A stretch of DNA of 64,000 bases from Enterobacteria phage Ac3, in sequence record OK040907; one strand, written 5' to 3'. Both the position numbers and the translations under genes were made by a program. The notes beneath the pieces were generated by a model. The model made no database searches, was not told the DNA's origin, and worked only from the letters and a program-made list of their open reading frames with translations. Of the stretch, positions 1 to 64,000 are shown piece after piece. How positions within the stretch are numbered: the stretch's first letter is position 1; each line of letters starts with the position of its first letter.

Positions 1-17
1 TTTAAAGGTTAACACAA

Positions 18-1583
18 ATGACTATCAAAACTAAAGCTGAACTTTTGAACAAATGGAAGCCATTACTGGAAGGTGAAGGTTTACCGGAAATTGCTAATAG
101 CAAACAAGCGATTATCGCTAAAATCTTTGAAAACCAGGAAAAAGATTTCCAGACAGCTCCGGAATATAAAGACGAAAAAATTGCTCAGGCATTCGGTTCT
201 TTCTTAACAGAAGCTGAAATCGGTGGTGACCACGGTTATAATGCTACTAACATTGCTGCAGGTCAGACTTCTGGCGCGGTAACTCAGATTGGCCCAGCTG
301 TTATGGGTATGGTACGTCGTGCTATTCCTAACCTGATTGCCTTCGATATTTGTGGTGTTCAGCCGATGAACAGCCCGACTGGCCAGGTATTCGCACTGCG
401 CGCAGTATACGGTAAAGACCCAATCGCTTCCGATGCTAAAGAAGCATTCCATCCAATGTATGGTCCAGATGCAATGTTCTCTGGTCAGGGTGCTGCTAAG
501 AAATTCACAGCTCTGGCTGCTAGCACACAAACCACAGTAGGTGATATCTATACTCACTTCTTCCAGGACACTGGTACTGTGTATCTGCAAGCTTCTGCTC
601 AAGTAACAATTAGTGCAAGCGCAACTGACGCAGCTAAATTAGATGCTGAAATTAAGAAACAAATGGAAGCTGGTGTACTGGTAGAAATCGCTGAAGGTAT
701 GGCTACTTCTATCGCTGAACTCCAGGAAGGTTTCAATGGTTCTACCGATAACCCATGGAATGAAATGGGCTTCCGTATCGATAAGCAAGTTATCGAAGCT
801 AAATCTCGTCAGCTGAAAGCTGCTTACTCTATCGAATTAGCACAGGACCTCCGCGCTGTTCACGGTATGGATGCTGATGCTGAACTGTCTGGCATTCTGG
901 CTACAGAAATTATGCTGGAAATCAACCGCGAAGTTGTTGATTGGATTAACTACTCAGCTCAGGTTGGTAAATCTGGTATGACCCTGACTCCGGGTTCTAA
1001 AGCTGGTGTATTTGACTTCCAGGACCCAATCGATATTCGTGGTGCTCGCTGGGCAGGTGAATCCTTTAAAGCTCTGTTGTTCCAGATTGACAAAGAAGCA
1101 GTTGAAATTGCTCGTCAGACTGGTCGCGGCGAAGGTAACTTCATTATCGCTTCCCGTAACGTAGTTAACGTTCTGGCTTCAGTTGATACCGGCATTTCTT
1201 ATGCTGCACAGGGTCTGGCTACTGGCTTTAACACTGATACTACCAAGTCAGTATTTGCTGGTGTTCTGGGTGGTAAATACCGTGTATATATCGACCAGTA
1301 TGCTAAACAGGATTATTTCACTGTAGGTTATAAAGGTCCGAACGAAATGGATGCTGGTATTTACTACGCTCCATATGTAGCTCTGACTCCACTGCGTGGT
1401 TCTGATCCGAAGAACTTCCAACCAGTAATGGGATTCAAAACTCGTTACGGTATCGGTATCAACCCATTTGCAGAATCCGCTGCTCAGGCTCCGGCTTCTC
1501 GCATTCAGAGTGGTATGCCTTCTATCCTGAACAGCCTTGGTAAGAACGCTTACTTCCGCCGTGTATATGTTAAAGGTATCTAA
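18..1583 (+). CDS. 23: major capsid protein gp23
   Basis: 521-aa ORF; N-terminus MTIKTKAELLNKWKPLLEGEG recognised as T4 gp23; length matches T4; hairpin terminator follows. Confidence 0.97.
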   Translation: MTIKTKAELLNKWKPLLEGEGLPEIANSKQAIIAKIFENQEKDFQTAPEYKDEKIAQAFGSFLTEAEIGGDHGYNATNIAAGQTSGAVTQIGPAVMGMVRRAIPNLIAFDICGVQPMNSPTGQVFALRAVYGKDPIASDAKEAFHPMYGPDAMFSGQGAAKKFTALAASTQTTVGDIYTHFFQDTGTVYLQASAQVTISASATDAAKLDAEIKKQMEAGVLVEIAEGMATSIAELQEGFNGSTDNPWNEMGFRIDKQVIEAKSRQLKAAYSIELAQDLRAVHGMDADAELSGILATEIMLEINREVVDWINYSAQVGKSGMTLTPGSKAGVFDFQDPIDIRGARWAGESFKALLFQIDKEAVEIARQTGRGEGNFIIASRNVVNVLASVDTGISYAAQGLATGFNTDTTKSVFAGVLGGKYRVYIDQYAKQDYFTVGYKGPNEMDAGIYYAPYVALTPLRGSDPKNFQPVMGFKTRYGIGINPFAESAAQAPASRIQSGMPSILNSLGKNAYFRRVYVKGI

Positions 1584-1598
1584 TCTTTGACGATTTAA

Positions 1599-1626
1599 GG
1601 GACCTTCGGGTCCCTTTAGTTGTTTT
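1599..1626 (+). terminator. hairpin GGGACC-TTCG-GGTCCC plus T-run after gene 23
   Basis: perfect 6-bp stem with TTCG tetraloop followed by T-rich tract. Confidence 0.6.
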
Positions 1627-1631
1627 TATGG

Positions 1632-1639
1632 TATAAATA
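1632..1639 (+). promoter_or_regulatory. T4-type late promoter TATAAATA upstream of gene 24
   Basis: exact TATAAATA about 28 nt upstream of the gene 24 start codon. Confidence 0.7.
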
Positions 1640-1666
1640 AATCATATAAACCAAAAGGAAAGCGCA

Positions 1667-2950
1667 ATGGCTAAAATCAACGAACTTCTGCGCGAATCAA
1701 CCACAACGAATAGCAACTCAATCGGTCGCCCAAATCTCGTTGCTTTGACTCGCGCTACCACTAAATTAATATATTCTGACATTGTAGCAACGCAAAGAAC
1801 TAATCAACCTGTTGCTGCTTTTTATGGTATCAAATACCTTAACCCAGACAACGAATTTACATTTAAAACTGGTGCTACTTATGCTGGCGAAGCTGGATAT
1901 GTAGACCGAGAACAAATCACAGAATTAACAGAAGAGTCTAAATTAACTCTCAATAAAGGCGATTTATTCAAATATAATAATATCGTTTATAAAGTATTAG
2001 AAGATACACCATTTGCTGATATTGAAGAAAGTGATTTAGAATTAGCTCTTCAGATTGCAATTGTTCTTTTAAAGGTTCGTCTATTTTCTGACGCGGCGTC
2101 AACAAGCAAATTTGAAAGCTCTGATAGTGAAATTGCGGATGCTAGATTCCAGATTAATAAATGGCAAACCGCAGTTAAATCTCGTAAACTTAAAACTGGT
2201 ATCACAGTTGAATTAGCACAAGATTTAGAAGCAAATGGATTCGATGCTCCTAATTTCTTGGAAGATTTGCTTGCAACTGAAATGGCAGATGAAATCAATA
2301 AAGATATTCTGCAGTCTTTGATTACAGTATCAAAACGTTATAAAGTTACAGGAATTACTGATACTGGATTCATTGATTTGAGTTATGCATCTGCACCTGA
2401 AGCTGGTCGTTCATTATACCGAATGGTATGTGAAATGGTTTCGCATATCCAAAAAGAATCAACTTATACAGCAACGTTCTGTGTTGCTTCAGCTCGTGCC
2501 GCTGCGATTCTTGCTGCATCAGGTTGGTTAAAACATAAACCAGAAGATGATAAGTATCTTTCACAAAATGCCTACGGGTTCTTAGCTAATGGTTTACCGC
2601 TTTATTGCGATACTAACAGCCCATTAGATTATGTAATCGTTGGCGTAGTAGAAAATATCGGTGAAAAAGAAATTGTTGGATCAATTTTCTATGCTCCGTA
2701 TACAGAAGGTCTCGACTTAGATGACCCTGAACATGTAGGTGCATTTAAAGTTGTTGTTGATCCAGAAAGCTTGCAACCGTCTATCGGTTTATTAGTTAGA
2801 TATGCTTTATCTGCAAATCCTTATACTGTAGCAAAAGATGAAAAAGAAGCAAGAGTAATTGACGGTGGAGACATGGATAAAATGGCGGGTCGTTCAGATT
2901 TGTCTGTTTTATTAGGTGTTAAATTACCAAAAATTATTATCGATGAATAA
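1667..2950 (+). CDS. 24: capsid vertex protein gp24
   Basis: 427-aa ORF paralogous to gp23 region; length equals T4 gp24; directly downstream of gene 23. Confidence 0.93.
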   Translation: MAKINELLRESTTTNSNSIGRPNLVALTRATTKLIYSDIVATQRTNQPVAAFYGIKYLNPDNEFTFKTGATYAGEAGYVDREQITELTEESKLTLNKGDLFKYNNIVYKVLEDTPFADIEESDLELALQIAIVLLKVRLFSDAASTSKFESSDSEIADARFQINKWQTAVKSRKLKTGITVELAQDLEANGFDAPNFLEDLLATEMADEINKDILQSLITVSKRYKVTGITDTGFIDLSYASAPEAGRSLYRMVCEMVSHIQKESTYTATFCVASARAAAILAASGWLKHKPEDDKYLSQNAYGFLANGLPLYCDTNSPLDYVIVGVVENIGEKEIVGSIFYAPYTEGLDLDDPEHVGAFKVVVDPESLQPSIGLLVRYALSANPYTVAKDEKEARVIDGGDMDKMAGRSDLSVLLGVKLPKIIIDE

Positions 2951-2956
2951 AACAAA

Positions 2957-2981
2957 GGGACCGAAAGGTCCCTTTTTATTT
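2957..2981 (+). terminator. hairpin GGGACC-GAAA-GGTCCC plus TTTTT after gene 24
   Basis: perfect stem-loop followed by T-run; lies between convergent genes 24 and rnlB. Confidence 0.6.
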
Positions 2982-3984
2982 AGCTCACCAACTCAATCCA
3001 AGCTGGACGAAGTACATCTTGCACCATTTTAACTAATTCCTTTTTAATCAAAGAAGGATTATCTGCTTGAGTTAGAGTAATACCTTCACGAGAAGTTTCT
3101 TCCAAAATATCTTGGACAGTTAGCCCCATCACCTTTCCAAAATCCTTTGGACCAATTTCGCCAATTTTAGAAATAACGTTATTTACTCGGTTCAGTGTAA
3201 CGTAACAAGCTAAAATTCCCACCAATTTGTTATCAGCTTCTGACAATTCAACTTTAGCTTTAATAGGCTTATCAGACTTTTTCTTTTCACTAAATTTAGA
3301 ATTCTTGCATTTGATGGCTACACGATTGCGATTAGGCAGCCAAGAAGGATAACAAGGTTTCAATACATATCCTTCAGCGGTAAATACTTCGCCTTTGGCT
3401 TCGGCATTCCAAACGCATTTATTTGCATCAACTAATCCAGCATGGTCTACTGTAAAATTATAATCTTGGACGACAGAATCTAAATCATTTGGCAATTTAA
3501 TAAGCTCTTCAAATTTACCGCGGCCTAAAAGTGGAGCGATTTTAAACCCAAATGAATTACAAAATGATTCCATCATATAATCATCGACATAAGTCACATC
3601 GCCACTTTCTGTAGTGACAATAATGTCAAATACATAAAAATCTTTATCGCCATAATCAACATTCTTCTGAATGCCAGGTCCAGCGAATTCGCCAAAAACT
3701 TGATAAGATACAACCGCTGAAATTTCCATAATATCTTGTACTGCTTTAATGGAATCAGCGTAATTCTTTAGAATAATTTCATACCCAAAGAAATCTTCAG
3801 CAGGAAGAATCGGTCCAGTACGTTTAGCGCAAGTTACTTTATCACGCTCAATAATCAATGAGAAATTTGTGCCGTGAATCTTTTCACGAGCTACCCATTC
3901 GCCGCCAGTCAATCCCAAGCTATAAAGTTTTTCAATAAATTTAGAGTTGTAATGATTTTCAAGACTGCTATACTTTTTAAACAT
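2980..3984 (-). CDS. rnlB: RNA ligase 2
   Basis: 334-aa ORF; KIHGTN adenylyltransferase motif I (KxHGxN); length equals T4 Rnl2. Confidence 0.9.
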
Positions 3985-3993
3985 AATTAATCC

Positions 3994-4275
3994 TTAAAAT
4001 GTAATTTCTAACCAATCACCATCACGCTGATCACTATTGACTTTAAAATTAAATCCTTCTTTTCTCAGCCAATCACCAATTTCTTCAGTAATCAATTTAT
4101 CACGAGCAGTACAATAATAACTAAAATATGTTTTACCTTGTTCAGCTGCTTTATTAGCAAGTTCTGAAAAATCTTTAATAAAACACTCTAGCTTAAACTG
4201 TTTACTTTTTAATGCTTTTTCACGTAATTGATTAGCAAAAGATTCATTTTCATAAAGATTACACAGTGCCGTTTT
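3994..4275 (-). pseudogene. ATG-less 93-codon AT-rich open frame (possible 5'-disrupted small gene or non-canonical start)
   Basis: open frame with T4-like codon usage (…ELANKAAEQGKTYFSYYCTARDKLITEEIGDWLRKEGFNFKVNSDQRDGDWLEITF) but no in-frame ATG/GTG; begins immediately after a TGA inside the 3' end of the adjacent GC-rich ORF. Confidence 0.3.
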
Positions 4276-4474
4276 TCACCTTTTTGTTGATGTGACGTTT
4301 GCGGTAAACCACTTTTTCGCGGGTTTCGAACTTGTTTTTAGCGGTCATGGCACGTGCCCACAGAACGGCAACTTCTTTGGCCTGCAGGTTCAGTTCACGA
4401 GCAATTTCGATGAAGCTTTTACCGGATTCGTGCAGGGTGAACACTACAACCTCGGTGCGCATAATCAATCTCAT
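4259..4474 (-). CDS. small GC-rich ORF, predicted helix-turn-helix protein with basic C-terminal tail
   Basis: 71-codon ORF (alternative start at second ATG, 4462); ESGKSFIEIARELNLQAKEVAVLW resembles a transposase/regulator-type HTH; composition clearly more G+C-rich than flanks. Confidence 0.5.
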   Translation of the reverse strand: MRLIMRTEVVVFTLHESGKSFIEIARELNLQAKEVAVLWARAMTAKNKFETREKVVYRKRHINKKVKNGTV

Positions 4475-4535
4475 GTTATCGAGTTGGTGCCATTATATAC
4501 ATCATTTTCTGATTGTGTTTTGTGTGCTTTCAAAA

Positions 4536-4556
4536 TGAAAAAGGGGCCGAAGCCCC
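4536..4556 (-). terminator. hairpin GGGGC-TTCG-GCCCC plus T-run after hoc
   Basis: perfect stem-loop on minus strand followed by TTTTTC. Confidence 0.6.
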
Positions 4557-4562
4557 TTTCGA

Positions 4563-5693
4563 TTATGGATAAGTATAGATGATACCAGTTTCTAAAGCAG
4601 TTTTATGGATGATGTATCCATTACGTGATTCTTGAACATCAACTTCTGGATAATCTTTCATCATCTTCTGAAGCGTATAACGATGCAAGTAGTACTTACT
4701 ATCTGGATCTTCAGTTTTCCAATCTTTACCTTCTTCAGTCATTTTTTGGATTTCATCCATAACCCACCAACCGCACCAGATGTAAGCTGAAGTACGATGT
4801 GGAAGAGGATGAACATAAGGTAATTCACCTTCCGGTTCTGGAGCAACTTTATCAGTTACCTGAACTTGACCCGTCGTTTTAACTGTTTTACTATCATAAT
4901 CAGTTGCAGTAACAACTACAGTAACTTCAATAGTTTGACTTCCAATAGATGAGGTATCAACTGTATATACATTAGTTGACCCTTCTACAGGAGAAGAATC
5001 TTTCTTCCATGAATACTCAATTTGCGCTTCTTCTGGAGCATCAGTGACATTAGCGGTAAATGTAGCTGAAGCATCTTGCTGAACGTTAATAGAAGGAGGA
5101 GTCAATGTAACCTGTGGATTCATTGTCTTCTTATTAACTGTTAATGATACTTCATTAGAAGTAACTTCCTTTTCATTGTAATTTTCTGCTGTTACTTGGG
5201 CTACGCATTTAATTCTTTTTACTCCACTTGTAGTTGGAGTATAGCTAAATGTAGAGTTAGTTTCTCCACCAACTTGAGAATCATCTACATACCATTTATA
5301 TGTAGCAGACGCTCCATCAGGTTGAGAAGCTAAGGCAGCAGTAAATTGAACTGGGGTTCCAATTACTCCAGCAGCGGGACTATTGGGAGTTACTGCCAAT
5401 GTAGTTGTCTGAGTTTTGTTTTTGACTGTGATAGTTGTAGTAGCTTCTGCTGTTTCAGCTTCAGATTCTGGAACTGTATTTGTTGCAACAACTTTAATAG
5501 TCTTTTGACCAGCAGGACCTTTTAATACATAATCAAAAGTTGCTTCAGACCCATCTTGTGGAGCATTATCTACACTCCAAGCATAAGTAATAGTTCCACC
5601 TCCAGTTTCACCACTGGGTGCAGCAGTAAACTGCTTGGTTTCATCAATAACCCCTGTCGGTGTTTTAGGAGTTATATCAACTGTAAAAGCCAT
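4563..5693 (-). CDS. hoc: highly immunogenic outer capsid protein Hoc
   Basis: 376-aa ORF, same length as T4 Hoc; T/S/V-rich Ig-like repeat composition; position between rnlB and inh. Confidence 0.88.
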   Translation of the reverse strand: MAFTVDITPKTPTGVIDETKQFTAAPSGETGGGTITYAWSVDNAPQDGSEATFDYVLKGPAGQKTIKVVATNTVPESEAETAEATTTITVKNKTQTTTLAVTPNSPAAGVIGTPVQFTAALASQPDGASATYKWYVDDSQVGGETNSTFSYTPTTSGVKRIKCVAQVTAENYNEKEVTSNEVSLTVNKKTMNPQVTLTPPSINVQQDASATFTANVTDAPEEAQIEYSWKKDSSPVEGSTNVYTVDTSSIGSQTIEVTVVVTATDYDSKTVKTTGQVQVTDKVAPEPEGELPYVHPLPHRTSAYIWCGWWVMDEIQKMTEEGKDWKTEDPDSKYYLHRYTLQKMMKDYPEVDVQESRNGYIIHKTALETGIIYTYP

Positions 5694-5702
5694 AAGTTAT
5701 CC

Positions 5703-6383
5703 TTATTTTAATGTTACGAAAGAAGAATTGCGTGTTTCACGAATTAAAACTGATCCGTCGCGATTAATGTAATAAATTAAGCTAAACAAAGTTTGGTGTG
5801 CTGACGCGTGTTCAAAACTAGTTGGATGAGATTTCCAATCAGGAGTTTCAGCGATCCATTGATAAATCCACCAAGGAACCGTACAGAATCCTGGATTTTT
5901 CCCCAATAATTGAAGATTCGGGCTAAAGTTTTCCGGAAGAGTAAATACAGACGGCTTTTCAGATTCAATAATCTTATCTACAGCTTGTTCAAACTTTTCT
6001 TCAACAAAAGGAGTGTCTTCAATCAAAACATCAGTATTTTCAGGAATTTTATCCGTTTCTACCACTTCAATTTTAATATCAGATTTAACTGGAGAATCAA
6101 TCAGAAGTGCTGCTTCTGGATTAACTTCTTCATCGTCATATTTTAATCCCTCTGCAGCATCAGCAGCATCAATTAAGTCTTTAATAGATAACCCATCAGT
6201 CTCTGGCATAGGTTCACTAGCGAGCTTCTGGAGGGCTTCTTCAATATCAACAACGATATTATCAAAAGATTTATTCTTTTTGACCTTTATACCAAATTGC
6301 TCAGCATATTCAGCTAATTTAGCTTTAGCTTCTTTATTATCATCAAGAGCCTTTAACTCTGCAATATAATCTTTATCTATCAT
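5703..6383 (-). CDS. inh: inhibitor of prohead protease Inh
   Basis: 226-aa acidic ORF in the T4 inh position between hoc and uvsW. Confidence 0.75.
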   Translation of the reverse strand: MIDKDYIAELKALDDNKEAKAKLAEYAEQFGIKVKKNKSFDNIVVDIEEALQKLASEPMPETDGLSIKDLIDAADAAEGLKYDDEEVNPEAALLIDSPVKSDIKIEVVETDKIPENTDVLIEDTPFVEEKFEQAVDKIIESEKPSVFTLPENFSPNLQLLGKNPGFCTVPWWIYQWIAETPDWKSHPTSFEHASAHQTLFSLIYYINRDGSVLIRETRNSSFVTLK

Positions 6384-6406
6384 AATATTTCCTCAGTATA
6401 AATATA

Positions 6407-6414
6407 GATATATT
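6407..6414 (+). promoter_or_regulatory. T4-type late promoter TATAAATA upstream of uvsW
   Basis: exact TATAAATA about 20 nt upstream of the uvsW start. Confidence 0.65.
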
Positions 6415-6433
6415 TATTACATGGTATTTAGAC

Positions 6434-7945
6434 ATGACTGACATTAAAGTACATTTTTATGATTTTAGTCACGTGAGAATTGATTGTGAAGAAAGTACAT
6501 TTCATGAACTCCGTGATTTCTTTAGCTTCGAAGCTGATGGGTATCGTTTTAATCCGAAATACAAATATGGCCACTGGGATGGACGAATCCGTCTTTTAGA
6601 TTATAATCGTCTTCTTCCATTCGGCTTAGTCGGGCAAATTAAAAAGTTCTGTGATAACTTTGGCTATAAAGCCTGGATTGACCCACAAATTAACGAAAAA
6701 GAAGAATTATCAAGAAAAGATTTTGATGAATGGCTTTCTAAATTAGAAATCTATTCAGGAAATAAAAGAATTGAACCACACTGGTATCAAAAAGATGCAG
6801 TGTTCGAAGGATTAGTTAATCGTCGTAGAATTCTTAATCTTCCAACATCCGCTGGTAAATCTTTAATTCAGGCTCTGCTCGCTCGGTATTATTTGGAAAA
6901 TTACGAAGGTAAAATTCTTATCATTGTTCCAACAACTGCTCTAACAACTCAGATGGCTGATGACTTCGTTGACTATCGTTTATTCAGTCATGCAATGATA
7001 AAGAAAATTGGTGGCGGAGCATCAAAAGATGATAAATATAAAAATGATGCACCAGTCGTTGTTGGTACATGGCAAACTGTAGTTAAACAACCAAAAGAAT
7101 GGTTCTCACAGTTTGGAATGATGATGAATGATGAATGTCATCTTGCTACAGGAAAAAGTATTTCATCTATCATATCAGGTTTAAATAACTGCATGTTCAA
7201 ATTTGGTCTATCTGGTTCATTACGTGATGGCAAAGCCAATATCATGCAGTATGTTGGAATGTTTGGTGAAATATTTAAGCCAGTAACGACTTCTAAGTTA
7301 ATGGAAGATGGACAAGTAACTGAGCTAAAAATTAATAGTATTTTTCTTCGCTATCCCGATGAGTTCACTACTAAATTAAAGGGAAAAACTTATCAAGAAG
7401 AAATAAAAATTATTACGGGGCTTAGTAAAAGAAATAAATGGATCGCTAAATTAGCTATTAAGCTTGCGCAAAAAGATGAAAACGCTTTTGTCATGTTTAA
7501 ACATGTATCACATGGTAAAGCTATTTTCGATTTAATTAAAAATGAATATGATAAAGTTTATTACGTATCAGGGGAAGTTGATACCGAAACCCGCAATATA
7601 ATGAAAACCTTAGCTGAAAATGGTAAAGGAATAATTATAGTAGCTAGTTATGGTGTATTTTCTACTGGTATTTCAGTTAAAAATCTGCACCACGTTGTTT
7701 TAGCACACGGTGTTAAATCAAAAATCATTGTATTACAAACAATCGGTCGTGTATTACGTAAGCATGGTTCTAAGACAATAGCAACAGTCTGGGACCTCAT
7801 AGATGATTGTGGTGTTAAGCCAAAATCTGCTAATACGAAAAAGAAATATGTTCATTTGAACTATCTTTTAAAACACGGCATTGATCGTATTCAGCGCTAC
7901 GCAGATGAAAAATTTAATTACGTAATGAAAACAGTTAATTTATAA
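6434..7945 (+). CDS. uvsW: UvsW DNA/RNA helicase (SF2)
   Basis: 503-aa ORF; Walker A-like LPTSAGKS and DExH-like NDECH motifs; T4 gene order. Confidence 0.92.
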   Translation: MTDIKVHFYDFSHVRIDCEESTFHELRDFFSFEADGYRFNPKYKYGHWDGRIRLLDYNRLLPFGLVGQIKKFCDNFGYKAWIDPQINEKEELSRKDFDEWLSKLEIYSGNKRIEPHWYQKDAVFEGLVNRRRILNLPTSAGKSLIQALLARYYLENYEGKILIIVPTTALTTQMADDFVDYRLFSHAMIKKIGGGASKDDKYKNDAPVVVGTWQTVVKQPKEWFSQFGMMMNDECHLATGKSISSIISGLNNCMFKFGLSGSLRDGKANIMQYVGMFGEIFKPVTTSKLMEDGQVTELKINSIFLRYPDEFTTKLKGKTYQEEIKIITGLSKRNKWIAKLAIKLAQKDENAFVMFKHVSHGKAIFDLIKNEYDKVYYVSGEVDTETRNIMKTLAENGKGIIIVASYGVFSTGISVKNLHHVVLAHGVKSKIIVLQTIGRVLRKHGSKTIATVWDLIDDCGVKPKSANTKKKYVHLNYLLKHGIDRIQRYADEKFNYVMKTVNL

Positions 7946-7958
7946 GGGCTTCGGCCCT

Positions 7959-8201
7959 TTGGAGAAAAAGATGTTACTAGAATTTAAACAATTTCTTTAT
8001 GAAGCTTCTATTGATGAATTTATGGGTAAAATTGCCTCTTGCCAAACGATAGAAGGTTTAGAAGAACTTGAAGCTTATTATAAGAAAAGAGTTAAAGAAA
8101 CTGAATTAAAAGATACTGATGACATCTCAGTCAGAGATGCTTTGGCAGGAAAAAGAGCTGAATTAGAAGATTCAGACGATGAAGTAGAAGAAAGCTTTTA
8201 A
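7959..8201 (+). CDS. uvsW.1: UvsW.1 small acidic protein
   Basis: 80-aa ORF immediately after uvsW as in T4. Confidence 0.75.
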   Translation: MEKKMLLEFKQFLYEASIDEFMGKIASCQTIEGLEELEAYYKKRVKETELKDTDDISVRDALAGKRAELEDSDDEVEESF

Positions 8202-8256
8202 ATTAAAAAAGGCCCAACCAAAAAGGAAGGGCCAAAACTATAGACTAAAGGTCACA

Positions 8257-8424
8257 CTATAGCAAAAGTTGTGTTTCATTTAATTGTTCTTCCGAACTTT
8301 CTGAAACTGGTAGTTCTTTAATGTAATTATAGCAAGGCCCAGGATGTACAGGACCTTTGTCTGTTTCAACAACCAATGCAGAATCGATTGGAGTTTTACA
8401 GACAACACAAATCTTATCTGACAT
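8257..8424 (-). CDS. small Cys-containing protein (55 aa), not in the ORF track
   Basis: hand-translated MSDKICVVCKTPIDSALVVETDKGPVHPGPCYNYIKELPVSESSEEQLNETQLLL; TATAAATA on minus strand about 30 nt upstream. Confidence 0.5.
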   Translation of the reverse strand: MSDKICVVCKTPIDSALVVETDKGPVHPGPCYNYIKELPVSESSEEQLNETQLLL

Positions 8425-8449
8425 GATTGTCTCCTCTGAATTATATATC

Positions 8450-8457
8450 TATTTATA
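8450..8457 (-). promoter_or_regulatory. T4-type late promoter TATAAATA (minus strand)
   Basis: reverse complement of TATTTATA reads TATAAATA upstream of the 55-aa ORF. Confidence 0.5.
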
Positions 8458-8547
8458 ACCCCATCTTAAAGCGCATTTCTTGTACACGCTTTAAACATGC
8501 TTCCATTTCTGCTAAAAGTCTAAATACTTCTTTATAATTTGTCATAT

Positions 8548-8775
8548 TTACCCCATATCTCTCATATGCATATCAATGCCCATATCTTTAGAATAAAAAT
8601 ATTCATCAAGATATCCGGCAAATTTTCCTTTAATATAAAGGACATCTTCACCACACGGGTGGTCGGCCAGGATACGAATATCCTGACGCTTAAGATTATG
8701 CTTTTTCATTAAGAATTGAATTTCCGTTTCAAATTCTTCTTCATAATTAAAAGCGTCATCAATGTTATATCTCAT
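8548..8775 (-). CDS. small protein upstream-adjacent to uvsY (uvsY.-2-like)
   Basis: 75-aa ORF abutting uvsY. Confidence 0.6.
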   Translation of the reverse strand: MRYNIDDAFNYEEEFETEIQFLMKKHNLKRQDIRILADHPCGEDVLYIKGKFAGYLDEYFYSKDMGIDMHMRDMG

Positions 8776-9188
8776 TATTTTCCAGCCTCAAATGCCCGCA
8801 TGTCTTGAATATGCTTAATAGCAAATCCTCGTGATTTGATAGCATCAAGAGCTCCGCTACAGAAATCTAATAAAATTCCCCAATATTGTAATGAAGTATC
8901 AACCTTTAAAACATCCTTATCAGCTGATAGAACTGTTTTCATTTCTGATTTCTCGTAACGATCCATACTAAATTCATCACCATCTCCTCGTCCCGAGTAG
9001 TAGTCTAATTTAGCTTTAAGAGCAACTTTTTTCTGTGCTTCAATTCTAAGCATTTCCTTTTTAATACTTGAATGCTTATTAAGCCATTTACTATATAACA
9101 TCACATTATTAGCTGCTTCATACTGTAATTTAGTCGAATCTATAAACACATCTTTCTTCAATTCTTCTTGAAGATCTTCTAATCTCAT
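8775..9188 (-). CDS. uvsY: recombination mediator UvsY
   Basis: 137-aa ORF, same length as T4 UvsY; N-terminus MRLEDLQEELKKD. Confidence 0.9.
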   Translation of the reverse strand: MRLEDLQEELKKDVFIDSTKLQYEAANNVMLYSKWLNKHSSIKKEMLRIEAQKKVALKAKLDYYSGRGDGDEFSMDRYEKSEMKTVLSADKDVLKVDTSLQYWGILLDFCSGALDAIKSRGFAIKHIQDMRAFEAGK

Positions 9189-9254
9189 ATTGTTCTCTAT
9201 TCAATTGTTATTGGATGGACTTAGATTCATTATACCACGTTTATACGTGAAGCA

Positions 9255-9653
9255 TTATACTCTATTACTGGAAGCCAGTTGTAGTTTTATCTGCTCAATA
9301 TCATCAGGGTTATCGATGACTGAAAAGCGTATTTCTACTATCAAAGTATAATCATCATAAACCGGTATTACATTAACTGCTAATTTATCAATACGTGGCT
9401 CATAGTTTCTTACTGCGCTTTCGATATTACGCTCAACCGTGTCAGCAGTAAGAGGAGTCATATTCTCAAAAAGTTGGTCAGATAAATCGCATCCAAATTC
9501 AGGGTCAAACGGTCTTGAACCTTTTCTTGTTGTAATAATTCCTAAAAGACTATTTTTAATTGACCTTAATCCAAGTGATCTTGAAACGTCTTTGTTCCAA
9601 TCCATTTTCATCTCTGGGTCAATATCAGAATAAAGCTTATTAATATTTGCCAT
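9255..9653 (-). CDS. 25: baseplate wedge protein gp25
   Basis: 132-aa ORF, T4 gp25 length; position upstream of uvsY. Confidence 0.9.
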   Translation of the reverse strand: MANINKLYSDIDPEMKMDWNKDVSRSLGLRSIKNSLLGIITTRKGSRPFDPEFGCDLSDQLFENMTPLTADTVERNIESAVRNYEPRIDKLAVNVIPVYDDYTLIVEIRFSVIDNPDDIEQIKLQLASSNRV

Positions 9654-10279
9654 TACAATAGCTCAAAGAATTCTTTGAGTCCTCTTATTACATGAGCGTG
9701 GGTTTTTCCACACTCTGGACACTTAATTGGAACAGCCAAATAAACAGTAGGCTTTAAAAGCATATCTTTTATAGCTACAATATCTGACTCTGTGATGATA
9801 GAATATAAATCTTCCAATTCTTTTTCATTTAAGTCTTCAACTGGAATGCTTTCACCGTTAGCATGAATCGTTTCTATACATGATACTATCATGTGGGCTA
9901 TATTTTTATCATCAAAAATTTTAGGGTAATGGAATTTAATTTTAATGTCACCCAGTGTATACCAGAGGTCTTCTGGTGCATCTATTTGTGTATGTAATAG
10001 ATTTATATGGGTTGGTATTTCAGTTCCACAGGTGCACTTCCAGGAGTTTTCGTGATTAACTTCTCCAAGAGAATGCGCCCATAAATGAATCAGTAATAGT
10101 TCTGATTCTTGGCGGTTTAAATCTTTTGCATTTGTACAGTCTTTGATTAGCTTTTTAACAATCTCTTCTACTGAACCATTCTTTTTAGCAGTAATAAGTT
10201 CTAGATATTCTTTAAGAGTAAATGCGCGACAGTTGATTATTTTAGAACCAACTCTCACATCAAATTTGTATTCATACAT
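9653..10279 (-). CDS. 26: baseplate hub protein gp26
   Basis: 208-aa ORF, T4 gp26 length; overlapping stop/start with gene 25. Confidence 0.85.
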   Translation of the reverse strand: MYEYKFDVRVGSKIINCRAFTLKEYLELITAKKNGSVEEIVKKLIKDCTNAKDLNRQESELLLIHLWAHSLGEVNHENSWKCTCGTEIPTHINLLHTQIDAPEDLWYTLGDIKIKFHYPKIFDDKNIAHMIVSCIETIHANGESIPVEDLNEKELEDLYSIITESDIVAIKDMLLKPTVYLAVPIKCPECGKTHAHVIRGLKEFFELL

Positions 10280-10305
10280 ATTTAGCTCCTTTATTTATCA
10301 TATCT

Positions 10306-10313
10306 TATAAATA
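10306..10313 (+). promoter_or_regulatory. T4-type late promoter TATAAATA upstream of gene 51
   Basis: exact TATAAATA about 18 nt upstream of the gene 51 start. Confidence 0.65.
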
Positions 10314-10330
10314 GAATAAAAGGAGCATCT

Positions 10331-11083
10331 ATGGCAAACATTATTCGTTGTAAATTACCAGATGGTGTTCATCGTTTTAAACCATTTACGGTAGAAGATT
10401 ATCGAGATTTTTTGTTAGTTCGAAACGATATAGAACATCGGTCACCACAAGAACAAAAAGAAGTAATTGCTGATTTAATTGCTGATTATTTTGGAGACTA
10501 TCCAAAGACTTGGCAACCGTTTATATTTTTGCAGGTATTTGTAGGTTCAATAGGTAAAACTAAAGTACCAGTCACATTCATATGTCCAAAATGTAAAAAA
10601 GAAAAGACAGTTCCATTTGAAATATATCAAAAAGAATTAAAGGAACCTATTTTTGATGTAGCTAATGTTAAAATTAAATTAAATTTTCCTTCTGAGTTTT
10701 ATGAAAATAAAGCAAAGATGATTACTGAAAATATTCATTCTGTTCAAGTAGATGAAATGTGGTATGATTGGAAGGAAATTAGTGAATCAAGTCAAATAGA
10801 ACTTGTTGACGCCATCGAGATAGAAACATTAGAAAAAATTCTCGATGCAATGAATCCTATTAATTTAACATTGCACATGTCGTGTTGTGATAAGTACATT
10901 AAAAAATACACTGATATAGTAGATGTGTTTAAGCTATTAGTTAATCCAGATGAGATATTTACTTTTTATCAAATTAATCACACGCTTGTAAAAAGTAATT
11001 ATAGCTTAAATTCAATAATGAAAATGATTCCTGCCGAGCGCGGATTCGTATTAAAACTGATTGAGAAGGATAAACATCAATGA
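10331..11083 (+). CDS. 51: baseplate hub assembly catalyst gp51
   Basis: 250-aa ORF in T4 gene order with Cys-rich motifs. Confidence 0.85.
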
Positions 11084-12252
11084 GTATGTTACAACGTCCT
11101 GGATATCCAAATCTCAGCGTTAAATTATTTGAGAGTTATGACGCTTGGAGTAATAATAGATTTGTTGAATTAGCTGCTACTATTACCACATTAACTATGC
11201 GTGACTCTCTTTATGGTCGAAATGAAGGAATGCTACAATTTTATGATTCTAAAAACATTCATACAAAAATGGATGGAAATGAAATAATTCAGATTTCTGT
11301 AGCTAATGCAAACGATATTAATAATGTTAAAACCCGAATTTATGGATGCAAGCATTTTTCCGTGTCAGTAGATTCAAAAGGCGATAACATCATTGCTATT
11401 GAATTAGGAACTATTCATTCTATAGAAAATCTTAAATTTGGTAGACCATTTTTCCCTGATGCCGGTGAATCTATAAAGGAAATGCTTGGCGTAATTTATC
11501 AAGATCGTACATTATTAACTCCAGCGATAAATGCTATTAATGCTTATGTTCCTGATATTCCATGGACTAGCACATTTGAAAACTATTTGTCATATGTAAG
11601 AGAAGTTGCTCTAGCGGTAGGAAGCGATAAGTTCGTATTTGTATGGCAAGACATCATGGGAGTTAACATGATGGACTATGATATGATGATAAATCAAGAA
11701 CCATATCCAATGATTGTAGGTGAGCCAACTTTAATAGGTCAATTCGTCCAAGAATTGAAATATCCATTAGCATATGATTTTGTTTGGTTGACTAAATCAA
11801 ACCCGCATAAACGTGATCCAATGAAAAATGCTACTATCTATGCTCATTCATTTTTAGATTCTTCATTACCAATGATTACTACAGGAAAGGGTGAAAACTC
11901 TATTGTAGTGTCAAGGTCAGGTGCTTATTCTGAAATGACTTATAGAAATGGATATGAAGAAGCTATTCGTCTTCAGACTATGGCGCAGTATGATGGTTAC
12001 GCTAAATGTTCTACTGTCGGTAATTTTAACTTGACTCCTGGCGTTAAAATTATTTTTAATGATAGTAAAAACCAATTTAAAACAGAATTTTACGTTGATG
12101 AAGTTATTCACGAATTATCAAATAATAATTCCGTAACTCATCTTTATATGTTCACTAATGCAACGAAACTGGAAACAATCGACCCAGTTAAGGTTAAAAA
12201 TGAATTTAAAACTGATACTACCACTGAAGAAAGTAGTTCTTCCGATAAGTAA
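11080..12252 (+). CDS. 27: baseplate hub subunit gp27
   Basis: 390-aa ORF, T4 gp27 length and position. Confidence 0.9.
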
Positions 12253-12733
12253 TAAAGAAGTTTCTATTCCTAAGATGGGTCTTAAACATTATAACATTTT
12301 AAAAGATGTTAAAGGTCCTGATGAAAATTTAAAGCTTCTTATTGATTCTATTTGTCCAAATTTATCACCGGCAGAAGTTGATTTCGTTTCTATTCATTTG
12401 CTAGAATTTAATGGAAAGATTAAATCTCGTAAAGAAATAGATGGTTATACTTATGATATTAATGACGTTTATGTATGCCAAAGATTGGAATTTCAATACC
12501 AAGGAAATACATTTTATTTTAGACCTCCTGGAAAATTTGAACAATTTTTAACTGTAAGCGATATGTTATCCAAATGCTTGCTTAAGGTCAATGATGAAGT
12601 TAAAGAAATTAATTTTCTTGAGATGCCAGCATTTGTTTTAAAATGGGCAAATGATATTTCTACAACTTTAGCAATTCCTGGCCCTAATGGTCCAATAACC
12701 GGAATTGGCAATATTATTGGATTATTTGAATGA
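12200..12733 (+). CDS. 28: baseplate hub distal subunit gp28
   Basis: ORF track gives 12158..12733; internal ATG at 12200 yields 177 aa (T4 gp28 length) with AAGG upstream; overlaps 3' end of gene 27. Confidence 0.75.
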
Positions 12734-14502
12734 AAAAGCCACAAGAAATGCAAACGATGCGTAGAAAAGTTATTTCAGATAATAAACCAACACAGGAAGC
12801 GGCTAAATCCGCTTCTAATACTTTATCTGGACTTAACGATATATCTACGAAATTGGATGATGCTCAAGCTGCTTCTGAATTAATAGCTCAGACTGTTGAA
12901 GAAAAATCAAATGAAATAGTTGGAGCAATTGATAACGTTGAAAGCGCAGTAAGTGATACTACTGCCGGTTCTGAGTTAATTGCTGAAACTGTTGAAATTG
13001 GAAACAATATTAATAAAGAAATCGGTGAATCGCTCGGAAGCAAATTAGATAAATTAACAAGTTTACTGGAACAAAAAATTCAGACAGCTGGAATTCAGCA
13101 AACTGGAACGAGTTTAGCAGTAGTCGAAAATGCTATTCCTGTTAAAGTCGTCGAGGATGATACAGCTGAATCTGTGGGTCCTTTATTACCGGCTCCTGAA
13201 GCAGTTAATAATGATCCTGATGCTGATTTTTTCCCTACTCCTCAGCCAATTGAACCAAAACAAGAGTCTCCAGAAGAGAAGCAAAAAAGAGACGCATTTA
13301 ACTTAAAATTATCTCAAGCTTTAGATAAATTAACAAAGACAGTTGATTTCGGATTTAAGAAATCTATTTCAATTACTGATAAAATATCTAGCATGCTATT
13401 TAAGTATACCGTCAGTGCTGCTATTGAAGCTGCTAAAATGGTTGCATTGATAATGGCTGTTGTTATTGGAATAGACCTGCTGATGGTTCATTTTAAATAC
13501 TGGTCAGATAAATTTTCAAAAGCCTGGGATTTATTTAGCACTGATTTTACTAAATTCTCTAGCGAAACCGGAACATGGGGTCCTTTATTACAGAGCATCT
13601 TTGATTCTATTGATGAAATTAAAAAGTTCTGGGAAGCTGGAGATTGGGGCGGATTAACAGTAGCTATTGTTGAAGGGCTTGGAAGTGTTCTTTATAATTT
13701 AGGAGAGCTTATTCAATTAGGTATGGCTAAATTATCTGCAGCAATTCTTCGAGTCATTCCTGGCATGAAGGATACTGCTGATGAAGTAGAAGGAAGAGCA
13801 TTAGAAAATTTCCAAAATTCTACTGGAGCATCTCTTAATAAAGAAGACCAAGAAAAAGTAGCAAATTATCAAGATAAACGAATGAATGATGATCTTGGCC
13901 CAATAGCAAAAGGATTAGACAAAATTGCGAACTGGAAAACTCGTGCATCTAACTGGATTCGTGGTGTAGATAATAAAGAAGCATTGACTACTGACGAAGA
14001 ACGTGCAGCAGAAGAAGAAAAATTAAAACAACTTTCACCGGAAGAAAGAAAAAATGCTTTAATGAAAGCTAATGAAGCTCGTGCTGCGATGATTCGTTTT
14101 GAAAAATACGCTGATTCAGCTGATATGAGCAAAGACTCGACAGTTAAATCAATTGAAGCTGCTCATGAAGACCTTAAAAAACGAATGAATGATCCGGATT
14201 TAAATAATTCACCAGCAGTTAAAAAAGAACTTGCTTCTAGATTTGCTAAAATTGATGCCACTTATCAAGAGCTCAAGAAAAATCAACCTGAAGCAAAACC
14301 TGAAACTTCTGCTAAATCACCAGAAGCAAAACAGGTCCAGGTGATTGAAAAGAACAAAGCACAACAAGCTCCTGTTCAACAAGCATCTCCTTCAATCAAT
14401 AATACTAATAATGTTATTAAGAAAAATACTGTCGTTCATAATATGACACCTGTCACAAGCACAACTGCTCCTGGTGTATTTGGTGCGACGGGAGTTAATT
14501 AA
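12730..14502 (+). CDS. 29: baseplate hub / tail length determinator gp29
   Basis: 590-aa ORF, T4 gp29 length and position. Confidence 0.9.
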   Translation: MKKPQEMQTMRRKVISDNKPTQEAAKSASNTLSGLNDISTKLDDAQAASELIAQTVEEKSNEIVGAIDNVESAVSDTTAGSELIAETVEIGNNINKEIGESLGSKLDKLTSLLEQKIQTAGIQQTGTSLAVVENAIPVKVVEDDTAESVGPLLPAPEAVNNDPDADFFPTPQPIEPKQESPEEKQKRDAFNLKLSQALDKLTKTVDFGFKKSISITDKISSMLFKYTVSAAIEAAKMVALIMAVVIGIDLLMVHFKYWSDKFSKAWDLFSTDFTKFSSETGTWGPLLQSIFDSIDEIKKFWEAGDWGGLTVAIVEGLGSVLYNLGELIQLGMAKLSAAILRVIPGMKDTADEVEGRALENFQNSTGASLNKEDQEKVANYQDKRMNDDLGPIAKGLDKIANWKTRASNWIRGVDNKEALTTDEERAAEEEKLKQLSPEERKNALMKANEARAAMIRFEKYADSADMSKDSTVKSIEAAHEDLKKRMNDPDLNNSPAVKKELASRFAKIDATYQELKKNQPEAKPETSAKSPEAKQVQVIEKNKAQQAPVQQASPSINNTNNVIKKNTVVHNMTPVTSTTAPGVFGATGVN

Positions 14503-14510
14503 GGAATAAT

Positions 14511-15605
14511 ATGGCAATTGTTAAAGAAATAACTGCTGATTTAATTAAAAAGTCCGGTGAAACAATTTCAGCCGGACAGAGTACTAAATCAGAAGTAGGA
14601 ACTAAAACATACACAGCCCAGTTTCCAACTGGGCGTGCTAGTGGTAATGACACTACAGGGGACTTCCAGGTAACAGATCTATATAAGAATGGATTATTAT
14701 TTACTGCATACAATATGTCATCTAGGGATTCTGGAAGTCTTAGAACGATGAGATCTAACTACTCTTCTTCATCTTCGAGTATTTTACGTACAGCCAGAAA
14801 CACTATCAGTAATACAGTATCAAAACTATCAAATGGACTAATATCAGATAATAATTCAGGAACAATAAGTAAAGTTCCTGTTGCAAATATTCTTTTACCT
14901 AGATCTAAATCTGACGTCGATACGTCATCACATAGATTTAATGATGTTCAAGATAGTCTTATTACAAAAGGCGGAGGTACTGCTACTGGTGTGCTAAGTA
15001 ATATGGCTTCAACTGCAGTATTTGGTGCGCTTGAAAGTATAACACAAGGAATAATGGCTGATAATAATGAACAGATCTATACAACAGCTAGAAGTATGTA
15101 TGGCGGTGCTGAAAATAGAACAAAAGTGTTCACCTGGGATTTGACTCCACGCTCAACAGAAGATTTAATGGCTATTATTAATATCTATCAGTATTTTAAC
15201 TATTTTTCTTACGGTGAAACTGGTAAATCTCAATATGCTGCTGAAATAAAAGGATATTTAGATGAGTGGTATCGTTCTACATTTATTGAACCATTAACGC
15301 CAGAAGACGCGATTAAAAACAAGACGTTATTTGAAAAAATGACATCGAGTTTAACGAACGTTCTTGTAGTTTCAAACCCGACAATTTGGATGGTGAAAAA
15401 CTTTGGTGCAACTTCTAAATTTGATGGAAAGACTGAAGTATTCGGTCCATGCCAAATACAGAGTATTAGATTTGATAAAACACCAAATGGTAACTTTAAT
15501 GGATTAGCTATTGCTCCTAACCTTCCAAGTTCTTTTACACTCGAGATTACTATGAGAGAGATTATTACGTTAAACCGTGCTTCTTTATATACGGGGACTT
15601 TCTAA
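14511..15605 (+). CDS. 48: baseplate tail tube cap gp48
   Basis: 364-aa ORF, T4 gp48 length and position. Confidence 0.9.
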   Translation: MAIVKEITADLIKKSGETISAGQSTKSEVGTKTYTAQFPTGRASGNDTTGDFQVTDLYKNGLLFTAYNMSSRDSGSLRTMRSNYSSSSSSILRTARNTISNTVSKLSNGLISDNNSGTISKVPVANILLPRSKSDVDTSSHRFNDVQDSLITKGGGTATGVLSNMASTAVFGALESITQGIMADNNEQIYTTARSMYGGAENRTKVFTWDLTPRSTEDLMAIINIYQYFNYFSYGETGKSQYAAEIKGYLDEWYRSTFIEPLTPEDAIKNKTLFEKMTSSLTNVLVVSNPTIWMVKNFGATSKFDGKTEVFGPCQIQSIRFDKTPNGNFNGLAIAPNLPSSFTLEITMREIITLNRASLYTGTF

Positions 15606-16570
15606 TGTATTCTTTAGAGGAATTTAATAATCAAGCAATAAACGCAGACTTCCAACGTAATAATATGTTCAGCTGTGTTTTTGCTACAACTCCATCAACT
15701 AAAAGCTCATCGTTAATAAGCTCAATTAGTAACTTTGCTTATAATAACTTGGGTCTAAATTCAGATTGGTTGGGATTAACTCAAGGTGATATTAATCAGG
15801 GAATTACTACGCTAATTACCGCTGGCACACAAAAACTGATAAGAAAATCAGGGGTTAGTAAATATCTTATTGGTGCCATGAGTCAACGTACAGTTCAAAG
15901 TTTATTAGGCTCATTTACAGTTGGTACATATTTAATTGACTTCTTTAACATGGCATATAACTCATCTGGATTGATGATATATTCTGTAAAAATGCCAGAG
16001 AATAGATTATCCTATGAAACTGACTGGAACTATAATTCTCCTAATATTCGTATAACTGGAAGAGAATTAGACCCTTTGGTTATTTCATTTAGAATGGATT
16101 CAGAAGCTTGTAACTATCGTGCAATGCAAGACTGGGTTAACGCTGTTCAAGACCCAGTAACTGGATTGCGTGCTTTACCGCAAGATGTCGAGGCAGATAT
16201 TCAGGTCAATCTTCATTCTCGCAATGGATTACCACATACTGCGGTGATGTTCACTGGCTGTATTCCAATATCTGTGAGTGCTCCTGAGTTATCATATGAT
16301 GGAGATAACCAAATAACTACATTTGATGTTACTTTCGCTTATAGAGTCATGCAGGCTGGAGCAGTTGATAGACAAGCTGCCCTTGAATGGCTTGAATCTG
16401 CTACTATAAATGGTATTCAAAGCGTTCTCGGAAATAGTGGAGGTGTTACTGGACTATCTAATTCGCTTTCACGACTTAGTAGATTAGGGGGAACTGCAGG
16501 AAGCATTTCAAATATTAATACTATGACAGGAATTGTCAATTCGCAAAGTAAAATATTAGGAGCAATATAA
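15605..16570 (+). CDS. 54: baseplate tail tube initiator gp54
   Basis: 321-aa ORF, T4 gp54 length and position. Confidence 0.9.
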   Translation: MYSLEEFNNQAINADFQRNNMFSCVFATTPSTKSSSLISSISNFAYNNLGLNSDWLGLTQGDINQGITTLITAGTQKLIRKSGVSKYLIGAMSQRTVQSLLGSFTVGTYLIDFFNMAYNSSGLMIYSVKMPENRLSYETDWNYNSPNIRITGRELDPLVISFRMDSEACNYRAMQDWVNAVQDPVTGLRALPQDVEADIQVNLHSRNGLPHTAVMFTGCIPISVSAPELSYDGDNQITTFDVTFAYRVMQAGAVDRQAALEWLESATINGIQSVLGNSGGVTGLSNSLSRLSRLGGTAGSISNINTMTGIVNSQSKILGAI

Positions 16571-16574
16571 CAAT

Positions 16575-16604
16575 GGGGACCTTTCGGTCCCCATATTTTT
16601 ATTT
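16575..16604 (+). terminator. hairpin GGGGACC-TTTC-GGTCCCC plus T-rich tract after gene 54
   Basis: perfect 7-bp stem followed by ATATTTTTATTT. Confidence 0.6.
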
Positions 16605-16889
16605 ACGGAATGAAATAAAAGCAGCAACTGAAGCAACAGAGGTTTCTTCAATATAAACCTCAATTTTTACCGGAGCTTCTGACTCAAATTTACCTGTTAC
16701 TACACCTTGGAAAATACTTTCAGTCTGTTCTGGCTTTGAAAAATTTTCAGAAGGAAAAATTCCGAACTTTTTATCTGTTCCAAAAATTTTGATAAATTCA
16801 TCGTAAACTGCTTCATTGAAAGCGTTATCAGCGGGAATAACGCCTTCAACGACGAGTTCTTGACCTAAAAAGCGCAAAGAAGATTTCAT
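16599..16889 (-). CDS. small early protein downstream of an early promoter
   Basis: 96-aa ORF; GAGGAA Shine-Dalgarno and early promoter directly upstream. Confidence 0.6.
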   Translation of the reverse strand: MKSSLRFLGQELVVEGVIPADNAFNEAVYDEFIKIFGTDKKFGIFPSENFSKPEQTESIFQGVVTGKFESEAPVKIEVYIEETSVASVAAFISFRK

Positions 16890-16920
16890 TTTGTGTTCCT
16901 CATGTTATGTCAGTAAGACT

Positions 16921-16950
16921 ACTATAACACAACATGAGGGACTTGTAAAC
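16921..16950 (-). promoter_or_regulatory. T4-type early promoter (GTTTAC, 18-nt spacer, TATAGT)
   Basis: minus strand GTTTACaagtccctcatgttgtgtTATAGT; part of an exact 54-bp repeat also found at 32174..32227. Confidence 0.7.
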
Positions 16951-19007
16951 TACATTTTGAACTTTTTAGACATTCCGTTGATGTTAACCAAAGAAGCTAA
17001 GATTTGAGAAACTTCGTTTTCCTCTTCTTTTGATTCTTCTACAAGGAATTGATTAAATCCAGCCATTGGACGAACTTCACCAGTTTCCATTAGATGGTCG
17101 CCATCATATACTGATTCTTCTAATTGTTCAGAAGGAGGAACGATTGTACCTTCGATTAGATACTTGTTATAAGCAGTTTCTTTCATAAAGTAAGTACTTA
17201 CTTTATTAATCTTCAGTAAAATTCCACGTGGTAGAATAACTTCAGCTTCTGATGGAAATCCTGATAAATGACCTGGAACGATAACTTTAACTCGTTCAGC
17301 TCCTTTAATTACCATACCCACGCTAGTTTCAGCATCTTCATTAGCATATGTAGAATGACTACCCATATGCATCAAATCTTCTGCATCAACGGAACCTTCT
17401 CCTTCACCAGAAAATACTGCTCCGGAATTATCTAAGGCCATATAATTTTTACCATACTCACCAAAGATATTTGGTTTAAGTGATGTCGATACGAAGTTCT
17501 TGAAATAGAACATTTTATTTTCAATGTTATGACGCAAAGTTTTAAAAGTAACTTCTTGTCCACGGTAAAGTGTAGTTCCTGGAGGAAGAACTGAACCTTT
17601 AGCGAATGCAGAATCCAGCGTCTCAATATGTTTAATAGCTCGTTCCATATATTCTTCACGTGTAGAATCAGGTTTACCTAAAAGGAATGAGTTCATTTCA
17701 ACATACGAATCTGCGCAATAATCTTCAATTACATCAGACTCAGCCTGAGTCAATCCTTTTGGAGTTACTTCAGTGCTTGCATATTCATACGCCTGAGCAG
17801 CGGATTCATCAATTAATTTATAAATTCCATTCATTACAAATTGAATAATAGCTGTCTTTTCATCTGGTGTAGCTTTAGAACCTTTAACTAAATCATTGAT
17901 AATTTTCTTAATAACATCAAAACTATTAGAAATATTAATATCAGCAAGATCGCTTAAAATTTTATCAGTTTTGTAATTAAAGAAGTCTTTATTCTTTAAA
18001 TATTCCTGGGAACCTTGATATGATGTATCGCTCTGCAACTTGATAGATGGATCGCGTAAACGCGCATGGGCTAATGCAATATGATTTCGGAAACTTTCTA
18101 GTTCATAATCGTTAGATTTAAAACGAGAAGCACTTCTCATACCGCCGATAGCTCCTTTGCCGAAGTTTGAACCAATCTGAATAACGCCAGAGTTCATTGG
18201 TCCTTCTGCTTTATATACCGGAACTTTAGATTCAAATTCTTGATATTTCTTAGCAGCGAAGCTATCACCCTGAAGTGAAGCATCAACAGTAGAATATTGA
18301 GCTTGTGCTGCTAATCGACGACTAATTTTAGTTTTCTGAATAACAGCTTGATCCGTACGCTTATCATTTTCTAAAGCAATAGAAGCAGCAACTGCGACAG
18401 CTTTAGGAACAGCATTACCTGTTTTAACGTCTACATAAACATCACCGACTTTCGATTCAACTTTTGTGAATAACTCAGTTGAAATAGGAGGTACACCTGG
18501 AATGTCTTCTAAATTGGCATTTTTACGGTAAACCATAATATATGCATATTTCTTATCATAGTCCCAGATTTCCTTTAAAAGAACATATCGACCTGCTCCT
18601 TTAGTACGTACTAAACGGTCAGCAATAACTTGCATTTGACGAGCAGCGCCATTTGTTTTACTTTTTAGTACGCGGAATAGGCATGCATCAATTTTATACT
18701 GTTTCATTGTTTGAAGAGCAGTATCAAAAACCGCATTAATGACACCAATTGGATTTCCACCCAAGTTTTTAAGCTTAACTAACGATAATTTCTCATTAAC
18801 ACCTATCATTACGATATGCATCATTTTGTCGCCTGGCTTAACGTTTTTATTCGTATCACCGCCAGAGGTGTATGTACAAAATCGAAATCCAGGAAGAACG
18901 CTTTCTTCACCGGCTTGAATAGCAAAAATTTGAGGTATTTTATGCTTAGGATTTAAGTTAACAACCGGCGCCGAAGCGCCGTCAAATAATTCTGTAATAA
19001 GTTCCAT
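16950..19007 (-). CDS. Alt-like ADP-ribosyltransferase, paralog 2
   Basis: 685-aa ORF; N-terminus MELITELFDG; ART-like motifs YRGQ, FVSTS, EAEVILPRG (R / S-T-S / E-x-E). Confidence 0.85.
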   Translation of the reverse strand: MELITELFDGASAPVVNLNPKHKIPQIFAIQAGEESVLPGFRFCTYTSGGDTNKNVKPGDKMMHIVMIGVNEKLSLVKLKNLGGNPIGVINAVFDTALQTMKQYKIDACLFRVLKSKTNGAARQMQVIADRLVRTKGAGRYVLLKEIWDYDKKYAYIMVYRKNANLEDIPGVPPISTELFTKVESKVGDVYVDVKTGNAVPKAVAVAASIALENDKRTDQAVIQKTKISRRLAAQAQYSTVDASLQGDSFAAKKYQEFESKVPVYKAEGPMNSGVIQIGSNFGKGAIGGMRSASRFKSNDYELESFRNHIALAHARLRDPSIKLQSDTSYQGSQEYLKNKDFFNYKTDKILSDLADINISNSFDVIKKIINDLVKGSKATPDEKTAIIQFVMNGIYKLIDESAAQAYEYASTEVTPKGLTQAESDVIEDYCADSYVEMNSFLLGKPDSTREEYMERAIKHIETLDSAFAKGSVLPPGTTLYRGQEVTFKTLRHNIENKMFYFKNFVSTSLKPNIFGEYGKNYMALDNSGAVFSGEGEGSVDAEDLMHMGSHSTYANEDAETSVGMVIKGAERVKVIVPGHLSGFPSEAEVILPRGILLKINKVSTYFMKETAYNKYLIEGTIVPPSEQLEESVYDGDHLMETGEVRPMAGFNQFLVEESKEEENEVSQILASLVNINGMSKKFKM

Positions 19008-19010
19008 GAT

Positions 19011-21107
19011 TTATCCTTGAACGAACTTGTAAGGCATGTTTGTAATATCTATGCAAGACGCAATAATTCCAAGAGATGATTCTACTTTCTGTTTAACGTT
19101 TGATGAAACAAATGATGCAAAGTCAACTCTGTCTTCTATTTCAGTATCACCTGTCATTGCAACTACTTCACCGGTTTCCATTAAATGGTCTCCGTCATAG
19201 ATTACCGATTCGGTGAGCTCTTCCGTGGTCATAACTTCAGCTTGAATGAGTTTTGTATTATTAGATGTTGTTCCGTCATTATTAGAAGCATCAGTTATTT
19301 TATTAACTTTGACCATCAATCCACGCGGTAGAATAACTTCAGCTTCTGTTGCTATTCCGAGACTTCCTGGATATACAACATTAACTTTATGAGCTCCATC
19401 AATTGCCCATCCTATTTGAACTTTAACGTATTCAGGATTTTCTTTATACGCTCTTATTTCGTTTGGATTAATAGTTATTCCTTCTTCATTTTTATCAACT
19501 GTTAATTCATTGCGAGCTTCTGGTTCTAAAAGACCAATACCAGCATGTGTGATTCCAAAACGTCCAAAAATGATAGGAGTTAAAGAAGTAGATACAAAAT
19601 TTCTGAAGTAGAACACTTTATTTTTAACTAACGCTTCATATATAGGAGCAGTCATACTTTGAGCACGATAAACTGTAATGCCTTCTGGTATACGGTCACC
19701 ATTTTCAAAAGCTGAATCTAAGTTATTTATAGCAGATTCAATTTCTTTTTCACTCATTACATCATATCGTTCTGGATTGTAACGACCTAAAAGAAGATTA
19801 TTGATGTCAGTATATCCTGAACCACAATATTCTCTAATGCCACGCTTTTGTGATGGAGTATATTTAGAACCATCGCGGGCAATAGTAATATCAATCATTG
19901 GACCAGCACCAATTCCAGAAAAACTGTAAATCATTCGTTTGAGGAATTTAGTTTTTGCTGCGTTCCAGGAATTTTTAGTTATTTCTTCCCAGACTTCATC
20001 TGGTTGTCCTTTACGATTTTTATTATGATTAGCAAGCCATTTATCTTTATAATCTTCAAAGAATTGATTTACAGCTGCTGCGTATTTCTCTAAACATTTT
20101 ATTGAAGTAGTTGGTTCATTTTTAATTGCATTAAAAATTACTTCTTTAATTTTTTCTGAAACTTCACCGACTTGACTCATTGGAAAGAATTTATAATCAT
20201 AGTGAAGTTCATCTGCCGTTCCTTCAGCAATAATTTTTGCTGCCTTTGTTTTAGAAGCTAATGAATTAATTCCAATTTTCATTTCTTCTGCTTCGGGAAT
20301 TAAAGGTGCAGTAGCTGGTTTATTAAAATTAGCTGCTGTAGATTCATACTTCTGGAATAATTCACTTTCAAATCTAGAAGATTCCAATGACTGACTTTGT
20401 GCAATTGCTCTACGGGAAATTTTAACTTTAACGATTACGGCTTGGTCAGAACGTTTATCATTTTCTTGTGCAATAGATGCAGCAATTGCCTCATTTTTGG
20501 TTACTTGAGCTCCAGTATCTTTATTGATATAAACATCACCGACCTTCGATTCAACTTTAGTAAAGAGCTCGGTGCTAATTTCTGGAACTCCTGGAATGTC
20601 TTCTAGTGATACATTTTTACGATGTATAAGAATATATGCATACTTTTTATCGTAATCCCAGAGTTCCTTAAGAAGGACGTATCTGCCACCTGAACGACTG
20701 CGGATGAGTCTATCAGCAATAAGTTGAATTTGTCGAGCTTGACCTGCGGTTTTAGACTTAAGAATACGAAGCATGCAGGCATCAATTTTATATTGACGCA
20801 TTGTTTGCATTGCAACAGTAAAAACTGAATTGATATAATTAATCGGGCTTGGACCAAGACCTTTTAATTTAGCAATTGAACCTTTAGCAGTTAATGTAAA
20901 AGGAACAATATGCATCATTTTATCGCCCATCTTTAAATCACGATTAGTATCACCTCCAGATGTATAGGTACATAAACGAAAGCCTGGTTGTTCAATTGCA
21001 TCATCAACATGAACTGAAAAAATTTGTGGTATTTTCTTCTTTGGATTTAAGTTTGTAATCGGAAGAGTAGTATCTTCGTCAAATAATTCTGTAATGAGTT
21101 CCATCAT
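19011..21107 (-). CDS. alt: Alt-like ADP-ribosyltransferase, paralog 1
   Basis: 698-aa ORF; N-terminus MMELITELFDEDTTLPITNLNPKKKIPQIF; motifs YRAQ, FVSTS, EAEVILPRG; late promoter upstream; adjacent to gene 30 as T4 alt. Confidence 0.88.
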   Translation of the reverse strand: MMELITELFDEDTTLPITNLNPKKKIPQIFSVHVDDAIEQPGFRLCTYTSGGDTNRDLKMGDKMMHIVPFTLTAKGSIAKLKGLGPSPINYINSVFTVAMQTMRQYKIDACMLRILKSKTAGQARQIQLIADRLIRSRSGGRYVLLKELWDYDKKYAYILIHRKNVSLEDIPGVPEISTELFTKVESKVGDVYINKDTGAQVTKNEAIAASIAQENDKRSDQAVIVKVKISRRAIAQSQSLESSRFESELFQKYESTAANFNKPATAPLIPEAEEMKIGINSLASKTKAAKIIAEGTADELHYDYKFFPMSQVGEVSEKIKEVIFNAIKNEPTTSIKCLEKYAAAVNQFFEDYKDKWLANHNKNRKGQPDEVWEEITKNSWNAAKTKFLKRMIYSFSGIGAGPMIDITIARDGSKYTPSQKRGIREYCGSGYTDINNLLLGRYNPERYDVMSEKEIESAINNLDSAFENGDRIPEGITVYRAQSMTAPIYEALVKNKVFYFRNFVSTSLTPIIFGRFGITHAGIGLLEPEARNELTVDKNEEGITINPNEIRAYKENPEYVKVQIGWAIDGAHKVNVVYPGSLGIATEAEVILPRGLMVKVNKITDASNNDGTTSNNTKLIQAEVMTTEELTESVIYDGDHLMETGEVVAMTGDTEIEDRVDFASFVSSNVKQKVESSLGIIASCIDITNMPYKFVQG

Positions 21108-21127
21108 ATCCTCTCTAGTGTTTATTC

Positions 21128-21135
21128 TATTTATA
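21128..21135 (-). promoter_or_regulatory. T4-type late promoter TATAAATA (minus strand) upstream of alt
   Basis: reverse complement of TATTTATA about 20 nt upstream of the alt start. Confidence 0.6.
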
Positions 21136-21156
21136 AAATTAAAGGCCCGAAGGCCT

Positions 21157-21345
21157 TTAATAATCTATTGGTAATAGAGTACGATATATTTCAAACTTTG
21201 GACCTTTTTCATAAGCATCAAAAGTTTCTGTGAATTTATTATAAGCATATGCATCTATAAATTCAATCATGATTTGCGATACAGAAGTAGAAACATCTCC
21301 ACCTTCTTTTTGAGCCACGACAATTGTTTCTAAGTAAGCTTTCAT
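21157..21345 (-). CDS. small hypothetical protein between gene 30 and alt
   Basis: 62-aa ORF with stop/start overlap to gene 30. Confidence 0.5.
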   Translation of the reverse strand: MKAYLETIVVAQKEGGDVSTSVSQIMIEFIDAYAYNKFTETFDAYEKGPKFEIYRTLLPIDY

Positions 21346-22805
21346 AAACCAGTTACCTCATGAAAATCGCCAAATACATCTTCGAACGTATTAGCTTTAG
21401 TTTTATCTTCACGTAAACGAATCGCAATTGGAAGAAATAATTTAACGTAATCGGTGCGGCCATCAGATTTTAACCAACCGTTGCATTCGCACTCTAGAAT
21501 TTTTCCAATATAATAATTTTGGTTTTCCATAATGCGAGTACGGTCAAGTTCATGCGATTTTACACCAGCTTTATCTTTTAAGCCTGAACCAGCATTTACT
21601 TTAATTTTTCCACACTCTGACTCAAGAATAAATCCACCCGCTTTAGTAGGGTCTTTACGGTGAGGATAAATTCCTACAATTTTTAAATCAACATCAATTA
21701 CTTCTTTAAATTTATAAAGATTTTTTGAACGAGCATTTTCCCATAATCCATCGATATTTTTGAGAATAATACCTTCAAGACCTTGGTCAATATACTTTTT
21801 GTAAATTACCTTAGCTTCATCTAGGTTATTTACTACTTGGTTTTCAATTAAAATTACTTTATCATAGCCTGATGTCATTTGTTCTAGTTTAGAAAAACGT
21901 ACATCATATTTTAAACGAAACGCTGGAAGACCATATATTTCTACTAATGGAACATAGTCCCAGACCTGAAACTTCATGCATTGTGCTTCTTTTTCAGAAA
22001 TGGTTCCCTTTAAAGATTTATTAGCGATTCCATTAGAAGTAGTACGTGATTCAGCTACTTCGGCGAATTCTTTAGCTTTACTAATTTCAGGATAAGCATC
22101 AAAAAGAAAATCTAGGCCTTCTGGTTCCTTTTCAACTTGCTCATGGTATACCAATTCGCCATCAATTAACACACCTTCTGGATGAATCTGGCGAGCTTCT
22201 GCAGTCATTTTGATTAACTCTTCCTTGAGAAGATCTAATCCTAGATATTCATTACCAGCTCGTGATAAAAGACGAACATCATCTAATTCATCACCTCTGA
22301 CTTCAGCAAAGCACCGAGCTCCATCAGCTTTTAATTGGGCAAAGGCTGGAAATTTGATATTCTTATTAATGCCTTTTTCATCATAAGAACTTGCCAGCAT
22401 TTGAGGTTGTTCAGGAATTAAACCTGGCCAAACTTTGTTTGCAATAGATACTGATGCACCGCATTCAAGGTCTCGCATCATCACCCGACGCAAAACTTCA
22501 ACATCATCTTTTTTACCGTCAGCAATATATCCAGTTAATTCCTCAATTGCCGCATTTCCGGTCAATTTCCGAGTAGCTAACGTGAATTCAATGAAGTCAA
22601 GCATATCGGTAAGAGTCAACATTCCAAAACTCTGGGTAGCAATACCAGGTTTAGGCCATTTCTTGATATAATACTGTAACCCACGAGAATAAGTCAGACG
22701 ATATACTCGTTTAAGCAATTCATTATCTTTATTCTTTTCAAGAATTGCTTGCTTCTGCTTAGTTGAACCAATAGATGCTATTTCGTTCAGAATTTTAAGA
22801 ATCAT
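21342..22805 (-). CDS. 30: ATP-dependent DNA ligase gp30
   Basis: 487-aa ORF (T4 length); adenylation motif KADGARC (KxDG). Confidence 0.93.
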   Translation of the reverse strand: MILKILNEIASIGSTKQKQAILEKNKDNELLKRVYRLTYSRGLQYYIKKWPKPGIATQSFGMLTLTDMLDFIEFTLATRKLTGNAAIEELTGYIADGKKDDVEVLRRVMMRDLECGASVSIANKVWPGLIPEQPQMLASSYDEKGINKNIKFPAFAQLKADGARCFAEVRGDELDDVRLLSRAGNEYLGLDLLKEELIKMTAEARQIHPEGVLIDGELVYHEQVEKEPEGLDFLFDAYPEISKAKEFAEVAESRTTSNGIANKSLKGTISEKEAQCMKFQVWDYVPLVEIYGLPAFRLKYDVRFSKLEQMTSGYDKVILIENQVVNNLDEAKVIYKKYIDQGLEGIILKNIDGLWENARSKNLYKFKEVIDVDLKIVGIYPHRKDPTKAGGFILESECGKIKVNAGSGLKDKAGVKSHELDRTRIMENQNYYIGKILECECNGWLKSDGRTDYVKLFLPIAIRLREDKTKANTFEDVFGDFHEVTGL

Positions 22806-23071
22806 TGTTCATCCTTTAGAGTTTGGTTTACAGCTCTATTATAAATCAATTCATCATTAAGCTCAGTCAAAGACCTGTGGTACGTGGTTCTAACTTTATT
22901 TCCTTGCATCCAGTGCTTGACGTAAATGAAACCTTGCTCTACACATTTTTTAAAAATTCGTTCGTCTTTTTGAGCTCGAAATTCTGGATTGCATCTAAAA
23001 AATTGATTTACGTGACCGTAATCACGTGTAGTATTACCTTCATTTTCATAAATAGTGTGAACGACAAACAT
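22802..23071 (-). CDS. hypothetical protein (gene 30.x cluster)
   Basis: 89-aa ORF with overlapping stop/start. Confidence 0.55.
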   Translation of the reverse strand: MFVVHTIYENEGNTTRDYGHVNQFFRCNPEFRAQKDERIFKKCVEQGFIYVKHWMQGNKVRTTYHRSLTELNDELIYNRAVNQTLKDEQ

Positions 23072-23907
23072 TAGAATGCTCCTTGGAAAATATTATCACC
23101 ACCAGTAGGTCTATTATACAAATACTCTATGCCACCAGGTTTAATATAGTTCCATGTCTGAAACGGATGTGTCTGATATGGATGATATAGATTATAAGGA
23201 TTAAATCCAGGAGTTCTCCAGGTAGTGTTCCAAGGAAAAGAATCATTTTTAATCATCTTTTCAATTACATCTTTTATAGCTTTTTCACTATCAAAACTTT
23301 CTTTATTTTCCTTCGATGGAAAAAGCTTATTCTCTACATCATTCCATGTATAAACTCGCTGCGCAGTTTTTGGAATACTGTCACGCTCTCCTCGAGCCAT
23401 CCAATAAACAGGAACATTTAATATTTCACTCGCGTGATCGCAGTGGTGAGCGAGATCGTCAATATAACAAATTACGTTATATTTCTCTTTTGCCTTTTTG
23501 AACAACTCTTCTTTTGAAGAATCATGACCACACATCAATACTTCTGAGAAGGCACCAGGAAAAAGAGCATTCAAATTAAATTGACGATTTAGCAGAGCGT
23601 CAATAGAATCACCCAATGCTGTAACAGCTACAAAATTATAATCTTCTTTTAATTTGTTAATTACACACAGGGCATCTTTATACGGAGACAAGTAACGAAT
23701 AAAATCTGAACGATTGTATTTTTCAATTAACTTGACACCAAGTTCTTCATCGCAATTAAAGAGCTTACCAGGAGAAATAAATTTTTCGTCCTGAATCATT
23801 TTTAAAATATGTTCCAACGGAAGATTATATTTTTGAGCAAAATAAGGAAGACCTGATTGCCAGCTTAAACATACACCATCAATATCAGTCAAAATAGTAG
23901 GCTTCAT
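23071..23907 (-). CDS. HAD-like hydrolase family protein (gene 30.x cluster)
   Basis: 278-aa ORF; N-terminal LTDIDGV resembles HAD motif I (DxDG). Confidence 0.55.
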   Translation of the reverse strand: MKPTILTDIDGVCLSWQSGLPYFAQKYNLPLEHILKMIQDEKFISPGKLFNCDEELGVKLIEKYNRSDFIRYLSPYKDALCVINKLKEDYNFVAVTALGDSIDALLNRQFNLNALFPGAFSEVLMCGHDSSKEELFKKAKEKYNVICYIDDLAHHCDHASEILNVPVYWMARGERDSIPKTAQRVYTWNDVENKLFPSKENKESFDSEKAIKDVIEKMIKNDSFPWNTTWRTPGFNPYNLYHPYQTHPFQTWNYIKPGGIEYLYNRPTGGDNIFQGAF

Positions 23908-24368
23908 AGAGAGTCTCTTAATAGGTTTAACACATCAATAAATTCAGCTTCGGTTAGTATTGTATCATCTTTTGTTAGACTACTAGCCATGCTGTGCTTC
24001 AAAACTTTTCCTTTCGAGGCTTGTAATGCATCACGAAAGCCCTTGTTTTGAATCGCTGCCTCAAAATACGCATTTGTGTATAATTCTTTCCACGCTGGAG
24101 AGTATCTTGAAAACGGAACTCCGAGCCAGAAGAGGGTCCCACGGTCCTGAGCTCTAGCATAAGACCTTCCAGCTTGTTGGGCGGCAAGCCCGGATAACCC
24201 AAATACACGACGTTGCTGTTCAACATTTTTCACCTTACATCCTTGGAGAAATCCTTCAAGACCTCCAAATTGGATACCATCCATAACAAAAGGCCATTGG
24301 GCGAAATTACTTAATGCACACGATGGCCATCTAAAATTGCTTCTAATCTCTAACTCAGACATTTTCAA
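23904..24368 (-). CDS. YbiA/NADAR-like protein (gene 30.x cluster)
   Basis: 154-aa ORF; LSNFAQWPFVMDGIQF…GFLQGCK pattern resembles the YbiA/DUF1768 (NADAR) signature. Confidence 0.5.
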   Translation of the reverse strand: MKMSELEIRSNFRWPSCALSNFAQWPFVMDGIQFGGLEGFLQGCKVKNVEQQRRVFGLSGLAAQQAGRSYARAQDRGTLFWLGVPFSRYSPAWKELYTNAYFEAAIQNKGFRDALQASKGKVLKHSMASSLTKDDTILTEAEFIDVLNLLRDSL

Positions 24369-24561
24369 TACTTATAATTTCAACATCAGCCCAATGACCA
24401 TAGCAAGGAAGACGAAATTCAACTGGCCAGTTAGGGTCCTTTTCTAATATAATAGACTTAACTTGTGGTTCTTCATGTTCATCAGTATATGGATTTTTAT
24501 CTGTTACTTTATATGTGACCTTAATGTACTGAATTCCAAAAATCTTATTAATTATATTCAT
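24355..24561 (-). CDS. hypothetical protein (gene 30.x cluster)
   Basis: 68-aa ORF, tightly packed. Confidence 0.5.
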   Translation of the reverse strand: MNIINKIFGIQYIKVTYKVTDKNPYTDEHEEPQVKSIILEKDPNWPVEFRLPCYGHWADVEIISIENV

Positions 24562-24755
24562 ACTAATTCCTTTAATCCGTAAATAGGAGATAATTCATCA
24601 CCCATACGAAGGTCTTCATTTCCATCTACCCAGGAAACAATATAAGCCTCTTTTATTTGAACACCACTCCATTTAAATGGAGGTAGAACCTTAGAAATTA
24701 ATCCAGGTATACCAACTCCCTTTAATTCAACAGTTTGACCTAAAAAGAATTTCAT
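24558..24755 (-). CDS. hypothetical protein (gene 30.x cluster)
   Basis: 65-aa ORF, tightly packed. Confidence 0.5.
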   Translation of the reverse strand: MKFFLGQTVELKGVGIPGLISKVLPPFKWSGVQIKEAYIVSWVDGNEDLRMGDELSPIYGLKELV

Positions 24756-25042
24756 TAAAACCTCATCTGAAAACCATGCGATTTAACATTACCACCGCCA
24801 ATATCAGAAATGTTAATTTCACTCGCAATTGAAGGGTCAATGTCAATTTCGCGATTGAGTTTAGTGATAGCTAAAGTATCGTGCCCATTTACTGTACGGA
24901 ACTCTAGAGGACAAACCACATCAACGTAGTTTTTAATCGATTCACTGGTAGGCTGCAAATGAGCAGGAAGGTCTTTAGGCGCCTTTGAGAAAACAACTTC
25001 ACAGAAATTTTTGCGGGTATCAAAATAAGTAGTCATAAACAT
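24755..25042 (-). CDS. hypothetical protein (gene 30.x cluster)
   Basis: ORF track 24755..25093; start moved to internal ATG (MFMTTYFD) preceded by GAGGAAAA; hairpin GGGGC-CGAA-GCCCC lies just upstream. Confidence 0.5.
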   Translation of the reverse strand: MFMTTYFDTRKNFCEVVFSKAPKDLPAHLQPTSESIKNYVDVVCPLEFRTVNGHDTLAITKLNREIDIDPSIASEINISDIGGGNVKSHGFQMRF

Positions 25043-25082
25043 AGTATTTTCCTCAGTAAGGGGCCGAAGCCCCTGTTTTATT

Positions 25083-25448
25083 TTAAATATCAAATTCGTT
25101 AAGAACTACATCAAAGATTGCTTCAAGATGCTCAGGTTTAGCTCTGTTACTCAAAATATGACGAATCCAAGTTTTAACCAGAAGCTTACGATTAGCGCCA
25201 TTCCAGCAAGGATGGGTCCCTAAATCGCGTTGACGAAAATCATCATCCAGAGCGATTTTGAAGTTTGAACCTTCCATTGTGATTGAAACCGTGATGCCAT
25301 TTTCAAATCGCATATAAACGTAATTAGGAGTCATATACTGTTCAATTTCGCATACTGATCCATTTTGATGTTTCCAAAGGCAAATAGTATCAATAGAACC
25401 TGCAATACCATTAGAAACATATTTACGTTCAAAGTTGATGTAGTTCAT
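25083..25448 (-). CDS. hypothetical protein (gene 30.x cluster)
   Basis: 121-aa ORF downstream of an early promoter. Confidence 0.55.
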   Translation of the reverse strand: MNYINFERKYVSNGIAGSIDTICLWKHQNGSVCEIEQYMTPNYVYMRFENGITVSITMEGSNFKIALDDDFRQRDLGTHPCWNGANRKLLVKTWIRHILSNRAKPEHLEAIFDVVLNEFDI

Positions 25449-25485
25449 TTTTATTCTCCGAGATGTTTAATTGCGGTACAGGTAT

Positions 25486-25514
25486 ATAATATCATATCCT
25501 GTACCAAAGTAAAC
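25486..25514 (-). promoter_or_regulatory. T4-type early promoter (GTTTAC, 17-nt spacer, TATTAT)
   Basis: minus strand GTTTACtttggtacaggatatgaTATTATATA upstream of the 121-aa ORF. Confidence 0.6.
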
Positions 25515-25516
25515 AA

Positions 25517-25849
25517 TTATTTTACTACTTTCCAGTGCTTCATGTCAAGTTTACCAACTTTTTTCATCTTCTCAATCAAACGTTCGGCACGTTGGCGAGC
25601 TGTAACATAATACCATTCGCCTAATTCATTTTGTTCAATTTTTCCAACGATTACTGTATTCAATTCATAAATCCAACCAGTAAAGAAATTATGAACTTGA
25701 ATTGTAAAGGTGAAATCTGTTCCCATACCTTCTGTTGTTTCTACTTCAATAATATCACCTTCAACTGCCATTAAGAACCACATAGTTTCATCATATTTAC
25801 CATTGAAGCATTTAGTCTTAACTGCAGCGTTCAGATTAATCGTTTTCAT
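25517..25849 (-). CDS. hypothetical protein (gene 30.x cluster)
   Basis: 110-aa ORF. Confidence 0.55.
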   Translation of the reverse strand: MKTINLNAAVKTKCFNGKYDETMWFLMAVEGDIIEVETTEGMGTDFTFTIQVHNFFTGWIYELNTVIVGKIEQNELGEWYYVTARQRAERLIEKMKKVGKLDMKHWKVVK

Positions 25850-25959
25850 TTTATTCTCCTTTGTTTGTGTAAGATAATACTATCACAAAGGAACCATATT
25901 GTAAACAACTTTGTGTAATCTTTGGAAAATAAAAAAGGACTCCCGAAGGAGTCCTCAAC

Positions 25960-26178
25960 TTATGCTTTCTGCTTACCAAAACGAGAAGCATCATCTCGAA
26001 GAACCGCACGTGCTCGGCGCATGATCTTCTCAACAGTTTGATTGATACGAGAGTTCGACCCACGCTTGTAGCCAGCGCGTTTAGAATCACCAACTTTCTT
26101 TTCAACTGCTTTCTTTGCTTTAGCTTGTTTTGCCATTATAAATTCTCTTTTAAATGAAAATGCAGGACTTATTGGCAT
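25960..26178 (-). CDS. small highly basic protein (gene 30.x cluster)
   Basis: 72-aa ORF MAKQAKAKKAVEKKVGDSKRAGYKRG…, Lys/Arg-rich. Confidence 0.5.
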   Translation of the reverse strand: MPISPAFSFKREFIMAKQAKAKKAVEKKVGDSKRAGYKRGSNSRINQTVEKIMRRARAVLRDDASRFGKQKA

Positions 26179-26379
26179 TGCCTGCGCAAGCCCTCAAGGG
26201 GAACATAGGTTTTGGATATTTAACGACAGGATAACCATAAACCCGTCATCATTCACATTCAAGAGGTACACCATAAAACTGCCGGGGTCTTAAAACTATA
26301 ATGATTCGCAAATCATTAATCAGACAGTTCGATGGCTCCTCGATTTTAGCTCACACTAAGGCAGTGAATCTCCAATAAA

Positions 26380-26628
26380 TTACTTCAGTGTTACCACAAA
26401 GTGACGAACTGCTTTTCGTGCAGCAGAAGCCAGAGGCTTAGCATACTTAAGTTCATCTTTTTCCTGAAGCTCAGCAGCTAATGCAGTTTGAGCAGGATTC
26501 AGATGTTTGAAATAACGCAGGATTTCAAGAGCTTCGGCTTCAACATCAATAGATGCGCCATAGTTTTCGTGACCATTATTCCATGCGTTTCGTTGCAGTT
26601 CAAGAGCGTGTTGTAATTGTTTAATCAT
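26380..26628 (-). CDS. rIII: RIII lysis inhibition accessory protein
   Basis: 82-aa ORF (T4 rIII length) between the 30.x cluster and gene 31. Confidence 0.7.
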   Translation of the reverse strand: MIKQLQHALELQRNAWNNGHENYGASIDVEAEALEILRYFKHLNPAQTALAAELQEKDELKYAKPLASAARKAVRHFVVTLK

Positions 26629-26775
26629 TTAAAAATTCTCGTTAGAGATTAAAACTCGGTAGTCACGTTCTTCTGAATTTCATCTTCTTTCGACAGATCT
26701 CTCAGTTGTAGACTACCACATAGAATTGTTCGGTTAACTTATTATTCCGACACCCAATTCATATTATTATTTATA

Positions 26776-27111
26776 TCACTTATAAAGACACGGAATAGCT
26801 TTATAGTGACAAGTAACGAATTTTTGTTTAATTTCTTTTGGCTGCTTAAGACCCAGAGCTACAAAAGGATGCGGAACATTTCGAATTTGACCAACTGGAA
26901 GAGAAGTCAAATCACCAACTTCGCAAAAACCTTCAGGAACATCAGGACCAACAGAGTGAACTACACACAGTTCAGGAACTTCACCTTGAACACGTTTACC
27001 GATAATAAGTCCTGATTCTGTAACTTCTTCATCACCGGCTTGTGCGGGTTCAGAAACTAAAATAACATATTCACCGACAGCACGAATTGGTAGCTGTTGT
27101 ACTTCAGACAT
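26776..27111 (-). CDS. 31: co-chaperonin gp31 (GroES analogue)
   Basis: 111-aa ORF, T4 gp31 length; N-terminus [29 protein letters not shown]. Confidence 0.9.
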
Positions 27112-27167
27112 CGTTTTTCCTTTTTGTTAACAGATGAATTAATAATAACAAATAATTCTTAAAGCAT

Positions 27168-27476
27168 TTATTTACCAATAAATTGGAGTAAATGCTCAAC
27201 TTTCATACCATTAACAGAAATCAATTTGTCAATAGAAAAACCTCGCCATGCACCAAGTTCAACATCAAATATTGGAATCATGTCAGTAGATTCTTTCCGA
27301 GTCGATTCAGTCAATTTACCAGTTTGCATGGTTGGCATAAAGTCTGCGTCACGAGTACCTTTCATAGTACGAATAGTACCATCAGACTTTTCAAAAACTA
27401 CGTTTGAAACACCCATGGACAGTTTAGTTTTCAAAATTTCACGAATTGCTACTTTTTGTTCAGTCGTCAGTTTCAT
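27168..27476 (-). CDS. hypothetical protein (31.x-like)
   Basis: 102-aa ORF between gene 31 and cd. Confidence 0.55.
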   Translation of the reverse strand: MKLTTEQKVAIREILKTKLSMGVSNVVFEKSDGTIRTMKGTRDADFMPTMQTGKLTESTRKESTDMIPIFDVELGAWRGFSIDKLISVNGMKVEHLLQFIGK

Positions 27477-27713
27477 TTATTTACCTATCACAGTTTTAAT
27501 ATGAGTTGTTCCACGTTCTTTAAGAGTGGAAAGCAATTTTTGGCATTTTTCTAAATCAGATTTCCAACTATATGGTCTATCTATACTAGTCCAATCAGTT
27601 TTATAATACTGCTTCCATTTAGAGAAAAAATATTTCTTATACTCTACAGCAAATGAGATGTTCTCGTTAGAATAAGAACTAATTGCTGTGAGCTTTACCA
27701 AACGAAATTTCAT
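27477..27713 (-). CDS. hypothetical protein (31.x-like)
   Basis: 78-aa ORF between gene 31 and cd. Confidence 0.5.
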   Translation of the reverse strand: MKFRLVKLTAISSYSNENISFAVEYKKYFFSKWKQYYKTDWTSIDRPYSWKSDLEKCQKLLSTLKERGTTHIKTVIGK

Positions 27714-28294
27714 TATTCACCACAGAATTCGTTGATATTTTCCCAGTTTAACTTATTCAAGTTTTTCTTAGGAACATTAAACACTTCAATACCTGCATTT
27801 CGCAGAATATCATCCCAGCCAGGTTTATTTTTATCGTATGTTTCGCAATAAACCAGTTTTTTAATACCAGATTGAGCTATCGCTTTTGCACAATCCGGAC
27901 ATGGAGAAAGTGTTACATACATAGTAGCACCTTCAATAGAAGAACCATTTCGTGCAGCAAACAAAATTGCATTTAGTTCAGCATGAATTTCATTTTTAGA
28001 CGACCATTCAGAGTGAGCGCTCCGGTGTTCTTTTGCCAAGACAAAACGATCAGTTGAACCAAATGATACACATTCGGGCTTATGACCTTGGATGATAGTA
28101 TGTTTAGGTTTATTTAGCAACCAACCTTGCTCAGCAGCATAATCACAACAGTTCACACCCCCTGCGGGGGAACCATTATACCCAGTAGAAATAATACGTC
28201 CATTCTTTTCAATTACTGCTCCTACCTTCCAGGAGCAACATTTTGATTCCTGCGATACTAAATATGCAATTTGAAGTACTGTACTCGCTTTCAT
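27713..28294 (-). CDS. cd: dCMP deaminase
   Basis: 193-aa ORF (T4 Cd length); zinc-ligand motifs HAE and PCxxC (HAELNAILFAA…SPCPDCAKAI). Confidence 0.92.
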   Translation of the reverse strand: MKASTVLQIAYLVSQESKCCSWKVGAVIEKNGRIISTGYNGSPAGGVNCCDYAAEQGWLLNKPKHTIIQGHKPECVSFGSTDRFVLAKEHRSAHSEWSSKNEIHAELNAILFAARNGSSIEGATMYVTLSPCPDCAKAIAQSGIKKLVYCETYDKNKPGWDDILRNAGIEVFNVPKKNLNKLNWENINEFCGE

Positions 28295-28629
28295 TTCATA
28301 ATCACCAGATAAGCAGATTTAGCAGTTTCAACACGATAAATTTCGTGACGAAGTTTAGTTATACTTTTAATAACAGAACTAATTATATTCTGCCCATCTT
28401 TAAAGCGGTTTTTCTTGTCAATAAAAATTGCGCCAATCATCTTTTTGTGAAGCTCAACTGGATACTTCGTCACAATAATAGCATCATATACAGAAGGATG
28501 AATACTATTTACTAGAGTGTCATTCATTAAAGTTATTCTAATGAACTGTGCTGTTTCAGAGTCAAGCGCTCTATGATCGCCAGTATCATTTTCAAGACAA
28601 TTATCAATTATATCAGTTAAATTCATCAT
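28291..28629 (-). CDS. hypothetical protein (cd.x cluster)
   Basis: 112-aa ORF. Confidence 0.5.
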   Translation of the reverse strand: MMNLTDIIDNCLENDTGDHRALDSETAQFIRITLMNDTLVNSIHPSVYDAIIVTKYPVELHKKMIGAIFIDKKNRFKDGQNIISSVIKSITKLRHEIYRVETAKSAYLVIMK

Positions 28630-28961
28630 AGTACGCCATACACCCTTTGTGCTTCAACTAATCCATCAAAATCTAATTTAAGATGCGATATTTGATCGCC
28701 ATCACCTGGATTCACAATTACTAATACTGAGCGAGGAGTTTCGGTAATAACACGAACCGATGTTTCAGGAAATCGTTCAGAAACCTTATTTACCAATTCC
28801 TGTGCAAATAGCTTAACTTTTTCTTGGAATTCTTTAACAGTAATCGGTTTTTCACTTAGCAGCATTTTGTTTTCCTCATTTGTTTGGTAGAGCCATAATA
28901 TCACAACTCTACCGTAAAGTAAACTATTAAATTGCTTTGAATTCTGCTGTCTGCGATTCAA
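28626..28961 (-). CDS. hypothetical protein (cd.x cluster)
   Basis: 111-aa ORF. Confidence 0.5.
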   Translation of the reverse strand: MNRRQQNSKQFNSLLYGRVVILWLYQTNEENKMLLSEKPITVKEFQEKVKLFAQELVNKVSERFPETSVRVITETPRSVLVIVNPGDGDQISHLKLDFDGLVEAQRVYGVL

Positions 28962-29232
28962 AACGAATATCGCCTTTGATAACTAACTCAGCATCAAGAC
29001 CGAATACTACAATGATATGCGCGGAACCTGGATACAGCGTAATGGCAACAGAATCCACCTGGTCTGGAAGCAAAGTGTTCAATACATGAGTCACTTGAGC
29101 ATGGATTCGAAGTTCGGCTGCGTTATCAAGCTTTTCAAACATATTATTAGCGATAATTTGACTAAACACTACTTCTACAATTTTAGAATAAGTCGGAAAC
29201 ATATTTACCTCACATAATTTTCTTCGAGCCAA
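28927..29232 (-). CDS. hypothetical protein (cd.x cluster)
   Basis: 101-aa ORF. Confidence 0.5.
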   Translation of the reverse strand: MARRKLCEVNMFPTYSKIVEVVFSQIIANNMFEKLDNAAELRIHAQVTHVLNTLLPDQVDSVAITLYPGSAHIIVVFGLDAELVIKGDIRFESQTAEFKAI

Positions 29233-29397
29233 TCAATAACATCCAACGCATTATCAAAAGTTGAACCATCTACTTTGTCTTCTGTTTCATAATCAAGAAC
29301 ATCTAGGCCTACTCTTCCATCAACAATAGGCCATAAACAAAACAGGTATTTCTTTTCTTTTTCAATTTTATCGCAAAGACGATAAATCTTTTCTATG

Positions 29398-29405
<8 letters not shown>
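29205..29405 (-). CDS. hypothetical protein (cd.x cluster)
   Basis: 66-aa ORF. Confidence 0.45.
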
Positions 29406-30795
<1,390 letters not shown>

Positions 30796-30799
<4 letters not shown>

Positions 30800-31026
30800 T
30801 TATTTTTCTCAACCAATGATTGAATATAATCATGCAGGTCTTTAGATGCTTTACCCCACTTATTTTGATATTCATTTTTGAGATTAGCGCGTGATTGAGC
30901 TAATAAAACATCATTAGTTGGAGGTAAAGATTCTAATCGTTGAATCTGTCGTCCATAAATCATTGCAGCCATCTCGGATTCATAAATTAATCCTTTTAGA
31001 TGTTCAAATTGATACCATGAAATCAT
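30796..31026 (-). CDS. hypothetical protein
   Basis: 76-aa AT-rich ORF. Confidence 0.5.
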
Positions 31027-31322
31027 TTACATTTATCCTCTTTTAGCTCTTGACGATAATAACATATCATAGTTTTCTGGTCATGTACATATCGTTTTAC
31101 ATCATTAAGCCAAATACGAAATTCCTGAGAATCTTCAAATGGCATACCTACCCAAGCTTTACCATCAATAACTTTAACTTGCCAAGATAGTTTAGCTTCG
31201 TCATATGACTTTATTTGCACAGGCCAATTAGGATGAACTGTTTCTTTCTTTACTTCTAGAGGCTTTGTCGAACAACCAACTAGAAGACCAATAGATAATA
31301 TTACTGCAGATAATTTAATCAT
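31023..31322 (-). CDS. predicted lipoprotein
   Basis: 99-aa ORF; signal peptide with lipobox LLVGC (MIKLSAVILSIGLLVGCSTKP). Confidence 0.55.
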   Translation of the reverse strand: MIKLSAVILSIGLLVGCSTKPLEVKKETVHPNWPVQIKSYDEAKLSWQVKVIDGKAWVGMPFEDSQEFRIWLNDVKRYVHDQKTMICYYRQELKEDKCK

Positions 31323-31672
31323 TTAGAAAGGTCCTGGATGTCTTCTGCGAACTTGTTGAAGGAGTTGTTGATTTGTTTTTCAACCAATCCTGGCTTACGA
31401 GCCACCACATCCGCCTTCTTTGCATCTTTGCGCAGTTTTTCATTTTCATGCTCAATAGCAGCAATCGCCTCACGATTTTTATTATTCATCGCATCAATAT
31501 AATTATACTGAATTCGCAAATTATTTAATGCTAAGGCGTTTTCATTGGCCGTTTTTGTAATTTCAGTAACTGATGTTTCTAATCTTTCTACCTTATTTTT
31601 TAAAATAATAGATGTTCCGCCAAATGCTATTACAAGTAATAGCAATCCAGCTGTAAAATTACTTACATGCAT
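31319..31672 (-). CDS. predicted membrane-anchored coiled-coil protein
   Basis: 117-aa ORF; N-terminal hydrophobic segment GLLLLVIAFGGTSIIL. Confidence 0.5.
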   Translation of the reverse strand: MHVSNFTAGLLLLVIAFGGTSIILKNKVERLETSVTEITKTANENALALNNLRIQYNYIDAMNNKNREAIAAIEHENEKLRKDAKKADVVARKPGLVEKQINNSFNKFAEDIQDLSK

Positions 31673-32169
31673 AAAGTTTTAATAACCTCTATAATATCGT
31701 CTTGAGAAAGACCGTTAATTAAAATATGATGTTCAACCGGAGATTTAGAAATTTTAAAGCACGCCGCAACATCTTCTGCCATATCCGATGCGCTACGATT
31801 TGGATTACTAATTCCAAGACGATGCTTTCCCGTCAAAGGATTAACGATGATATAGCATTTGCAGCTATTGATGTGAACATTAGGTTGAGTCTGATTAATG
31901 AATACTTCACAATCGTATTTCGCAAACTGATTTTCTAAAAAGACTTTCATCTCCTCAACCGCATCAGGAAGCATATCACGGGCTTGCTCAAGACGACGAT
32001 TTCGATATTCTTTAATGGTCGTTTTCCGCTTGACTTGCTTAGCTAAATCTTTCTTAAGATCGGTGATATATCCAACTCGACGATTTCCTTTGAATACAGA
32101 AATCCCATCTGTAGTATCACCGTATGCTTCAACGACCATTTCAGTAGTAATAAGCTGCAAATCCATCAT
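31663..32169 (-). CDS. alc: Alc, inhibitor of host transcription
   Basis: 168-aa ORF (T4 Alc 167 aa) next to rnlA; early promoter upstream. Confidence 0.7.
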   Translation of the reverse strand: MMDLQLITTEMVVEAYGDTTDGISVFKGNRRVGYITDLKKDLAKQVKRKTTIKEYRNRRLEQARDMLPDAVEEMKVFLENQFAKYDCEVFINQTQPNVHINSCKCYIIVNPLTGKHRLGISNPNRSASDMAEDVAACFKISKSPVEHHILINGLSQDDIIEVIKTLCM

Positions 32170-32197
32170 AAAGTCCTCATGTTATGTCAGTAAGACT

Positions 32198-32227
32198 ACT
32201 ATAACACAACATGAGGGACTTGTAAAC
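32198..32227 (-). promoter_or_regulatory. T4-type early promoter (GTTTAC, 18-nt spacer, TATAGT)
   Basis: identical to the promoter at 16921..16950; within exact 54-bp repeat. Confidence 0.7.
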
Positions 32228-32230
32228 AGC

Positions 32231-33818
<1,588 letters not shown>

Positions 33819-33845
33819 AATAAAATGGGCCTTGCGGCCCACTCC

Positions 33846-35024
33846 TTAAAAGTATTTTTTAAAACTCATCATAACTTTATCATCAACATCATTATCAATC
33901 TGTGCAACAAGATAAGATGACAGTTCTACTTCTTGCGGCGCGGATTGAACATTATCAGAATTAAGGTATTCACGAATCCAAGGATATGGATGTTTAACCG
34001 GAGCATCGGTAATCGGGCATGGAAGACCACACTGTTTCATACGAGATACAGTTAAGTAATCAATAAAGCTCCACATGCTATTTGTATTTAATCCAGGAAC
34101 ATCGCCATCTTTAAATAAATGAACTGCCCAATCTTTTTCTTGGCGGTTAACTTCCATGAAAATATCAACTGCTTCTTGTTCACACTCTTTGGCAATTTTA
34201 ACCCATTCATCACCATCAGTGCCAAGTTGAAGTTGACGAATAATATATTGTGTACCTTTAAGATGAAGCTGCTCATCACGTGCAATGAACTTCATAATCT
34301 TGGCATTACCTTCCATGATTTCCATGTTTTTATGGAAGTTAAAGGTACACGCAAAGGATACATAAAAACGAATAGCTTCTAATGCATTAATAACGTGCAA
34401 ACAGAGGTAAAGAGAGCGCATTAGTTCACGTTTCCAATACATTTCATGCTCTATGGCATCTTTAATATCATCTTCGTCTGCGTTAATTTCTTTTTGGTAC
34501 TCAATATCAGCTTTAGCATTCTGCCAATATCTAGTTTTCTCAATAACATCATCATAATAACGACCAATAGATTCAGCACGTTTCATGATAGCTTTATCTA
34601 ATACAATCTCATCAAATACCTTTGACGGATCAGTATAAAGATTTCGCATAATATGAGTGTATGAACGACTGTGAATAGTTTCACTAAAAGTCCATGTAGC
34701 AACCCATGTATCAAGGCTTGGGTCTGAAATCAATGACATAAGTACAGCAGACGGTGCACGACCCTGAATGCTATCCAGAAGTGATTGATACTTCAGATTA
34801 TTAGTAAAAATATTCTGCTGATATTGAGGAAGCTTATTAAACTGTGCAGCATCCATCATTAAGTTTACTTCTTCAGGACGCCAGAAAAATGACAACTGCT
34901 TTTCGGTTAAATCTTCAAAAACTTTATGACGTTGAATATCATAACGCGCAATACCAAGACCTGAACCAAAAAACATAGGTTCTTTTAAAACATCAACTGG
35001 ATTTGTATTAAAAACTGTGCTCAT
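33846..35024 (-). CDS. nrdB: ribonucleotide reductase beta subunit (uninterrupted)
   Basis: 392-aa continuous ORF with ferritin-like diiron ligand spacing; no intron-sized interruption. Confidence 0.9.
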   Translation of the reverse strand: MSTVFNTNPVDVLKEPMFFGSGLGIARYDIQRHKVFEDLTEKQLSFFWRPEEVNLMMDAAQFNKLPQYQQNIFTNNLKYQSLLDSIQGRAPSAVLMSLISDPSLDTWVATWTFSETIHSRSYTHIMRNLYTDPSKVFDEIVLDKAIMKRAESIGRYYDDVIEKTRYWQNAKADIEYQKEINADEDDIKDAIEHEMYWKRELMRSLYLCLHVINALEAIRFYVSFACTFNFHKNMEIMEGNAKIMKFIARDEQLHLKGTQYIIRQLQLGTDGDEWVKIAKECEQEAVDIFMEVNRQEKDWAVHLFKDGDVPGLNTNSMWSFIDYLTVSRMKQCGLPCPITDAPVKHPYPWIREYLNSDNVQSAPQEVELSSYLVAQIDNDVDDKVMMSFKKYF

Positions 35025-35075
35025 AAATTTTCCGCTTAGTTAATAGTTGGTGACTCGTCCGTGAGTCAAATTATA

Positions 35076-37340
35076 TCATAATTTACAGGATGAACAATCT
35101 TCAGCTTTTGGAGTTTCTATTTCATAATCATCAGTACCAGAACCATCACGGGTATTATGATAATAGAAATTTTTTCCGCCAAAATACCAAAAATACAAAA
35201 GGTCATCAATCATTATTGACATTGGAACCTTTCCTTTTGGAAAAATCTGCGGGTCATAATATGTATTCGCTGAAGCTGATTGACATACCCATTTCAGCAT
35301 AATAGCTACCTGCGTAAGATAAGGTTTATTACCTTTCTTAGCTAATTTCCATGTATAATCATATAGGTCTATGTTATGTTCAATATTGGGCACGACTTGA
35401 TTAAAGGAACCCTCTTTTGATTCTTTAACAGAGACTGGTCCACGTGGAGGCTCGATACCGTTTGTACTGTTAGAAACTTGGGAAGATGACTCACATGGCA
35501 TAAGTGCTGATAGTGTGCTATTACGGATGCCAAAGAGCTTAAGGTCTTCCCGCAGCGACGACCAGTCACAAACGTATTTTGGAGCTGCGATTTGGTCAAT
35601 CTTTTTATTGTACCAGTCGATAGGTAATTCGCCTCGAGACCAACGAGTGTCTGAATAATATTCGCAAGGTCCTTTTTCTTTGGCGAGCTTAATGGATGCT
35701 TTAATGAGTCCATACTGTAATCTCTCAAATAGTTCATGTGTTAAATCGTTAGCATCTTCATAAGAAGCAAAGTTACTTGCCAACCAAGCTGCATAGTTAG
35801 TAACACCTACACCGAGGTTACGACGCTTTTTAGCTTTTTCTGCTTCAGGAACTGGATATCCTTGGTAATCCAAAAGATTATCAAGAGCACGAACCTGGAC
35901 TTCTGCCAATTCATTAATTTTATCTTGGTCTTGCCAGTCAAAATTATCCAGTACGAATGCAGAGAGAGTACACAATCCAATTTCAGCATCAGGACTATTC
36001 ACATCATTTGTTGGAATAGCAATTTCACAGCACAAGTTACTCTGACGAATAGGTGCCTTTTCACGAATAAACGGAGTATAGTTATTCGTATTATCAATGA
36101 ACTGTACATAAATCCTTGCTGTTCCTGAGCGTTCAGTCATGAGCAATTCAAATAGTTCACGAGCTTTAATACGCTTTTTACGAATATTAGGGTCTTTTTC
36201 TGCTGCTTCGTATAATTCACGGAAACGGTCTTGGTCTTTAAAATAAGAATAATAAAGCTCTCCGCCCATTTCATGGGGACTGAACAAAGTAATGTAATCG
36301 TTCTTTCCAAAACGTTCCATCATCAAATCATTCAGTTGAACACCATAATCCATATGACGAATGCGGTTTTCTTCTACGCCTTTGTTATTTTTCAAAACAA
36401 GAAGATTTTCAACTTCCAAATGCCAAATAGGATAATAAGCAGTAGCAGCGCCGCCACGAATTCCACCCTGTGAGCATGATTTAACAGCAGTCTGAAAATG
36501 TTTCCAAAAAGGAATAACACCAGTATGGCGTACTTCACCCATGCCAATCTTAGAACCTTCAGCACGAATCATACCAACGTTAATACCAATTCCAGCGCGT
36601 TTAGAGATATATTCAACAATTGAAGCGGAAGCCTTATTGATAGACTTTAATGAATCACCTGCCTCAATAACAACGCATGAACTAAACTGCCGAGTTGGAG
36701 TACGGCAACCAGCCATAATAGGAGTTGGTAATGAAATCTGTCGAGTAGATACCGCTTCATAAAAACGGATAACATGTTTTAATCTATCAGCAGGTTCATC
36801 TTGATGCAATGCCATTCCAATAGTCATAAATGCAAACTGTGGAGTTTCATAAATTTGACCAGTGGTTTTATCTTTAACTAGATATTTTTCTTTTAATTGC
36901 ATCGCCCCGGAATAAGTAAATTCCATATCCCGCTCGTGCTTAATTTTTGATTCTAAAAATGTAATTTCTTCTGCTGAATATTTTGACAATAATTCAGGGT
37001 CATATTTACCTTCATTTACACAGTAAGAAATATGGTCAATAAATGAACGTGGTTCATACTGCCCATAAACATGCTTACGAAGAGCAAACATTAAACAGCG
37101 TGCAGCTACATATTGATAATCAGGTTCTTCAACCGAAATAGAATTCGCAGCGGCCTTAATGACAATAGTCTGAATATCATCAGTTGTCATTCCATCACGG
37201 AGATAAGATTTAATATTTTCATATAATTCATAAGGATCTACTGATGTTCCTTCAGCTGCCCAAGATAAAACTTTAATAATTTTTTGTGGGTCAAAGCTCT
37301 GAGAAACACCACTACTTTTGATAACATTAATTAATTGCAT
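35076..37340 (-). CDS. nrdA: ribonucleotide reductase alpha subunit
   Basis: 754-aa ORF (T4 NrdA length); active-site region NLCCEI and C-terminal redox cysteines. Confidence 0.93.
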   Translation of the reverse strand: MQLINVIKSSGVSQSFDPQKIIKVLSWAAEGTSVDPYELYENIKSYLRDGMTTDDIQTIVIKAAANSISVEEPDYQYVAARCLMFALRKHVYGQYEPRSFIDHISYCVNEGKYDPELLSKYSAEEITFLESKIKHERDMEFTYSGAMQLKEKYLVKDKTTGQIYETPQFAFMTIGMALHQDEPADRLKHVIRFYEAVSTRQISLPTPIMAGCRTPTRQFSSCVVIEAGDSLKSINKASASIVEYISKRAGIGINVGMIRAEGSKIGMGEVRHTGVIPFWKHFQTAVKSCSQGGIRGGAATAYYPIWHLEVENLLVLKNNKGVEENRIRHMDYGVQLNDLMMERFGKNDYITLFSPHEMGGELYYSYFKDQDRFRELYEAAEKDPNIRKKRIKARELFELLMTERSGTARIYVQFIDNTNNYTPFIREKAPIRQSNLCCEIAIPTNDVNSPDAEIGLCTLSAFVLDNFDWQDQDKINELAEVQVRALDNLLDYQGYPVPEAEKAKKRRNLGVGVTNYAAWLASNFASYEDANDLTHELFERLQYGLIKASIKLAKEKGPCEYYSDTRWSRGELPIDWYNKKIDQIAAPKYVCDWSSLREDLKLFGIRNSTLSALMPCESSSQVSNSTNGIEPPRGPVSVKESKEGSFNQVVPNIEHNIDLYDYTWKLAKKGNKPYLTQVAIMLKWVCQSASANTYYDPQIFPKGKVPMSIMIDDLLYFWYFGGKNFYYHNTRDGSGTDDYEIETPKAEDCSSCKL

Positions 37341-37657
37341 AAGTCCTCAACTTGAAAATCGTCTTTAAACAATCGGTTAACTATATGAGCTATTATATCA
37401 CCATGACACGGCTTTGGTTTACATGTGCATCCTAGCCTCATTCCACGTAAAGGCTCTAAATGTGCTTTAGTTATTTCTCCGGATTTAATTCGACGTATAA
37501 AATCTTTTTTGAATAATTCAATGGCAGCCTCCCGGCTGCCAGCATCTTTACCGACGTAATTTCCCCAAAATGTACCACGGTGAATATTAACATCAAAGTC
37601 GGATTTATATTTATTCACTACTCGGCATATACGGCCTGCGCGGTTGTAAGTGTTCAT
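37331..37657 (-). CDS. hypothetical protein (nrdA.x-like)
   Basis: 108-aa ORF between td and nrdA; conserved [11 protein letters not shown] stretch. Confidence 0.55.
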
Positions 37658-37886
37658 ATTGTTCTTCCGTTAAAACAGTAATATCGTAGTAACAGTCAGA
37701 AGAAGTTTTAACTGTGGAAATTTTATTATCAAAATACTCACGAGTCATTTTATGAGTATAATATTTTTTGCCATAAATGATAATAGGCTGATTTGGTCCT
37801 GGAACTTCTAACTCACTTGGATTAGGAAGTGTAAAAAGAACTACACCAGAAGTATCTTTAAATCGTAAAATCATATATCCTCGCAA
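37611..37886 (-). CDS. hypothetical protein (nrdA.x-like)
   Basis: 91-aa ORF between td and nrdA. Confidence 0.5.
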
Positions 37887-37894
37887 TAATAAAA

Positions 37895-38755
37895 TTACAC
37901 CGCCATCTTTCCTTTAATAGGAGGATGTGATTCATAGTTGTTAAGAACAAAATTATGAGGCTTTGCAAATTGACTCAACCAAAATACCTGCGATTCTGTG
38001 TCCCATTCATCAAATTCATCTGGAAATTTTAATTGTAATTCGCATAAATCCATAGGTTCACGACATAAAATTTCTTTACATTGTTCTACGTGATTCATAT
38101 AGATATGAGTATTACCACCAGAAAATATCAAATCTCCCGGAATAAGATTACACATCTTAGCTACAATATGAACTAACGTAGCATATGATGCAATATTAAA
38201 TGGAAGACCGAGGAAAACATCTACCGAACGTTGATACCACTGAAGGTCAAGGTATCCATTACGCACATTAAACTGATAGAACATATGACAAGGCGGTAAT
38301 GCCATATATTTAAGTTCAGCTGGATTCCACGCAGAAACAATTTGACGCCTATCATTTGGCAGTTTTTTAATACGATCAATAACTTCTATAATTTGATCTA
38401 CACCGCCAAAATCACGCCACTGTTTTCCATAAATTGGACCAAGTTCACCGCTATGGTATCCTAAATCTTTTGCTTGATTTTCGTAATTTTCATCCCAGAC
38501 TGTTTTGCCTTGAATTAATGAATCATGTTGAATTAATCGCAAATCATTGACATTTGTGCTTCCTGATAAAAACCATATTAGCTCAGCAATGCATGCATTC
38601 CAGGCGAGCTTTTTAGTTGTTACTGCAGGAAAACCTTTGGTTAAATCCCAACGCAATTTAGTACCGAACAAAGCAATTGTTCCTGTGCCCGTTCGGTCAT
38701 CGGTTTCATAGCCATTTTCAAAAATGTCTTTAATTAAATCTTGGTATTGTTTCAT
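37895..38755 (-). CDS. td: thymidylate synthase (uninterrupted)
   Basis: 286-aa continuous ORF (T4 Td length); active-site region LPPCH; no intron-sized gap. Confidence 0.93.
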
Positions 38756-38800
38756 TTAGTACCTTATATAAATTATAATACATTTTATGAAGCTAAATAA

Positions 38801-39148
38801 TCAATACGGTTTAGCATCAAATTTTCTCCCAATTTCAGGCGTGAAATATAATTCTTTACCGCGTTTGGAAAAGCGACCAATAATATGATAATTATTCTCA
38901 TCAAACGTGATATTACCAATATCCATAGCTTTCAACCAAATATCGATATTTCTATCCAGCTTTATGTCAAAATTCCAATACGGAGAACTATTACCGAAAA
39001 TACTACAAGCGGATTCAGTGAAACAACTGCTATAAATCTTGTCTTTAGGAACTACTAATTGATAGACACCTTTAATAAACTGAGGACCCTGCCACTTTGG
39101 CTGTTTCTCATCTTTTTCTAATAGAATAGGGTAATAATTAAAATTCAT
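38801..39148 (-). CDS. hypothetical protein inserted between frd and td
   Basis: 115-aa AT-rich ORF occupying the frd-td junction. Confidence 0.55.
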   Translation of the reverse strand: MNFNYYPILLEKDEKQPKWQGPQFIKGVYQLVVPKDKIYSSCFTESACSIFGNSSPYWNFDIKLDRNIDIWLKAMDIGNITFDENNYHIIGRFSKRGKELYFTPEIGRKFDAKPY

Positions 39149-39167
39149 ATTTCCGCCGCGCGTTATT

Positions 39168-40126
<959 letters not shown>

Positions 40127-40179
40127 TTTTTAAAGCATTGCATAATAGAATTCATCATTCATAAACTCAAATACAAAAA

Positions 40180-40539
40180 TTATATTATCTCCCATCGAAA
40201 AGGGTCAGGAGCATATCCGATAGAGTTAATCATTTTAACTAAAGTTACCATTCCTTTGTTAACTGCTTGTGCGATTTCATCAAAAACTTCATCGCTATCA
40301 TCATAAAGGTCATTAAAAAGTTCTAACACGTTCTTCTGAACTTTTAATTTATGACCAACAATCTCGCCTACAGTAAATTCGTTTCCGCCGATTCCAGTGT
40401 AAAACGTAATTACACCAGTTAACAGACTTTCGCGAGAATCTAGGTCATGTGATAAATTAATATAAGCCATCCCGGGTGCAGTTTTAAGTTGGCAACGAAT
40501 TCTTACTTGGGTAATTCCGGTTACATGAATGTCGGACAT
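40180..40539 (-). CDS. hypothetical protein (frd.x-like)
   Basis: ORF track 40180..40680; start moved to MSDIHVTG (119 aa) preceded by AAGGAAAA; upstream part of the track ORF overlaps the neighbouring GC-rich gene out of frame. Confidence 0.55.
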   Translation of the reverse strand: MSDIHVTGITQVRIRCQLKTAPGMAYINLSHDLDSRESLLTGVITFYTGIGGNEFTVGEIVGHKLKVQKNVLELFNDLYDDSDEVFDEIAQAVNKGMVTLVKMINSIGYAPDPFRWEII

Positions 40540-40549
40540 ATTATTTTCC

Positions 40550-40789
40550 TTAAGCTTTCTTGGCAACTTTCCAGTCAGCTTTGAACTGATCGACGTCGCT
40601 GTGATGGATCCAGAAGCCGGAGCTGGAACCGTCTTCATAGAGTGGGCAACCGTCACATTCATCTTCCCAACCCATATCACGCAGGAGATGTTCTGCCTTT
40701 TCGATCAGCTCGGAATCTTTACCAATGATGTTGAAGTACCATTTGCCGCGTACTTCAGAGTCTTTAATGGACTGACGCTGCAGACGCAT
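40550..40789 (-). CDS. small GC-rich early protein with CxxC-like pair
   Basis: ORF track 40550..40879 (TTG start); real start taken as ATG at 40789 preceded by GAGGAG and an early promoter; 79 aa, E. coli-like codons. Confidence 0.55.
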   Translation of the reverse strand: MRLQRQSIKDSEVRGKWYFNIIGKDSELIEKAEHLLRDMGWEDECDGCPLYEDGSSSGFWIHHSDVDQFKADWKVAKKA

Positions 40790-40816
40790 TTTATTCTCCT
40801 CAAGTTGATAGGGTAA

Positions 40817-40846
40817 TAGTATCACACTACTACCCTGTTGTAAACA
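40817..40846 (-). promoter_or_regulatory. T4-type early promoter (GTTTAC, 18-nt spacer, TACTAT)
   Basis: minus strand GTTTACaacagggtagtagtgtgaTACTAT then ACCCTATCAACT initial region. Confidence 0.65.
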
Positions 40847-40847
40847 A

Positions 40848-41150
40848 TTATTTTTGAATTTTATCGAGCCACTTACCAAGCTTAATCATTTCTTTAGTAG
40901 CCTTTTCCATACTTCTGAACTTAACCAATAGAGGATAGGTATCGACACCCATAACTAAACTGGTTACAAGACTGTGTTCACCCACAAGCCATAACGAATA
41001 CGTTTGAATATCGAGTCCGTAATTTCTGTCTTTATGGACCCGTACACCCATCACTTCAAATTTCTCACTAGCTTTTTCTACCGCATCCAGGAAATCATCT
41101 TTAGTCATATTAGGCCTTAAAAGTTTTTCGCAAAAGTTCAATGATTTCAT
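40848..41150 (-). CDS. hypothetical protein
   Basis: 100-aa ORF (start may be the internal ATG at 41108). Confidence 0.5.
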   Translation of the reverse strand: MKSLNFCEKLLRPNMTKDDFLDAVEKASEKFEVMGVRVHKDRNYGLDIQTYSLWLVGEHSLVTSLVMGVDTYPLLVKFRSMEKATKEMIKLGKWLDKIQK

Positions 41151-41496
41151 CTACATTGTTTTCGTCAACAATGCAGTGAATTTTTGTTACGCCAGAAACT
41201 ATACCTTCATTAGCGGATTGAGGCTTTTCTAAAGTTACCTCAGTAAAGTATTTGAATTCTTCAGAGTAAATCTCAAAATACGTCTCAAGTGGGCCACCCG
41301 CCATGTATTCAGTACCATCTTCCATAGTTACACGTACCACACATTCACCAGCACAATCATCACTTTCCATTTCATCTACAACAAAACTAGGTCCGTGCTT
41401 CTCTATTAAATTTAGCATCATTACATTGCAACGGCACTCGTTAGCAAAGTCATTTTTAAATAAAGGGTTAATGATATAAGTTTTTCCAACTTCCAC
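41110..41496 (-). CDS. hypothetical acidic protein
   Basis: 128-aa ORF. Confidence 0.5.
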   Translation of the reverse strand: MEVGKTYIINPLFKNDFANECRCNVMMLNLIEKHGPSFVVDEMESDDCAGECVVRVTMEDGTEYMAGGPLETYFEIYSEEFKYFTEVTLEKPQSANEGIVSGVTKIHCIVDENNVDEIIELLRKTFKA

Positions 41497-41542
41497 TTTG
41501 ATTTCCTCATTTTAACGGGGCTATCAAATAGCCCCTTGATAA

Positions 41543-41773
41543 TTACTGTTCGATGAGACCCATGTAGAATTCCGCATCTTCGGAGTCCATACCGTCGCAG
41601 TATTCGTTAGCCATGAAGCGGGTCAGGTCCTCCAGTGGACCCTCAATAACAATGCTAAAGTTACAATAGTTCGGGTCATCATGGATGGAAGTAATAGACA
41701 GCTCCGGGTAACGGTTGCGGATAATTTCCTCGATGTATTCGAAATCAACGATGTCGATGTCTACTTTAGCCAT
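41543..41773 (-). CDS. small GC-rich acidic early protein
   Basis: ORF track 41543..41836; start moved to MAKVDIDIV (76 aa) preceded by AAGAGGAA and an early promoter. Confidence 0.55.
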
Positions 41774-41816
41774 ATTATTTTCCTCTTTGATCATCAGCAG
41801 TATTGCCGATAGTTGT

Positions 41817-41846
41817 ATAGTACCATGGAAGGACAAGGATGTAAAC
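41817..41846 (-). promoter_or_regulatory. T4-type early promoter (GTTTAC, 18-nt spacer, TACTAT)
   Basis: minus strand GTTTACatccttgtccttccatggTACTATAcaactatc; adjacent to the gene 32 terminator hairpin. Confidence 0.65.
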
Positions 41847-41871
41847 AGTTTTGTGAAAAAATTTTTGAAAT

Positions 41872-41896
41872 AAAAAAGGGGACCTCTAGGGTCCCC
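41872..41896 (-). terminator. gene 32 terminator hairpin GGGGACCC-TAGAG-GGTCCCC plus T-run
   Basis: perfect stem on minus strand followed by TTTTTT immediately after the gene 32 stop. Confidence 0.65.
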
Positions 41897-41919
41897 AATT
41901 AATTAGTAATTATAATCTA

Positions 41920-42828
41920 TTACAGGTCGTTCAGGAGGTCATCCAGGTCGGTATCGTCGGCGCTGGAAGAGGAGCCGCTAGAGGAAGACATGAAGTCATC
42001 TTCGGTTTTAGTGTTAAAATCGTCAACGTTAAAGGCGTCCAGGTCATCCGCTACCTTATCGGCTTTCTTAGCCGCAGTAGCCGCAGCACCGCCCATCACA
42101 GCAGTGCCCATAACCTGACCGAACTTGGTGTTGAGTTCCTCAAAAGATTTAAATTTATCTTTGGAGGTCATCTCAGACAGATCTACCATCTGCTCAAACA
42201 GTTCTTTTTGGAAAGATTCGTCATCGATGTTCGGGATAGCAGACTGGTTCAGAAATTTGCTCTCGTCGTAATTGGAGAAACCAGAAACCTGTTTAACCTT
42301 CAGAACGAAGTTGGCACCCTCCCACGGGCAGGTGACGTCGACCGGGGTTTCACCCATCTCCACGTCCACCGCAATCATAGCGTTAATTTTATCCCAGATT
42401 TTCTTACCAAAGCGGTATTTGAAAACCTTACCCTCGTTTTCTGGCGCAGCTGGATCCTTTACAACCAGGATGTTAGCCCAGTAAGAGGTTTTACGTTTCA
42501 CCAGGCCGTATTCTTTATTGTCGGTATTATACAGATCGTTTTTGGAAATGTACTGACACACCGGGCAAGAGTCGTAGTCGCCGTGGGTGGAAGAACAGTT
42601 TTCGATGTACCATTTGCCGTTTTTCTTAAAACCGTGGTTCACCAGGATAGCGAACGGAGCCTGTTCGTCATTTTTGCTCGGCAGGAAGCGGATCACCGCC
42701 TGACCGTTGCCCGCGTTGTCCAGTTTCAGTTTCCATTCGCCTTTGTCCTCAGAGCTGAAGCCACCTTTGTTGCCCGCCAGCTTGGCCATCTGCGCAGCCA
42801 GTTCTGCCGTGCTCTTACGCTTGAACAT
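41920..42828 (-). CDS. 32: single-stranded DNA-binding protein gp32
   Basis: 302-aa ORF; N-terminus [17 protein letters not shown]; zinc-ligand region [12 protein letters not shown]; acidic Ser/Asp-rich C-terminus. Confidence 0.95.
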
Positions 42829-42900
42829 TTTTATTTCCTTTTTAATTTAATTAACAGTTGGTGCTATGACGATGTATGACCTCATAGCTGGTCAGTGAGA
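42829..42900 (-). promoter_or_regulatory. gene 32 5' leader / translational operator
   Basis: minus strand reads …GCTGACCAGCTATGAGGTCATACATCGTCATAGCAC…TTAATTAAATTAAAAAGGAAATAAAAATG, matching my recollection of the T4 gene 32 autoregulatory leader (pseudoknot plus AU-rich tract). Confidence 0.55.
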
Positions 42901-42911
42901 TAATTATAATT

Positions 42912-42919
42912 TATTTATA
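42912..42919 (-). promoter_or_regulatory. T4-type late promoter TATAAATA (minus strand) upstream of gene 32
   Basis: reverse complement of TATTTATA reads TATAAATA. Confidence 0.55.
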
Positions 42920-42927
42920 ATAAGCAA

Positions 42928-43581
42928 TTAATACTTACAAGATTTCACAGTTTCAATAAAAACTTTTTTAGCTTCCTGTGAATCGATATTTAAAATTTTT
43001 CTATAAGCTTTTAACTTTATAGAATAATTGTTCCAAACTAAATTATCAGTTTGTTCATCATGTTTATCAATTATATTTAAAAACGAATCAAGCAAGATAA
43101 ACGTCTCAAACGAAATTATGTTCGATTGCAGAAGTTTAAAAATATAACTTGATTGAACTTTTGGATTATATTCAAAAATTTCTTTAAAAGCAGAAACTTC
43201 AACTTTTTTACTAAAATAATAAATGTTGCGAATATCTTCTTCAAACTTAAATTTAATTTGCTTTAAGCGTCCGATATATTCACGATAAAACACAAGTGCA
43301 TCAGCGTCAGAGATGTCACCAATCCAAGCATCTTGGTTAGCAACCAAATTACTTATAAAGATTAAAGCAAGTTCCTTTAATTTATATTTTTCTGATAACT
43401 TCTGAAAAAAATACTTATCCCTTCGCTTTTGATAAGCGGCATCAGACACCCGCATGCACCAATTATACTTAATTACATCATACTTTCCATTCATATGTTG
43501 TTTTATCATTAAGTATAATTTATAAACTGATTTACCATCAATGTATCTTTCACCACCAGCAGGCATGCGGAGTTTAATCAT
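42928..43581 (-). CDS. 59: helicase loader gp59
   Basis: 217-aa ORF (T4 gp59 length) between genes 33 and 32. Confidence 0.88.
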   Translation of the reverse strand: MIKLRMPAGGERYIDGKSVYKLYLMIKQHMNGKYDVIKYNWCMRVSDAAYQKRRDKYFFQKLSEKYKLKELALIFISNLVANQDAWIGDISDADALVFYREYIGRLKQIKFKFEEDIRNIYYFSKKVEVSAFKEIFEYNPKVQSSYIFKLLQSNIISFETFILLDSFLNIIDKHDEQTDNLVWNNYSIKLKAYRKILNIDSQEAKKVFIETVKSCKY

Positions 43582-43925
43582 AGCAGAAAATCTAATGTAT
43601 TAGTTTTTTCACAACGAACAACAGAAGGACGTAAAAGATTTTCGTCAATAGCTTCTGACTGAATTTTTTCAATTATACCCGAAGGAATAAATTTAGCAAA
43701 TTGAGTTTCAGGAATAGAATTTTCTTCCAAGAATGCTGTCGTAGCTTCAAGATAACTCATTCCAAACTCTTCTACCATTTTTTCAATAATAAATCCATTT
43801 TCTTGGCGGTCAAGAAGCTTTGCAATTTCATCCTTTTCTTTCTTAATTGAAAGTTCTTTTTCTGAAAGCCCGGCCTCATCGACCGGGCGAATATCATTTA
43901 GAGAAAACTGTGTCATAAAGTTCAA
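43578..43925 (-). CDS. 33: late transcription co-activator gp33
   Basis: 115-aa ORF (T4 gp33 is about 112 aa; start may be a few codons in). Confidence 0.8.
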   Translation of the reverse strand: MNFMTQFSLNDIRPVDEAGLSEKELSIKKEKDEIAKLLDRQENGFIIEKMVEEFGMSYLEATTAFLEENSIPETQFAKFIPSGIIEKIQSEAIDENLLRPSVVRCEKTNTLDFLL

Positions 43926-44163
43926 CTACCTCTTCAGTTTCAGCTTCAAACACATCACGGTTATCTTTATGATATAGAGCCAAAAGACGATTAAACATCT
44001 TGCCATCAACACCAAGTTCATCTTTGGCACGAATTCGAATATCTTTAATTAATTCATTATAACCGGAAATTTTCAGTTTATGATCAGATGCTTCTTTAAT
44101 AAATTTAGCCAAGTCTTCGCCGTGGATAGCTTCATCAAATTCAACCATTTCTTTTTTAGCCAT
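43894..44163 (-). CDS. dsbA: double-stranded DNA-binding protein DsbA
   Basis: 89-aa ORF (T4 DsbA length) between rnh and gene 33. Confidence 0.8.
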   Translation of the reverse strand: MAKKEMVEFDEAIHGEDLAKFIKEASDHKLKISGYNELIKDIRIRAKDELGVDGKMFNRLLALYHKDNRDVFEAETEEVVELYDTVFSK

Positions 44164-44171
44164 TATTCACC

Positions 44172-45089
44172 TCAAAATTCATTAATGCTATTGGTTAATT
44201 TAGAAAGACCCGCTTTTACAAAATATGAATAAATTTTGCCACGCGGTGGTAATTTATATGAATTATAGTAATTCACAATGTTTGAAGCAATATTATCAGG
44301 AATATAATCAAAATCAATTAGAACTAAATTTTCTTTATAACGATTATATTCAGATTCTGTGAGAAGCACCTTAGCTTGCTCACGGTCATTAGCAATAGCT
44401 TCAACGATTGAAGTTTTCATTGAAGGAGTTCGTTCACCTTCAACTTTGGTAAACCAAAAGTCAGATCGTACTTTAACTGAAGCAACGTTATCCTTTTTAT
44501 CGCCTTTAAGGATTTTAGTCATACAGTCAATTTCAGCAGAACCGCTTTTAATTTTAACCCATTTCTTGTGCATCGGTGACCATTGCTTAACATTTGGATA
44601 TTTGTGAAGTTGAGTAAAGTCACCATCAGATGAAATGATTAAAATCTTGTGTCCTTCTAAAGAGAACTTTTTAACAAGAACAGCAATGTGGTCATCTGCT
44701 TCATACTTATCGATATCCATAACAATGTATGGCATATAAGCTTTCAATTCATCTATAACTTTATGACTGGATTCAAAATAACCTTCCCAGTCCCAAATAG
44801 ATTCTTCTCGTGCTTTTCCACGGTTTTTCTTATAATAATACGCGAAATCACGACGCCAATATCCAGATTTCGCATTATCAATACACAGTACAATTTTAGT
44901 GTATCCAAGAGTTTTTGCTTTTTTGACATTAAACTTAATTGAGTTCAATATCAAATGACGAACCATTGATAAATTAATTTTTTCTTTATCTGGAAAGTTT
45001 ACCAAAGCAGTTGAAAGCGCAATTTGACTAAAGTCAATAAAGCAAATTCCTTCTTTGTAATCTTCATCCAGCATCATTTCTAAATCCAT
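44172..45089 (-). CDS. rnh: RNase H (5'-3' exonuclease / flap endonuclease)
   Basis: ORF track 44172..45104; start moved to MDLEMMLDEDYKEG (305 aa, T4 RNase H length). Confidence 0.9.
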   Translation of the reverse strand: MDLEMMLDEDYKEGICFIDFSQIALSTALVNFPDKEKINLSMVRHLILNSIKFNVKKAKTLGYTKIVLCIDNAKSGYWRRDFAYYYKKNRGKAREESIWDWEGYFESSHKVIDELKAYMPYIVMDIDKYEADDHIAVLVKKFSLEGHKILIISSDGDFTQLHKYPNVKQWSPMHKKWVKIKSGSAEIDCMTKILKGDKKDNVASVKVRSDFWFTKVEGERTPSMKTSIVEAIANDREQAKVLLTESEYNRYKENLVLIDFDYIPDNIASNIVNYYNSYKLPPRGKIYSYFVKAGLSKLTNSINEF

Positions 45090-45151
45090 ATGAACCTCGT
45101 TCAATTAGTGAGATTTCTATTATATACCATCCAAATCTTAAAGTAAACAAG

Positions 45152-45159
45152 TATAAATA
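45152..45159 (+). promoter_or_regulatory. T4-type late promoter TATAAATA upstream of gene 34
   Basis: exact TATAAATA about 35 nt upstream of the gene 34 start. Confidence 0.65.
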
Positions 45160-45193
45160 CTTATTATTGAAAACACAATAGGAGCCCGGGAGA

Positions 45194-48100
45194 ATGGCCG
45201 AGATTAAAAGAAAGTTCAGAGCAGAAGATGGTCTGGACGCAGGTGGTGATAAAATAATCAACGTAGCTTTAGCTGATCGTGCCGTAGGAACTGACGGTGT
45301 AAACGTTGATTACTTAATTCAAGAAAACACAGTTCAACAATATGATCCAACTCGTGGATATTTAAAAGATTTTGTAATCATTTATGATAACCGCTTTTGG
45401 GCTGCTATAAATGATATTCCAAAACCAGCAGGAGCTTTTAATAGCGTACGATGGAGAGCGTTACGCACTGATGCAAACTGGACAACTGTTTCGTCAGGAC
45501 CTTATCAATTAAAATCAGGCGAATCGATTTCAGTTAACACCGCAGCGGGTAATGACATTACATTTACTTTGCCATCTTCTCCAATTGATGGTGATACTAT
45601 CGTTCTCCAAGATATTGGAGGAAAACCTGGAGTTAACCAGGTTTTAATTACAGCTCCGGTACAAAGCATTGTAAATTTTAGAGGTCAACAAGTACGCTCA
45701 GTACTAATGACTCATCCAAAATCACAGATAGTTTTAATTTTTAGTAATCGTCTGTGGCAAATGTATGTTGCTGATTATAGCAGAGAAGCGGCAGTTGTAA
45801 CACCGGCAAGTCTTTATCAAGCGCAATCAAACGATTTTATCGTGCGTAGATTTACTTCTGCTTCAGCAATTAATATTAAACTTCCTAGATTTGCTAATCA
45901 TGGGGATATTATTAATTTTGTTGATTTAGATAAATTAAATCCACTTTATCACACAATTGTTACCACATATGATGAAACAACTTCAGTACAAGAAGTTGGA
46001 ACTCATTCCATTGAAGGCCGTACATCTATTGATGGTTTCTTAATGTTTGATGATAATGAGAAATTGTGGAGATTGTTTGACGGGGATAGTAAAGCACGTT
46101 TACGCATTATAACGACTAATTCTAATATTCGTCCAAATGAAGAAGTCATGGTATTTGGCGCGAATAATGGAACAACCCAAACAATTGAACTTCAGCTTCC
46201 AACTGATATTTCTATCGGTGATACTGTTAAGATTTCCATGAATTATATGAGAAAAGGACAAACAGTTAAAATCAAAGCTGCCGGTGAAGATAAAATTGCT
46301 TCTTCAGTTCAATTGCTGCAATTTCCAAAACGTTCAGAATACCCACCTGAAACTAAATGGGTGACTGTTCAAGAATTAGTTTTTAATGGCGAAACCAATT
46401 ATGTTCCAGTTTTACAGCTTGCTTATATCGAAGATTCCGATGGAAAATATTGGGTTGTACAGCAAAACGTTCCAACTGTAGAAAGAGTAGACTCTTTAAA
46501 TAATTCTACTAGAGCAAGATTAGGCGTAATTGCTTTAGCTACACAGGCTCAAGCTAATGCTGATCTAGAAAATTCTCCACAAAAAGAACTGGCAATTACT
46601 CCAGAAACGTTAGCTAATCGTACTGCTACAGAAACTCGTAGAGGTATTGCAAGAATAGCAACAACTGCGCAAGTAAACCAGGATACCACATTCTCTTTTG
46701 CAGATGACCTTATCATCACTCCTAAAAAGTTGAATGAAAGAACTGCTACAGAAACTCGTAGGGGTGTCGCTGAAATTGCTACGCAACAGGAAACTAATAC
46801 AGGTACTGATGATACGACAATCATCACTCCTAAAAAGCTTCAAGCTCGCCAAGGTTCTGAATCATTATCTGGTATTGTAACTTTTGTATCTACTGCAGGT
46901 GCTACTCCAGCTTCTAGCCGTGAATTAAATGGTACGAATGTTTATAATAAAAACACTAATAATTTAGTTGTTTCGCCAAAAGCTTTGGACCAGTATAAAG
47001 CTACGCCTACTCAACAGGGTGCAGTAATTTTAGCAGTTGAAAGTGAAGTAATTGCTGGTCAAAGTCAAGAAGGATGGGCAAATGCTGTTGTGACGCCAGA
47101 AACGTTACATAAAAAGACATCAACTGATGGAAGAATTGGTTTAATTGAAATTGCTACGCAAAGTGAAGTTAATACAGGAACTGATTATACTCGTGCAGTC
47201 ACTCCTAAAACTTTAAATGACCGTAGAGCAACTGAAAGTTTAAGTGGTATAGCTGAAATTGCTACACAAGTTGAATTCGACGCAGGCGTCGACGATACTC
47301 GTATCTCTACACCATTAAAAATTAAAACTAGATTTAATAGTACTGATCGTACTTCTGTTGTTGCTCTATCTGGATTAGTTGAATCAGGAACTCTCTGGGA
47401 CCATTATACCCTTAATATTCTTGAAGCAAATGAGACACAACGTGGTACACTTCGTGTGGCTACACAAGTTGAAGCTGCTGCTGGAAAATTAGATAATGTT
47501 TTAATAACTCCTAAAAAGCTTTTAGGTACTAAATCTACTGAAGCACAAGAAGGTGTTATTAAAGTTGCAACACAAACCGAAACTGTTGCTGGAACATCGG
47601 CAAATACTGCTGTATCTCCAAAAAATTTAAAATGGATTGTGCAGAGTGAACCTACTTGGGCAGCTACTACTGCAGTAAGAGGCTTTGTTAAAACTTCATC
47701 TGGTTCAATTACATTCGTTGGTAATGATACAGCCGGTTCTACTCAGGACTTAGAGCTATACGAGAAAAATAGCTATGCAGTATCACCATACGAATTAAAC
47801 CGTGTATTAGCAAATTATTTGCCATTAAAAGCAAAAGCTGCAGATAGTAATTTATTGGATGGTCTAGATTCATCTCAGTTCATTCGTAGGGATATTGCGC
47901 AGACGGTTAATGGTTCACTAACCTTAACTCAACAAACGAATCTGAGTGCCCCTCTTGTATCATCTAGTACTGCTACGTTCGGTGGATCAGTTTCAGCAAA
48001 TAGTACATTAACTATTTCTAATACTGGAACAGCAACTCGATTGATTTTTGAGAAAGGACCTCAAACTGGAACAAACCCAGCCCAAACGATGACTGTTAGA

Positions 48101-49063
48101 GTGTGGGGAAATCAATTTAGTGGGGAATTAGATACAACACGTTCTACCGTATTTGAAGTTAGTGATGAAACATCTAGTCATTTTTATTCTCAGCGCAATA
48201 AAGCCGGAAATATAACATTTAATATCAACGGTACAGTAACACCGATAAATGTTAATGCTTCAGGAACATTGAATGCAAATGGCGTAGCAACATTTGGTAA
48301 TTCAGTCACTGCAACTGGTGAAATTATTTCTCGAAGCGCAAATGCTTTCCGTGCTATTAACGGAAATTATGGTTTCATTGTTCGCAATGATGGATCAGTA
48401 ACGAATTTTATGCTTACTGCATCGGGTGATCAGACTGGTGGATTTAACGGATTACGCCCATTAGCTATTAATAATGCATCTGGTCAAGTAACGATTGGTG
48501 AAAGCTTAATCATCGCCAAAGGTGCTACTATAAATTCTGGTGGTTTAACTGTTAACTCGAGAATTCGTTCTCAAGGTACTAAAACATCTGACTTATATAC
48601 ACGTGCGCCAACATCTGATACTGTAGGATTCTGGTCAATTGATATTAACGATTCAGCTACTTATAACCAGTTCCCAGGTTATTTTAAAATGGTTGAAAAA
48701 ACTAATGAAGTGACTGGTCTTCCATATTTAGAACGTGGCGAAGAAGTTAAATCTCCTGGTACACTGACTCAGTTTGGTAACACACTTGATTCGCTTTACC
48801 AAGATTGGATTACTTATCCAACAACGCCAGAAGCGCGTACCACTCGCTGGACACGTACATGGCAGAAAACCAAAAATTCTTGGTCAAGTTTTGTTCAGGT
48901 ATTTGATGGAGGTAATCCTCCTCAACCATCTGATATTGGTGCTTTACCATCTGATAATGCTACAATGGGTAATCTTACTATTCGTGATTTCTTACGAATT
49001 GGTAATGTTCGCATTATTCCTGACCCAGTGAATAAAACTGTTAAATTTGAATGGGTTGAATAA
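45194..49063 (+). CDS. 34: long tail fibre proximal subunit gp34
   Basis: 1289-aa ORF (T4 gp34 length); repetitive fibre sequence. Confidence 0.95.
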   Translation: MAEIKRKFRAEDGLDAGGDKIINVALADRAVGTDGVNVDYLIQENTVQQYDPTRGYLKDFVIIYDNRFWAAINDIPKPAGAFNSVRWRALRTDANWTTVSSGPYQLKSGESISVNTAAGNDITFTLPSSPIDGDTIVLQDIGGKPGVNQVLITAPVQSIVNFRGQQVRSVLMTHPKSQIVLIFSNRLWQMYVADYSREAAVVTPASLYQAQSNDFIVRRFTSASAINIKLPRFANHGDIINFVDLDKLNPLYHTIVTTYDETTSVQEVGTHSIEGRTSIDGFLMFDDNEKLWRLFDGDSKARLRIITTNSNIRPNEEVMVFGANNGTTQTIELQLPTDISIGDTVKISMNYMRKGQTVKIKAAGEDKIASSVQLLQFPKRSEYPPETKWVTVQELVFNGETNYVPVLQLAYIEDSDGKYWVVQQNVPTVERVDSLNNSTRARLGVIALATQAQANADLENSPQKELAITPETLANRTATETRRGIARIATTAQVNQDTTFSFADDLIITPKKLNERTATETRRGVAEIATQQETNTGTDDTTIITPKKLQARQGSESLSGIVTFVSTAGATPASSRELNGTNVYNKNTNNLVVSPKALDQYKATPTQQGAVILAVESEVIAGQSQEGWANAVVTPETLHKKTSTDGRIGLIEIATQSEVNTGTDYTRAVTPKTLNDRRATESLSGIAEIATQVEFDAGVDDTRISTPLKIKTRFNSTDRTSVVALSGLVESGTLWDHYTLNILEANETQRGTLRVATQVEAAAGKLDNVLITPKKLLGTKSTEAQEGVIKVATQTETVAGTSANTAVSPKNLKWIVQSEPTWAATTAVRGFVKTSSGSITFVGNDTAGSTQDLELYEKNSYAVSPYELNRVLANYLPLKAKAADSNLLDGLDSSQFIRRDIAQTVNGSLTLTQQTNLSAPLVSSSTATFGGSVSANSTLTISNTGTATRLIFEKGPQTGTNPAQTMTVRVWGNQFSGELDTTRSTVFEVSDETSSHFYSQRNKAGNITFNINGTVTPINVNASGTLNANGVATFGNSVTATGEIISRSANAFRAINGNYGFIVRNDGSVTNFMLTASGDQTGGFNGLRPLAINNASGQVTIGESLIIAKGATINSGGLTVNSRIRSQGTKTSDLYTRAPTSDTVGFWSIDINDSATYNQFPGYFKMVEKTNEVTGLPYLERGEEVKSPGTLTQFGNTLDSLYQDWITYPTTPEARTTRWTRTWQKTKNSWSSFVQVFDGGNPPQPSDIGALPSDNATMGNLTIRDFLRIGNVRIIPDPVNKTVKFEWVE

Positions 49064-49071
49064 GAGGTATT

Positions 49072-50187
49072 ATGGAAAAATTTATGGCAGAGTTTGGACA
49101 AGGATATGTCCAAACGCCATTTTTATCGGAAAGCAATTCAGTAAGATATAAAATAAGTATAGCGGGTTCTTGCCCGCTTTCTACCGCAGGACCATACGTT
49201 AAATTTCAAGATAATCCTGTAGGAAGTCAAACATTTAGTGCAGGTCTTCATTTAAGAGTTTTTGACCCTTCCACGGGAGCATTGGTTGATAGTAAGTCAT
49301 ATGTTTTTTCTACTTCAAATGATACAACATCTGCTGCTTTTGTTAGTTTTATGAATTCTTTTTCAAGCAATAGACTTGTTGCTATATTAACTAGCGGAAA
49401 GGTTAATTTTCCTCCTGAAGTAGTATCTTGGTTAAGAACGGCAGGAACATCTGCTTTTCCATCTGATTCTTTATTGTCAAGATTTGACGTATCATATGCT
49501 GCCTTTTACACTTCTTCTAAAAGAGCTATCGCACTAGAGCATGTTAAACTGAGTAACAGAAAAAGCACAGATGACTATCAAACTATATTAGATGTAGTAT
49601 TTGATAGTTTAGAAGATGTTGGAGCGACAGGATTTCCTAAAAGAACATATGAAAGCGTTGAGCAATTTATGTCAGCTGTTGGTGGAACTAATAACGAAAT
49701 TGCACGTCTACCTACAGCATCTGCAATAAGTAAACTTTCTGACTATAATTTAATTCCTGGAGATGTTCTTTATCTTAAAGCACAACTATATGCTGATGCT
49801 GATTTATTAGCGTTGGGAACTACTAATATTTCAATTCGTTTTTATAATGCGTCGAATGGATATATTTCCTCGACACAAGCTGAGTTTACCGGACAAGCTG
49901 GATCTTGGGAATTAAAAGAAGATTATGTAGTTGTTCCTGAAAATGCAGTAGGATTTACGATATACGCACAGAGAACTGCACAAGCGGGTCAAGGCGGTAT
50001 GAGAAATTTAAGCTTTTCTGAAGTGTCAAGAAATGGTGGCATTTCAAAACCTGCTGAGTTTGGCGTCAATGGTATTCGAGTTAATTATATCTGTGAATCT
50101 GCTTCACCTCCGGATATAATGGTACTTCCTACGCAAGCATCGTCTAAAACTGGTAAAGTGTTTGGGCAGGAATTTAGAGAAGTTTAA
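49072..50187 (+). CDS. 35: long tail fibre hinge protein gp35
   Basis: 371-aa ORF following gene 34. Confidence 0.9.
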   Translation: MEKFMAEFGQGYVQTPFLSESNSVRYKISIAGSCPLSTAGPYVKFQDNPVGSQTFSAGLHLRVFDPSTGALVDSKSYVFSTSNDTTSAAFVSFMNSFSSNRLVAILTSGKVNFPPEVVSWLRTAGTSAFPSDSLLSRFDVSYAAFYTSSKRAIALEHVKLSNRKSTDDYQTILDVVFDSLEDVGATGFPKRTYESVEQFMSAVGGTNNEIARLPTASAISKLSDYNLIPGDVLYLKAQLYADADLLALGTTNISIRFYNASNGYISSTQAEFTGQAGSWELKEDYVVVPENAVGFTIYAQRTAQAGQGGMRNLSFSEVSRNGGISKPAEFGVNGIRVNYICESASPPDIMVLPTQASSKTGKVFGQEFREV

Positions 50188-50192
50188 ATTGA

Positions 50193-50215
50193 GGGAGCCT
50201 TCGGGTTCCCTTTTT
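50193..50215 (+). terminator. hairpin GGGAGCC-TTCG-GGTTCCC plus TTTTT after gene 35
   Basis: stem-loop followed by T-run, then a late promoter. Confidence 0.6.
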
Positions 50216-50218
50216 CTT

Positions 50219-50226
50219 TATAAATA
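50219..50226 (+). promoter_or_regulatory. T4-type late promoter TATAAATA upstream of gene 36
   Basis: exact TATAAATA about 24 nt upstream of the gene 36 start. Confidence 0.65.
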
Positions 50227-50249
50227 CTATTAAAATAAAGGGGCATACA

Positions 50250-50906
50250 ATGGCTGATTTAAAAGTAGGTTCAACAACTGGAGGCTCTGTCATTTGGCAT
50301 CAAGGAAATTTTCCATTGAATCCAGCCGGTGACGATGTACTCTACAAATCATTTAAAATATATTCAGAATATAATAAACCACAAGCAACTGATAACGATT
50401 TCGTTTCTAAAGCTAATGGTGGTACTTATTTAAATAAAGTAATTTTTAATAAAGGAATGACTGTTCCTGGTGCTGGGTCAGGTGACAACGGTATTTTTGC
50501 CGGTCCTGGTGATAATGCCACATATGATACTACAAATATGGATATTGTTTCATGGTATGGTATCGGCTTTAAATCATCACAAGGGGCAGCAGGTAGAACT
50601 GTAGTAATTAACACACGAAACGGAGATATTAGCTCAAAGGGTGTAATTGAAGCATCACAAATACGCGCAACTTCGTTATCACCAGTAAATAATTATGACC
50701 TTACGAGAAAAGATTATGTTGATGGGGCAATAAATATTGTTACAACAAATGCAAACTCTAGAGTATTACGCTCTGGAGACACTATGACAGGAAATTTAAC
50801 TGCGCCAAACCTTTTTTCACAGAATCCTGCATCTCAACCCTCGCATGTTCCGCGATTTGACCAAATCGTAATTAAGGATTCTGTTCAAGATTTCGGCTAT
50901 TATTAA
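50250..50906 (+). CDS. 36: long tail fibre proximal connector gp36
   Basis: 218-aa ORF; SGDTMTGNL fibre repeat motif. Confidence 0.9.
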   Translation: MADLKVGSTTGGSVIWHQGNFPLNPAGDDVLYKSFKIYSEYNKPQATDNDFVSKANGGTYLNKVIFNKGMTVPGAGSGDNGIFAGPGDNATYDTTNMDIVSWYGIGFKSSQGAAGRTVVINTRNGDISSKGVIEASQIRATSLSPVNNYDLTRKDYVDGAINIVTTNANSRVLRSGDTMTGNLTAPNLFSQNPASQPSHVPRFDQIVIKDSVQDFGYY

Positions 50907-50914
50907 GAGGACTT

Positions 50915-53900
50915 ATGGCTACTTTAAAACAAATACAATTTAAAAGAAGCAAAACCGCAGGAGCACGTCCTGCCGCTTCAGTATTAGCCGAAGGTGAATT
51001 GGCTATAAACTTAAAAGACCGTGTACTTTTTACTAAAGATGACCAAGGAAATATTATTGATCTGGGTTTTGCTAAGGGCGGTAGTATTGACGGGAATGTT
51101 ATTCATATAGGAAACTATAACCAAACTGGTGATTATACTTTAAATGGCGCATTAACTCAGACAGGTAATTTTAATTTAACTGGTATTGCTCGAGTAACTC
51201 GCGATATTATTGCCGCTGGGCAGATTATGACTGAAGGCGGAGAACTTATTACAAAAAGTTCAGGTACAGCGCATGTTCGTTTTTTCGATGGCAATAGTCG
51301 CGAACGCGGAATCATTTATGCCCCGGCTAATGATGGTTTAACTACACAAGTACTTAATATCAGGGTTCAAGACTATGCCGCTGGTAGCGAAACGACTTAT
51401 CGATTTTCAGGCAGTGGCCTATTTACTTCACCTGAAGTATCAGCATGGAAATCTATTTCGTCTCCACAAATTCTGACCGATAAAGTTATTACAAATGGGA
51501 AGAAGACAGGCGATTATGATATCTATTCATTATCAAATAACACTCCAATGGCAGAAGGCGAAACGGCTATTAACCACCTCCGTGTTATGCGAAATGCTGT
51601 AGGAGCAGGTATTTTCCACGAAGTTAATGTTAATGACGGAATAACCTGGTATTCCGGACATGGCTTAGACACTTATCTTTGGTCGTTTAACTGGGCCGGT
51701 GGATTGAAAGCTGGTCATTCTATTGCTGTGGCCTTCCTCACGGTTCTAAAATTATTCAGAAATGGGCACGGCTTCTATTGCTTTAGGAGAGTAGATGATA
51801 CCGGATTTAAATGGCATCAGGATGGATATTATTTCAGCGTTAATAATGGAACAAAAACATTTTTATTTAGTCCTAGTGAAACAACTAGCCTAAGAAAATT
51901 TGTAGCTGGATATTCTACTAACGGAACCGATTTAACGACTCCTCCAACTGAAAACTATGCTCTTGCTACTGTCGTGACATATCACGATAATAACGCGTTT
52001 GGAGATGGTCAGACTCTTTTAGGATATTATCAAGGCGGTAATTATCATCACTATTTCCGCGGTAAAGGTACTACAAACATTAATACTCACGGCGGTTTGT
52101 TAGTTATTACTCCCGGTAATGTAGATGTGGTCGGCGGCATGGTTACCATTGATGGTAAAAATTATGCTTCTAGTGTGCTTTTTAAAGGAAATACTACAGG
52201 ATATAGTTCAGTTGATAATATAGAGCTCAAAGTTTGGGGTGACACTTTTAATACAGTAGGTGGTACTCGTAAAAACGTAATGGAAACATCTGATGCTACT
52301 GGCTGGATGCATTATATTCAACGAACTACAGCAGGTAAAGTTGAGTCCTATTTAAATGGTACCATGAATGTAAATGAAAGCATCAACGTCAGTAAAGAAG
52401 TTAACGCCTCTGGCACTATTGCTAGTAATGCTGTCAATGCGCTTCGCATTTGGAATGCAGATTATGGAGCTATTTTTAGACGTTCAGAAGGAAGTCTTCA
52501 TATTATTCCAACTGCTTATGGTGAAGGCAAAAATGGTGATATCGGTCCACTTCGCCCGTTTAGTATGGCTTTAGATACCGGTAAAGTTACTATTCCAGAT
52601 TTACAATCAAGTTACAATACGTTCGCTGCGAACGGCTATATTAAATTTGTTGGTCATGGAGCGGGTGCCGGCGGTTATGACATTCAATATGCTCAAGCGG
52701 CTCCTATTTTCCAGGAAATTGATGGATGCTGTAAGCAAATATTTATCCCTATTGTTAAACAGAAGTTTTTAAATGGTAAAGCCGTTTGGTCTTTAGGTAC
52801 TGAAATTAATTCTGGTACATTTGTTTTACATCATCTGAAAGAAGATGGACACAAGGTCATACATCAAGATTTAATGCTGACGGTACAGTTAATTTCCCTG
52901 ATAACGTTCAAGTCGGTGGTGGTGAAGCTACTATTGCTCGTAATGGTAATATTTTCTCGGATATTTGGAAACTGTTTACTTCTGCTGGAGACACTACAAA
53001 TATTCGGTGATGCAATAGCTACTCGTGTTGCTAAAGAAGGTGATACGATGACCGGTAGGTTGACTTTATCAGCTGGAAATGATGCACTTGTTTTAACTGC
53101 AGGCGTGGGTGCTTCATCACACATCCGTAGTGATGTAGGTGGTATAGGTAACTGGTATATAGGCAAAGGCGGCGGCGACAATGGTCTAGGTTTTTACAGT
53201 TACATTACACAAGGCGGTGTATACATAACAAATAACGGCGAAATAGCGCTTTCTCCTCAAGGTCAAGGAACATTTAATTTTAATAGGGATCGCCTTTATA
53301 TAAATGCTAGTCAATGGGTTGCACATAAATCTGGCGCTTGGGGTGACCAATGGGGCTTAGAAGCTCCTGTATTTGTGGATTTTGGTAGTGTCGGTAATGA
53401 TAGTTATTATCCTATTATTAAAGGAAAATCTGTTATTACGAATGAAGGATACATATCTGGCGTTGATTTTGGTATGCGTCGCATTACTAATACATGGGCA
53501 CAAGGTATTATTCGTGTAGGTAACCAGGAAAACGGTTCTGACCCACAAGCTATCTATGAATTCCACCACAATGGAGTTATGTATGTTCCTAACATGGTTA
53601 AAACCGGAGCAAGATTATCGGCTGGCGGTGGTGACCCGGTGTGGACTGGACCATGTCTTGTTATTGGTGATAATGTATCCGGATTAGTTCATGGTGGTGA
53701 TGGGCGAATTAACATGGTTGCAAATGGAGCGCATATTGCTTCGTGGTCTTCATCTTATCATTCTCATCCTGGCCTTTGGGATTCAAACGGTGCTTTGTGG
53801 ACGGAAGTTGGCAAAGCAGTTATTTCTCATGGTCATTTAGTTCAGGCGAATGACAACTATTCAACATATGTCCGCGATGTTTATGTCCGCTCTGATATTC

Positions 53901-54226
53901 GTGTTAAAAAGAACCTCGTTAAATTTGAAAATGCTTCTGAGAAGCTTTCTAAAATTAACGGTTACACTTATATGCAGAAACGTGGAACAGATGAAGAAGG
54001 TAATCAGAAATGGGAACCTAACGCAGGTTTGATAGCTCAAGAAGTTCAAGATATTTTACCAGAATTCGTTGAAGGTGACCCGGATGGTGAAGCTTTACTT
54101 CGTTTGAACTATAACGGTGTAATTGGTTTAAATACAGCTGCAATCAATGAGCATACTGCAGAAATTGCAGAACTTAAGTCAGAGATTGAAGAGCTTAAAA
54201 AATTAGTTAAATCATTGTTAAAATAA
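50915..54226 (+). CDS. 37: long tail fibre distal subunit gp37 (T2-type, C-terminal intramolecular-chaperone-like domain)
   Basis: 1103-aa ORF; DTMTGRL repeat; C-terminal SDIRVKKNL…[15 protein letters not shown]…coiled coil resembles autoproteolytic chaperone domains; internal segment 52810..53010 looks frame-shifted (see findings). Confidence 0.88.
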
Positions 54227-54231
54227 TAAGA

Positions 54232-54245
54232 GGGGCTTCGGCCCC
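54232..54245 (+). other. stem-loop GGGGC-TTCG-GCCCC between genes 37 and 38
   Basis: perfect 5-bp stem with TTCG loop; no strong T-run, so probably an RNA structure rather than a terminator. Confidence 0.4.
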
Positions 54246-54257
54246 TTGGAGGTTTAT

Positions 54258-55031
54258 ATGGCAGTTGAAGGACCGTGGGTAGGATGGTCTGCGAGGGTAC
54301 AGACTGGAGATCCTTGGATGGGTGGTGCCGCGCAGAGATTGAGAATGGGAATTCCGTTTTGGATGAGTAATATGATAGGTCGATCTGTTGAAATAATTCA
54401 CACGCTTGGAGCAGACCATAACTTCAATGGTCAATGGTTCCGAGATAGATGTTTTGAGGCAGGTAGTACACCTATAGTGTTTAATATCACTGGAGATTTA
54501 GTATCATATTCTAAAGATGTTCCTTTATTCTTCATGTACGGAGATACACCGAATGAATATGTTCAGTTGAATATACACGGCGTAGCGATGTATGGCCGTG
54601 GCGGTAATGGCGGTAGCAATAGTCCTGGTTCAGCTGGAGGTCATTGTATTCAAAACGATATTGGTGGGAGACTAAGAATTAATAATGGCGGAGCTATTGC
54701 AGGCGGTGGCGGCGGTGGCGGTGGCGGTAACAGGGGTCGACTAGTATTTGGTGGTGGCGGTGGTCGCCCATTCGGTAGTGGCGGGTCTTCCCTCTCTCAC
54801 ATGAGTGCTGGTGCAACCGCCGGCACCATTTACGCTCCGGGTGCAGGATCTGTCGGTGAGGGGTCTCTTAGTGCATATACAGGCGGGTCTGGTGGTGAAG
54901 TTGGCTCCGCAGGAGGTAGAAATACTCACGGTACCGGTACAGAATATGACGGCGGAGCTGCTGGTTATGCTGTTATAGGGTCGTCTCCAACGTGGATAAA
55001 TGTTGGAGCAATATATGGTCCAAGAGTATAA
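54258..55031 (+). CDS. 38: receptor-recognising adhesin gp38 (T2-type, glycine-rich motifs)
   Basis: ORF track starts at 54246; ATG at 54258 follows GGAGG; conserved N-terminal half then poly-Gly blocks ([25 protein letters not shown]) typical of T2/K3-type gp38 adhesins. Confidence 0.85.
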
Positions 55032-55050
55032 ATGGTAATACCTCTCAGCA

Positions 55051-55058
55051 TATAAATA
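55051..55058 (+). promoter_or_regulatory. T4-type late promoter TATAAATA upstream of t
   Basis: exact TATAAATA about 18 nt upstream of the holin start. Confidence 0.65.
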
Positions 55059-55076
55059 TCCTTAAAAGGAGGGTCT

Positions 55077-55733
55077 ATGGCAGCACCTAGAATATCACTT
55101 TCGCCCTCTGATATTCTATTTGGTGTTCTAGATCGCTTGTTCAAAGATAACGCTACCGGGAAAGTTCTTGCTTCCCGGGTAGCTGTCGTAATTCTTTTGT
55201 TTATGATGGCGATTGTTTGGTATAGGGGAGATAGTTTCTTTGAGTACTATAAGCAATCAAAGTATGAAACATACAGTGAAATTATTGAAAAGGAAAGAAA
55301 TGCACGCTTTGAATCTGTCGCCCTGGAACAACTCCAGATAGTTCACATATCATCTGAGGCAGACTTTAGTGCGGTGTATTCTTTCCGCCCTAAAAACTTA
55401 AACTATTTTGTTGATATTATAGCATATGAAGGAAAATTACCTTCAACAATAAGTGAAAAATCACTTGGAGGATATCCTGTTGATAAAACTATGGATGAAT
55501 ATGCAGTTCATTTAAATGGACGTCATTATTATTCCAACTCAAAATTTGCTTTTTTACCAACTAAAAAGCCTACTCCCGAAATAAACTACATGTACAGTTG
55601 TCCATATTTTAATTTGGATAATATCTATGCCGGAACGATAACCATGTACTGGTATAGAAATGATCATATAAGTAATGACCGCCTTGAATCAATATGTGCT
55701 CAGGCGGCCAGAATATTAGGAAGGGCTAAATAA
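55077..55733 (+). CDS. t: holin T
   Basis: 218-aa ORF (T4 T length); single N-terminal TM segment VAVVILLFMMAIVWY; follows gene 38. Confidence 0.9.
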   Translation: MAAPRISLSPSDILFGVLDRLFKDNATGKVLASRVAVVILLFMMAIVWYRGDSFFEYYKQSKYETYSEIIEKERNARFESVALEQLQIVHISSEADFSAVYSFRPKNLNYFVDIIAYEGKLPSTISEKSLGGYPVDKTMDEYAVHLNGRHYYSNSKFAFLPTKKPTPEINYMYSCPYFNLDNIYAGTITMYWYRNDHISNDRLESICAQAARILGRAK

Positions 55734-56006
55734 TTATTTGTTCGTATACATCTCTAGATATCGATATACACCCTCAAAACCCTCGTTGAATTCGTCGATG
55801 AGGGTTTTCTTATCTTCTTGAGTTAATTCAGAAACAATTTTACGGAATGAATTCTGATTTAATTTTCTACCTTCATGCATTACTCCAATCTCATTCAGAA
55901 ATGCAATAAAATTAGCACGATTCTCAACAATATCTTCTCTGGAAAATTTAATCAAAATAGACGCAACAGTAATAATTTCACGAACTGTATCAATATTTTT
56001 ATTCAT
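55734..56006 (-). CDS. asiA: anti-sigma70 factor AsiA
   Basis: 90-aa ORF (T4 AsiA length); N-terminus MNKNIDTVREIITVASILIKFSREDIVENRANFIAFLNEIG. Confidence 0.9.
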   Translation of the reverse strand: MNKNIDTVREIITVASILIKFSREDIVENRANFIAFLNEIGVMHEGRKLNQNSFRKIVSELTQEDKKTLIDEFNEGFEGVYRYLEMYTNK

Positions 56007-56018
56007 TAACTATACCAC

Positions 56019-56171
56019 TCAATTAGTTGACTTTGTTATAATATCATCAGACGCTTGATTTGTAAACTGGTCTGTGTTATTTTCTTCAAAAATTTTTTCT
56101 ACGAATTCCTTGAACGACTCACGTTCCTGAGCTACATTATGCTCGATTACTTTTTCAAGATTATGACTCAT
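56019..56171 (-). CDS. small acidic protein (50 aa), not in the ORF track
   Basis: hand-translated MSHNLEKVIEHNVAQERESFKEFVEKIFEENNTDQFTNQASDDIITKSTN; ATGA start/stop overlap with arn. Confidence 0.45.
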   Translation of the reverse strand: MSHNLEKVIEHNVAQERESFKEFVEKIFEENNTDQFTNQASDDIITKSTN

Positions 56172-56446
56172 TCGAAATAATCTTCAATTTCATAATCATG
56201 GACATAAATCATTATAGTTTTTAATACATCATCAATACTTTTTCCTGGTGCTGGAATTACGTAGAAATATCCTGCTTTTGAGAGGTCTTTATAAGTTCCA
56301 ATCAAGAAATCATTATTCTCAAGATGTAACTCTTCAACTAATTCATTAACAATTGAGTGGTATAAATTTGGTAGAAACTTATATAGCTTTTCTAGAATAT
56401 CAATTTTGATTGTGTATTGAACCACAGACTGAGAATCAATAATCAT
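56168..56446 (-). CDS. arn: Arn anti-restriction protein (inhibitor of McrBC)
   Basis: 92-aa acidic ORF (T4 Arn length) between asiA and motA. Confidence 0.7.
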   Translation of the reverse strand: MIIDSQSVVQYTIKIDILEKLYKFLPNLYHSIVNELVEELHLENNDFLIGTYKDLSKAGYFYVIPAPGKSIDDVLKTIMIYVHDYEIEDYFE

Positions 56447-56529
56447 AGACCTTCCCCTTATGTTTCTGTTTGCGATTAGATTCTTTAAACGCTTTCTTCT
56501 TATCCTTATGAACAGAAGCTTTATTAAAA

Positions 56530-56748
56530 TTATGCTTTGCGACTAAATTGTTCATAGTGCTGAATTACCTCTCTTAAACATTTGCATGTGAATGAAAACT
56601 TTTTAGCTACACCGCATTCAAATATATGTTCTCTTAAATCACATGTATCAGTATATCCCATCTCAACAATAAAATGCCTTATTAGATTTTTATCTTTATC
56701 ATTGAGAGAATTAAAATAATCAGATTTTGAATTAATTTCCCTGGCCAA
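56530..56748 (-). CDS. hypothetical Cys-rich protein (arn.x-like)
   Basis: 72-aa ORF with several Cys. Confidence 0.5.
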   Translation of the reverse strand: MAREINSKSDYFNSLNDKDKNLIRHFIVEMGYTDTCDLREHIFECGVAKKFSFTCKCLREVIQHYEQFSRKA

Positions 56749-57028
56749 ATTGAATCACCTTCAGTTGACGTTTTAATTCTTTTATCATTTCTTCGTTCAT
56801 CGCAATATAAAGATCGCGTAAAGCAGGTTTTAGCATTCCATTTACCGGAGAACTAAATGGGCATACATAATCTTTTCCTACAAGCTTTTTGGTAAATTCC
56901 ATATCACAAAATTTAAATGCTGGCTCATTCGCATAAATTCCCCAATTAGTTGACATCATTTTATTGGCATATTCCAGTGCCTGAATTTGATTCATAATTC
57001 CATCAATTTGAAACTTTTTAATATTCAT
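56732..57028 (-). CDS. hypothetical protein (arn.x-like)
   Basis: 98-aa ORF. Confidence 0.5.
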   Translation of the reverse strand: MNIKKFQIDGIMNQIQALEYANKMMSTNWGIYANEPAFKFCDMEFTKKLVGKDYVCPFSSPVNGMLKPALRDLYIAMNEEMIKELKRQLKVIQFGQGN

Positions 57029-57489
57029 TAGTAAAGGTCCTCAGAGTAAAGTTCTTTTTCACTGCCACCACGTTCAATACGTACTTGTCCAGCGTAAGTT
57101 GCAATAATCATTGCTTCTTCACGTGTCCAATAATTACTGTATTGGTCAATAAACCCTTGGTCATCATCACAAACTTGTTGAGTAACTAATTGAGGTTTAA
57201 CTACATCTAAAACTTCTGCCATATCTTTAGAATAATGACGAGCACCTGGAACAACGAGAGTTCGTCCATCTTTTAATTTAAAACGGTTGGCTGCACAGAC
57301 AATTCGTCGTTGATACTTTTGGTTTTCATCCCAATACGCAGTCTGCCAACATATTTCAGGAACTTCATCTAAAACATTTTGTTCTGTATATTCACCGCCG
57401 TAAGAAGCTAATTTAGCAGCCAGACTTTCCGGAGTCTCACGCAACAAAGCTTTATCTAACAGAGCTAAACGTTCTTTAAAAGTTTTCAT
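57028..57489 (-). CDS. hypothetical protein (arn.x-like)
   Basis: 153-aa ORF. Confidence 0.55.
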
Positions 57490-57815
57490 TTAAACCATCC
57501 TTTAATACGTTGCCACAAAGTTTTCTGTTGAGCTTTGTTAACACCAATTGAACGAATAACTGGTTGAGATTCCTGGAATTCTTTATAATCAGCAAGGTAA
57601 ATTTCATAAGCCACTTGAACAAAAGTACTGATCGCTGCCATAAAGTTCTTGCGAATTCCCATAGAGGCTTCAGAACCGCCACGGATGATTAAATATTTAC
57701 CAGTCTTAATCTTTACGATACTTCCAAGATAAGCTCCATGGTACCAGATATCCCAACCTTCTTGAGTAGGTTCTGCGCAACGACGAAGTTCATTGATAAT
57801 TTCTAACTTGTTCAT
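57486..57815 (-). CDS. hypothetical protein (motA.1-like)
   Basis: 109-aa ORF adjacent to motA. Confidence 0.5.
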
Positions 57816-57825
57816 TATTTATTCC

Positions 57826-58461
57826 TCACAGTTCAGATGCTACAGTGATTACTGCTTCAATGTTTTCTTCCGAGCGTTTAATGTCAAGATACACATTACC
57901 GTTTTTAGCAATTTTACATGACATTCCGATATCAGTAAATTTCTGAATATGATGTTCCATCATTTTGTATCCAAAAATTCGCATATTTCCATTATTGTTA
58001 ATTTCAAAATTGCGAATTCCATGAGTACGTTTTTCTAAAATAGCGAGATAGTTACTACGATAAGTTTCAACCTTTTTAAGAACAAATCCATTTTCATCTA
58101 AAAGTTTTAACATGAAGTCTTTATCTTCTTCCATATCAGAAGTAATTTCGCGAGCTTTACGAGTTGCTCGTTTTTTCAGCAGTTCAGGAGCGTTTTCCTG
58201 TGCGTATAAAGTTGCTGCATTTGAAATAATATCCTGAGCTTCACCAGTAATGATTAATCCATCACCTGATTTCTCCACCAGGCCTTTTTTAATCAACACC
58301 CCAATATTACTATTAACTACTGCGTTACCTAAATCTGGATGCACCTCACGAACTTCTGCAGCTGTAATGAAATCTTTCTTAGCAATAGTAATTAAAATCG
58401 CAGCAGTTTTTTCATTCAGAACATCGTTAGAAGCTTTGATGATGTAAGTTACTTTAGACAT
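57826..58461 (-). CDS. motA: middle transcription activator MotA
   Basis: 211-aa ORF (T4 MotA length); N-terminus MSKVTYIIKASNDVLNEKTAAILITIAKKDFITAAEV; early promoter upstream. Confidence 0.9.
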   Translation of the reverse strand: MSKVTYIIKASNDVLNEKTAAILITIAKKDFITAAEVREVHPDLGNAVVNSNIGVLIKKGLVEKSGDGLIITGEAQDIISNAATLYAQENAPELLKKRATRKAREITSDMEEDKDFMLKLLDENGFVLKKVETYRSNYLAILEKRTHGIRNFEINNNGNMRIFGYKMMEHHIQKFTDIGMSCKIAKNGNVYLDIKRSEENIEAVITVASEL

Positions 58462-58502
58462 TTTCTAATCTCCGTAATTCTGTATCAGTAGTTGATAGTT
58501 GT

Positions 58503-58532
58503 ATAATACCACAGTATGCTTTGGTTGTAAAC
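58503..58532 (-). promoter_or_regulatory. T4-type early promoter (GTTTAC, 18-nt spacer, TATTAT) for motA
   Basis: minus strand GTTTACaaccaaagcatactgtggTATTATAcaactatcaact; preceded by an A/T-rich tract and a terminator hairpin. Confidence 0.65.
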
Positions 58533-58558
58533 CGGTTTGTGAAAAAAATTTTTGAAAT

Positions 58559-58585
58559 AAAAAAAGGGAGAGCCGAGGCTCTCCC
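58559..58585 (-). terminator. hairpin GGGAGAGCC-TCGG-CTCTCCC plus T-run
   Basis: perfect 8-bp stem on minus strand followed by TTTTTTT. Confidence 0.65.
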
Positions 58586-58590
58586 TAAAA

Positions 58591-58740
58591 TTACTGCATG
58601 ACAGTTATCACAGTCATGATAACACGTTGAATTCCGAACGCAAGAAGACCTCCTGCTACGGCTGGAACAACACCTAAACCCGTCAGTAAAATGCTACCGG
58701 ATACTAATGCAGCGCTTGTAATACCTATGAATGGACTCAT
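58591..58740 (-). CDS. small hydrophobic membrane protein (49 aa), not in the ORF track
   Basis: hand-translated MSPFIGITSAALVSGSILLTGLGVVPAVAGGLLAFGIQRVIMTVITVMQ; ATGA overlap with the gene 52 stop. Confidence 0.5.
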   Translation of the reverse strand: MSPFIGITSAALVSGSILLTGLGVVPAVAGGLLAFGIQRVIMTVITVMQ

Positions 58741-60065
58741 TTGATTTCCTCTAAATCTTTGGTGTATTCAGTAACTACATCAGTAGTTTTCCAATATTCG
58801 TTTTCTTCTTTTTTAGCTTTAGCTTCTTCAGCAAGTTTCTTTGCTTCATCGGAAGTCATATGAAAAATATTCATTCCAACTAGTTTATCAACATAAGAAG
58901 AATACATATCGATTTTCGAAAGTTCTTCGGTCAGTTCTTTACGAGTTTTACCTTGAACAACAATTTCACCTGAAATTACTTTCTTAATGAAATGTGCCTT
59001 GGCAAAGGCTAAACGAAAAGCTGACTCAGTTTCTTTGATTTTGTTATCAATTCGTTTTTGGACATAAGTTTTACGAACTTCAACAAAGTCTTTAATTAAA
59101 TCGACTACGTTATCGTAAACTTGTAGTTTTCCTTTCTCATTAATAACCGTAATATTCTGAGAACGACGCTCAATCAACCCGAAGTCTTTCATAATTTTTG
59201 CGTGGCGTTCTTCTTCATTATCGCTCAAAGAATATTCTTTACGGAATTTAACTTTGAATCCAAAACCGTGCTCACCGCAAGCATCATCCCATGTAATGAA
59301 GCCTTTATCTTCAAGTGGGTCTAAAATTTTACTCACATAAGTTTCACGATCATACTTATACGGAATCTCAGTGATATGCATTTGAGTTCGTGAAGTAAAC
59401 TTATATGTTCCACGAATTTCATATTGCCCATCAATTTCAACGACTTCACCACGAAATTCTGGGAATTCTACCTTCGGTTTAGTTACTTTCTTTCCTTGAA
59501 GAGCTTGTAATACAGCTTTCTTGACAGAAGAAACACTATGAGGAAGAATGTAAGTTGCATAACCAGTTGCAATACCGGAAACACCATTAAGAAGAACAGT
59601 AGGAATAATAGGCAAATAGAAAGCAGGCGGAATGTGTTCTTTATCTTGATGTACCGGAGCATATTCAGTATCTTTATATACGTTATAGAAATTTTTACTT
59701 ACACGAGCAAAAATATAACGACTTGCTGCTGCTTTTTGGACGGTACGAGAACCAAAGTTTCCTTGACCATCTAACAGAGGAAAGTTATTATTCCAAGTGT
59801 TAGCCATCAAAGCACCTGCGTCTTGTGCAGAGTTTTCGCCATGGTGATATCCAAGGTCCGCTACACCACCTGCAATAGAAGCGAGTTTGTGAAACTTATC
59901 TTTATTTCCTCGTGCCAAATCAAGAGCTCGAGCAATAACAAATCGTTGAACTGGCTTAAATCCATCAATCATATTTGGAATAGCACGATTTTCAACCGTG
60001 TACATAGCATAAGCCAATGCTTCATTATCAATGATACTTTTTAAATCGCGATTATTCAGTTGCAT
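58737..60065 (-). CDS. 52: DNA topoisomerase II medium subunit gp52
   Basis: 442-aa ORF (T4 gp52 length); GyrA-like N-terminal cleavage-religation domain. Confidence 0.92.
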   Translation of the reverse strand: MQLNNRDLKSIIDNEALAYAMYTVENRAIPNMIDGFKPVQRFVIARALDLARGNKDKFHKLASIAGGVADLGYHHGENSAQDAGALMANTWNNNFPLLDGQGNFGSRTVQKAAASRYIFARVSKNFYNVYKDTEYAPVHQDKEHIPPAFYLPIIPTVLLNGVSGIATGYATYILPHSVSSVKKAVLQALQGKKVTKPKVEFPEFRGEVVEIDGQYEIRGTYKFTSRTQMHITEIPYKYDRETYVSKILDPLEDKGFITWDDACGEHGFGFKVKFRKEYSLSDNEEERHAKIMKDFGLIERRSQNITVINEKGKLQVYDNVVDLIKDFVEVRKTYVQKRIDNKIKETESAFRLAFAKAHFIKKVISGEIVVQGKTRKELTEELSKIDMYSSYVDKLVGMNIFHMTSDEAKKLAEEAKAKKEENEYWKTTDVVTEYTKDLEEIK

Positions 60066-60069
60066 AAAT

Positions 60070-60210
60070 TTACCATACTAGTGAATGTAGTGCCATAATA
60101 ACATCAGAAATGAAAAGCACGACTTGAATTAATCCGAACATTATTCCGTAATATAACGCTATCAATAAAATAACAAGGGTTAATGAATAGCCCAAGATTT
60201 TCTTAATCAT
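60070..60210 (-). CDS. small hydrophobic membrane protein (46 aa), not in the ORF track
   Basis: hand-translated MIKKILGYSLTLVILLIALYYGIMFGLIQVVLFISDVIMALHSLVW. Confidence 0.45.
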   Translation of the reverse strand: MIKKILGYSLTLVILLIALYYGIMFGLIQVVLFISDVIMALHSLVW

Positions 60211-60358
60211 TTTTTGAACCGATACAAGCGAATAATGATAAAACTGCTAATGTCCCTTGAGCTGTTGACTGCAAAAATACTGAAGTTTCTCCAGTTATTA
60301 TTGTTCCGGCGAATGAAAAGGACCAACAGAAAAAGGCTATACCATTAACAAATTTCAT
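60203..60358 (-). CDS. small hydrophobic membrane protein (51 aa, Ac-like by position)
   Basis: hand-translated MKFVNGIAFFCWSFSFAGTIITGETSVFLQSTAQGTLAVLSLFACIGSKND; lies between stp and gene 52 where T4 ac maps. Confidence 0.45.
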   Translation of the reverse strand: MKFVNGIAFFCWSFSFAGTIITGETSVFLQSTAQGTLAVLSLFACIGSKND

Positions 60359-60368
60359 ATTTTCCTCA

Positions 60369-60446
60369 TTAGCGTCCGAAGACGCCTTTAGTTTTAAAAT
60401 TATTACGATAGAACTGCATCACATGTTCGTTATGGAAATTACTCAT
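60369..60446 (-). CDS. stp: Stp peptide (anticodon-nuclease activator)
   Basis: hand-translated [25 protein letters not shown] matches my recollection of T4 Stp; start overlaps the ndd stop; not in the ORF track. Confidence 0.65.
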
Positions 60447-60889
60447 TAATATGCCTGCAAAACGAATTTAAAGTTATCAGCCAACATACGGTTCATTTCT
60501 TCAAGTGTTTGATACTCAGAATGATGATTACGAGTAAACGCTAAAGCTAACTGACCTTTACCAAATCCCGTCGTCAGAGGTTTCATCTTAGAAGCAGGCA
60601 GATAAAATACTGTGTATGCCATATTGTTATTTGCAATAGTACGCGCAAGCTGAGACCGGCGTTGACGAATATGACTTAGAACTGCGCTGAATCCTTGCTT
60701 AGAACGCTGATTACCAACATAAAATCGTGCAGACACACATGAACCATCGAATTCACTTACTAAAAAGTAAAATCCAGGTTTAGATAAAATGTCTTTATGT
60801 GGAGTTCCCAAAAACCACTCACCGCCCTTGATTGTACCAATAACAGTAGCGCCTGCATTATTCAGATCAGTAACAGTCATATATTTCAT
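60446..60889 (-). CDS. ndd: nucleoid disruption protein Ndd
   Basis: ORF track 60446..60937; start moved to MKYMTVTDL (147 aa) after GAGGA; the upstream track codons lie in a hairpin GGCCGTATG/CATACGGCC. Confidence 0.65.
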
Positions 60890-60949
60890 ATTAATTTCCT
60901 CTAAATTATTTTCTACTCCAAGGCCGTATGTATTCATACGGCCATTAAA

Positions 60950-61165
60950 TTAATCGTCGCAGTCGACGCTCAATTCCCAAAACTCTTCTACAGTATAAGT
61001 TTCAGTATCATTTTCAATACAGAAACGTTCATTACTATTATTTTCTAAAGTAGCATTAACTGTCGGTTTCTCGCTAGTGCTCTTAAGAGGTGAAATACGA
61101 ATTAACTGATCACCGTTATCTAAACAGAAAATTTCACCAACTTTTACATCTTTAAAACTTTTCAT
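60950..61165 (-). CDS. hypothetical protein (ndd.x-like)
   Basis: 71-aa ORF. Confidence 0.5.
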   Translation of the reverse strand: MKSFKDVKVGEIFCLDNGDQLIRISPLKSTSEKPTVNATLENNSNERFCIENDTETYTVEEFWELSVDCDD

Positions 61166-61280
61166 AATTCACCTCAAGGAGTATAAAATCCAAATGCAGT
61201 TGTTGACCATCCCATCCAATATGGAAAATTTGCACCAATGTAAAACATAAGAATATAAAACCAAATGTTTAGTAAATTCA

Positions 61281-61499
61281 TTATTTTACACCATTCCAAA
61301 TTGTTTCAACCACAGATTTTAAACCATTTTGATGAATATCAATTCCGACTACTGTCATCAAATAGATTCCAACTACAACTGAACCCAAGGCAAAAATCAG
61401 CATGAAAATGAATAAAGCCGGAAAAATATTATCGAAAAACCATTCAATAAATGTAAAAGCACTGCGTTTACGCTTCATATTTTCCTCACATAAATCCAA
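61281..61499 (-). CDS. small membrane protein
   Basis: 72-aa ORF with hydrophobic segment ALFIFMLIFALGSVVVGIYLMTVVGI (start may be the internal ATG near 61478). Confidence 0.45.
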   Translation of the reverse strand: MDLCEENMKRKRSAFTFIEWFFDNIFPALFIFMLIFALGSVVVGIYLMTVVGIDIHQNGLKSVVETIWNGVK

Positions 61500-61599
61500 A
61501 GTAAACGTTTAATACATCAATCATTAAAACGATTGGGAATATACTCAAAACTATTAGTATTATAACTACATTCCATATAGCTTTAACAATCTTTTTCAT
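61486..61599 (-). CDS. small membrane protein (37 aa)
   Basis: ORF track 61486..61734 begins inside the early promoter; start moved to MKKIVKAIW after GGAGG. Confidence 0.4.
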   Translation of the reverse strand: MKKIVKAIWNVVIILIVLSIFPIVLMIDVLNVYFGFM

Positions 61600-61627
61600 T
61601 TTCTGTTCCTCCGTAGTTGATAGGGTA

Positions 61628-61657
61628 ATAGTACCACGGAAGAACAGTCTTGTAAAC
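61628..61657 (-). promoter_or_regulatory. T4-type early promoter (GTTTAC, 18-nt spacer, TACTAT)
   Basis: minus strand GTTTACaagactgttcttccgtggTACTATTaccctatcaact. Confidence 0.6.
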
Positions 61658-61842
61658 AACTTTTTTAAAAATATTCGTAATAAATGTGAATACCAACTAC
61701 TACCGCTGAAACTTGCACAACCCACCACGCACAAGCAATAAGTACAGAATTCAAAATTTTCATAATAACCTCATTACAAAAGTAAATGTTAAACAAATTA
61801 CTGGAATACTAATTAACCAAACAAAACACCACCATAATGAAC

Positions 61843-62106
61843 TCACAGCTCAATTTCAGCGATTTTCATTTCATTGCTGTTGATTGCTTCCTTCAGAGAA
61901 TCGGACAGAATGACGTTCCAATGATCGTTCATATGACCGTTCACCAGACGGGTGATTTCCTCCGGGGTGGAGAAGTACGGCTGATCAGATTCCCAGTGAG
62001 ACAGACCCAGACGGGTATAGATCATACCTTCGTCATCAGAGGAGTATTCTACGCTGACGAATTCATCAGTGATTTTGTGTTTTGCATAGTAGAATTTAAA
62101 CTTCAT
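61843..62106 (-). CDS. small GC-rich early protein
   Basis: ORF track 61843..62205; start moved to MKFKFYYAKHK (87 aa) downstream of an early promoter; CGT/CTG/CCG codons. Confidence 0.55.
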   Translation of the reverse strand: MKFKFYYAKHKITDEFVSVEYSSDDEGMIYTRLGLSHWESDQPYFSTPEEITRLVNGHMNDHWNVILSDSLKEAINSNEMKIAEIEL

Positions 62107-62140
62107 TTTACTCTCCAAATCCGTATCAGTTGATAGTTGT

Positions 62141-62170
62141 ATAGTACCACGGTCCTTGTGGTATGTAAAC
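62141..62170 (-). promoter_or_regulatory. T4-type early promoter (GTTTAC, 18-nt spacer, TACTAT)
   Basis: minus strand GTTTACataccacaaggaccgtggTACTATAcaactatcaact. Confidence 0.65.
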
Positions 62171-62186
62171 TGTTTTGTGAAATTTT

Positions 62187-62744
62187 TTAAATGGAAAGAT
62201 ACCATCCGTTGTAGTTGCTTTTTCTTACAACCTTACGAAGGTCTTCTCTGTCACCGATGAACTTCGGAGTGTACTGGATGACACCTGGATGAATTTCTTT
62301 AGTGTTGAATATAATTATACAGTCAGCGACTTGATGATTTAGAATGGGCCCTAGATTTATTCCAGAACCATATGGATACTCTCCGCTGCATCCTGTTGTT
62401 ACCGAAATCCAACGTGAGTCAGTTTGATGTGTCTTAACTTCTACACGAAGCCCGCAGTATTTTGGATGCGCCAATACATCCCATGCATATGTGTACGGAT
62501 CATCGACATCTTCTTGGCCTTTATTGACATATCCGCTTAGCCAATCTGCCACAAAAAACTCTGCGTACACAGCAATACGACATCTTTCGATAACTTCTGC
62601 CTTATCCTGATTTGGGTTCTGTTTTAAAGAGTATCTTGCAGTATCAGCAATTTTGACCTTCATTTCATTGGTTAAATCGCTGTTCGATAGAGTAAATGTC
62701 GGAATCTGAAATAGTCTCTGTAACCCAGGATTCGTTTTCTGCAT
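62187..62744 (-). CDS. denB: endonuclease IV
   Basis: 185-aa ORF (T4 DenB length) in the denB position between ndd cluster and rIIB. Confidence 0.65.
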   Translation of the reverse strand: MQKTNPGLQRLFQIPTFTLSNSDLTNEMKVKIADTARYSLKQNPNQDKAEVIERCRIAVYAEFFVADWLSGYVNKGQEDVDDPYTYAWDVLAHPKYCGLRVEVKTHQTDSRWISVTTGCSGEYPYGSGINLGPILNHQVADCIIIFNTKEIHPGVIQYTPKFIGDREDLRKVVRKSNYNGWYLSI

Positions 62745-62827
62745 TTAAACTTTCCTTTATGTCGGAATCACTGATATTCATATAAATCATAATTTCTCTT
62801 AAAACAAAAGGGCCGAAGCCCCTTATT

Positions 62828-63022
62828 TTATTTGAATTGTGCAATTCTTTTCTCTAAACATTCAGCATAAGATTTCATTGAGATAAACTGCGAAAGTAGC
62901 AGTTCTTGCTCAACTGCGCTAACTGTTAGAAACTTTGCGCTTTCTAAAAATTTACTCAGTGCATTAATTTTGAGCATTAATTGATCGTATTCTTCTTTTA
63001 CTCGTGCTTGATAACCTAACAT
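62828..63022 (-). CDS. hypothetical protein downstream of rIIB
   Basis: 64-aa ORF flanked by GGGCC-GAAG-CCC hairpins. Confidence 0.5.
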   Translation of the reverse strand: MLGYQARVKEEYDQLMLKINALSKFLESAKFLTVSAVEQELLLSQFISMKSYAECLEKRIAQFK

Positions 63023-63050
63023 AATTTTCCTTAGTTAAGGGCCGAAGCCC

Positions 63051-63989
63051 TTATTTAAATTGTTCAGTAACGTCTTCAACTACTTCGTATTGGCAGGTAC
63101 GCATTTTAGCATCATTGTAATCAATCGGAATTGATACTACATCACGTGGATGTACTTTAACTTTTACAACTCGGCTGGTTGAACCACCGAAGTGACGAAT
63201 ATAAGATTTAGAACACACATGCAGACCACGAGAACAAGTTTGTGTATCATCGTCATTCACACGAGTACGTGGCATTTTAACTACTTTACCAGGACTGTTA
63301 TCAAAGGTGTTTGAGTGACAGTCAAAGTAATTGCTGCGAACTACTTTCCAAGCATAGAAGTAACCATCTTCTGTAATTTCAATATCGTTTGCTACCAAGA
63401 AATCAAAAAGTCGAGATACCGCTTTCTGGCTTGGGTTTTCCAGCAGATTTTCCAAGAACGGAAAATAAAATTCAAAGTTTTCGCCTTTTTCCATCGAATC
63501 AAGAATACGATCAACCAAACCAGACCGCAATTCAATATTTTGATAGAATAAGCTTCCACCTTCAATTCGAACATCGCCGGAAATATATTTTTCAACAGCG
63601 CGACGAACATTAATTTTTTGTGCCGCTTCTTCCAGCTTATCCGCTACAAGCAGATTGAGAATTTCCTGGAAGTTTGAATGAGTATTAGGTGTTGCATTAT
63701 AAGTTACACCATCGACAGTAATCGAAATGAATTTTTTAGATGCATTCCAAATAATGTCAGATTTAGTAACTGGAGCAATAACTGCATCGCTATTAACTTT
63801 AACTGTAATATCACCGCTAATAGTAACTTTAGAGCGTTTAGCTTCTTCAGCATTTTTCAAAACACGACGGATTGTATCAACCGATACACCTTGCCAATCA
63901 GCCAATTCCTGCTGAGTATAATTACCGCTTGAATACAGTTTAACAATTTCAGCTTGTTCGTTTTTGGTCAGGCATTTAATATTGTACAT
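63051..63989 (-). CDS. rIIB: rapid lysis / lysis inhibition protein rIIB
   Basis: 312-aa ORF (T4 rIIB length); N-terminus MYNIKCLTKNEQAEIVKLYSSGNYTQQELADWQGVSVDTIRRVLKN. Confidence 0.92.
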   Translation of the reverse strand: MYNIKCLTKNEQAEIVKLYSSGNYTQQELADWQGVSVDTIRRVLKNAEEAKRSKVTISGDITVKVNSDAVIAPVTKSDIIWNASKKFISITVDGVTYNATPNTHSNFQEILNLLVADKLEEAAQKINVRRAVEKYISGDVRIEGGSLFYQNIELRSGLVDRILDSMEKGENFEFYFPFLENLLENPSQKAVSRLFDFLVANDIEITEDGYFYAWKVVRSNYFDCHSNTFDNSPGKVVKMPRTRVNDDDTQTCSRGLHVCSKSYIRHFGGSTSRVVKVKVHPRDVVSIPIDYNDAKMRTCQYEVVEDVTEQFK

Positions 63990-64000
63990 AATTTTCCTTA

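Follow-up and report, generated by a model that had tools for sequence, protein, structure and literature searches.

What produced a GC-rich open reading frame (ORF) that abuts an AT-rich open frame with no canonical start codon, between rnlB and hoc of a T-even phage? The pair lies in a DNA stretch of 64,000 nucleotides (the window), which is that of a Tequatrovirus of the RB51/RB68 type. An earlier note, made from the sequence alone, read the pair as a module inserted into, or fused onto, the 5′ end of a native small gene and considered a +1 shift at the TAA stop codon of the GC-rich ORF. The genes concerned belong to a minus-strand series (inh, hoc, 24.3, 24.2, and rnlB), unlike gene 24, which is on the plus strand. 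The locus contains the following features:

2980-3984, minus strand: rnlB, neighbour of the startless frame
3994..4272, minus strand: gene 24.2 (92 aa in relatives), startless here, identical to RB51 from codon 6 onward
4259..4272, minus strand: 14-nt overlap of 24.3 and 24.2, with substitutions at 4260, 4262, 4265, 4268, and 4271
4277..4282, minus strand: AAGGTG Shine-Dalgarno of 24.2, within the 3′ end of 24.3 and intact despite the recoding
4259..4462, minus strand: gene 24.3 (DUF2774, 67 aa), synonymously recoded from codon 2 through the stop
4463..4474, minus strand: upstream in-frame ATG segment (MRLIM...), 12 bases, unrecoded and identical to RB51
4539..4560, minus strand: native intrinsic terminator after hoc, GGGGCTTCGGCCCC followed by a T run, unchanged relative to RB51
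4563-5693, minus strand: hoc, neighbour of the GC-rich ORF

The minus-strand ORF 4259..4474 is present as an open frame of 71 aa, and its GC-rich, host-like codon composition is as the earlier note described it. GC content is 0.485 across 4259-4462, against 0.279 in the adjoining 3994-4258, and it is 0.357 in rnlB and 0.381 in hoc. The GC3 of the ORF is 0.59, while the ORFs of the window (n = 87) have a median of 0.254 with a standard deviation of 0.09. Total GC of 4259-4462 corresponds to a z score of 2.8 and is equalled by 65 of 6049 other 204-nt windows (~1%), found mainly within gene 23 and gp38. Total GC alone is a moderate outlier and is not unique; it is GC3 and the comparison with phage RB51 that make the region exceptional.

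The ORF is gene 24.3. Its protein matches Pfam DUF2774 (PF11242) over the full model (1-63/63) with 107.7 bits at a cut-off of 29.2 (E 3.2e-31) and belongs to PHROG 1566 (E 6.8e-33). A helix-turn-helix-like protein had been proposed from the sequence, and the LuxR/GerE HTH model (PF00196) gives a sub-threshold signal of 18.3 bits against a gathering cut-off of 23.5 (E 0.0017), which makes an HTH-like character a plausible lead at most; the clear match is DUF2774. Searches of solved structures with gp24.3 and gp24.2 returned no significant relatives. Both gp24.3 and gp24.2 (PHROG 2416) are ordinary proteins.

The open frame from 4474 stands, while a start at 4474 does not: relatives annotate the start of 24.3 at 4462, and the recoding begins directly after the ATG at that position. 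Gene 24.3 keeps its place between hoc and 24.2/rnlB, on the same strand, in RB51, slur07, PP01, RB68, T4, UAB_60, fPS-65, and ATK48. In T4 (NC_000866), 24.3 spans 1416-1586 and is annotated with 56 aa; it lacks the 11-residue segment AMTAKNKFETR of the RB51-type 67-aa protein, a natural in-frame indel within DUF2774.

A megablast search with 3985-4562 recovers the interval in 513 phage records, where it is annotated as 24.3 (DUF2774) and 24.2. In 498 phage (Tequatrovirus) records, native 24.3-24.2 DNA shows 95% identity or more, whereas none of 50,697 phage records matches the GC-rich ORF alone at more than 78.3%. Among naturally divergent clades, Mosigvirus (ATK48) is the nearest, at ~68-69% nucleotide identity and with a clearly diverged protein.

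Alignment of the 3985-4562 interval with RB51 (FJ839693.1), slur07, and PP01 locates the change. The window equals RB51 through the annotated 24.3 ATG and again from the first base past the 24.3 stop, and inside the 24.3 coding sequence (CDS) the two differ at nearly every third position. Ungapped comparison of window positions 1-10303 with RB51 gives exactly 53 mismatches, all at 4260-4459. All 53 are synonymous: although 26% of the nucleotides differ, the encoded protein and RB51 gp24.3 are 100% identical. Relative to RB51, 24.3 gains in GC (0.358 to 0.485) and in GC3 (0.279 to 0.588), and its stop codon is TAA instead of TGA. The last changed base is 4260, within that stop codon, and everything downstream is RB51-identical; the composition does switch exactly at the stop of the ORF, as had been noticed. 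These changes in 24.3/24.2 occur in none of the other ~500 records.

The same alignment disposes of an inserted or fused module. Gene 24.3 has the same length and position as in RB51, and the interval is collinear without gaps. It holds no extra DNA and no non-orthologous gene, and the resident gene 24.3 shows 26% nucleotide change with 0 amino-acid changes. GC-atypical islands, or "morons", share with the window a local anomaly of GC and codon usage with sharp borders. Unlike such islands, the window neither gains nor loses length or genes, its protein is identical to the resident one, and codon 2 and the stop codon mark the borders. In position, order, strand, and lengths, the pair is that of the T4 type (RB51 FJ839693.1, RB68, and T4 NC_000866), with the same hoc terminator and AAGGTG Shine-Dalgarno; it differs from this type in the 53 synonymous substitutions in 24.3, the change of the 24.2 ATG to ACG, and the changes in 24.2 codons 2-5.

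The neighbouring open frame, 3994..4275, runs for 93 codons without an in-frame ATG or GTG, so its description as startless is accurate. Its only start-like codons are ACG (codon 2), CTG (codon 4), ATT, and TTG. RB51 gp24.2 falls in PHROG 2416 (E 3.7e-41), and the window frame equals it from residue 6 to the stop. In seven of seven relatives (RB51, slur07, PP01, UAB_60, fPS-65, T4, and Mosigvirus ATK48), the 24.2 ATG lies 4-5 nt downstream of AAGGTG; in the Tequatroviruses with the full-length 24.3 frame (RB51, slur07, PP01, UAB_60, and T4), it precedes the 24.3 stop by 14 nt. In place of this ATG, common to all seven, the window reads ACG (4272-4270).

Gene 24.2 is without a start codon because the synonymous recoding of overlapping 24.3 converted its ATG to ACG. 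The AAT to AAC change in a 24.3 Asn codon is the same single T-to-C change, and four further overlap substitutions, likewise synonymous for 24.3, turn 24.2 codons 2-5 from EQYD to ALCN. The GC-rich ORF is the cause of its neighbour's missing start, as the earlier note had supposed, through a 14-nt overlap instead of an insertion; the alignment to T-even relatives that it had put forward as a check was decisive; the relatives have an intact 24.2 ATG. Reinitiation at the nearby ATGs 4253 and 4247 was considered and rejected: these codons lie in the third frame, yield a 14-aa peptide only, and are also present in native phages.

A programmed +1 frameshift, or another recoding event, at the 24.3 stop could produce a 24.3-24.2 fusion that needs no 24.2 start. 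Gene 24.2 is read in the +1 frame of 24.3, and its open frame spans the TAA, which resembles prfB-type frameshifting, where a downstream +1 open frame overlaps the stop. Unlike the prfB type, however, the window has no CUU-U-type slippery site before the stop (ACU GUG UAA U) and no conservation, and relatives end 24.3 with TGA and translate 24.2 independently from its own Shine-Dalgarno and ATG (AAGGTG-N4/5-ATG). The startless state is unique to the window, is explained by a single T-to-C recoding change, and represents an arrangement without evolutionary history for selection to act on. A frameshift at this site is exceedingly improbable.

Gene 24.3 is one of six such cases. When the whole window is aligned to RB51 with gaps allowed, differences are limited to a few patches, and six of them coincide exactly with single RB51-annotated CDSs:

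4259-4462, minus strand: 24.3, 53 substitutions, protein identical
30497-30799, minus strand: RB32ORF217c homologue, 80 substitutions, protein identical
40550-40789, minus strand: frd.1, 54 substitutions, protein identical
41543-41773, minus strand: frd.3, 51 substitutions, protein identical
41920-42828, minus strand: gene 32 (ssDNA-binding protein), 190 substitutions, protein identical
61843-62106, minus strand: RB51ncORF272c homologue, 64 substitutions, protein identical

Each of the six has 40-nt flanks that equal RB51 exactly, an unchanged length, a protein that is 100% identical, and 21-27% of its bases changed. Across all six there are 492 substitutions and 0 amino-acid changes; GC3 rises from ~0.23-0.29 in RB51 to 0.54-0.62 in the window, and TGA stops become TAA in three of four. 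Three genes have a longer ORF with an upstream ATG, yet their recoding sets in at the annotated ATG (4462 vs 4474, 41773 vs 41794, and 62106 vs 62205), and therefore the edits followed gene annotation. The possibility that the recoding of frd.1 lengthened the neighbouring ORF 40180-40662 was dropped, since RB51 has the same open frame.

The new codons are those preferred by E. coli. Of the 705 internal codons of the six genes, 424 differ from RB51, and 17 E. coli-disfavoured codons go from 92 uses to 0 (AGA, AGG, CGA, CGG, GGA, GGG, ATA, CTA, CTT, TTA, TTG, AGT, TCA, TCG, ACA, CCC, and CCT). The recoded genes use only CGT/CGC for Arg, only GGT/GGC for Gly, only CTG/CTC for Leu, and only TCT/TCC/AGC for Ser. 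Serine codons switch between the TCN and AGY boxes 28 times, each switch needing two or three simultaneous base changes, and there are 5 AGA-to-CGY and 11 TTA-to-CTS swaps of more than one base. The new codon proportions appear to agree with the E. coli table for highly expressed genes, as if they had been sampled from that table.

A second signal was overwritten in the RB32ORF217c homologue. Its recoding changes TTAGGAATT to CTCGGTATT at ~30503-30511 (minus strand), and the AGGA Shine-Dalgarno of downstream pseT (polynucleotide kinase/phosphatase) is gone. The pseT ATG at 30497-30495 (minus strand) survives the TGA-to-TAA stop change. A scan of the recoded CDSs for lost late-promoter, -10, and MotA-box motifs found none lost. 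The 24.2 start and the pseT Shine-Dalgarno were both overwritten, and the design therefore treated each CDS as an isolated string, blind to context.

The backbone around the six genes is natural. The surrounding ~58 kb differs from RB51 at three isolated positions only. The isolated single-nucleotide differences at 20404 and 41304 are RB68 alleles, so that the unrecoded backbone counts as a natural phage of the RB51/RB68 group rather than a duplicate of the RB51 record. At 10304 there is a single-base C insertion relative to both RB51 and RB68, directly upstream of a late-promoter-like TATAAATA before gene 51; the window reads ATATCTTATAAATA where the others read ATATTTATAAATA. A perfect 54-nt direct repeat (16897-16950 and 32174-32227) is intergenic, with its copies ~15 kb apart, near alt.-3/alt.-2 and near alc/rnlA, and it is also present in RB51. 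It carries an internal inverted repeat (CCTCATGTT...AACATGAGG) and may be a shared regulatory or terminator-like element.

A further patch, in genes 37/38 (50956-54566, plus strand), is ~86-89% identical to RB51 and 99.7% identical to phage Ac3 AF060870.1. Its changes fall in all codon phases, its GC gains about equal its losses, and its breakpoints lie inside genes. This patch is accordingly a natural mosaic of the distal tail fibre and adhesin, which gives an RB51/RB68-like backbone with Ac3-type host-range genes. Ac3 figures in the literature on gp38 adhesins of the T4 superfamily (PMC3157838).

This patch bears on natural horizontal replacement, in which 24.3 would have recombined from a higher-GC T4-like phage or a host homologue and overwritten the 24.2 start. 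T-even genomes are mosaic, a real mosaic patch is present in this very window, and the GC rise and host-like codons superficially resemble foreign DNA. However, the true 37/38 mosaic, with its mixed codon phases, balanced GC, and intragenic breakpoints, looks different from the six CDSs. A donor would have had to supply a protein 100% identical to RB51 gp24.3, although the nearest divergent homologue, that of Mosigvirus ATK48, has a diverged protein, and no donor is found in any collection searched. The breakpoints fall at codon 2 and the stop in six unlinked genes, the flanks of 24.3 carry 0 changes across ~10 kb, and neutral change could not have made the 28 serine box swaps without passing through non-synonymous intermediates. 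Horizontal replacement is in effect refuted, and neither drift nor recombination in nature can put 492 synonymous changes and 0 non-synonymous ones into six CDSs alone while the ~58 kb around them differs at only three isolated positions.

The recoded DNA is also absent from all public collections searched. Contig collections of viruses, genomes, and metagenomes contain no exact match to recoded 24.3, and plasmids (PLSDB) contain no match; recoded gene 32 has no plasmid match in PLSDB and is at most ~80% identical to any phage record. These searches bear on an assembly chimera, in which reads from codon-optimised phage-gene expression constructs would have been merged into a phage assembly. 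Codon-optimised phage genes such as gene 32 are often cloned, which speaks for this scenario. The junctions, however, are seamless at the start ATG and the stop in six separate genes, with native flanks and no vector sequence; PLSDB holds no matching plasmid; and an assembler would not splice ~25% divergent sequence at exact codon boundaries. A chimera of this kind is hardly credible.

The best explanation is synthetic codon optimisation: almost certainly, a natural RB51/RB68-group backbone had six annotated CDSs, including 24.3, swapped in place for synthetic codon-optimised versions. The differences are synonymous and bounded by CDSs, use host-preferred codons only, and are absent from the natural collections searched. 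Each CDS was rewritten from codon 2 to the stop with synonymous E. coli-preferred codons, keeping protein, length, and position. Each was handled alone, with overlaps ignored, and the AAT to AAC change in 24.3 removed the 24.2 ATG. The outcome is a startless AT-rich frame adjoining a GC-rich ORF, the pattern first noticed. This pattern is a design artefact and not a natural feature. The exact boundaries and the recurrence in six CDSs point to a codon-optimisation algorithm guided by annotation as the probable agent.

There are precedents for such work. Synthetic codon optimisation and genome refactoring of phages include refactored T7 and "decompressed" phiX174, and those who refactor a genome take explicit care to pull overlapping genes and regulatory signals apart or to protect them. 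The window shares with refactoring and codon optimisation the whole-CDS synonymous rewrite, the host codon set, the TAA stops, the multi-base swaps, and the limits at annotated CDSs. Unlike in refactored phages, the 24.3/24.2 overlap and the pseT Shine-Dalgarno are overwritten. A search of literature and records for such a design found none, and a literature search on recoded RB51/T4 phage, DUF2774, and 24.2/24.3 returned nothing relevant and no description of such a construct.

Whether the edit exists in silico only or was physically built is roughly evenly balanced, with a lean towards a design in silico because no rationale for the six-gene set is evident. Besides gene 32, the set consists of four small hypothetical ORFs and one further ORF of unknown function, with no evident functional rationale. 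In E. coli, the ACG class of non-canonical start codons reaches ~0.1-1% of AUG (bioRxiv 10.1101/063800), and 24.2 would therefore be close to null if this DNA physically exists. In a physical phage, 24.2 would be translated at about 1% of normal or less, from the ACG behind the surviving AAGGTG. It is possible, though rather unlikely, that the recoded genome was physically built and is viable, with an unintended near-null 24.2 allele (ACG behind an intact Shine-Dalgarno, altered N-terminus) and a knock-down of the pseT Shine-Dalgarno.

A sharp GC and codon island beside a startless ORF mimics horizontal transfer, gene fusion, or frameshifting, and here it is the footprint of optimisation. Its signature is made up of purely synonymous change (100%), borders that coincide with the limits of CDSs, the disappearance of every host-disfavoured codon, and serine swaps between codon boxes. 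Where this signature is recognised, such sequences will not be presented as new biology. GC or codon anomalies at the coordinates of the five other recoded CDSs have the same artificial cause, and later analyses of the window must regard none of the six as native DNA. Should the phage physically exist, its designers need to be aware of the lost 24.2 start codon and the lost pseT Shine-Dalgarno. If it was physically built and is viable, then 24.2 would be either dispensable or still made at a low level from ACG.

Follow-up and report, generated by a model that had tools for sequence, protein, structure and literature searches.

Among the regulatory units described in T4-like phages, those closest to the locus considered here are the promoter-early stem-loop (PeSL) cassettes (Arbiol et al., 2010, PMC2839356; Comeau et al., 2014, PMC4122927), whose promoters of the T4/PST type follow the consensus TTTACW-N17-TAYWAT (PMC4122927). 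T4 also offers a precedent for gating by a hairpin that has a promoter inside it, at genes e, soc, 49 and I-TevI (PMC3014915). According to reviews, how early protein synthesis is shut off has yet to be explained in full.

A 54-bp sequence that occurs twice in the DNA analysed here, each time immediately before a gene, shares features with both of these systems. The preferred reading, to which a probability of about 0.6 is assigned, is that the two 54-mers are paralogous T-even early-promoter cassettes of the PeSL kind, with hairpin gating and an old copying event both part of the explanation. As found, the cassette is a well-behaved case of an already known regulatory unit of the T4 family and matters little; the translational gating predicted by RNA folding appears to be the only possibly new point, the cassette otherwise fitting the published PeSL class.

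Two identical copies of a 54-bp unit

The window, meaning the whole stretch of 64,000 nucleotides that was analysed, corresponds to bases 104395-168394 of phage RB51, whose annotation is the source of the gene names. An exact search of the window finds the 54-mer TCCTCATGTTATGTCAGTAAGACTACTATAACACAACATGAGGGACTTGTAAAC at 16897-16950 and at 32174-32227 with 0 mismatches, as the initial annotation had claimed, and an independent repeat search returns the same pair as family D13, 100% identical and with a spacing of 15277. There is no third match in the window with up to 3 mismatches allowed. Extended to the whole RB51 record, the search again places the cassette in 2 places (blastn, E<=1e-3), and related phages carry the pair too. 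No match is expected by chance, and 0 were seen in 100 shuffles; together with the presence of the pair in hundreds of independently sequenced genomes, this rules out chance or artefact.

On the minus strand, copy 1 is preceded by ...AAAATGTA and followed by ACACAAAATG, and copy 2 is preceded by ...ACTAAGCT and followed by CTTTATGATG. Identity ends sharply at both borders, and the overlap with coding sequence amounts to a single stop-codon base. The initial annotation had raised the concern that careful comparison might reveal mismatches or a longer duplicated coding segment around the repeat. Neither is seen: all 54 positions agree, and because the flanks diverge at once at both ends, the repeat is not surrounded by any longer coding duplication, a possibility ruled out by the break in identity exactly at the cassette borders.

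Each copy is packed into an intergenic gap of 60-64 bp between genes of the same (minus) strand, and the unit does lie, as first described, directly upstream of two unrelated genes. Copy 1, which by exact match and RB51 annotation comprises a core early promoter, 5′ leader and Shine-Dalgarno sequence, serves alt.-3 (16599..16889, minus strand; 96 aa; present in the ORF list and in the RB51 annotation) and is preceded by a 685-aa Alt-like ADP-ribosyltransferase paralog (“alt.-2”; 16950..19007, minus strand). Copy 2, with identical promoter, leader and Shine-Dalgarno sequence, serves alc (31663..32166, minus strand), which encodes an inhibitor of host transcription, and is preceded by rnlA (RNA ligase 1; 32231..33355, minus strand). 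The first cassette base of copy 1 on the minus strand, the G at 16950, also completes the TAG stop codon of the alt paralog, and copy 2 begins 3 nt after the TAA stop codon of rnlA. In alc there is a second in-frame ATG at 32169, the start region reading ATGATG. Alc is an early product (PMC2988021), and alt.-3 of T4 is non-essential and of unknown function, and mutants in which its C-terminus is extended evade the CmdTAC defence system (PMC11618068).

Several features lie near copy 1. The alt ORF occupies 19011-21107, and the tandem duplication of alt and its paralog (families D3, D4, D6, D12 and D18) is a feature separate from the cassette pair. A motif search locates the T4 late-promoter motif TATAAATA at 21128..21135 on the minus strand, 20 nt upstream of the alt start codon; judged by this match, it is a likely source of late read-through RNA across copy 1. 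Downstream, a terminator-like GC-rich hairpin at 16573..16594, recorded without a strand, is situated between the convergent genes 54 and alt.-3 and likely marks the 3′ end of the alt.-3 transcription unit.

Promoter and leader

On the minus strand, each copy reads TTTACA-17 nt-TGnTATAGT, followed by a leader of about 17 nt and a GAGG ribosome-binding site. The promoter scan places the −35 hexamer TTTACA at 16944..16949 in copy 1 and at 32221-32226 in copy 2, and the −10 hexamer TATAGT, preceded by TGT, at 16921..16926 and 32198-32203, respectively. Both copies agree with the sigma-70 consensus at 10/12 positions and have a TG extended −10, which is consistent with the minus-strand early promoter and leader that had been proposed. 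The −35 site was also correctly located as GTTTAC, but the 18-nt spacer given with it is a matter of counting: aligned to sigma-70, the element is TTTACA, beginning one base later, with a spacer of 17 nt. From the usual distance of ~7 nt to the −10 box, transcription is predicted to start at ~16914 in copy 1 and ~32191 in copy 2, on the minus strand. The Shine-Dalgarno GAGG (cassette positions 50-53) resides at 16898-16901 and 32175-32178, with the ATG 8 nt after it at alt.-3 and either 5 or 8 nt after it at alc.

PeSLs also have an AT-rich tract ahead of the −35 element; here the 30 nt upstream of it are ~70% A+T at both loci (counted by eye), barely more than the ~65% A+T typical of T4-type genomes, with A-tracts that fall in coding DNA. 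The GTTTAC...TAnnnT architecture is found 13 times in the window, where 3.4 occurrences are expected, and 12 of these 13 are on the minus strand. Other early promoters of this GTTTAC type had been described as similar but non-identical, and they are at most ~79% identical to one another (families D1/D2), so that the exact pair does stand out among them. TATAAT replaces TATAGT in 8/24 alt.-3 copies of other phages. The cassette conforms to the T4/PST PeSL promoter consensus except for the G at position 5 of the −10 box (PMC4122927). In phage ASO78A, the annotated promoter near alc is a late-like TATAAAAA motif inside rnlA and is not the cassette promoter. A literature search for transcription-start or expression data on these two promoters returned nothing specific.

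Distribution and age of the cassette pair

By blastn, 499 records contain a full-length copy, in ~2 places per record, and both copies occur in about 500 Tequatrovirus records, including those of T4 (where the match is 53/54), T2 and RB14. Searches of IMG/VR with the Alc and Alt.-3 proteins yielded 5 loci each, and a set of GenBank phage records was used instead for the comparison table, which covers 24 genomes and 48 copies. Across these genomes the two copies within one genome differ by 0-6 bases, and no fixed difference separates the alt.-3 locus from the alc locus. The perfect identity of RB51 recurs in CAM-21, in ECO4 and in one IMG contig. The suggestion of a recent duplication does not fit this distribution, the identity in RB51 being one end of the 0-6 base range, and overall divergence in the genus being 1-5%. 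Judged from sequence comparison, the cassette pair is an old, genus-wide feature and not the product of a recent event in the RB51 genome.

Outside Tequatrovirus, RB69 and VR26 lack the near-identical pair. RB69 has dissimilar promoters at its alt.-3 and alc loci; in VR26 the alt.-3 promoter shares the CATGAGGAAnACAAAATG leader end, and alc has no promoter before it. In Mosigvirus JS09, a −10/leader segment with ~37/40 aligned bases matching precedes a third gene, ndd.1. Mobility of the cassette, as initially suggested, is supported by these three genomes only at a deep time scale. The pair, absent in Mosigvirus and Gaprivervirus and fixed in Tequatrovirus, represents a clean, datable case of promoter-leader copying between genes and supports the PeSL idea of regulatory cassettes moving as modules. 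Under the preferred reading, one locus would have been overwritten by a copy of the other in the Tequatrovirus stem lineage, and the copies would since have drifted slowly and mostly independently under strong constraint. On the basis of ~10 nt of leader similarity in two outgroups, alt.-3 was probably the donor and alc the recipient. PeSLs are associated with hyperplastic regions and indels and act as recombination sites (mini-circles). Next to copy 1, the alt paralog is truncated in T4 and in pSe_SNUABM_01 by a deletion that stops ~20 bp short of the cassette on its upstream side, and no recombinant junction was observed inside the cassette.

It is possible, if doubtful, that independent drift has been supplemented throughout the genus by concerted evolution, that is, by occasional ectopic conversion between the copies within one genome or between co-infecting phages, a scheme compatible with the preferred explanation. 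The gene conversion proposed in the initial annotation finds a footing here in the lack of fixed differences between the loci and in three haplotypes common to both, one of them with two derived bases (A32 and T34). Likewise, 4/6 polymorphic alc sites share alleles with alt.-3 (hypergeometric p = 0.018 over 54 sites), but this overlap is not significant if ~30 sites are taken as variable (estimate, p about 0.02-0.18), and the shared changes are all transitions at structurally free sites (loop, bulge and wobble positions). About 50 bp, as Singer and colleagues are said to have found in 1982, is near the minimum homology for efficient recombination in T4. Recombination between PeSLs has been obtained experimentally in RB49 and phi1 (PMC2839356). 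Against conversion, sharing a genome does not make two copies more alike, the mean differences being 2.29 within and 2.41 between genomes in the set of 24; the within-genome excess of similarity is not significant in permutation (p = 0.28), nor was it among 18 genomes (p = 0.21). The paralogs have also diverged just as far as two initially identical copies drifting independently would be expected to, the orthologue diversities at the two loci averaging ~2.2 in the same 24 genomes.

A recent, RB51-specific duplication or conversion, in which one copy was overwritten by the other, is very unlikely. It would account for the 54/54 identity and for the A that RB51 has at cassette position 16 in both copies, where G is usual at alc (19/24) and at alt.-3 (17/24). 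However, the pair is genus-wide, and each RB51 haplotype is found elsewhere with a different partner: that of alc in 4 other sampled phages whose alt.-3 copies differ, and that of alt.-3 in RB14 and wV7, whose alc copies differ. Of the 24 genomes, 5 have the A16 allele of alc and 3 have the alt.-3 reference allele, and allele frequencies predict the identical combination in ~0.6/24 genomes, where 1 is observed; identical copies of the G type are present in three other genomes. The perfect identity of RB51 can arise simply as a combination of two alleles, each present separately in other phages, so that a striking exact match has a mundane population-genetic explanation.

A hairpin predicted to bury the ribosome-binding site

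RNA folding resolves the inverted repeat into a 14-bp stem, with G·U pairs, and a 4-bp apical helix. The initial annotation had placed an inverted repeat across spacer and leader, and this holds, although the 9 bp assigned to it fall short of the 14 bp plus 4 bp obtained by folding. Within the hairpin lie the −10 box and the predicted start site, with GAGG buried in its 3′ arm. The 5′ arm (16926..16939 in copy 1 and 32203-32216 in copy 2, minus strand) is located in the promoter spacer, upstream of the predicted start, and the 3′ arm (16898..16911 and 32175-32188, minus strand) is the leader including GAGG. Because the 5′ arm precedes the predicted start, both arms would be present only in RNA that reads through from upstream.

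The fold energy is −23.4 kcal/mol for copy 1 (z = −4.2) and −27.8 kcal/mol for copy 2 (z = −4.5), and 0/200 shuffles were as stable as the cassette hairpin; RNA begun at the cassette promoter is predicted to be unstructured, at 0 and −1.8 kcal/mol. In a 293-nt read-through RNA, the predicted cost of opening the segment from the Shine-Dalgarno sequence to the AUG is 14.1 kcal/mol at copy 1 and 16.9 kcal/mol at copy 2, whereas 4.3 and 4.4 kcal/mol suffice in RNA begun at the cassette promoter. Across the 82 ORF starts of the window the median cost is 5.4 and the 95th percentile 12.4 kcal/mol, and the read-through values rank 4th and 2nd, respectively; in all 17 natural haplotypes the cost stays within 10.7-17.6 kcal/mol. 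An Rfam E-value scan of 16000-33500 found nothing at either copy, its two sub-threshold matches lying elsewhere.

Natural variation in the stem is for the most part compatible with pairing. Outside the position of the terminal pair (cassette 40), the 3′ arm is invariant in the 48 copies but for a single G50A, which is matched by C15T, and the substitutions in the stem mostly preserve wobble pairing (C13U, C15U, A16/G16). The one fully compensatory change converts C15-G50 to U-A in SHFML-26, with U·G intermediates in other phages. As a covariation test this is weak, resting on one compensatory pair, with the observed score reached by 76/500 shuffles.

The geometry is neither universal among the early promoters of the window nor confined to the cassette. 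Occlusion is predicted in only 4/12 of them, and two, at 25906 and 61657, bury the Shine-Dalgarno sequence in the same way with stems of unrelated sequence. Outside Tequatrovirus, the opening costs in read-through and own RNA are 3.2 and 3.8 kcal/mol at VR26 alt.-3, 3.1 and 1.8 kcal/mol at JS09 ndd.1, 4.3 and 1.6 kcal/mol at RB69 alc, and 11.8 and 5.5 kcal/mol at RB69 alt.-3. As this occlusion is not a conserved trait beyond Tequatrovirus, the hairpin is possibly a lineage-specific accident of the cassette.

Proposed mechanism and alternative roles of the stem-loop

Under the preferred reading, host sigma-70 RNA polymerase would fire both copies immediately after infection, as their match to the consensus suggests, and this early firing would yield short-leader mRNAs for alt.-3 and alc. 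In the promoter spacer, on whose sequence sigma-70 places no constraint, a 14-nt arm would be encoded that can pair with the leader and Shine-Dalgarno sequence. RNA begun upstream, such as late alt transcripts and prereplicative nrd-denA-rnlA transcripts, would hold both arms and fold into the hairpin that buries the ribosome-binding site, whereas RNA from the cassette's own promoter, without the 5′ arm, would be open. Translation of alt.-3 and alc would then likely depend for the most part on their own immediate-early transcripts, with read-through RNA being a poor template. Ribosomes on the upstream gene stop 0-3 nt before the cassette, and unfolding of the hairpin or re-initiation could weaken the block.

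A role of the stem-loop in transcription or RNA stability, and not in translation, is rather unlikely. The element might act as a PeSL-type attenuator or terminator of transcription from upstream, protect the 3′ ends of the alt-paralog and rnlA mRNAs, or provide a signal for RNase III or RNase E. The stem-loops of phi1 PeSLs reduce expression of a downstream lacZ about as strongly as a strong terminator does (PMC2839356), the stem at the alc copy extends to ~18-21 bp, and the window promoters at 28850-28934 and 40775-40855 have stems that flank the −10 box clear of the Shine-Dalgarno sequence. However, a canonical intrinsic terminator was rejected at both copies, where the terminator scan finds no site and no U-tract follows the stem (AACACAAAAUG, ACUUUAUGAUG). 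The stems are rich in A/U and G·U pairs in comparison with the G/C-rich stems tested in phi1, and the 3′ arm coincides exactly with the Shine-Dalgarno sequence, a position that is not required of a terminator.

Less probable still is an inverted repeat without function, a sequence accident that hitch-hiked with the copying and has been kept by the youth of the genus and by the constraints on the −10 box and Shine-Dalgarno sequence. The weak covariation, the low genus-wide divergence and the absence of occlusion both at RB69 alc and in VR26 and JS09, whose leaders are related, are all in keeping with this idea. Pointing the other way, fold z-scores range from −4.2 to −4.9; changes in the 5′ arm, which lies in spacer sequence unread by sigma-70, are biased towards those that preserve wobble pairing and include the compensatory pair; and the recurrence of Shine-Dalgarno burial at 25906 and 61657 involves unrelated stems.

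To our knowledge, no candidate protein is known that could bind the inverted repeat as a DNA operator. That a dimeric phage or host protein shuts off both promoters in this way is scarcely credible, for although the symmetric arms bracket the −10 box and reviews call early-promoter shut-off unexplained (PMC2988021; PMC3014915), the inverted repeats at other early promoters are unrelated in sequence, leaving no common operator, and natural variants keep RNA-type G·U pairing and not DNA symmetry.

Translational gating may extend beyond this pair. Tentatively, the cassettes could belong to a T-even class in which a spacer-encoded anti-Shine-Dalgarno arm licenses translation only from the gene's own promoter, constituting an “early-only”, copyable 54-bp unit; within this early-only reading, the gene 30.8 promoter (25849-25906) and the one at 61599-61657 would be independent inventions of the design. 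With ribosome-binding sites predicted to be buried in read-through RNA at alc, at alt.-3 and at two further early genes, T4 may have a cheap, testable means of restricting the synthesis of some immediate-early proteins to the first minutes of infection.

Comparison with known systems

The cassette resembles the PeSLs in being a compact intergenic unit that begins at or near the stop codon of the upstream gene, between ORFs of the same strand, and in containing what its consensus predicts to be a strong early promoter of the sigma-70 (T4/PST) type. It also has a stem-loop that overlaps the −10 box, finishes at its 3′ end with the Shine-Dalgarno sequence and the start codon of the gene that follows, and is repeated in the genome before unrelated genes. 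It differs in that its copies, at 54/54, are far more alike than PeSLs usually are, and in that they flank 15.3 kb with essential genes (DNA ligase, gene 31), so that the mini-circle or deletion route of PeSLs would be lethal here. The stem, too, is distinct, being A/U-rich, lacking a U-tract and pairing with the Shine-Dalgarno sequence; it surrounds the −10 box, whereas the PST figure legend puts the stems just upstream of the promoter (PMC4122927). The PeSL papers treat termination and never translation (PMC2839356; PMC4122927).

With the T4 early promoters (Pe) of the “UP/−35/TGn/−10” class (PMC2988021), the cassette shares a GTTTAC-type −35 element, a TG extended −10 and a near-consensus −10 box, as well as the strand of the prereplicative genes and a position upstream of alc, a known early product. 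In contrast to that class, its UP-like A-tracts fall outside the duplicated 54 bp and differ between the loci.

The likeness to e, soc, 49 and I-TevI concerns the arrangement of the arms, the cassette 5′ arm being upstream of the internal start and the Shine-Dalgarno sequence in the 3′ arm, as predicted. In both cases long transcripts would be closed and promoter-proximal ones open, the modelled cassette start (position ~37) lying 3′ of the 5′ arm. Gating has been proven experimentally for those genes and is predicted for the cassette. A motif search finds no late-promoter motif TATAAATA within the cassette, which is not a member of the late-gated set: in the known cases the internal promoter is late (gp55) and expression late-only, whereas that of the cassette is of the early sigma-70 type and would be early-only. 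If true, such early-only gating would mirror, with the timing reversed, the late-only scheme of e, soc, 49 and I-TevI, with transcriptional and translational timing both carried in 54 bp that would have been copied from alt.-3 to alc in the Tequatrovirus ancestor and have a related leader at Mosigvirus ndd.1.

Structure of the duplicated promoter-leader cassette

The 54-bp sequence at 16897-16950 (copy 1) recurs at 32174-32227 (copy 2) with 0 mismatches in an exact-match search of the window, which is itself 100% identical to the RB51 record, and repeat finding independently recovers the pair as a family of its own (D13). The window makes up the final 64 kb of Enterobacteria phage RB51, a Tequatrovirus, with window position 1 at genome position 104395. 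There is no third copy in the window at ≤3 mismatches and no chance match to the 54-mer in 100 shuffles; the exact duplicate described in the initial annotation is correct and far beyond chance. Comparison of the flanks indicates that the repeat is not part of a longer duplicated coding segment, as identity breaks off sharply at either border. Read on the minus strand, the cassette (GTTTACAAGTCCCTCATGTTGTGTTATAGTAGTCTTACTGACATAACATGAGGA) extends from the -35 element to just past the Shine-Dalgarno GAGG, whereas the upstream A-tracts and the spacers between the Shine-Dalgarno sequence and the AUG (ACACAAA vs CTTT) are unlike at the two loci. Thus, the duplicated unit is exactly a core promoter, a leader and a ribosome-binding site.

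In both copies, a consensus scan identifies TTTACA-17 nt-TATAGT with a TG extended -10 element, matching at 10 of 12 positions, as the top-scoring site in each scanned region. The early promoter and leader first proposed for this strand are well supported by these sequence features, and the promoter site is the one originally picked, although its -35 had been counted one base early (GTTTAC with an 18-nt spacer). The GTTTAC...TAnnnT architecture, which published T4 early promoters fit (PMC2988021), occurs at 13 sites in the window against 3.4 expected, 12 of them on the minus strand. As had also been noted, the remaining GTTTAC-type sites (families D1/D2) are similar but not identical: they have only consensus positions in common and show ≤~79% mutual identity, making copies 1 and 2 an outlier pair.

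Copy 1 fills a 60-bp gap between a full-length Alt-like ADP-ribosyltransferase paralog (16950-19007, minus) and alt.-3 (16599-16889, minus; 96 aa), and copy 2 fills a 64-bp gap between rnlA (32231-33355, minus) and alc (31663-32166, minus). Alt.-3 is non-essential and of unknown function, and C-terminal-extension mutants of the T4 protein escape the CmdTAC defence system (PMC11618068); Alc is made early and terminates transcription on host DNA that contains cytosine (PMC2988021). The alt product is noted in the annotation as a virion protein. RB51 carries two tandem full-length Alt-like genes (685 and 698 aa; 16950-21107, minus), visible as direct repeats spaced 2094-2097 bp apart and 70-94% identical (families D3, D4, D6, D12 and D18), and the second is reduced to fragments (alt.-1/alt.-2) in T4 and Salmonella phage pSe_SNUABM_01. 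On the upstream side, the T4 deletion stops ~20 bp short of the cassette, and from there the alt.-2 frame enters the promoter (16649-17034 of the T4 locus, L003). Between the convergent genes 54 and alt.-3 lies a GC-rich 9-bp hairpin, ATGGGGACC-loop-GGTCCCCAT (16573-16594), with a plus-strand T-run; this is a probable terminator, either shared or bidirectional.

Predicted burial of the ribosome-binding site

With upstream sequence included in the RNA, each copy forms a 14-bp stem (positions 12-25 with 40-53 of the cassette, counted on the minus strand) capped by a 4-bp apical helix, so that the inverted repeat reported initially is present but larger than the 9 bp assigned to it. Folding energies are -23.4 (copy 1) and -27.8 kcal/mol (copy 2), with z-scores of -4.2 and -4.5, and none of 200 shuffles is as stable as either hairpin. 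The -10 box and predicted start site sit between the hairpin arms, with GAGG at the foot of the 3′ arm, and RNA initiated at the predicted +1 is without the 5′ arm and unstructured (0 and -1.8 kcal/mol). The ensemble free energy required to make the 16 nt from Shine-Dalgarno to AUG single-stranded is predicted to be 14.1 (alt.-3) and 16.9 kcal/mol (alc) in a 293-nt read-through RNA, begun upstream and containing both arms, and 4.3 and 4.4 kcal/mol, respectively, in RNA begun at the cassette's own promoter. Over 82 ORF starts in the window, this opening cost has a median of 5.4 and a 95th percentile of 12.4 kcal/mol, with alc ranking 2nd and alt.-3 4th; it is predicted to be kept at 10.7-17.6 kcal/mol in all 17 natural haplotypes. 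The highest predicted occlusion in the window (20 kcal/mol, 293-nt context) is at the ORF start at 60937 (minus).

Read-through into copy 1 could plausibly come from a late-promoter motif, TATAAATA, at 21128-21135 (minus), 20 nt ahead of the alt start. A T4 late-promoter motif with one mismatch, TATAAAAA, resides within the 3′ end of rnlA (32253-32260, minus), ~30 nt upstream of copy 2, and in phage vB_EcoM_ASO78A it carries a late-like promoter annotation; if active, its transcripts would carry both hairpin arms.

The same geometry is predicted at two other GTTTAC-type promoters, those at 25849-25906 (minus; -35 at 25906), ahead of gene 30.8 (110 aa), and at 61599-61657 (minus), ahead of a 37-aa membrane-like ORF. 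In each, the spacer would pair with the promoter's own Shine-Dalgarno sequence in read-through RNA, raising the opening cost over that in own RNA by 9.3 and 14.0 kcal/mol, respectively (fold z-scores -3.2 and -3.9). The stems are unrelated in sequence, and thus the design appears to have arisen independently; it was not found at the remaining eight early promoters of the window. Just upstream of the gene 30.8 promoter (25921-26004, minus) is a sub-threshold Rfam match to the Rhizobiales sRNA Atu_C8 (31.4 bits vs a gathering score of 50; E = 0.006), most likely due to chance. Elsewhere, a GGGGCC-GAAG-GCCCC-type hairpin with a T-rich tail behind it occurs three times (25046-25083, 62795-62832 and 63024-63061; family D9) and looks like a reused intrinsic-terminator module, and diverged in-frame direct repeats of 42-68 nt (ATxACTCCTAAAAAG...; families D5/D7) inside a large gene (46595-47545, plus) presumably encode a repeated peptide motif of a tail-fibre protein.

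The case for a selected RNA structure in the cassette is suggestive but not strong. The usual 5′-arm substitutions preserve pairing by wobble (C13U and C15U opposite G; A16/G16 opposite U), and there is one full compensatory change, C15-G50 to U-A in SHFML-26, for which three further phages show U.G intermediates. Cassette position 40, in the terminal pair, is the only other variable position of the 3′ arm, and pairing holds in 96.7% of cells. The covariation score of the hairpin is reached by 76 of 500 column shuffles. Occlusion is moderate at the alt.-3 leader of RB69 (Mosigvirus) and is not conserved at RB69 alc or at the related leaders of Gaprivervirus VR26 and Mosigvirus JS09.

Age of the pair

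A blastn search with a 66-bp intergenic query returned full-length matches in 499 phage records, nearly all at two places each, and T4 has both copies, with 1 of 54 positions differing. Extracted from 24 Tequatrovirus genomes, the two copies differ within a genome by 0-6 bases (mean 2.29), being identical in RB51, CAM-21, ECO4 and one IMG contig (4/24), and are not significantly closer than alc and alt.-3 copies compared across genomes (mean 2.41; permutation p = 0.28). Diversity among orthologous copies amounts to 1.3 differences for alc and 3.1 for alt.-3, and the mean of ~2.2 is the paralog distance predicted by independent drift from an identical ancestor. Among these genomes no difference between the loci is fixed, and the loci have three haplotypes in common. 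From such comparisons we conclude that, at the root of the sampled genus, the copies were identical or almost identical, and that their perfect identity in RB51 calls for no recent event.

Gene conversion between the copies, another process offered initially, may be ongoing but is not required. Four of the six sites that are polymorphic at alc also vary at alt.-3, and with the same alleles (p = 0.018 were all 54 sites equally free), but each of these four shows a transition in a loop, bulge or wobble position, and the overlap is no longer significant if only ~30 sites are free to vary. Recent duplication is not borne out, as the pair is nearly universal in the matching records and the RB51 haplotypes occur separately elsewhere, that of alc in four other sampled phages and that of alt.-3 in RB14 and wV7, with a different partner copy in each.

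Movement of the cassette at deeper time

RB69 has early promoters in both gaps, which have only consensus features in common with each other and with the Tequatrovirus cassette. The VR26 alt.-3 promoter has a leader end (CATGAGGAAAACAAAATG) very like that of the Tequatrovirus alt.-3 copy (CATGAGGAACACAAAATG), whereas VR26 alc lacks a promoter and follows a small ORF. This combination weakly suggests that the cassette is native to the alt.-3 locus and that it replaced an earlier alc promoter on the Tequatrovirus stem lineage. The small ORF, annotated as 'similar to T4 Alc', takes the place of rnlA and the promoter (17996-18201 of the VR26 locus, L033), and thus gene order at the alc junction differs between genera.

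In JS09 and ~75 related records, a related segment from -10 box to AUG precedes a third, unrelated gene, ndd.1 (1484-1543 of the JS09 locus, L025). Aligned with the alt.-3 type, it shows ~37 matches over 40 bases and a single 3-nt gap, with the ACACAAAATG tail included; its promoter spacer is unlike, and its -10 box is enclosed by a 12-bp hairpin that differs from that of the cassette. Thus, transfer of this family of promoter-leader modules from gene to gene has occurred more than once, and the cassette mobility envisaged initially holds at deep time, as judged from ndd.1 and the outgroups, but not for anything recent.

Relationship to known regulatory elements

The cassette fits the structural definition of the promoter-early stem-loop (PeSL) of T4-like phages (Arbiol et al., 2010; Comeau et al., 2014). 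It is intergenic, begins at the upstream stop codon, has what appears to be a strong early promoter of the T4/PST type, and contains a stem-loop that overlaps the -10 box, with a Shine-Dalgarno sequence and start codon at its 3′ end. No Rfam family was found at either copy. In the PeSL papers, a terminator or attenuator function is ascribed to the stem and the elements are regarded as sites of recombination; translation is not discussed (Arbiol et al., 2010; Comeau et al., 2014). Neither copy has a U-tract after the stem or a called terminator-like site, and so the canonical PeSL terminator role is not obviously applicable.

The gating geometry predicted here is that of T4 e, soc, 49 and I-TevI (PMC3014915). 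In those genes, however, a late internal promoter goes with late-only translation, whereas the internal promoter of the cassette would be early; the cassette is thus not a member of that set and would work alike with opposite timing. Overall, the cassette is a new example, in RB51, of an already known type of element, which is present in T4 as well, and the predicted early-only translational gating may be the one part of it that is novel.

Follow-up and report, generated by a model that had tools for sequence, protein, structure and literature searches.

The locus between gene 30/alt.1 and alt.-3/gene 54 of Enterobacteria phage Ac3 raises the question of why a T-even phage carries two Alt-like genes head to tail where T4 has just one full alt gene. 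The window that we analyzed, 64,000 nucleotides of sequence record OK040907, matches phages RB68 and RB51 at 100% identity, and its phage belongs to the T2/RB51 type of T-even phages. Both open reading frames of the original prediction are present at the coordinates given and lie on the minus strand. Copy 1 (19011..21107), which has 698 aa when read from its first ATG, is Alt in its T2/RB51 allele, and copy 2 (16950..19007; 685 aa) is Alt2. Copy 1 begins with two adjacent ATGs; the second, at 21104, is used in the RB51 record and gives a protein of 697 aa. The position of the pair is conserved, in synteny with T4, RB51, T2, and T6.

The stop codon of copy 1 and the ATG of copy 2 are separated by the expected 3 nt (19008..19010, minus strand), read from the sequence as TAA-atc-ATG, and an AGGA ribosome-binding motif for copy 2 lies upstream of its ATG, within the last codons of copy 1. 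A match to the T4 late-promoter motif, TATAAATA (21128..21135, minus strand), stands 20 nt upstream of the first ATG of copy 1, directly after a hairpin, and the arrangement in T4 is identical. The pair had been described as preceded by a single late promoter; the motif does precede it, but is not strictly single, as another exact TATAAATA occurs within copy 1 (19724-19731, minus strand). The latter may be due to chance, since the whole window contains 12 matches vs. 9 expected. The hairpin (AAAGGCC-TTCG-GGCCTTT, read directly; 21141..21158, minus strand) is terminator-like, overlaps the stop codon of alt.1 and has the same sequence as that upstream of T4 alt; a terminator upstream of alt is reported to be conserved in five of six T4-like genomes (PMC1524935). 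It was absent from the list of a simple terminator scan. Downstream, alt.-3 (16599..16889, minus strand; 96 aa, DUF5498) is the last gene of an apparent alt-alt2-alt.-3 unit, because the coding strand carries no terminator-like site between the alt genes and alt.-3. A bidirectional hairpin terminator (16573..16594; a 9-bp stem with 6 GC pairs, found on both strands) lies between gene 54 (plus strand) and alt.-3 (minus strand). Matches to sigma-70-type promoters were not enriched (21 found vs. 19.5 expected), and at this chance level no early promoter is claimed; we infer late transcription of the alt pair from TATAAATA at 21128-21135. In NCBIfam, no family was found for copy 1, copy 2, or alt.-3.

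Copy 1 consists of an N-terminal propeptide ending in ITE (residues 1-7), an N-domain (~12-240), a helical center (~245-415), an ART domain (~416-630) with R481, S506-T-S508, and E588-x-E590, the C-terminal cleavage motif LTE (631-633), and a C-terminal propeptide (634-698). The corresponding parts of copy 2 are a propeptide ending in ITE (1-6), an N-domain (~11-238), a helical center (~245-415), an ART domain (~416-628) with R482, S507-T-S509, and E587-x-E589, a predicted C-terminal cleavage motif LEE (629-631), and a C-terminal propeptide (632-685). The motifs named in the original prediction (YRAQ/YRGQ, FVSTS, and EAEVILPRG) were confirmed in both copies, and both keep the catalytic residues Arg, Ser-Thr-Ser, and Glu-x-Glu in this order; R, S-T-S, and E-x-E are invariant among 17 family members. 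Against PF03496 (ADPrib_exo_Tox; cut-off 23.4 bits) copy 1 scored 129.9 bits and copy 2 71.7 bits, and they matched phrog_802 “Alt-like” over residues 1-697 (E 2e-273) and 1-685 (E 6e-256), respectively; the homologues bear the precomputed domain PF26846 besides PF03496. A PDB sequence search returned only weak CdtA/iota matches for copy 1 (E about 1e-3 to 1e-4) and no match for copy 2. The ART fold is predicted for both copies by structure models, which are of moderate confidence and have low pLDDT in the substrate loops (about 516-560) and in both propeptides. In T4 Alt, activity was abolished by E577A, which replaces the second Glu of ExE (numbering from the first ATG), and it is only for T4 Alt that NAD-dependent ADP-ribosylation of protein arginine has been shown (PMC11404850). 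Both copies are predicted from these features to be Alt-family R-S-ExE mono-ADP-ribosyltransferases specific for arginine. The correspondence between ExE and arginine specificity is an established rule of the family and not a test of these proteins.

Prohead-protease cleavage motifs, which were looked for in both copies, were found at the N- and the C-terminus of each. The processing sites of T4 Alt determined by mass spectrometry are ITE-6 and LTE-619 (PMC5694885). The gp21 motifs of copy 1 (ITE and LTE 631-633) and copy 2 (ITE 4-6 and LEE 629-631) match the positions cleaved in T4, a match that concerns motif presence only. The P1 Glu of the cleavage sites (E6 and E631 in copy 2) is invariant among the 17 family members.

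Phenotypes are available for close counterparts in phage Bas37 (KarlGJung). Its Alt2 (bas37_0032, QXV82013) is the same gene as copy 2, equal to it in length (685 aa) and in position; their identity is 98%, and so is that between copy 1 and bas37_0033 “Alt.” The published transposon data come from the supplementary tables of a preprint, and the reading given here is not that of its authors. On K-12, Alt was non-essential (0.92 of TA sites hit), whereas Alt2 was classed as “Intermediate” (0.71), with ~5-fold fewer insertion reads per site. With Mokosh type I, insertions in Alt were lost (log2FC -7.74), and insertions in Alt2 were enriched when the system was plasmid-borne (log2FC +1.32, adjusted p 0); this enrichment was absent in the native isolate CFE331 (log2FC 0.12, not significant). 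Bas37 Alt is needed against Mokosh type I, and the phenotype of Alt2 differs. Supplied from a plasmid, the copy 1-type allele of Bas37 did not replace T4 Alt against Mokosh type I (bioRxiv 10.1101/2025.11.20.689424).

The cost of Alt2 insertions on K-12, where Alt insertions carry none, could also reflect a role in assembly. According to such an explanation, copy 2 is made late and is not injected, and either acts in the producing cell or is mainly a structural part of the prohead core, with catalysis secondary. Alt has indeed been described as a prohead core protein besides an enzyme (PMC11404850, PMC9026906), and in the literature searched we found no discussion of “Alt2,” of alt paralogues, or of virion proteomics for copy 2. 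Nevertheless, we consider this explanation rather improbable: the catalytic R, S-T-S, and E-x-E are invariant, dN/dS in the ART domain is 0.054, and the propeptide motifs are the same as those of the injected Alt. Moreover, T4 and 90 other records live without Alt2, which is therefore not an essential structural part.

What remains in T4 is informative about the history of the pair. Its alt.-1 and alt.-2 (NP_049810, NP_049809) are the remnant of the gene of copy 2, collinear with copy 2 across the repeat junction (332 of the first 347 nt identical, 95.7%) and 96.3% identical (129/134 nt) from the last codons of copy 2 into alt.-3. They result from a 1,699-nt deletion between two copies of the 9-nt direct repeat CTAAAAAGT, which in the window lie at 18660..18668 (minus strand; upstream copy, copy 2 codons ~114-116, the 5' deletion edge) and at 16961..16969 (minus strand; downstream copy, last codons of copy 2, the 3' deletion edge). 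The deletion takes copy 2 from codon ~117 to near its end, including the whole center and the ART domain, and in what is left the loss of 1 nt breaks the reading frame in two. This junction is common to 91 phage records, on both copy 1 allele backgrounds. T4's own annotation regards alt.-1/alt.-2 as an old duplication of alt, and the T6 record notes an “apparent insertion in alt.-2.” We favor a deletion in T4 over an insertion in T6, for two reasons: the long form represents a full-length Alt homologue that is under purifying selection and has Dhakavirus counterparts, and in T4 the junction falls within a direct repeat and occurs together with a frameshift.

Such repeated loss, or spread of a loss, together with an internal stop in copy 2 of Shigella phage sb1, might be expected if copy 2 were a redundant duplicate heading for loss, with no function apart from that of Alt. 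This appears very unlikely, given that strong purifying selection acts on copy 2 (dN/dS 0.04-0.055, below 0.09 in every domain, with dS up to 0.28) and that 401 records have it intact at an identity of 90% or more. Copy 2 also shares only 13% identity with copy 1 in the center and 35% in the ART domain, and under Mokosh type I the transposon phenotypes of Alt and Alt2 are opposite in direction.

Aligned pairwise from end to end, the copies are 41% identical (E 1e-161), far more than chance would give. The divergence had been placed in the central linker and the extreme C-terminus; it is present there, but the loop between STS and ExE is unrelated as well (3-13% identity). Identity at third codon positions is about 40-55%, near saturation, and there are no long identical tracts. 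Judged by their sequences, the copies are paralogues of Alt that diverged long ago. That the likeness of their N-domains stems from recent gene conversion was rejected in view of this third-position identity and of longest similar tracts that are only 70-80% identical. That the pair is a recent lineage-specific duplication setting this phage apart from T4, as the single full-length alt gene of T4 might suggest, is refuted and practically without probability, considering the near saturation of third positions, the derivation of the T4 remnant from copy 2, the pair in T2, T6, and about 400 records, and the copy 2-type genes at the same position in Dhakavirus.

Comparison of the alt locus across T-even phages placed both genes in about 400 phage records, among them T2 and T6, in which copy 2 is intact. 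The RB51 and RB68 records annotate both as Alt-like, and in the BASEL phage records genes 98% identical to the window proteins are already named Alt and Alt2; the gene of copy 2 goes by “alt.-2” in the RB14 and RB51 records, and T2 and T6 carry it as an ORF without a name. For copy 1, the T2-type allele is found in about 316 records vs. about 174 with the T4 type, and its center is 96.4% identical to T2 alt X69893. The Alt/Alt2 pair is already known and annotated and is the normal state in T4's relatives. Being ordinary for the phage group, it adds nothing new to the catalog, and the novelty implied by the original prediction has to be given up largely in favor of a conserved ancestral pair.

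The two halves of these proteins have different histories. Trees of the N-domain track genus, whereas those of the center and the ART domain track type (fast distance method). Copy 1 and a Dhakavirus gene are 95% identical in the catalytic domain and only 48% in the N-domain; at the nucleotide level, copy 1 and Dhakavirus WG01 ORF200 share 84-95% identity across the ART domain, compared with about 50-56% across the N-domain. Compared with T4 Alt, nucleotide identity is 91-100% up to about residue 235 and falls to about 45-55% in the center. On the basis of sequence comparison, the center and catalytic modules behave as cassettes exchangeable between phages, and the N-domain follows lineage. 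That the effector half is exchanged like a cassette, next to an N-domain specific to the lineage, suggests a role of these genes in the arms race between defense and counter-defense.

We consider it probable that Alt and Alt2 are sub-functionalized injected effectors, each with an exchangeable effector module. The sub-functionalization originally proposed is partly supported, by real, old paralogues, intact motifs, purifying selection on copy 2, and differing transposon phenotypes, and its implied novelty is lost. Both copies would be transcribed from one late promoter together with alt.-3. The conserved alpha/beta N-domain would serve as the module placing Alt and Alt2 in the prohead core, the helical center and the ART domain would act as the effector and target-recognition module, and a putative C-terminal propeptide would follow the L-x-E protease motif. 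The two proteins would be packaged, undergo trimming by the gp21 protease, and enter the host along with the injected DNA; they may then ADP-ribosylate different host proteins, because their centers and substrate loops are unrelated.

A further scheme is put forward more tentatively, as a possibility that we would not yet favor. Sharing a lineage-specific delivery module (the N-domain and both propeptides), Alt and Alt2 may compete for the ~40 prohead-core places per T4 head, so that their injected doses trade off, and their unrelated cassettes may hit different host or defense targets and be swapped between genera like polymorphic toxin domains. If true, this trade-off would explain why disruption of Alt2 helps against Mokosh type I and costs fitness on plain K-12. 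If Alt2 is indeed injected, decades of work on T4 would have overlooked a second injected effector that T2, T6, and most other T-even phages carry. T4 served as the model for defining injected ADP-ribosyltransferases and is itself a natural deletion mutant for Alt2; T2, T6, and some four-fifths of the sequenced relatives have kept Alt2 under strong purifying selection, and in Bas37 it shows a measurable transposon phenotype.

The nearest known system to copy 1 is T4 Alt (gpAlt, NP_049811), a capsid-packaged and injected NAD+:arginine ADP-ribosyltransferase. The two agree in position (alt.1/gene 30 to alt.-3/gene 54), in the context of promoter and hairpin, and in their ITE and LTE cleavage motifs, and their C-terminal propeptides are near-identical. 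Their N-domains are 99% identical, whereas identity falls to 64% in the ART domain and to just 30% in the central domain. The C3/VIP2/iota-type R-S-E bacterial toxins (Vis, CPILE-a, C3bot, Certhrax, VIP2, and SpvB) form a related class. As in the window, the gene 54-to-ligase locus of Straboviridae contains from one to three Alt-like genes in head-to-tail order, which was noted in 2006 (PMC1524935). Among the matches listed, Dhakavirus WG01 has three, Acinetobacter phage ZZ1 two, Aeromonas phage 44RR2.8t two and a fragment, and RB49/Phi1 one and a fragment; Karamvirus CC31 and a Mosigvirus, in contrast to the pair described here, have a single alt gene. The copy number and the cassette content of the alt locus vary by genus.

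The two alt-like genes lie head to tail, as originally predicted apart from minor corrections; both are minus-strand ORFs (copy 1, 19011–21107, 698 aa; copy 2, 16950–19007, 685 aa). They are separated by the expected 3 nt (TAA atc ATG), and an AGGA stands immediately 5′ of the copy 2 ATG. Pairwise alignment of the two proteins (BLASTP) revealed 41% identity end to end (E 1e-161). Both exceeded the 23.4-bit cut-off of PF03496, the Pfam ADP-ribosyltransferase exoenzyme profile (129.9 bits for copy 1 and 71.7 bits for copy 2), and both matched the PHROG “Alt-like RNA polymerase ADP-ribosyltransferase” over their full length. The AlphaFold models (pLDDT 75.8 and 71.9) had the same build: an alpha/beta N-domain (~11–240), a helical centre (~245–415) and the ADP-ribosyltransferase (ART) domain (~420–625), flanked by N- and C-terminal tails of low confidence where the propeptides are.

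The catalytic residues are retained in both copies: the Arg, both Ser of S-T-S and both Glu of E-x-E are invariant across 17 aligned members of the family. E590 of copy 1 and E589 of copy 2, each the second Glu of E-x-E, correspond to T4 Alt E577 (numbered from the first of two ATGs), and the E577A substitution abolishes ADP-ribosylation in T4 Alt (PMC11404850). T4 Alt is cut by the prohead protease gp21 after ITE-6 and LTE-619, according to mass spectrometry (PMC5694885). Both motifs are present in both copies, as ITE and LTE in copy 1 and, where the sequences align, as ITE and LEE in copy 2, and the Glu of both motifs was also invariant in the 17-member alignment. The most conserved part of the C-terminal region, (S)V(I)YDGDHLMETGE, lies immediately after the C-terminal cleavage motif, at the start of the C-propeptide (17085–17114 in copy 2 and 19179–19208 in copy 1, minus strand); its Y, D, G, D, E, G and E were invariant in 17/17 members. 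Mature T4 Alt is devoid of this motif, and such strong conservation despite removal suggests that the propeptide has a conserved role, e.g., in core binding or in holding the enzyme inactive.

The pair had been regarded as a departure from the single alt gene of T4. T4 does have one full 682-aa gene, the counterpart of copy 1 by alignment, followed by the short ORFs alt.-1 and alt.-2, which its record describes as the first part of alt, duplicated long ago. In the alignment, these ORFs match the N-terminus of copy 2 and not that of T4’s own Alt. The remnant is identical to copy 2 at 332 of the first 347 nt, with its frame split by a single-base deletion, and then resumes at the last codons of copy 2, continuing into the downstream gene alt.-3 (129/134 nt identical). 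The junction sits in the 9-nt repeat CTAAAAAGT, copies of which occur in the window at 18660–18668 and 16961–16969 (minus strand), 1,699 nt apart. Since the remnant tracks copy 2 across this junction, T4 derives from a two-gene ancestor, and a deletion between these short direct repeats removed most of its copy 2. The junction, used as a query, was fully covered in 91 records, including phages with an RB51-type copy 1. In AV119 (L003 5471–5749) and slur14 (L004 5551–5754), the T4-type remnant adjoins the RB51/T2-type allele of copy 1, reflecting either independent assortment of both alleles by recombination or recurrent repeat-mediated deletion.

Intact copy 2 was found at ≥90% identity in 401 records; thus, the two-gene state is the majority and T4 the exception. 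T2 and T6 carry the pair, and the 4.9-kb alt stretch is 100% identical in RB68 and RB51 (Tequatrovirus), with similar DNA in 546 phage records. The original records name the second gene alt.-2, the T6 record notes an “apparent insertion in alt.-2; also similar to alt,” and in RefSeq both genes of RB51 carry the annotation Alt-like ADP-ribosyltransferase. In the BASEL phage KarlGJung (Bas37), whose two proteins are each 98% identical to those of the window, the labels are “ADP-ribosyltransferase Alt” and “ADP-ribosyltransferase Alt2.” The pair is therefore real, but ancestral, widespread, annotated and already named.

Paralogous duplications of alt were pointed out in 2006 (PMC1524935). Copy number at the locus differs within the family: there are three alt-like genes in Escherichia phage WG01 (Dhakavirus), two and a fragment in 44RR2.8t, two in ZZ1, one and a fragment in RB49/Phi1, and one each in CC31 and a Mosigvirus. 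The WG01 trio is in tandem at the same locus (L010 2371–8483; 631, 693 and 707 aa), and its first gene differs from all others sampled in the centre (10–16% identity) and the ART domain (33–39%). The third codon positions of copies 1 and 2 agree at 40–55%, the conserved N-domain included, and long identical DNA tracts are absent, which indicates an old duplication; the same observations rule out recent gene conversion maintaining the copies.

Identity varied strongly among domains (N-domain, centre and ART, respectively): 67, 13 and 35% between copies 1 and 2; 99, 30 and 64% between copy 1 and T4 Alt; 48, 65 and 95% between copy 1 and WG01 ORF200; and 47 (WG01 ORF199), 44 and 57% between copy 2 and WG01 ORF199/JS10 Alt. 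N-domain trees sorted by phage genus, whereas trees of the centre and ART sorted by cassette type with 100% bootstrap support. The simplest reading is that a lineage-bound delivery domain is fused to effector cassettes which phages exchange by recombination. The ART DNA of copy 1 (19218–19920, minus strand) is 84–95% identical to that of WG01 ORF200 (L010 4275–6356), whereas the N-terminal halves are saturated (~50–56%), which indicates a fairly recent exchange of this cassette between genera.

Copy 2 was full length in all five orthologues compared (RB68, T6, ZN18, DCP2 and slur02), with pairwise dN/dS of 0.04–0.055 (dS up to 0.28) and below 0.09 in each domain. In Shigella phage sb1 (L006 201–2258) it has an internal stop and is annotated as two ORFs, owing either to independent inactivation or to a sequencing error.

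A 2025 preprint based on phage transposon sequencing reported that Alt aids T4 and Bas37 in evading Mokosh type I, and that plasmid-expressed T4 Alt rescues whereas Bas37 Alt does not (bioRxiv 10.1101/2025.11.20.689424). Alt2 is absent from its main text but present in its tables. In the Bas37 reference library on K-12, 164/179 TA sites were hit in Alt (“Non-essential”) and 116/164 in Alt2 (“Intermediate”), and reads per site in control libraries were about five-fold lower for Alt2. Under plasmid-borne Mokosh type I, mean reads per site fell from 213.1 to 0.0 for Alt (log2FC −7.74) and rose from 41.6 to 105.3 for Alt2 (log2FC +1.32, adjusted p 0); on isolate CFE331, Alt decreased (log2FC −1.56) and Alt2 was unchanged. 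These opposite or unequal patterns show that Alt and Alt2 differ in behaviour in vivo.

In the best-supported model, both ADP-ribosyltransferases would be made late, packaged in the capsid, trimmed by the protease and injected, sharing a delivery module and differing in target recognition. The analysis shows their homology, the conservation of motifs and fold, the selection, the ancestry and the differing phenotypes. For Alt2, we infer packaging, cleavage, injection, arginine specificity and targets different from those of Alt. The catalytic residues are invariant, the dN/dS of copy 2 is low and T4-type phages dispense with Alt2; this disfavours two rivals, one in which Alt2 acts only in the producing cell or has a structural role, the other in which it is a redundant duplicate. 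The original prediction of sub-functionalised injected effectors is reasonable. Speculatively, Alt and Alt2 might be in competition for one set of core sites, and the enrichment of Alt2 insertions under Mokosh would then be explained.

Downstream of copy 2, alt.-3 (16599–16889, minus strand; 96 aa, DUF5498) is the orthologue of T4 alt.-3, in which C-terminal extension mutants escape CmdTAC defence (PMC11618068); in Bas37, alt.-3 insertions were depleted on strain CFT073 (log2FC −2.70, adjusted p 0.02). On the other side, a gp30.3 homologue (23904–24368, minus strand; PF08010) is listed with a TTG start and 12 residues before the profile match. T4 30.3/adfN reportedly reverses DarT ADP-ribosylation of DNA (bioRxiv 10.1101/2025.11.20.689424), which makes this homologue a second ADP-ribose-related host-conflict gene ~3 kb from the pair. 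The 278-aa ORF at the T4 gene 30.2 position (23071–23907, minus strand) had no Pfam match at E ≤0.001.

The scan revealed no coding-strand terminator-like site between copy 1, copy 2 and alt.-3, which appear to be co-transcribed; a bidirectional hairpin (16573–16594) ends the unit. The proposed single late promoter was partly upheld: an exact TATAAATA precedes copy 1 (21128–21135, minus strand), but a second lies within it (19724–19731, minus strand), ~720 nt 5′ of the copy 2 start. The latter could drive an independent late transcript of copy 2 and alt.-3 or be due to chance; TATAAATA is only slightly enriched in the window (12 observed vs 9 expected). Upstream of copy 1, a hairpin (21141–21158) is followed by TATAAATA, a GAGAGGA ribosome-binding motif and two adjoining ATGs, and the alt gene of T4 has the same layout.

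Follow-up and report, generated by a model that had tools for sequence, protein, structure and literature searches.

The window analysed here, a stretch of 64,000 nucleotides from Enterobacteria phage Ac3 (sequence record OK040907), carries alt, alt.1, 30, 30.1, 30.2, 30.3, 30.4 and, further on, rIII, 31 and cd in exactly the gene order of T4, and it is 100% identical to the T4-like phages RB51 and RB68 across genes 30.1 to 30.5. All genes from alt to cd are encoded on the minus strand, with the ligase gene 30 at lower plus-strand coordinates than gene 30.3. Gene 30.3 therefore lies transcriptionally upstream of the ligase gene (30.4, 30.3, 30.2, 30.1, 30), the reverse of the "downstream of DNA ligase" given in an earlier note made from the sequence alone. 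The genes and reading frames considered are:

19011-21107, minus strand: alt, encoding the ADP-ribosyltransferase that is packaged in the T4 capsid
23071-23907, minus strand: gene 30.2, annotated as hypothetical, neighbour only; its start overlaps the adfN stop (ATGA)
23904-24362, minus strand: adfN (gene 30.3), 152 aa from ATG with the TGA stop included; predicted ADP-ribosylglycohydrolase of the phage NADAR clade
23999-24226, minus strand: ORF 30.3', 75 aa, out of frame inside adfN and annotated in T4 as an internal translation product
24366-24368, minus strand: in-frame TTG two codons 5' of the adfN ATG, the source of a length of 154 aa and probably not a real start

The protein had previously been described as 154 aa long. 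The ORF is real, and the minus-strand frame 24368-23904 does give 154 aa when the TTG is taken as first codon, but this length is probably two residues too great: the ATG at 24362-24360 is the likely start of gene 30.3, giving 152 aa, and is preferred because both the T4 annotation and published expression constructs begin there; the published adfN cloning primers start ATGTCTGAGTTAGAG (PMC11257639). The first codon of 30.3 shares bases with the stop codon of gene 30.4 (ATGTCTGA), and its TGA stop (23906-23904) does so with the ATG of gene 30.2. Within the run from 30.7 to 30, adfN sits closely between neighbours that overlap it. A scan of positions 21000-27200 for promoters and terminators gave no excess over shuffled sequence (21 promoter-like matches versus 21.5, and 3 terminator-like matches versus 3.3). 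The alt gene is located about 3 kb from adfN, and an ADP-ribose writer and an ADP-ribose eraser are therefore encoded in the same phage region.

The gp30.3 protein matched the Pfam family PF08010 (Phage_30_3, "Bacteriophage protein GP30.3") along the entire profile (138 positions; E=4e-70; score 234 bits, cut-off 36), as well as the PHROGs family phrog_652 of unknown function (E=2e-51). Since homologues were also found in 1510 phage records covering many host genera, the ORF lies far beyond chance expectation. Compared with T4 gp30.3 (NP_049816), 149 of the 152 residues are identical (98%), the differences being V53I, M125I and S128G (window residue, position, T4 residue), and the two genes share the same gene order and the same overlapping start and stop codons. 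The RB14 protein is 100% identical to that of the window. The ORF thus corresponds by orthology to T4 gene 30.3, for which the name adfN (anti-DarT factor NADAR) is now in use, and its product belongs to the AdfN/gp30.3 phage clade (PF08010) of the NADAR superfamily. Nearly all sampled records among the 1510, including those of RB51 and RB68, label gp30.3 as "hypothetical protein", and it is here that the assignment is of value for annotation.

Placement of gp30.3 in the NADAR superfamily depended on the family profile rather than on the single sequence. When the window protein was compared directly with the Pfam NADAR profile (PF08719), no match was obtained at E<=1, and NCBIfam and PADLOC searches with gp30.3 likewise returned no match. 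A single-sequence phmmer search against the PDB gave only a spurious match to an N-type ATP pyrophosphatase (E=0.5). The plain NADAR/DUF1768 profile search that had been proposed as a check consequently misses the AdfN/gp30.3 clade and would wrongly reject the NADAR idea. The protein database yielded 104 homologues. JGI names several of them "YbiA (DUF1768 family)", and for one there are precomputed matches to both PF08010 and PF08719. In an alignment of 68 full-length gp30.3 homologues, 26 members individually matched Pfam NADAR (best E=1.5e-7), and the profile built from this alignment retrieved a single sequence from the PDB, E. coli YbiA (2b3w, E=0.0048). As the single-sequence phmmer search had failed to reach YbiA, the family profile was needed for this step. 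A profile alignment by hhalign of the 68 homologues with YbiA covered residues 15-122 with a probability of 94% (E=1.5e-7). Moreover, the AlphaFold2 model of gp30.3 built on the same alignment was confident (pLDDT 93.7, pTM 0.89) and has the YbiA fold, a helical core between two small sheets. The earlier description of the protein as YbiA/NADAR-like is upheld by these remote-homology and fold tests: gp30.3 is a member of the NADAR superfamily through a link that is real but remote, and PF08010 and PF08719 are separate Pfam entries within one superfamily.

The residues expected of a NADAR enzyme are all in place. Both motifs that had been picked out from the sequence, LSNFAQWP and GFLQGCK, are present, and the features of the protein map as follows:

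24291-24314, minus strand: LSNFAQWP, residues 17-24, aligning with FSNFAAWP of YbiA
24234-24257, minus strand: EGFLQGCK, residues 36-43, including E36 and K43 (GFLQGCK being residues 37-43, 24254-24234)
24257-24255, minus strand: E36, contact to the distal ribose, invariant in the 68 homologues
24236-24234, minus strand: K43, contact to the phosphate, conserved in at least 90% of the 68 homologues
23994-23996, minus strand: H123 in the last strand, marking the phage NADAR clade, invariant in the 68 homologues
23910-23951, minus strand: C-terminal helix, residues 138-151, a helix in the AlphaFold2 model and intact in the window

Within the first motif and its flank, A16, L17, S18, N19 and F20 are invariant across the gp30.3 family. 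E36 and K43 align with E48 and K55 of YbiA. In the Phytophthora nicotianae enzyme PnNADAR, E43 and E125 hold the distal ribose and K50 the phosphate (PMC11543638); the ribose-binding Glu and the phosphate-binding Lys (E43 and K50) are both found in gp30.3 as E36 and K43, and the corresponding E36A and K43A mutants of T4 AdfN are inactive (PMC11257639). The position of E125 is occupied by Glu in the YbiA family, by Asp in the DarT1-associated BC4488 family and by His in phage NADARs (PMC11543638; PMC11125620). The hhalign alignment ends with K122 opposite V124, and an ungapped extension by one residue sets H123 opposite E125 of YbiA. The proposed structure prediction and active-site comparison thus gave a confident model with E36, K43 and H123 all present, as they are in T4 AdfN. 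By comparison with PnNADAR, E36 and H123 would flank the distal ribose, while K43 would hold the phosphate.

This active site bears on the question of whether gp30.3 might be a housekeeping N-glycosidase of the YbiA type, acting on reactive intermediates of the riboflavin pathway or in other small-molecule metabolism and not as a DNA-acting anti-defence enzyme. E. coli YbiA, annotated as an N-glycosidase with a housekeeping role in riboflavin metabolism, is the closest solved relative detectable by sequence, and the nucleotidase-like neighbour gp30.2 hints at a setting in nucleotide metabolism. The YbiA family (E. coli YbiA, 2b3w; P. nicotianae NADAR, 8bau; PF08719), however, shows only about 20% identity to gp30.3, and its family-defining Glu (E125) is replaced by His (H123), for which reason membership of gp30.3 in the YbiA family was rejected. 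Furthermore, YbiA-type enzymes also remove ADP-ribose from cytidine, whereas the T4 NADAR acts on guanosine-ADPr and not on cytidine-ADPr (Toxins 2026, PMC12945103), and the published phylogeny places the AdfN clade nearest to the DarG1 NADARs and not to YbiA (PMC11257639). Since the T4 protein, 98% identical to that of the window, has ADP-ribosylated DNA as a substrate and its deletion phenotype is specific to DarTG1 (PMC11257639; PMC11125620), we regard a housekeeping function of this kind as extremely improbable.

The second group for comparison is DarG1 (BC4488 family; Geobacter lovleyi NADAR, 8bat, and E. coli C7 NADAR), an antitoxin associated with DarT1. The phage gene is an orphan in this respect: no DarT gene was present among the annotated genes surrounding gp30.3, its neighbours being the T4 genes 30.4 and 30.2, and PADLOC gave no match for either gp30.3 or gp30.2. 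The N-terminal extension of DarG1 is absent from gp30.3, which with 152 aa consists of the core only, compared with 219 aa for 8bat, and the catalytic Asp in the last strand of DarG1 corresponds to His in gp30.3. An assignment of gp30.3 as DarG1 was rejected on these three grounds. In addition, T4 AdfN cannot substitute for DarG1 as an antitoxin in uninfected cells (PMC11257639; PMC11825919).

The gene family, its fold, catalytic residues, activity and role against DarTG1 are already known and were published between 2023 and 2026. T4 gp30.3 reverses guanine-ADPr on DNA in vitro but not thymidine-ADPr (Toxins 2024, PMC11125620). Resistance of T-even phages to DarTG1 was mapped to gene 30.3, which was renamed adfN (bioRxiv 2024, PMC11257639; Nat Commun 2025, PMC11825919). 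Deletion of adfN from T4 or T2 lowers plaquing on DarTG1 cells by about four logs, RB69 is rescued by AdfN supplied in trans, and purified AdfN strips ADP-ribose from DarT1-modified DNA (PMC11257639; PMC11825919). T4 AdfN was shown to be necessary and sufficient for DarTG1 resistance (PMC11825919; PMC11257639). The suggestion in the earlier note that a phage NADAR could counter DarT-type toxins is accordingly borne out by experiments on the T4 orthologue for DarT1, which modifies guanine, but does not extend to DarT in general, as AdfN does not counter the thymidine-modifying DarTG2 (PMC11257639).

Taken with the orthology described above, we consider it highly probable that the window ORF encodes a 152-aa single-domain ADP-ribosylglycohydrolase of NADAR fold, the RB51/RB68 orthologue of AdfN, which counters DarTG1. 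Upon infection of a DarTG1 host, DarT1 would attach ADP-ribose to the N2 of guanine in the phage DNA, whereupon replication would be blocked; AdfN would hydrolyse the bond between guanine and ribose, restoring unmodified DNA. The enzyme would in this way serve the phage as an orphan equivalent of the DarG1 antitoxin. By analogy with T4 AdfN, the window allele (V53/M125/S128) is expected to behave like its orthologue in activity, in specificity for guanine-ADPr and in the anti-DarTG1 phenotype.

One ground for caution concerning this allele is that inactive or fragmented forms of the gene occur naturally. RB69 is a DarTG1-sensitive phage whose frameshifted allele loses the C-terminal helix (PMC11257639); the frameshift was confirmed in the RB69 sequence, where gp30.3 ends ...DDTILT at residue 137, with EAEFIDVLNLLRDSL in another frame, and many relatives are fragments of 83-126 aa. 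Moreover, the window protein differs from the tested T4 protein by three substitutions, two of them near H123: M125I and S128G fall in the loop just past this catalytic residue, a part of the model with reduced confidence (block means 83-88). A non-functional RB51/RB68 allele that, like that of RB69, gives the phage no protection is nevertheless highly improbable, as the window frame is of full length with an intact C-terminal helix and all invariant residues of the family, all three replacements are conservative, and the same protein recurs unchanged in RB14. M125 is also found in RB69, and M125 together with S127 in Dhakavirus proteins, which identifies M125 and S128 as natural variants.

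Another reading concerns the breadth of targets. The main natural substrates of gp30.3 might be guanine-ADPr marks made by toxins besides DarT1, RNA included, with DarTG1 merely one source among several. The authors of the AdfN study themselves allow for the detoxification of DNA ADP-ribosylating defences not yet discovered (PMC11257639), and the occurrence of homologues in 1510 phage records from many host genera is consistent with a wider use. To date, however, an in vivo phenotype has been demonstrated against DarTG1 alone (PMC11257639; PMC11825919), and we judge this reading unlikely; it would extend, rather than replace, the assignment of the window protein as an AdfN orthologue directed against DarTG1.

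Uninfected E. coli is not protected from DarT1 by AdfN, and the rescue of phages that are not T-even is only weak (PMC11825919); the mechanism of AdfN in vivo is therefore only partly understood. Full activity is confined to T-even infection, and the authors suggest that a further T-even protein is required (PMC11825919). The product of the overlapping gene 30.2 was considered as a candidate for this T-even factor.

No match to Pfam was obtained for gp30.2. The conserved HAD signature is nonetheless evident in its family, in agreement with the HAD-like hydrolase that had been noted beside gp30.3: in 50 homologues, the motif I-IV residues D8xD10, K132 and D150-D151 are invariant, and T96 is present in at least 90%. 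The first 190 residues of the AlphaFold2 model have a pLDDT above 90, while the model is poor for the C-terminal tail, which is about 80 aa long; this tail is missing from many homologues, namely those of 200-220 aa. The best Foldseek matches of the model were 5'(3')-deoxyribonucleotidases along with further HAD enzymes (2jao first, E=5e-8), and the gp30.2 family profile also found the deoxyribonucleotidase 2jao (E=0.016). The conserved motifs, the model and the profile show that gp30.2 has a HAD fold and that it resembles 5'(3')-deoxyribonucleotidases.

Several observations are compatible with gp30.2 as the partner that AdfN requires for full activity: the ATGA overlap of adfN and 30.2, the presence of gp30.2 in RB69, which is rescued by AdfN in trans, and the similar spread of the two genes, each of which is found in about 1450-1510 phage records, with counts per genus that hardly differ. 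Adjacency of the pair in Dhakavirus, Mosigvirus, Gualtarvirus and an Acinetobacter phage points the same way. No gp30.2 neighbour was present beside the gp30.3 homologue in RB49-like and Ochrobactrum phages. The IMG/VR loci that carry a gp30.3 homologue, 78 of them usable, included 13 with gp30.2 directly beside it, 4 with gp30.2 up to 2.5 kb downstream and 1 with gp30.2 at another place in the locus; the flanks of the other 60 lacked gp30.2, and the loci with gp30.2 downstream of the gp30.3 homologue came from closer relatives only. A HAD gene of the Pfam family NT5C that directly follows the gp30.3 homologue in the Vibrio phage QD01 would also favour a link, but its protein aligned with the gp30.2 profile only over the 24-residue region of motif I (74% probability). 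A conserved coupling of gp30.3 and gp30.2 was rejected because adjacency is confined to closer relatives, and the linkage looks like local synteny instead. It is accordingly very unlikely, in our estimate, that gp30.2 is the required T-even partner. In RB43, the pair is split by an HNH homing endonuclease gene. A 254-aa gene beside the gp30.3 homologue of a jumbo phage was also examined as a possible gp30.2 and dismissed as unrelated.

The internal ORF 30.3' is unlikely to be a real second product and was rejected as such. Between Dhakavirus and the window, its identity is 57% at the amino acid level compared with 80% at the nucleotide level, while the main frame shows 84%. Furthermore, its ATG is replaced in many relatives, and internal stops occur in RB69 and in one IMG/VR phage (L025). 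As amino acid identity falls faster than nucleotide identity, the ATG is lost and internal stops appear, 30.3' is judged unlikely to be under coding selection and is, from the sequence comparison, probably not a conserved coding frame.

Finally, many of the gp30.3 relatives from T4-like phages in the protein database are either fragments of the size given above or joined to further domains from the 30.x block, namely PF11097, PF06919 (gp30.7) and PF06019 (gp30.8). These fragmented and fused relatives suggest that this block undergoes frequent frameshifts and deletions, as with the RB69 allele. A distant homologue of gp30.3 (38% identity) was located in a 308-kb contig, probably a jumbo phage, that has no DarT gene; the contig regions concerned are 6001-6468 and 9115-9879. 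Genes for a NUDIX hydrolase and for a Thg1-like protein lie within about 4.5 kb of this homologue; as NUDIX enzymes can degrade ADP-ribose, a link between the NUDIX hydrolase and the gp30.3 homologue is conceivable in this contig.

What the first reader, a model, noticed from the sequence alone, without database searches (positions are those of the whole stretch)
38801..39148. Extra 115-aa ORF between frd and td
In T4, frd and td are reported to overlap directly. Here a 115-codon AT-rich ORF (MNFNYYPILLEKDEKQPKWQGPQFIKGVYQLVVPKDKIYSSCFTESACSIFGNSSPYWNFDIKLDRNIDIWLKAMDIGNITFDENNYHIIGRFSKRGKELYFTPEIGRKFDAKPY) separates them. It shows no GIY-YIG or HNH motif, so it is not an obvious homing endonuclease; function unknown. 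It sits in a locus that is a known hotspot for mobile DNA in T4 (td intron / I-TevI).
Basis: partly seen in the sequence, partly recalled or inferred. Interest (0 to 1): 0.5.

Follow-up and report, generated by a model that had tools for sequence, protein, structure and literature searches.

The report
Known small gene between frd and td
The 115-codon ORF is a real, conserved but dispensable phage gene of unknown function that most T4 relatives carry between their dihydrofolate reductase and thymidylate synthase genes; T4 is the exception, so the finding is ordinary.

The parts
38801..39148 (-). ORF A (RB32ORF229c orthologue; phrog_1928), 115 aa plus stop
   Evidence: Searches show the ORF. 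It is 100% identical to RB51/RB68. It matches phrog_1928 at E=2.4e-35. dN/dS is 0.01-0.13. The AF2 model has pLDDT 92.
39149..39167 (-). 19-nt frd-A spacer, AATAACGCGCGGCGGAAAT, carrying a G-rich Shine-Dalgarno-like element (GGCGGA) 4-5 nt before the ATG
   Evidence: Sequence. GG(C/T)GGAAAAT is conserved before the ATG in T6, RB14, REP1, ECO07P2 and Shf125875, and absent in NHEP29, where the ATG overlaps the frd stop. Its role as a ribosome-binding site is inferred.
39163..39174 (-). Left copy of the flanking direct repeat (coding strand TAAATGAAATAA), spanning the frd stop codon
   Evidence: the repeat finder family D2, 11 of 12 nt identical, copies 416 nt apart. Alignment with T4. The RB14 GenBank note reads 'flanked by 9 bp repeat'.
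38747..38758 (-). Right copy of the flanking direct repeat (coding strand TAAATGAAACAA), spanning the td start codon
   Evidence: T4's junction GTATATAAATGAAACAATACC is the exact collapse of the two copies.
38756..38800 (-). 45-nt A-td spacer; about 30 nt of it are missing in REP1, Shf125875 and NHEP29
   Evidence: One sigma-70-like match (9 of 12) lies here, but the region has no more such matches than shuffled sequence.
39168..39749 (-). frd (dihydrofolate reductase), the upstream neighbour in the same orientation
   Evidence: annotated in RB51; 96.4% aa identity to T4 Frd.
37895..38755 (-). td (thymidylate synthase), intronless, the downstream neighbour in the same orientation
   Evidence: 286 aa, continuous; 99.5% aa identity to T4 exon 1; intron insertion site intact at 38207/38206.

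Best explanation
The ORF is a genuine gene of T4-like phages under purifying selection (GenBank name RB32ORF229c, PHROG 1928). It is the most persistent occupant of a small accessory-gene slot between frd and td. In other Tevenvirinae genera the slot reads frd-A-B-(C)-td, with the genes overlapping or abutting. A is this family, B is its tandem paralogue, and C is an unrelated 68-aa gene. T-even-type phages keep A only (this window, T2, T6, RB14, RB32), C only (P8, UTI-E4, IME537) or nothing (T4). The variants behave as alleles that are exchanged by ordinary homologous recombination in the conserved flanks. The T4-type empty junction and the A-bearing junction differ by one recombination event between 9-12-nt repeats (TAAATGAAA) at the frd stop and td start; the direction of that event is not resolved. 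The following part is inferred, not shown. The gene is probably transcribed and translated with frd and td in the pre-replicative period. Its product is a roughly 13-kDa, mildly basic beta-barrel-plus-helix protein with no catalytic residue set, so it most likely acts by binding something (a nucleic acid or a partner protein) and not as an enzyme. It gives a benefit only under certain conditions, because phages do well without it. It is not a homing endonuclease.
For: Gene reality: dN/dS is 0.01-0.13 with dS up to 0.9; a chance ORF this long arose in 12 of 20,000 shuffles; a conserved SD-like element precedes the ATG.

Identity: 100% match to RB51/RB68 and annotated RB32ORF229c; phrog_1928 at E=2.4e-35.

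Distribution and synteny: 580 phage records carry it, one copy each, always next to frd. The loci from Kanagawavirus, Jiaodavirus, Roskildevirus, Winklervirus, Kagamiyamavirus and Marfavirus all have A directly after frd. The full frd-A-B-C-td order is seen in VAC36 and in metagenomic contig L025. Three of four very distant members also lie between the DHFR and TS genes.

Paralogy: B is a paralogue of A (BLASTP E=2e-5; the same PHROG at E=1.9e-35). C is a separate family, phrog_9550.

T4 as the exception: and one search show the empty junction; only 2 single-piece T4-type junctions appeared among 40 sampled rows.

Mosaic exchange: in NHEP29, A has dS 0.56 while frd has 2.3 and td 4.8; in RB14 and REP1, A has 0.08-0.14 while td has about 1.0.

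Non-enzymatic binder: the invariant or near-invariant residues across 47 members are W19, G91, K95, G97, Q16, G27, Y29, F93 and F102, with no conserved Asp/Glu/His/Cys set; median pI is 8.7. The AF2 model is confident (pLDDT 92, pTM 0.85) with b1-b2-b3-helix-b4-b5 order.

Dispensability: T4 lacks the gene. Its Bas37 orthologue bas37_0070 had 34 of 36 TA sites hit by transposons and was called non-essential.
Confidence: 0.6

Rival explanations
1. It is a free-standing homing endonuclease gene, or a remnant of one, that inserted between two conserved genes and spreads by cutting ORF-less junctions. This is the label used in BASEL phage records.
For: There is presence/absence polymorphism between two highly conserved genes, the typical niche of seg and mob genes. 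It is flanked by a 9-12-nt direct repeat. The A cassette is much younger than its flanks in some genomes. It is annotated 'putative homing endonuclease' in several records.
Against: No GIY-YIG, HNH, LAGLIDADG or PD-(D/E)XK hit appeared for it or any of 47 relatives. There is no conserved acidic, His or Cys residue set. At 115 aa it is about half the size of known phage homing endonucleases (own knowledge). There is a single copy per genome, always in the same slot, with divergence down to 26% identity across genera, and strong purifying selection everywhere. The all-beta model is unlike known homing-endonuclease folds. The repeat is a generic stop-plus-ATG-AAA boundary motif present 12 times in the window. 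The BASEL paper gives no nuclease evidence.
Confidence: 0.04
2. It is an anti-defence or host-takeover factor: a small early protein that binds and neutralises a host immunity or metabolic protein found only in some strains. That would explain why it is dispensable and polymorphic.
For: It is a small, fast-evolving, dispensable pre-replicative gene in a variable slot with alternative cassettes (A, C, none), as several T-even counter-defence genes are (HIDEN-SEQ text). It has no enzymatic signature. It is non-essential on K-12.
Against: There is no PADLOC or other family hit. Bas37 insertions in the orthologue showed no fitness loss in the four host comparisons read, whereas real anti-defence genes in the same tables drop by log2FC -2 to -6. 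Its stable position in one slot next to frd across genera is unlike the usual scatter of counter-defence genes.
Confidence: 0.2
3. It is an accessory partner of the thymidylate cycle or the dNTP-synthesising enzyme complex: an adaptor or regulator that binds DHFR, thymidylate synthase or their mRNA. It would be kept next to them for co-expression at matched levels.
For: The adjacency to frd and td persists over very deep divergence, with Frd down to about 29-48% identity. Overlapping or abutting reading frames along frd-A-B-td suggest translational coupling. The model has a weakly OB-like topology and the family has conserved aromatic and basic residues.
Against: T4, the phage in which the dNTP synthetase complex was defined (own knowledge), lacks the gene. 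Many T-even phages replace it with the unrelated gene C. Insertions in it are neutral while td and frd insertions change fitness in the same experiments. Synteny alone is weak evidence in phages whose gene order is globally conserved.
Confidence: 0.15
4. It is a spurious or decaying ORF with no function.
For: It has no known domain, it is dispensable, and it is absent from T4.
Against: dN/dS is 0.01-0.13 over dS up to 0.9. Full-length conservation holds in about 580 phage records. AF2 gives a confident fold. The family has 41 representatives at 50% identity, all full length.
Confidence: 0.01

Closest known systems
RB32ORF229c / PHROG family phrog_1928 (hypothetical protein of T4-like phages; bas37_0070 in phage Bas37)
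   Same: It is the same gene: 100% identical in RB51/RB68 and 97-99% in T2, T6, RB14 and RB32, with a full-length HMM match (E=2.4e-35) and the same position between frd and td.
   Different: Nothing differs. The family itself has no assigned function, fold or literature.
Free-standing homing endonuclease genes of T-even phages (seg and mob genes, e.g. segG next to gene 32, mobE between nrdA and nrdB)
   Same: Both are optional genes lodged between conserved genes of the nucleotide-metabolism and replication region. Both show presence/absence among close relatives, and their flanks show recombination mosaicism.
   Different: This gene has no nuclease domain or catalytic residues and is half the size. 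It is fixed to one slot across genera with divergence that tracks the genome, and it is under strong purifying selection.
OB-fold nucleic-acid-binding domains (HIN, Teb1, Cdc13, RPA, S1, RecO N-domain)
Other small accessory ORFs of the T4 gene 32-nrdA region (frd.1, frd.2, frd.3, nrdA.1, nrdA.2)
   Same: They are in the same region, orientation and size class, are of unknown function, are non-essential in transposon maps, and are variably present among relatives.
   Different: They belong to unrelated sequence families: FRD2, Phage_FRD3, DUF5417, DUF7247, DUF4326 and DUF5496 in Pfam, whereas this family has no Pfam entry.

Membership tests
phrog_1928 / RB32ORF229c family | Full-length match to the family HMM | tested here: met
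   E=2.4e-35, residues 4-111 matching profile positions 2-125 of 126.
phrog_1928 / RB32ORF229c family | Conserved motif set (Q16, W19, G27, Y29, GRFxKxG at 91-97, F102) | tested here: met
   All are present in the window protein. W19, G91, K95 and G97 are invariant in 47 members.
phrog_1928 / RB32ORF229c family | Position directly downstream of frd and upstream of td in a T4-like genome | tested here: met
Homing endonuclease (GIY-YIG, HNH, LAGLIDADG, PD-(D/E)XK, EDxHD) | A recognisable nuclease domain or catalytic motif | tested here: not met
   No Pfam family at E<=10 for the protein, and none among 47 relatives at E<=1. No NCBIfam hit. No invariant acidic, His or Cys residues.
Homing endonuclease (GIY-YIG, HNH, LAGLIDADG, PD-(D/E)XK, EDxHD) | Sporadic distribution with near-identical copies in otherwise divergent genomes or at different sites | tested here: inconclusive
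   There is one copy per genome, always in the same slot, at 26-65% identity between genera. However, there is presence/absence polymorphism, and the cassette is younger than its flanks in NHEP29.
Homing endonuclease (GIY-YIG, HNH, LAGLIDADG, PD-(D/E)XK, EDxHD) | Site-specific cleavage of the ORF-less allele and biased inheritance | not testable with these tools
   This needs an in vitro cleavage assay on T4 frd/td junction DNA and mixed-infection crosses.
OB fold | Five-stranded closed beta-barrel with a helix between strands 3 and 4 | tested here: inconclusive
   The DSSP order E6-12, E27-34, E62-64, H68-76, E86-96, E99-104 fits, with extra short strands. Barrel closure could not be inspected because no coordinates were available.
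OB fold | Significant structural similarity to known OB domains | tested here: not met
Transposon-like insertion with target-site duplication | Direct repeat of the target at both ends | tested here: inconclusive
   A 9-nt exact (12-nt, 11 of 12) repeat is present 416 nt apart. But 7 of the 9 nt on the left and 6 of the 9 on the right are forced by frd and td coding, and the 9-mer occurs 12 times in the window as a generic gene boundary.
Transposon-like insertion with target-site duplication | A transposase or terminal inverted repeats | tested here: not met
   The only ORF is the 115-aa protein with no transposase similarity. No terminal inverted repeats bound the segment, apart from an AT-rich 9-mer, TATATAAAT.

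The most novel reading that the evidence does not exclude
phrog_1928 may be a structurally new small beta-barrel family restricted to T4-like phages (41 representatives among 1.84 billion proteins), kept beside the DHFR and thymidylate synthase genes across the subfamily, often as a tandem A/B pair. It could be an unrecognised, conditionally useful partner or regulator of the phage thymidylate cycle or dNTP-synthesising complex, missed because the model phage T4 lacks it.
Probability: 0.12. Interest if true: 0.5.

Novelty: already known. Interest (0 to 1): 0.15.

Why it matters
It matters little as a discovery. The gene is annotated in hundreds of genomes, belongs to a catalogued family of unknown function, had its flanking repeat noted by the original annotators, and has been shown to be dispensable in a published transposon screen.

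The useful outcome is a correction of perspective. T4 is the atypical genome at this junction. The frd-td interval is a conserved accessory-gene slot with three alternative states in T-even phages and up to three or more genes in other genera. The 'putative homing endonuclease' label circulating in some records is unsupported. If the protein were shown to bind DHFR, thymidylate synthase or a host factor, it would add a component that T4-centred work could not have seen.

Tried and rejected
Searches that found nothing useful:
- Pfam, NCBIfam and PADLOC scans of A, B and C gave no hits.
- Sequence and profile searches of the PDB gave only noise, E>=0.1.
- Foldseek against BFVD returned only uncharacterised proteins from T4-like phages, i.e. 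the same family.
- The AFDB50 fold library was not available.
- Literature searches for the gene name, the PHROG id and 'frd-td' found nothing on this gene. The T4-genomes review and the Tevenvirinae base-modification paper do not discuss it. The accessory-gene screen preprint does not cover this locus.

An attempt that did not work: counting T4-type junctions by megablast with an 81-nt junction probe was confounded, because the tool joins the two halves across the insert. Only a rough frequency is available, 2 single-piece hits in 40 sampled rows.

Ideas considered and rejected:
- Homing endonuclease: no motif, fixed locus, purifying selection.
- Target-site duplication by transposition: the repeat is a generic boundary motif and there is no transposase.
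- Linkage to the td intron and I-TevI: all four combinations of ORF and intron exist.
- Spurious ORF: ruled out by dN/dS.

A promoter and terminator scan of the region found no more sites than in shuffled sequence.

Full report
**Observation.** Upstream in the same orientation is frd (39168..39749). Downstream is td (37895..38755), which is continuous at 286 aa and therefore intronless. On the coding strand, frd ends ...GTATATAAATGA. A 19-nt spacer follows (AATAACGCGCGGCGGAAAT), then the ORF, then a 45-nt spacer, then the td ATG. An ATG ORF this long arose in only 12 of 20,000 shuffles of the 531-nt junction.

**Identity.** The 801-nt junction is 100% identical to phages RB51 and RB68, where the ORF is annotated 'RB32ORF229c hypothetical protein'. 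tblastn finds it in 580 phage records, always as one copy. Of these, 362 are at 90% identity or more, including T2, RB14, RB32, RB10, AR1, PP01 and wV7. The other 218 are below 60% identity, in phages of Klebsiella, Enterobacter, Edwardsiella, Erwinia, Serratia and others. T6 has it too, together with the td intron and I-TevI. It matches PHROG family phrog_1928, 'unknown function', at E=2.4e-35. Pfam, NCBIfam, PADLOC and PDB sequence searches gave nothing.

**T4 is the exception.** A third state exists: P8, UTI-E4 and IME537 carry a different 68-aa ORF (C, phrog_9550) that overlaps frd by ATGA and td by TAATG. In a junction-probe search, only 2 of 40 sampled records (T4 itself and Salmonella phage SG1) had the uninterrupted T4-type junction. 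The tool's joining of pieces prevents an exact count.

**The slot in other genera.**
- In Kanagawavirus (Q7622, PEi26), Winklervirus (CHI14) and Kagamiyamavirus (EcS1), the interval reads frd-A-B-td.
- In Jiaodavirus (JD18) it reads frd-A-td. In Roskildevirus (FBB1) another ORF lies between frd and A.
- In Marfavirus (VAC36) it reads frd-A-B-C-td.
- A metagenomic T4-like contig whose A is 62% identical to ours also has frd-A-B-C-td.

The genes overlap or abut, which suggests translational coupling. B is a paralogue of A: BLASTP E=2e-5 with the shared motif GRFxKxGxxxxFxP, and the same PHROG at E=1.9e-35. B is found in 128 records, none of them T-even-type. C is found in 238 records, including unrelated Phapecoctavirus genomes at about 43% identity.

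An exhaustive profile search of 1.84 billion representative proteins found only 41 family members, all 95-139 aa apart from two short fragments, with no other match. Three of four very distant members checked are again between the DHFR and TS genes of T4-like contigs; one is elsewhere.

**A real gene, exchanged by recombination.** Nei-Gojobori dN/dS between the window copy and other copies is 0.03-0.13. For example, against Shf125875 there are 27 synonymous and 11 non-synonymous differences, giving dS 0.63 and dN 0.04.

Divergence is mosaic. In NHEP29, A has dS 0.56 while frd has 2.3 and td 4.8. In RB14 and REP1, A (0.08-0.14) and frd (0.17-0.21) are close to the window, but td has dS of about 1.0. 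So recombination breakpoints flank the cassette, as expected for T-even phages. The A, C and empty variants behave as alleles moved by homologous recombination. The presence of A is independent of the td intron.

**The flanking repeat.** The segment missing in T4 is bounded by TAAATGAAATAA (39174-39163, across the frd stop) and TAAATGAAACAA (38758-38747, across the td start). That is 9 nt exact and 11 of 12 overall, with the copies 416 nt apart. T4's junction is their exact collapse. The RB14 GenBank record already says 'flanked by 9 bp repeat'.

Most of the repeat is forced by the frd C-terminus (YK-stop) and the td N-terminus (MK). The 9-mer also occurs 12 times in the window, because it is a generic stop-plus-start boundary. 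It is therefore microhomology suitable for illegitimate recombination, not evidence of transposition. Direction is unresolved. The wide distribution favours loss in T4. The resemblance of the non-coding AATAA after the frd stop to td codons 2-3 hints at re-insertion into an empty junction. Other left-junction variants exist: in NHEP29 the ATG overlaps the frd stop, and in RB14 and Shf125875 an extra A lengthens frd so that it overlaps the ORF.

Invariant or near-invariant residues are W19, G91, K95, G97, Q16, G27, Y29, F93 and F102. There is no conserved acidic, His or Cys set. Median pI is 8.7. This argues for a binding protein and against a nuclease or other enzyme.

**Experimental data from the literature.** The HIDEN-SEQ preprint (10.1101/2025.11.20.689424) mapped transposon insertions in Bas37. 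By coordinates, Bas37 is phage KarlGJung (MZ501089), whose copy is 98.3% identical to ours. Its gene bas37_0070 (49989-50336, labelled 'putative homing endonuclease') had 34 of 36 TA sites disrupted and was classed non-essential. In the four host comparisons I read, log2 fold changes were 0.40, 0.18, -0.09 and 0.16, all with q=1. Known counter-defence genes in the same tables fall by 2-6 log2 units. The BASEL paper describes a comparative annotation workflow but gives no nuclease evidence for that label. No paper mentions the gene by name.

**Conclusion.** This is a known, catalogued hypothetical gene that most T4 relatives have and T4 lacks. Shown: it is a real gene, it keeps its synteny across genera, it has a tandem paralogue, its alleles are mosaic, it has no nuclease features, it is dispensable, and it has no match among known folds. 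Inferred: it is co-expressed with frd and td, and it has a non-catalytic binding role. Unknown: its partner, and the condition under which it pays. My estimates are a generic 'conditionally useful binding protein' at about 0.6 overall, split roughly between a host-directed or anti-defence role (0.2), a nucleotide-metabolism partner (0.15) and other binding roles. Homing endonuclease is at about 0.04.

Noticed in passing
L002:1079-1285, L003:1079-1285, L004:1082-1288, L011:2148-2354 (not in the window): An alternative occupant of the frd-td junction: a 68-aa ORF (phrog_9550) that overlaps frd by ATGA and td by TAATG. It is mislabelled 'flagellar biosynthesis protein' in some records. It occurs in about 135 T-even-type records, in Marfavirus (79% identity), and at other loci in unrelated Phapecoctavirus genomes (about 43%).
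   Followed up: partly
window 37895-38755 (td) compared with L029 and L031: td alleles are dimorphic among T-even phages. The window's td is T4-like (99.5% aa over exon 1). RB14 and REP1 td are only 85.7% identical with dS of about 1.0, although their frd and ORF A are nearly identical to the window. This places a recombination breakpoint in the A-td spacer.
   Followed up: partly
window 38162-38251 (intron insertion site between 38207 and 38206): The intronless td keeps the I-TevI homing-site region but has clustered synonymous differences from T4's spliced exons: 85% identity in that 60-nt block against 97-100% nearby (e.g. CAACGC becomes CAACGT, and TTCTTGGGT|CTACCG becomes TTCCTCGGT|CTTCCA). 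Whether this lowers I-TevI cleavage was not tested.
   Followed up: no
window 38756-38800; L027, L029, L030: The A-td spacer is 45 nt in the window, T6, RB14 and ECO07P2 but only about 13-15 nt in REP1, Shf125875 and NHEP29. The roughly 30-nt extra piece (GCTTCATAAAATGTATTATAATTTATA) contains a -10-like TATAAT. No promoter evidence beyond a consensus match.
   Followed up: no
L031:201-815 (RB14), L027:201-818 (Shf125875): An extra A in the run at the end of frd (TATAAAAATGA instead of TATAAATGA) shifts the frd stop. Frd is then about 11 residues longer and overlaps ORF A by 11 nt.
   Followed up: partly
window 39746-40126 and 40180-40680: Immediately upstream of frd, the window has ORFs corresponding to RB32ORF231c and RB51ORF237 (as named in T6), one of them a DUF7247 protein. 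T4 appears to go from frd.1 to frd with only a 71-nt gap. If so, this is a second ORF-content difference from T4 in the same region.
   Followed up: partly
L012:2501-2854 (IMG/VR contig): One metagenomic copy, 99% identical to the window's, has a changed C-terminus (...AKPLII* instead of ...AKPY*) through an indel at the stop codon.
   Followed up: no
L025 and L026 compared with the window: The closest relatives of ORF A outside the T-even group (62-65% identity) come from contigs whose Frd is only 47-49% identical, no closer than other genera where A is 26-45% identical. A is therefore unusually similar relative to its neighbour, a possible sign of old lateral exchange of the cassette.
   Followed up: no
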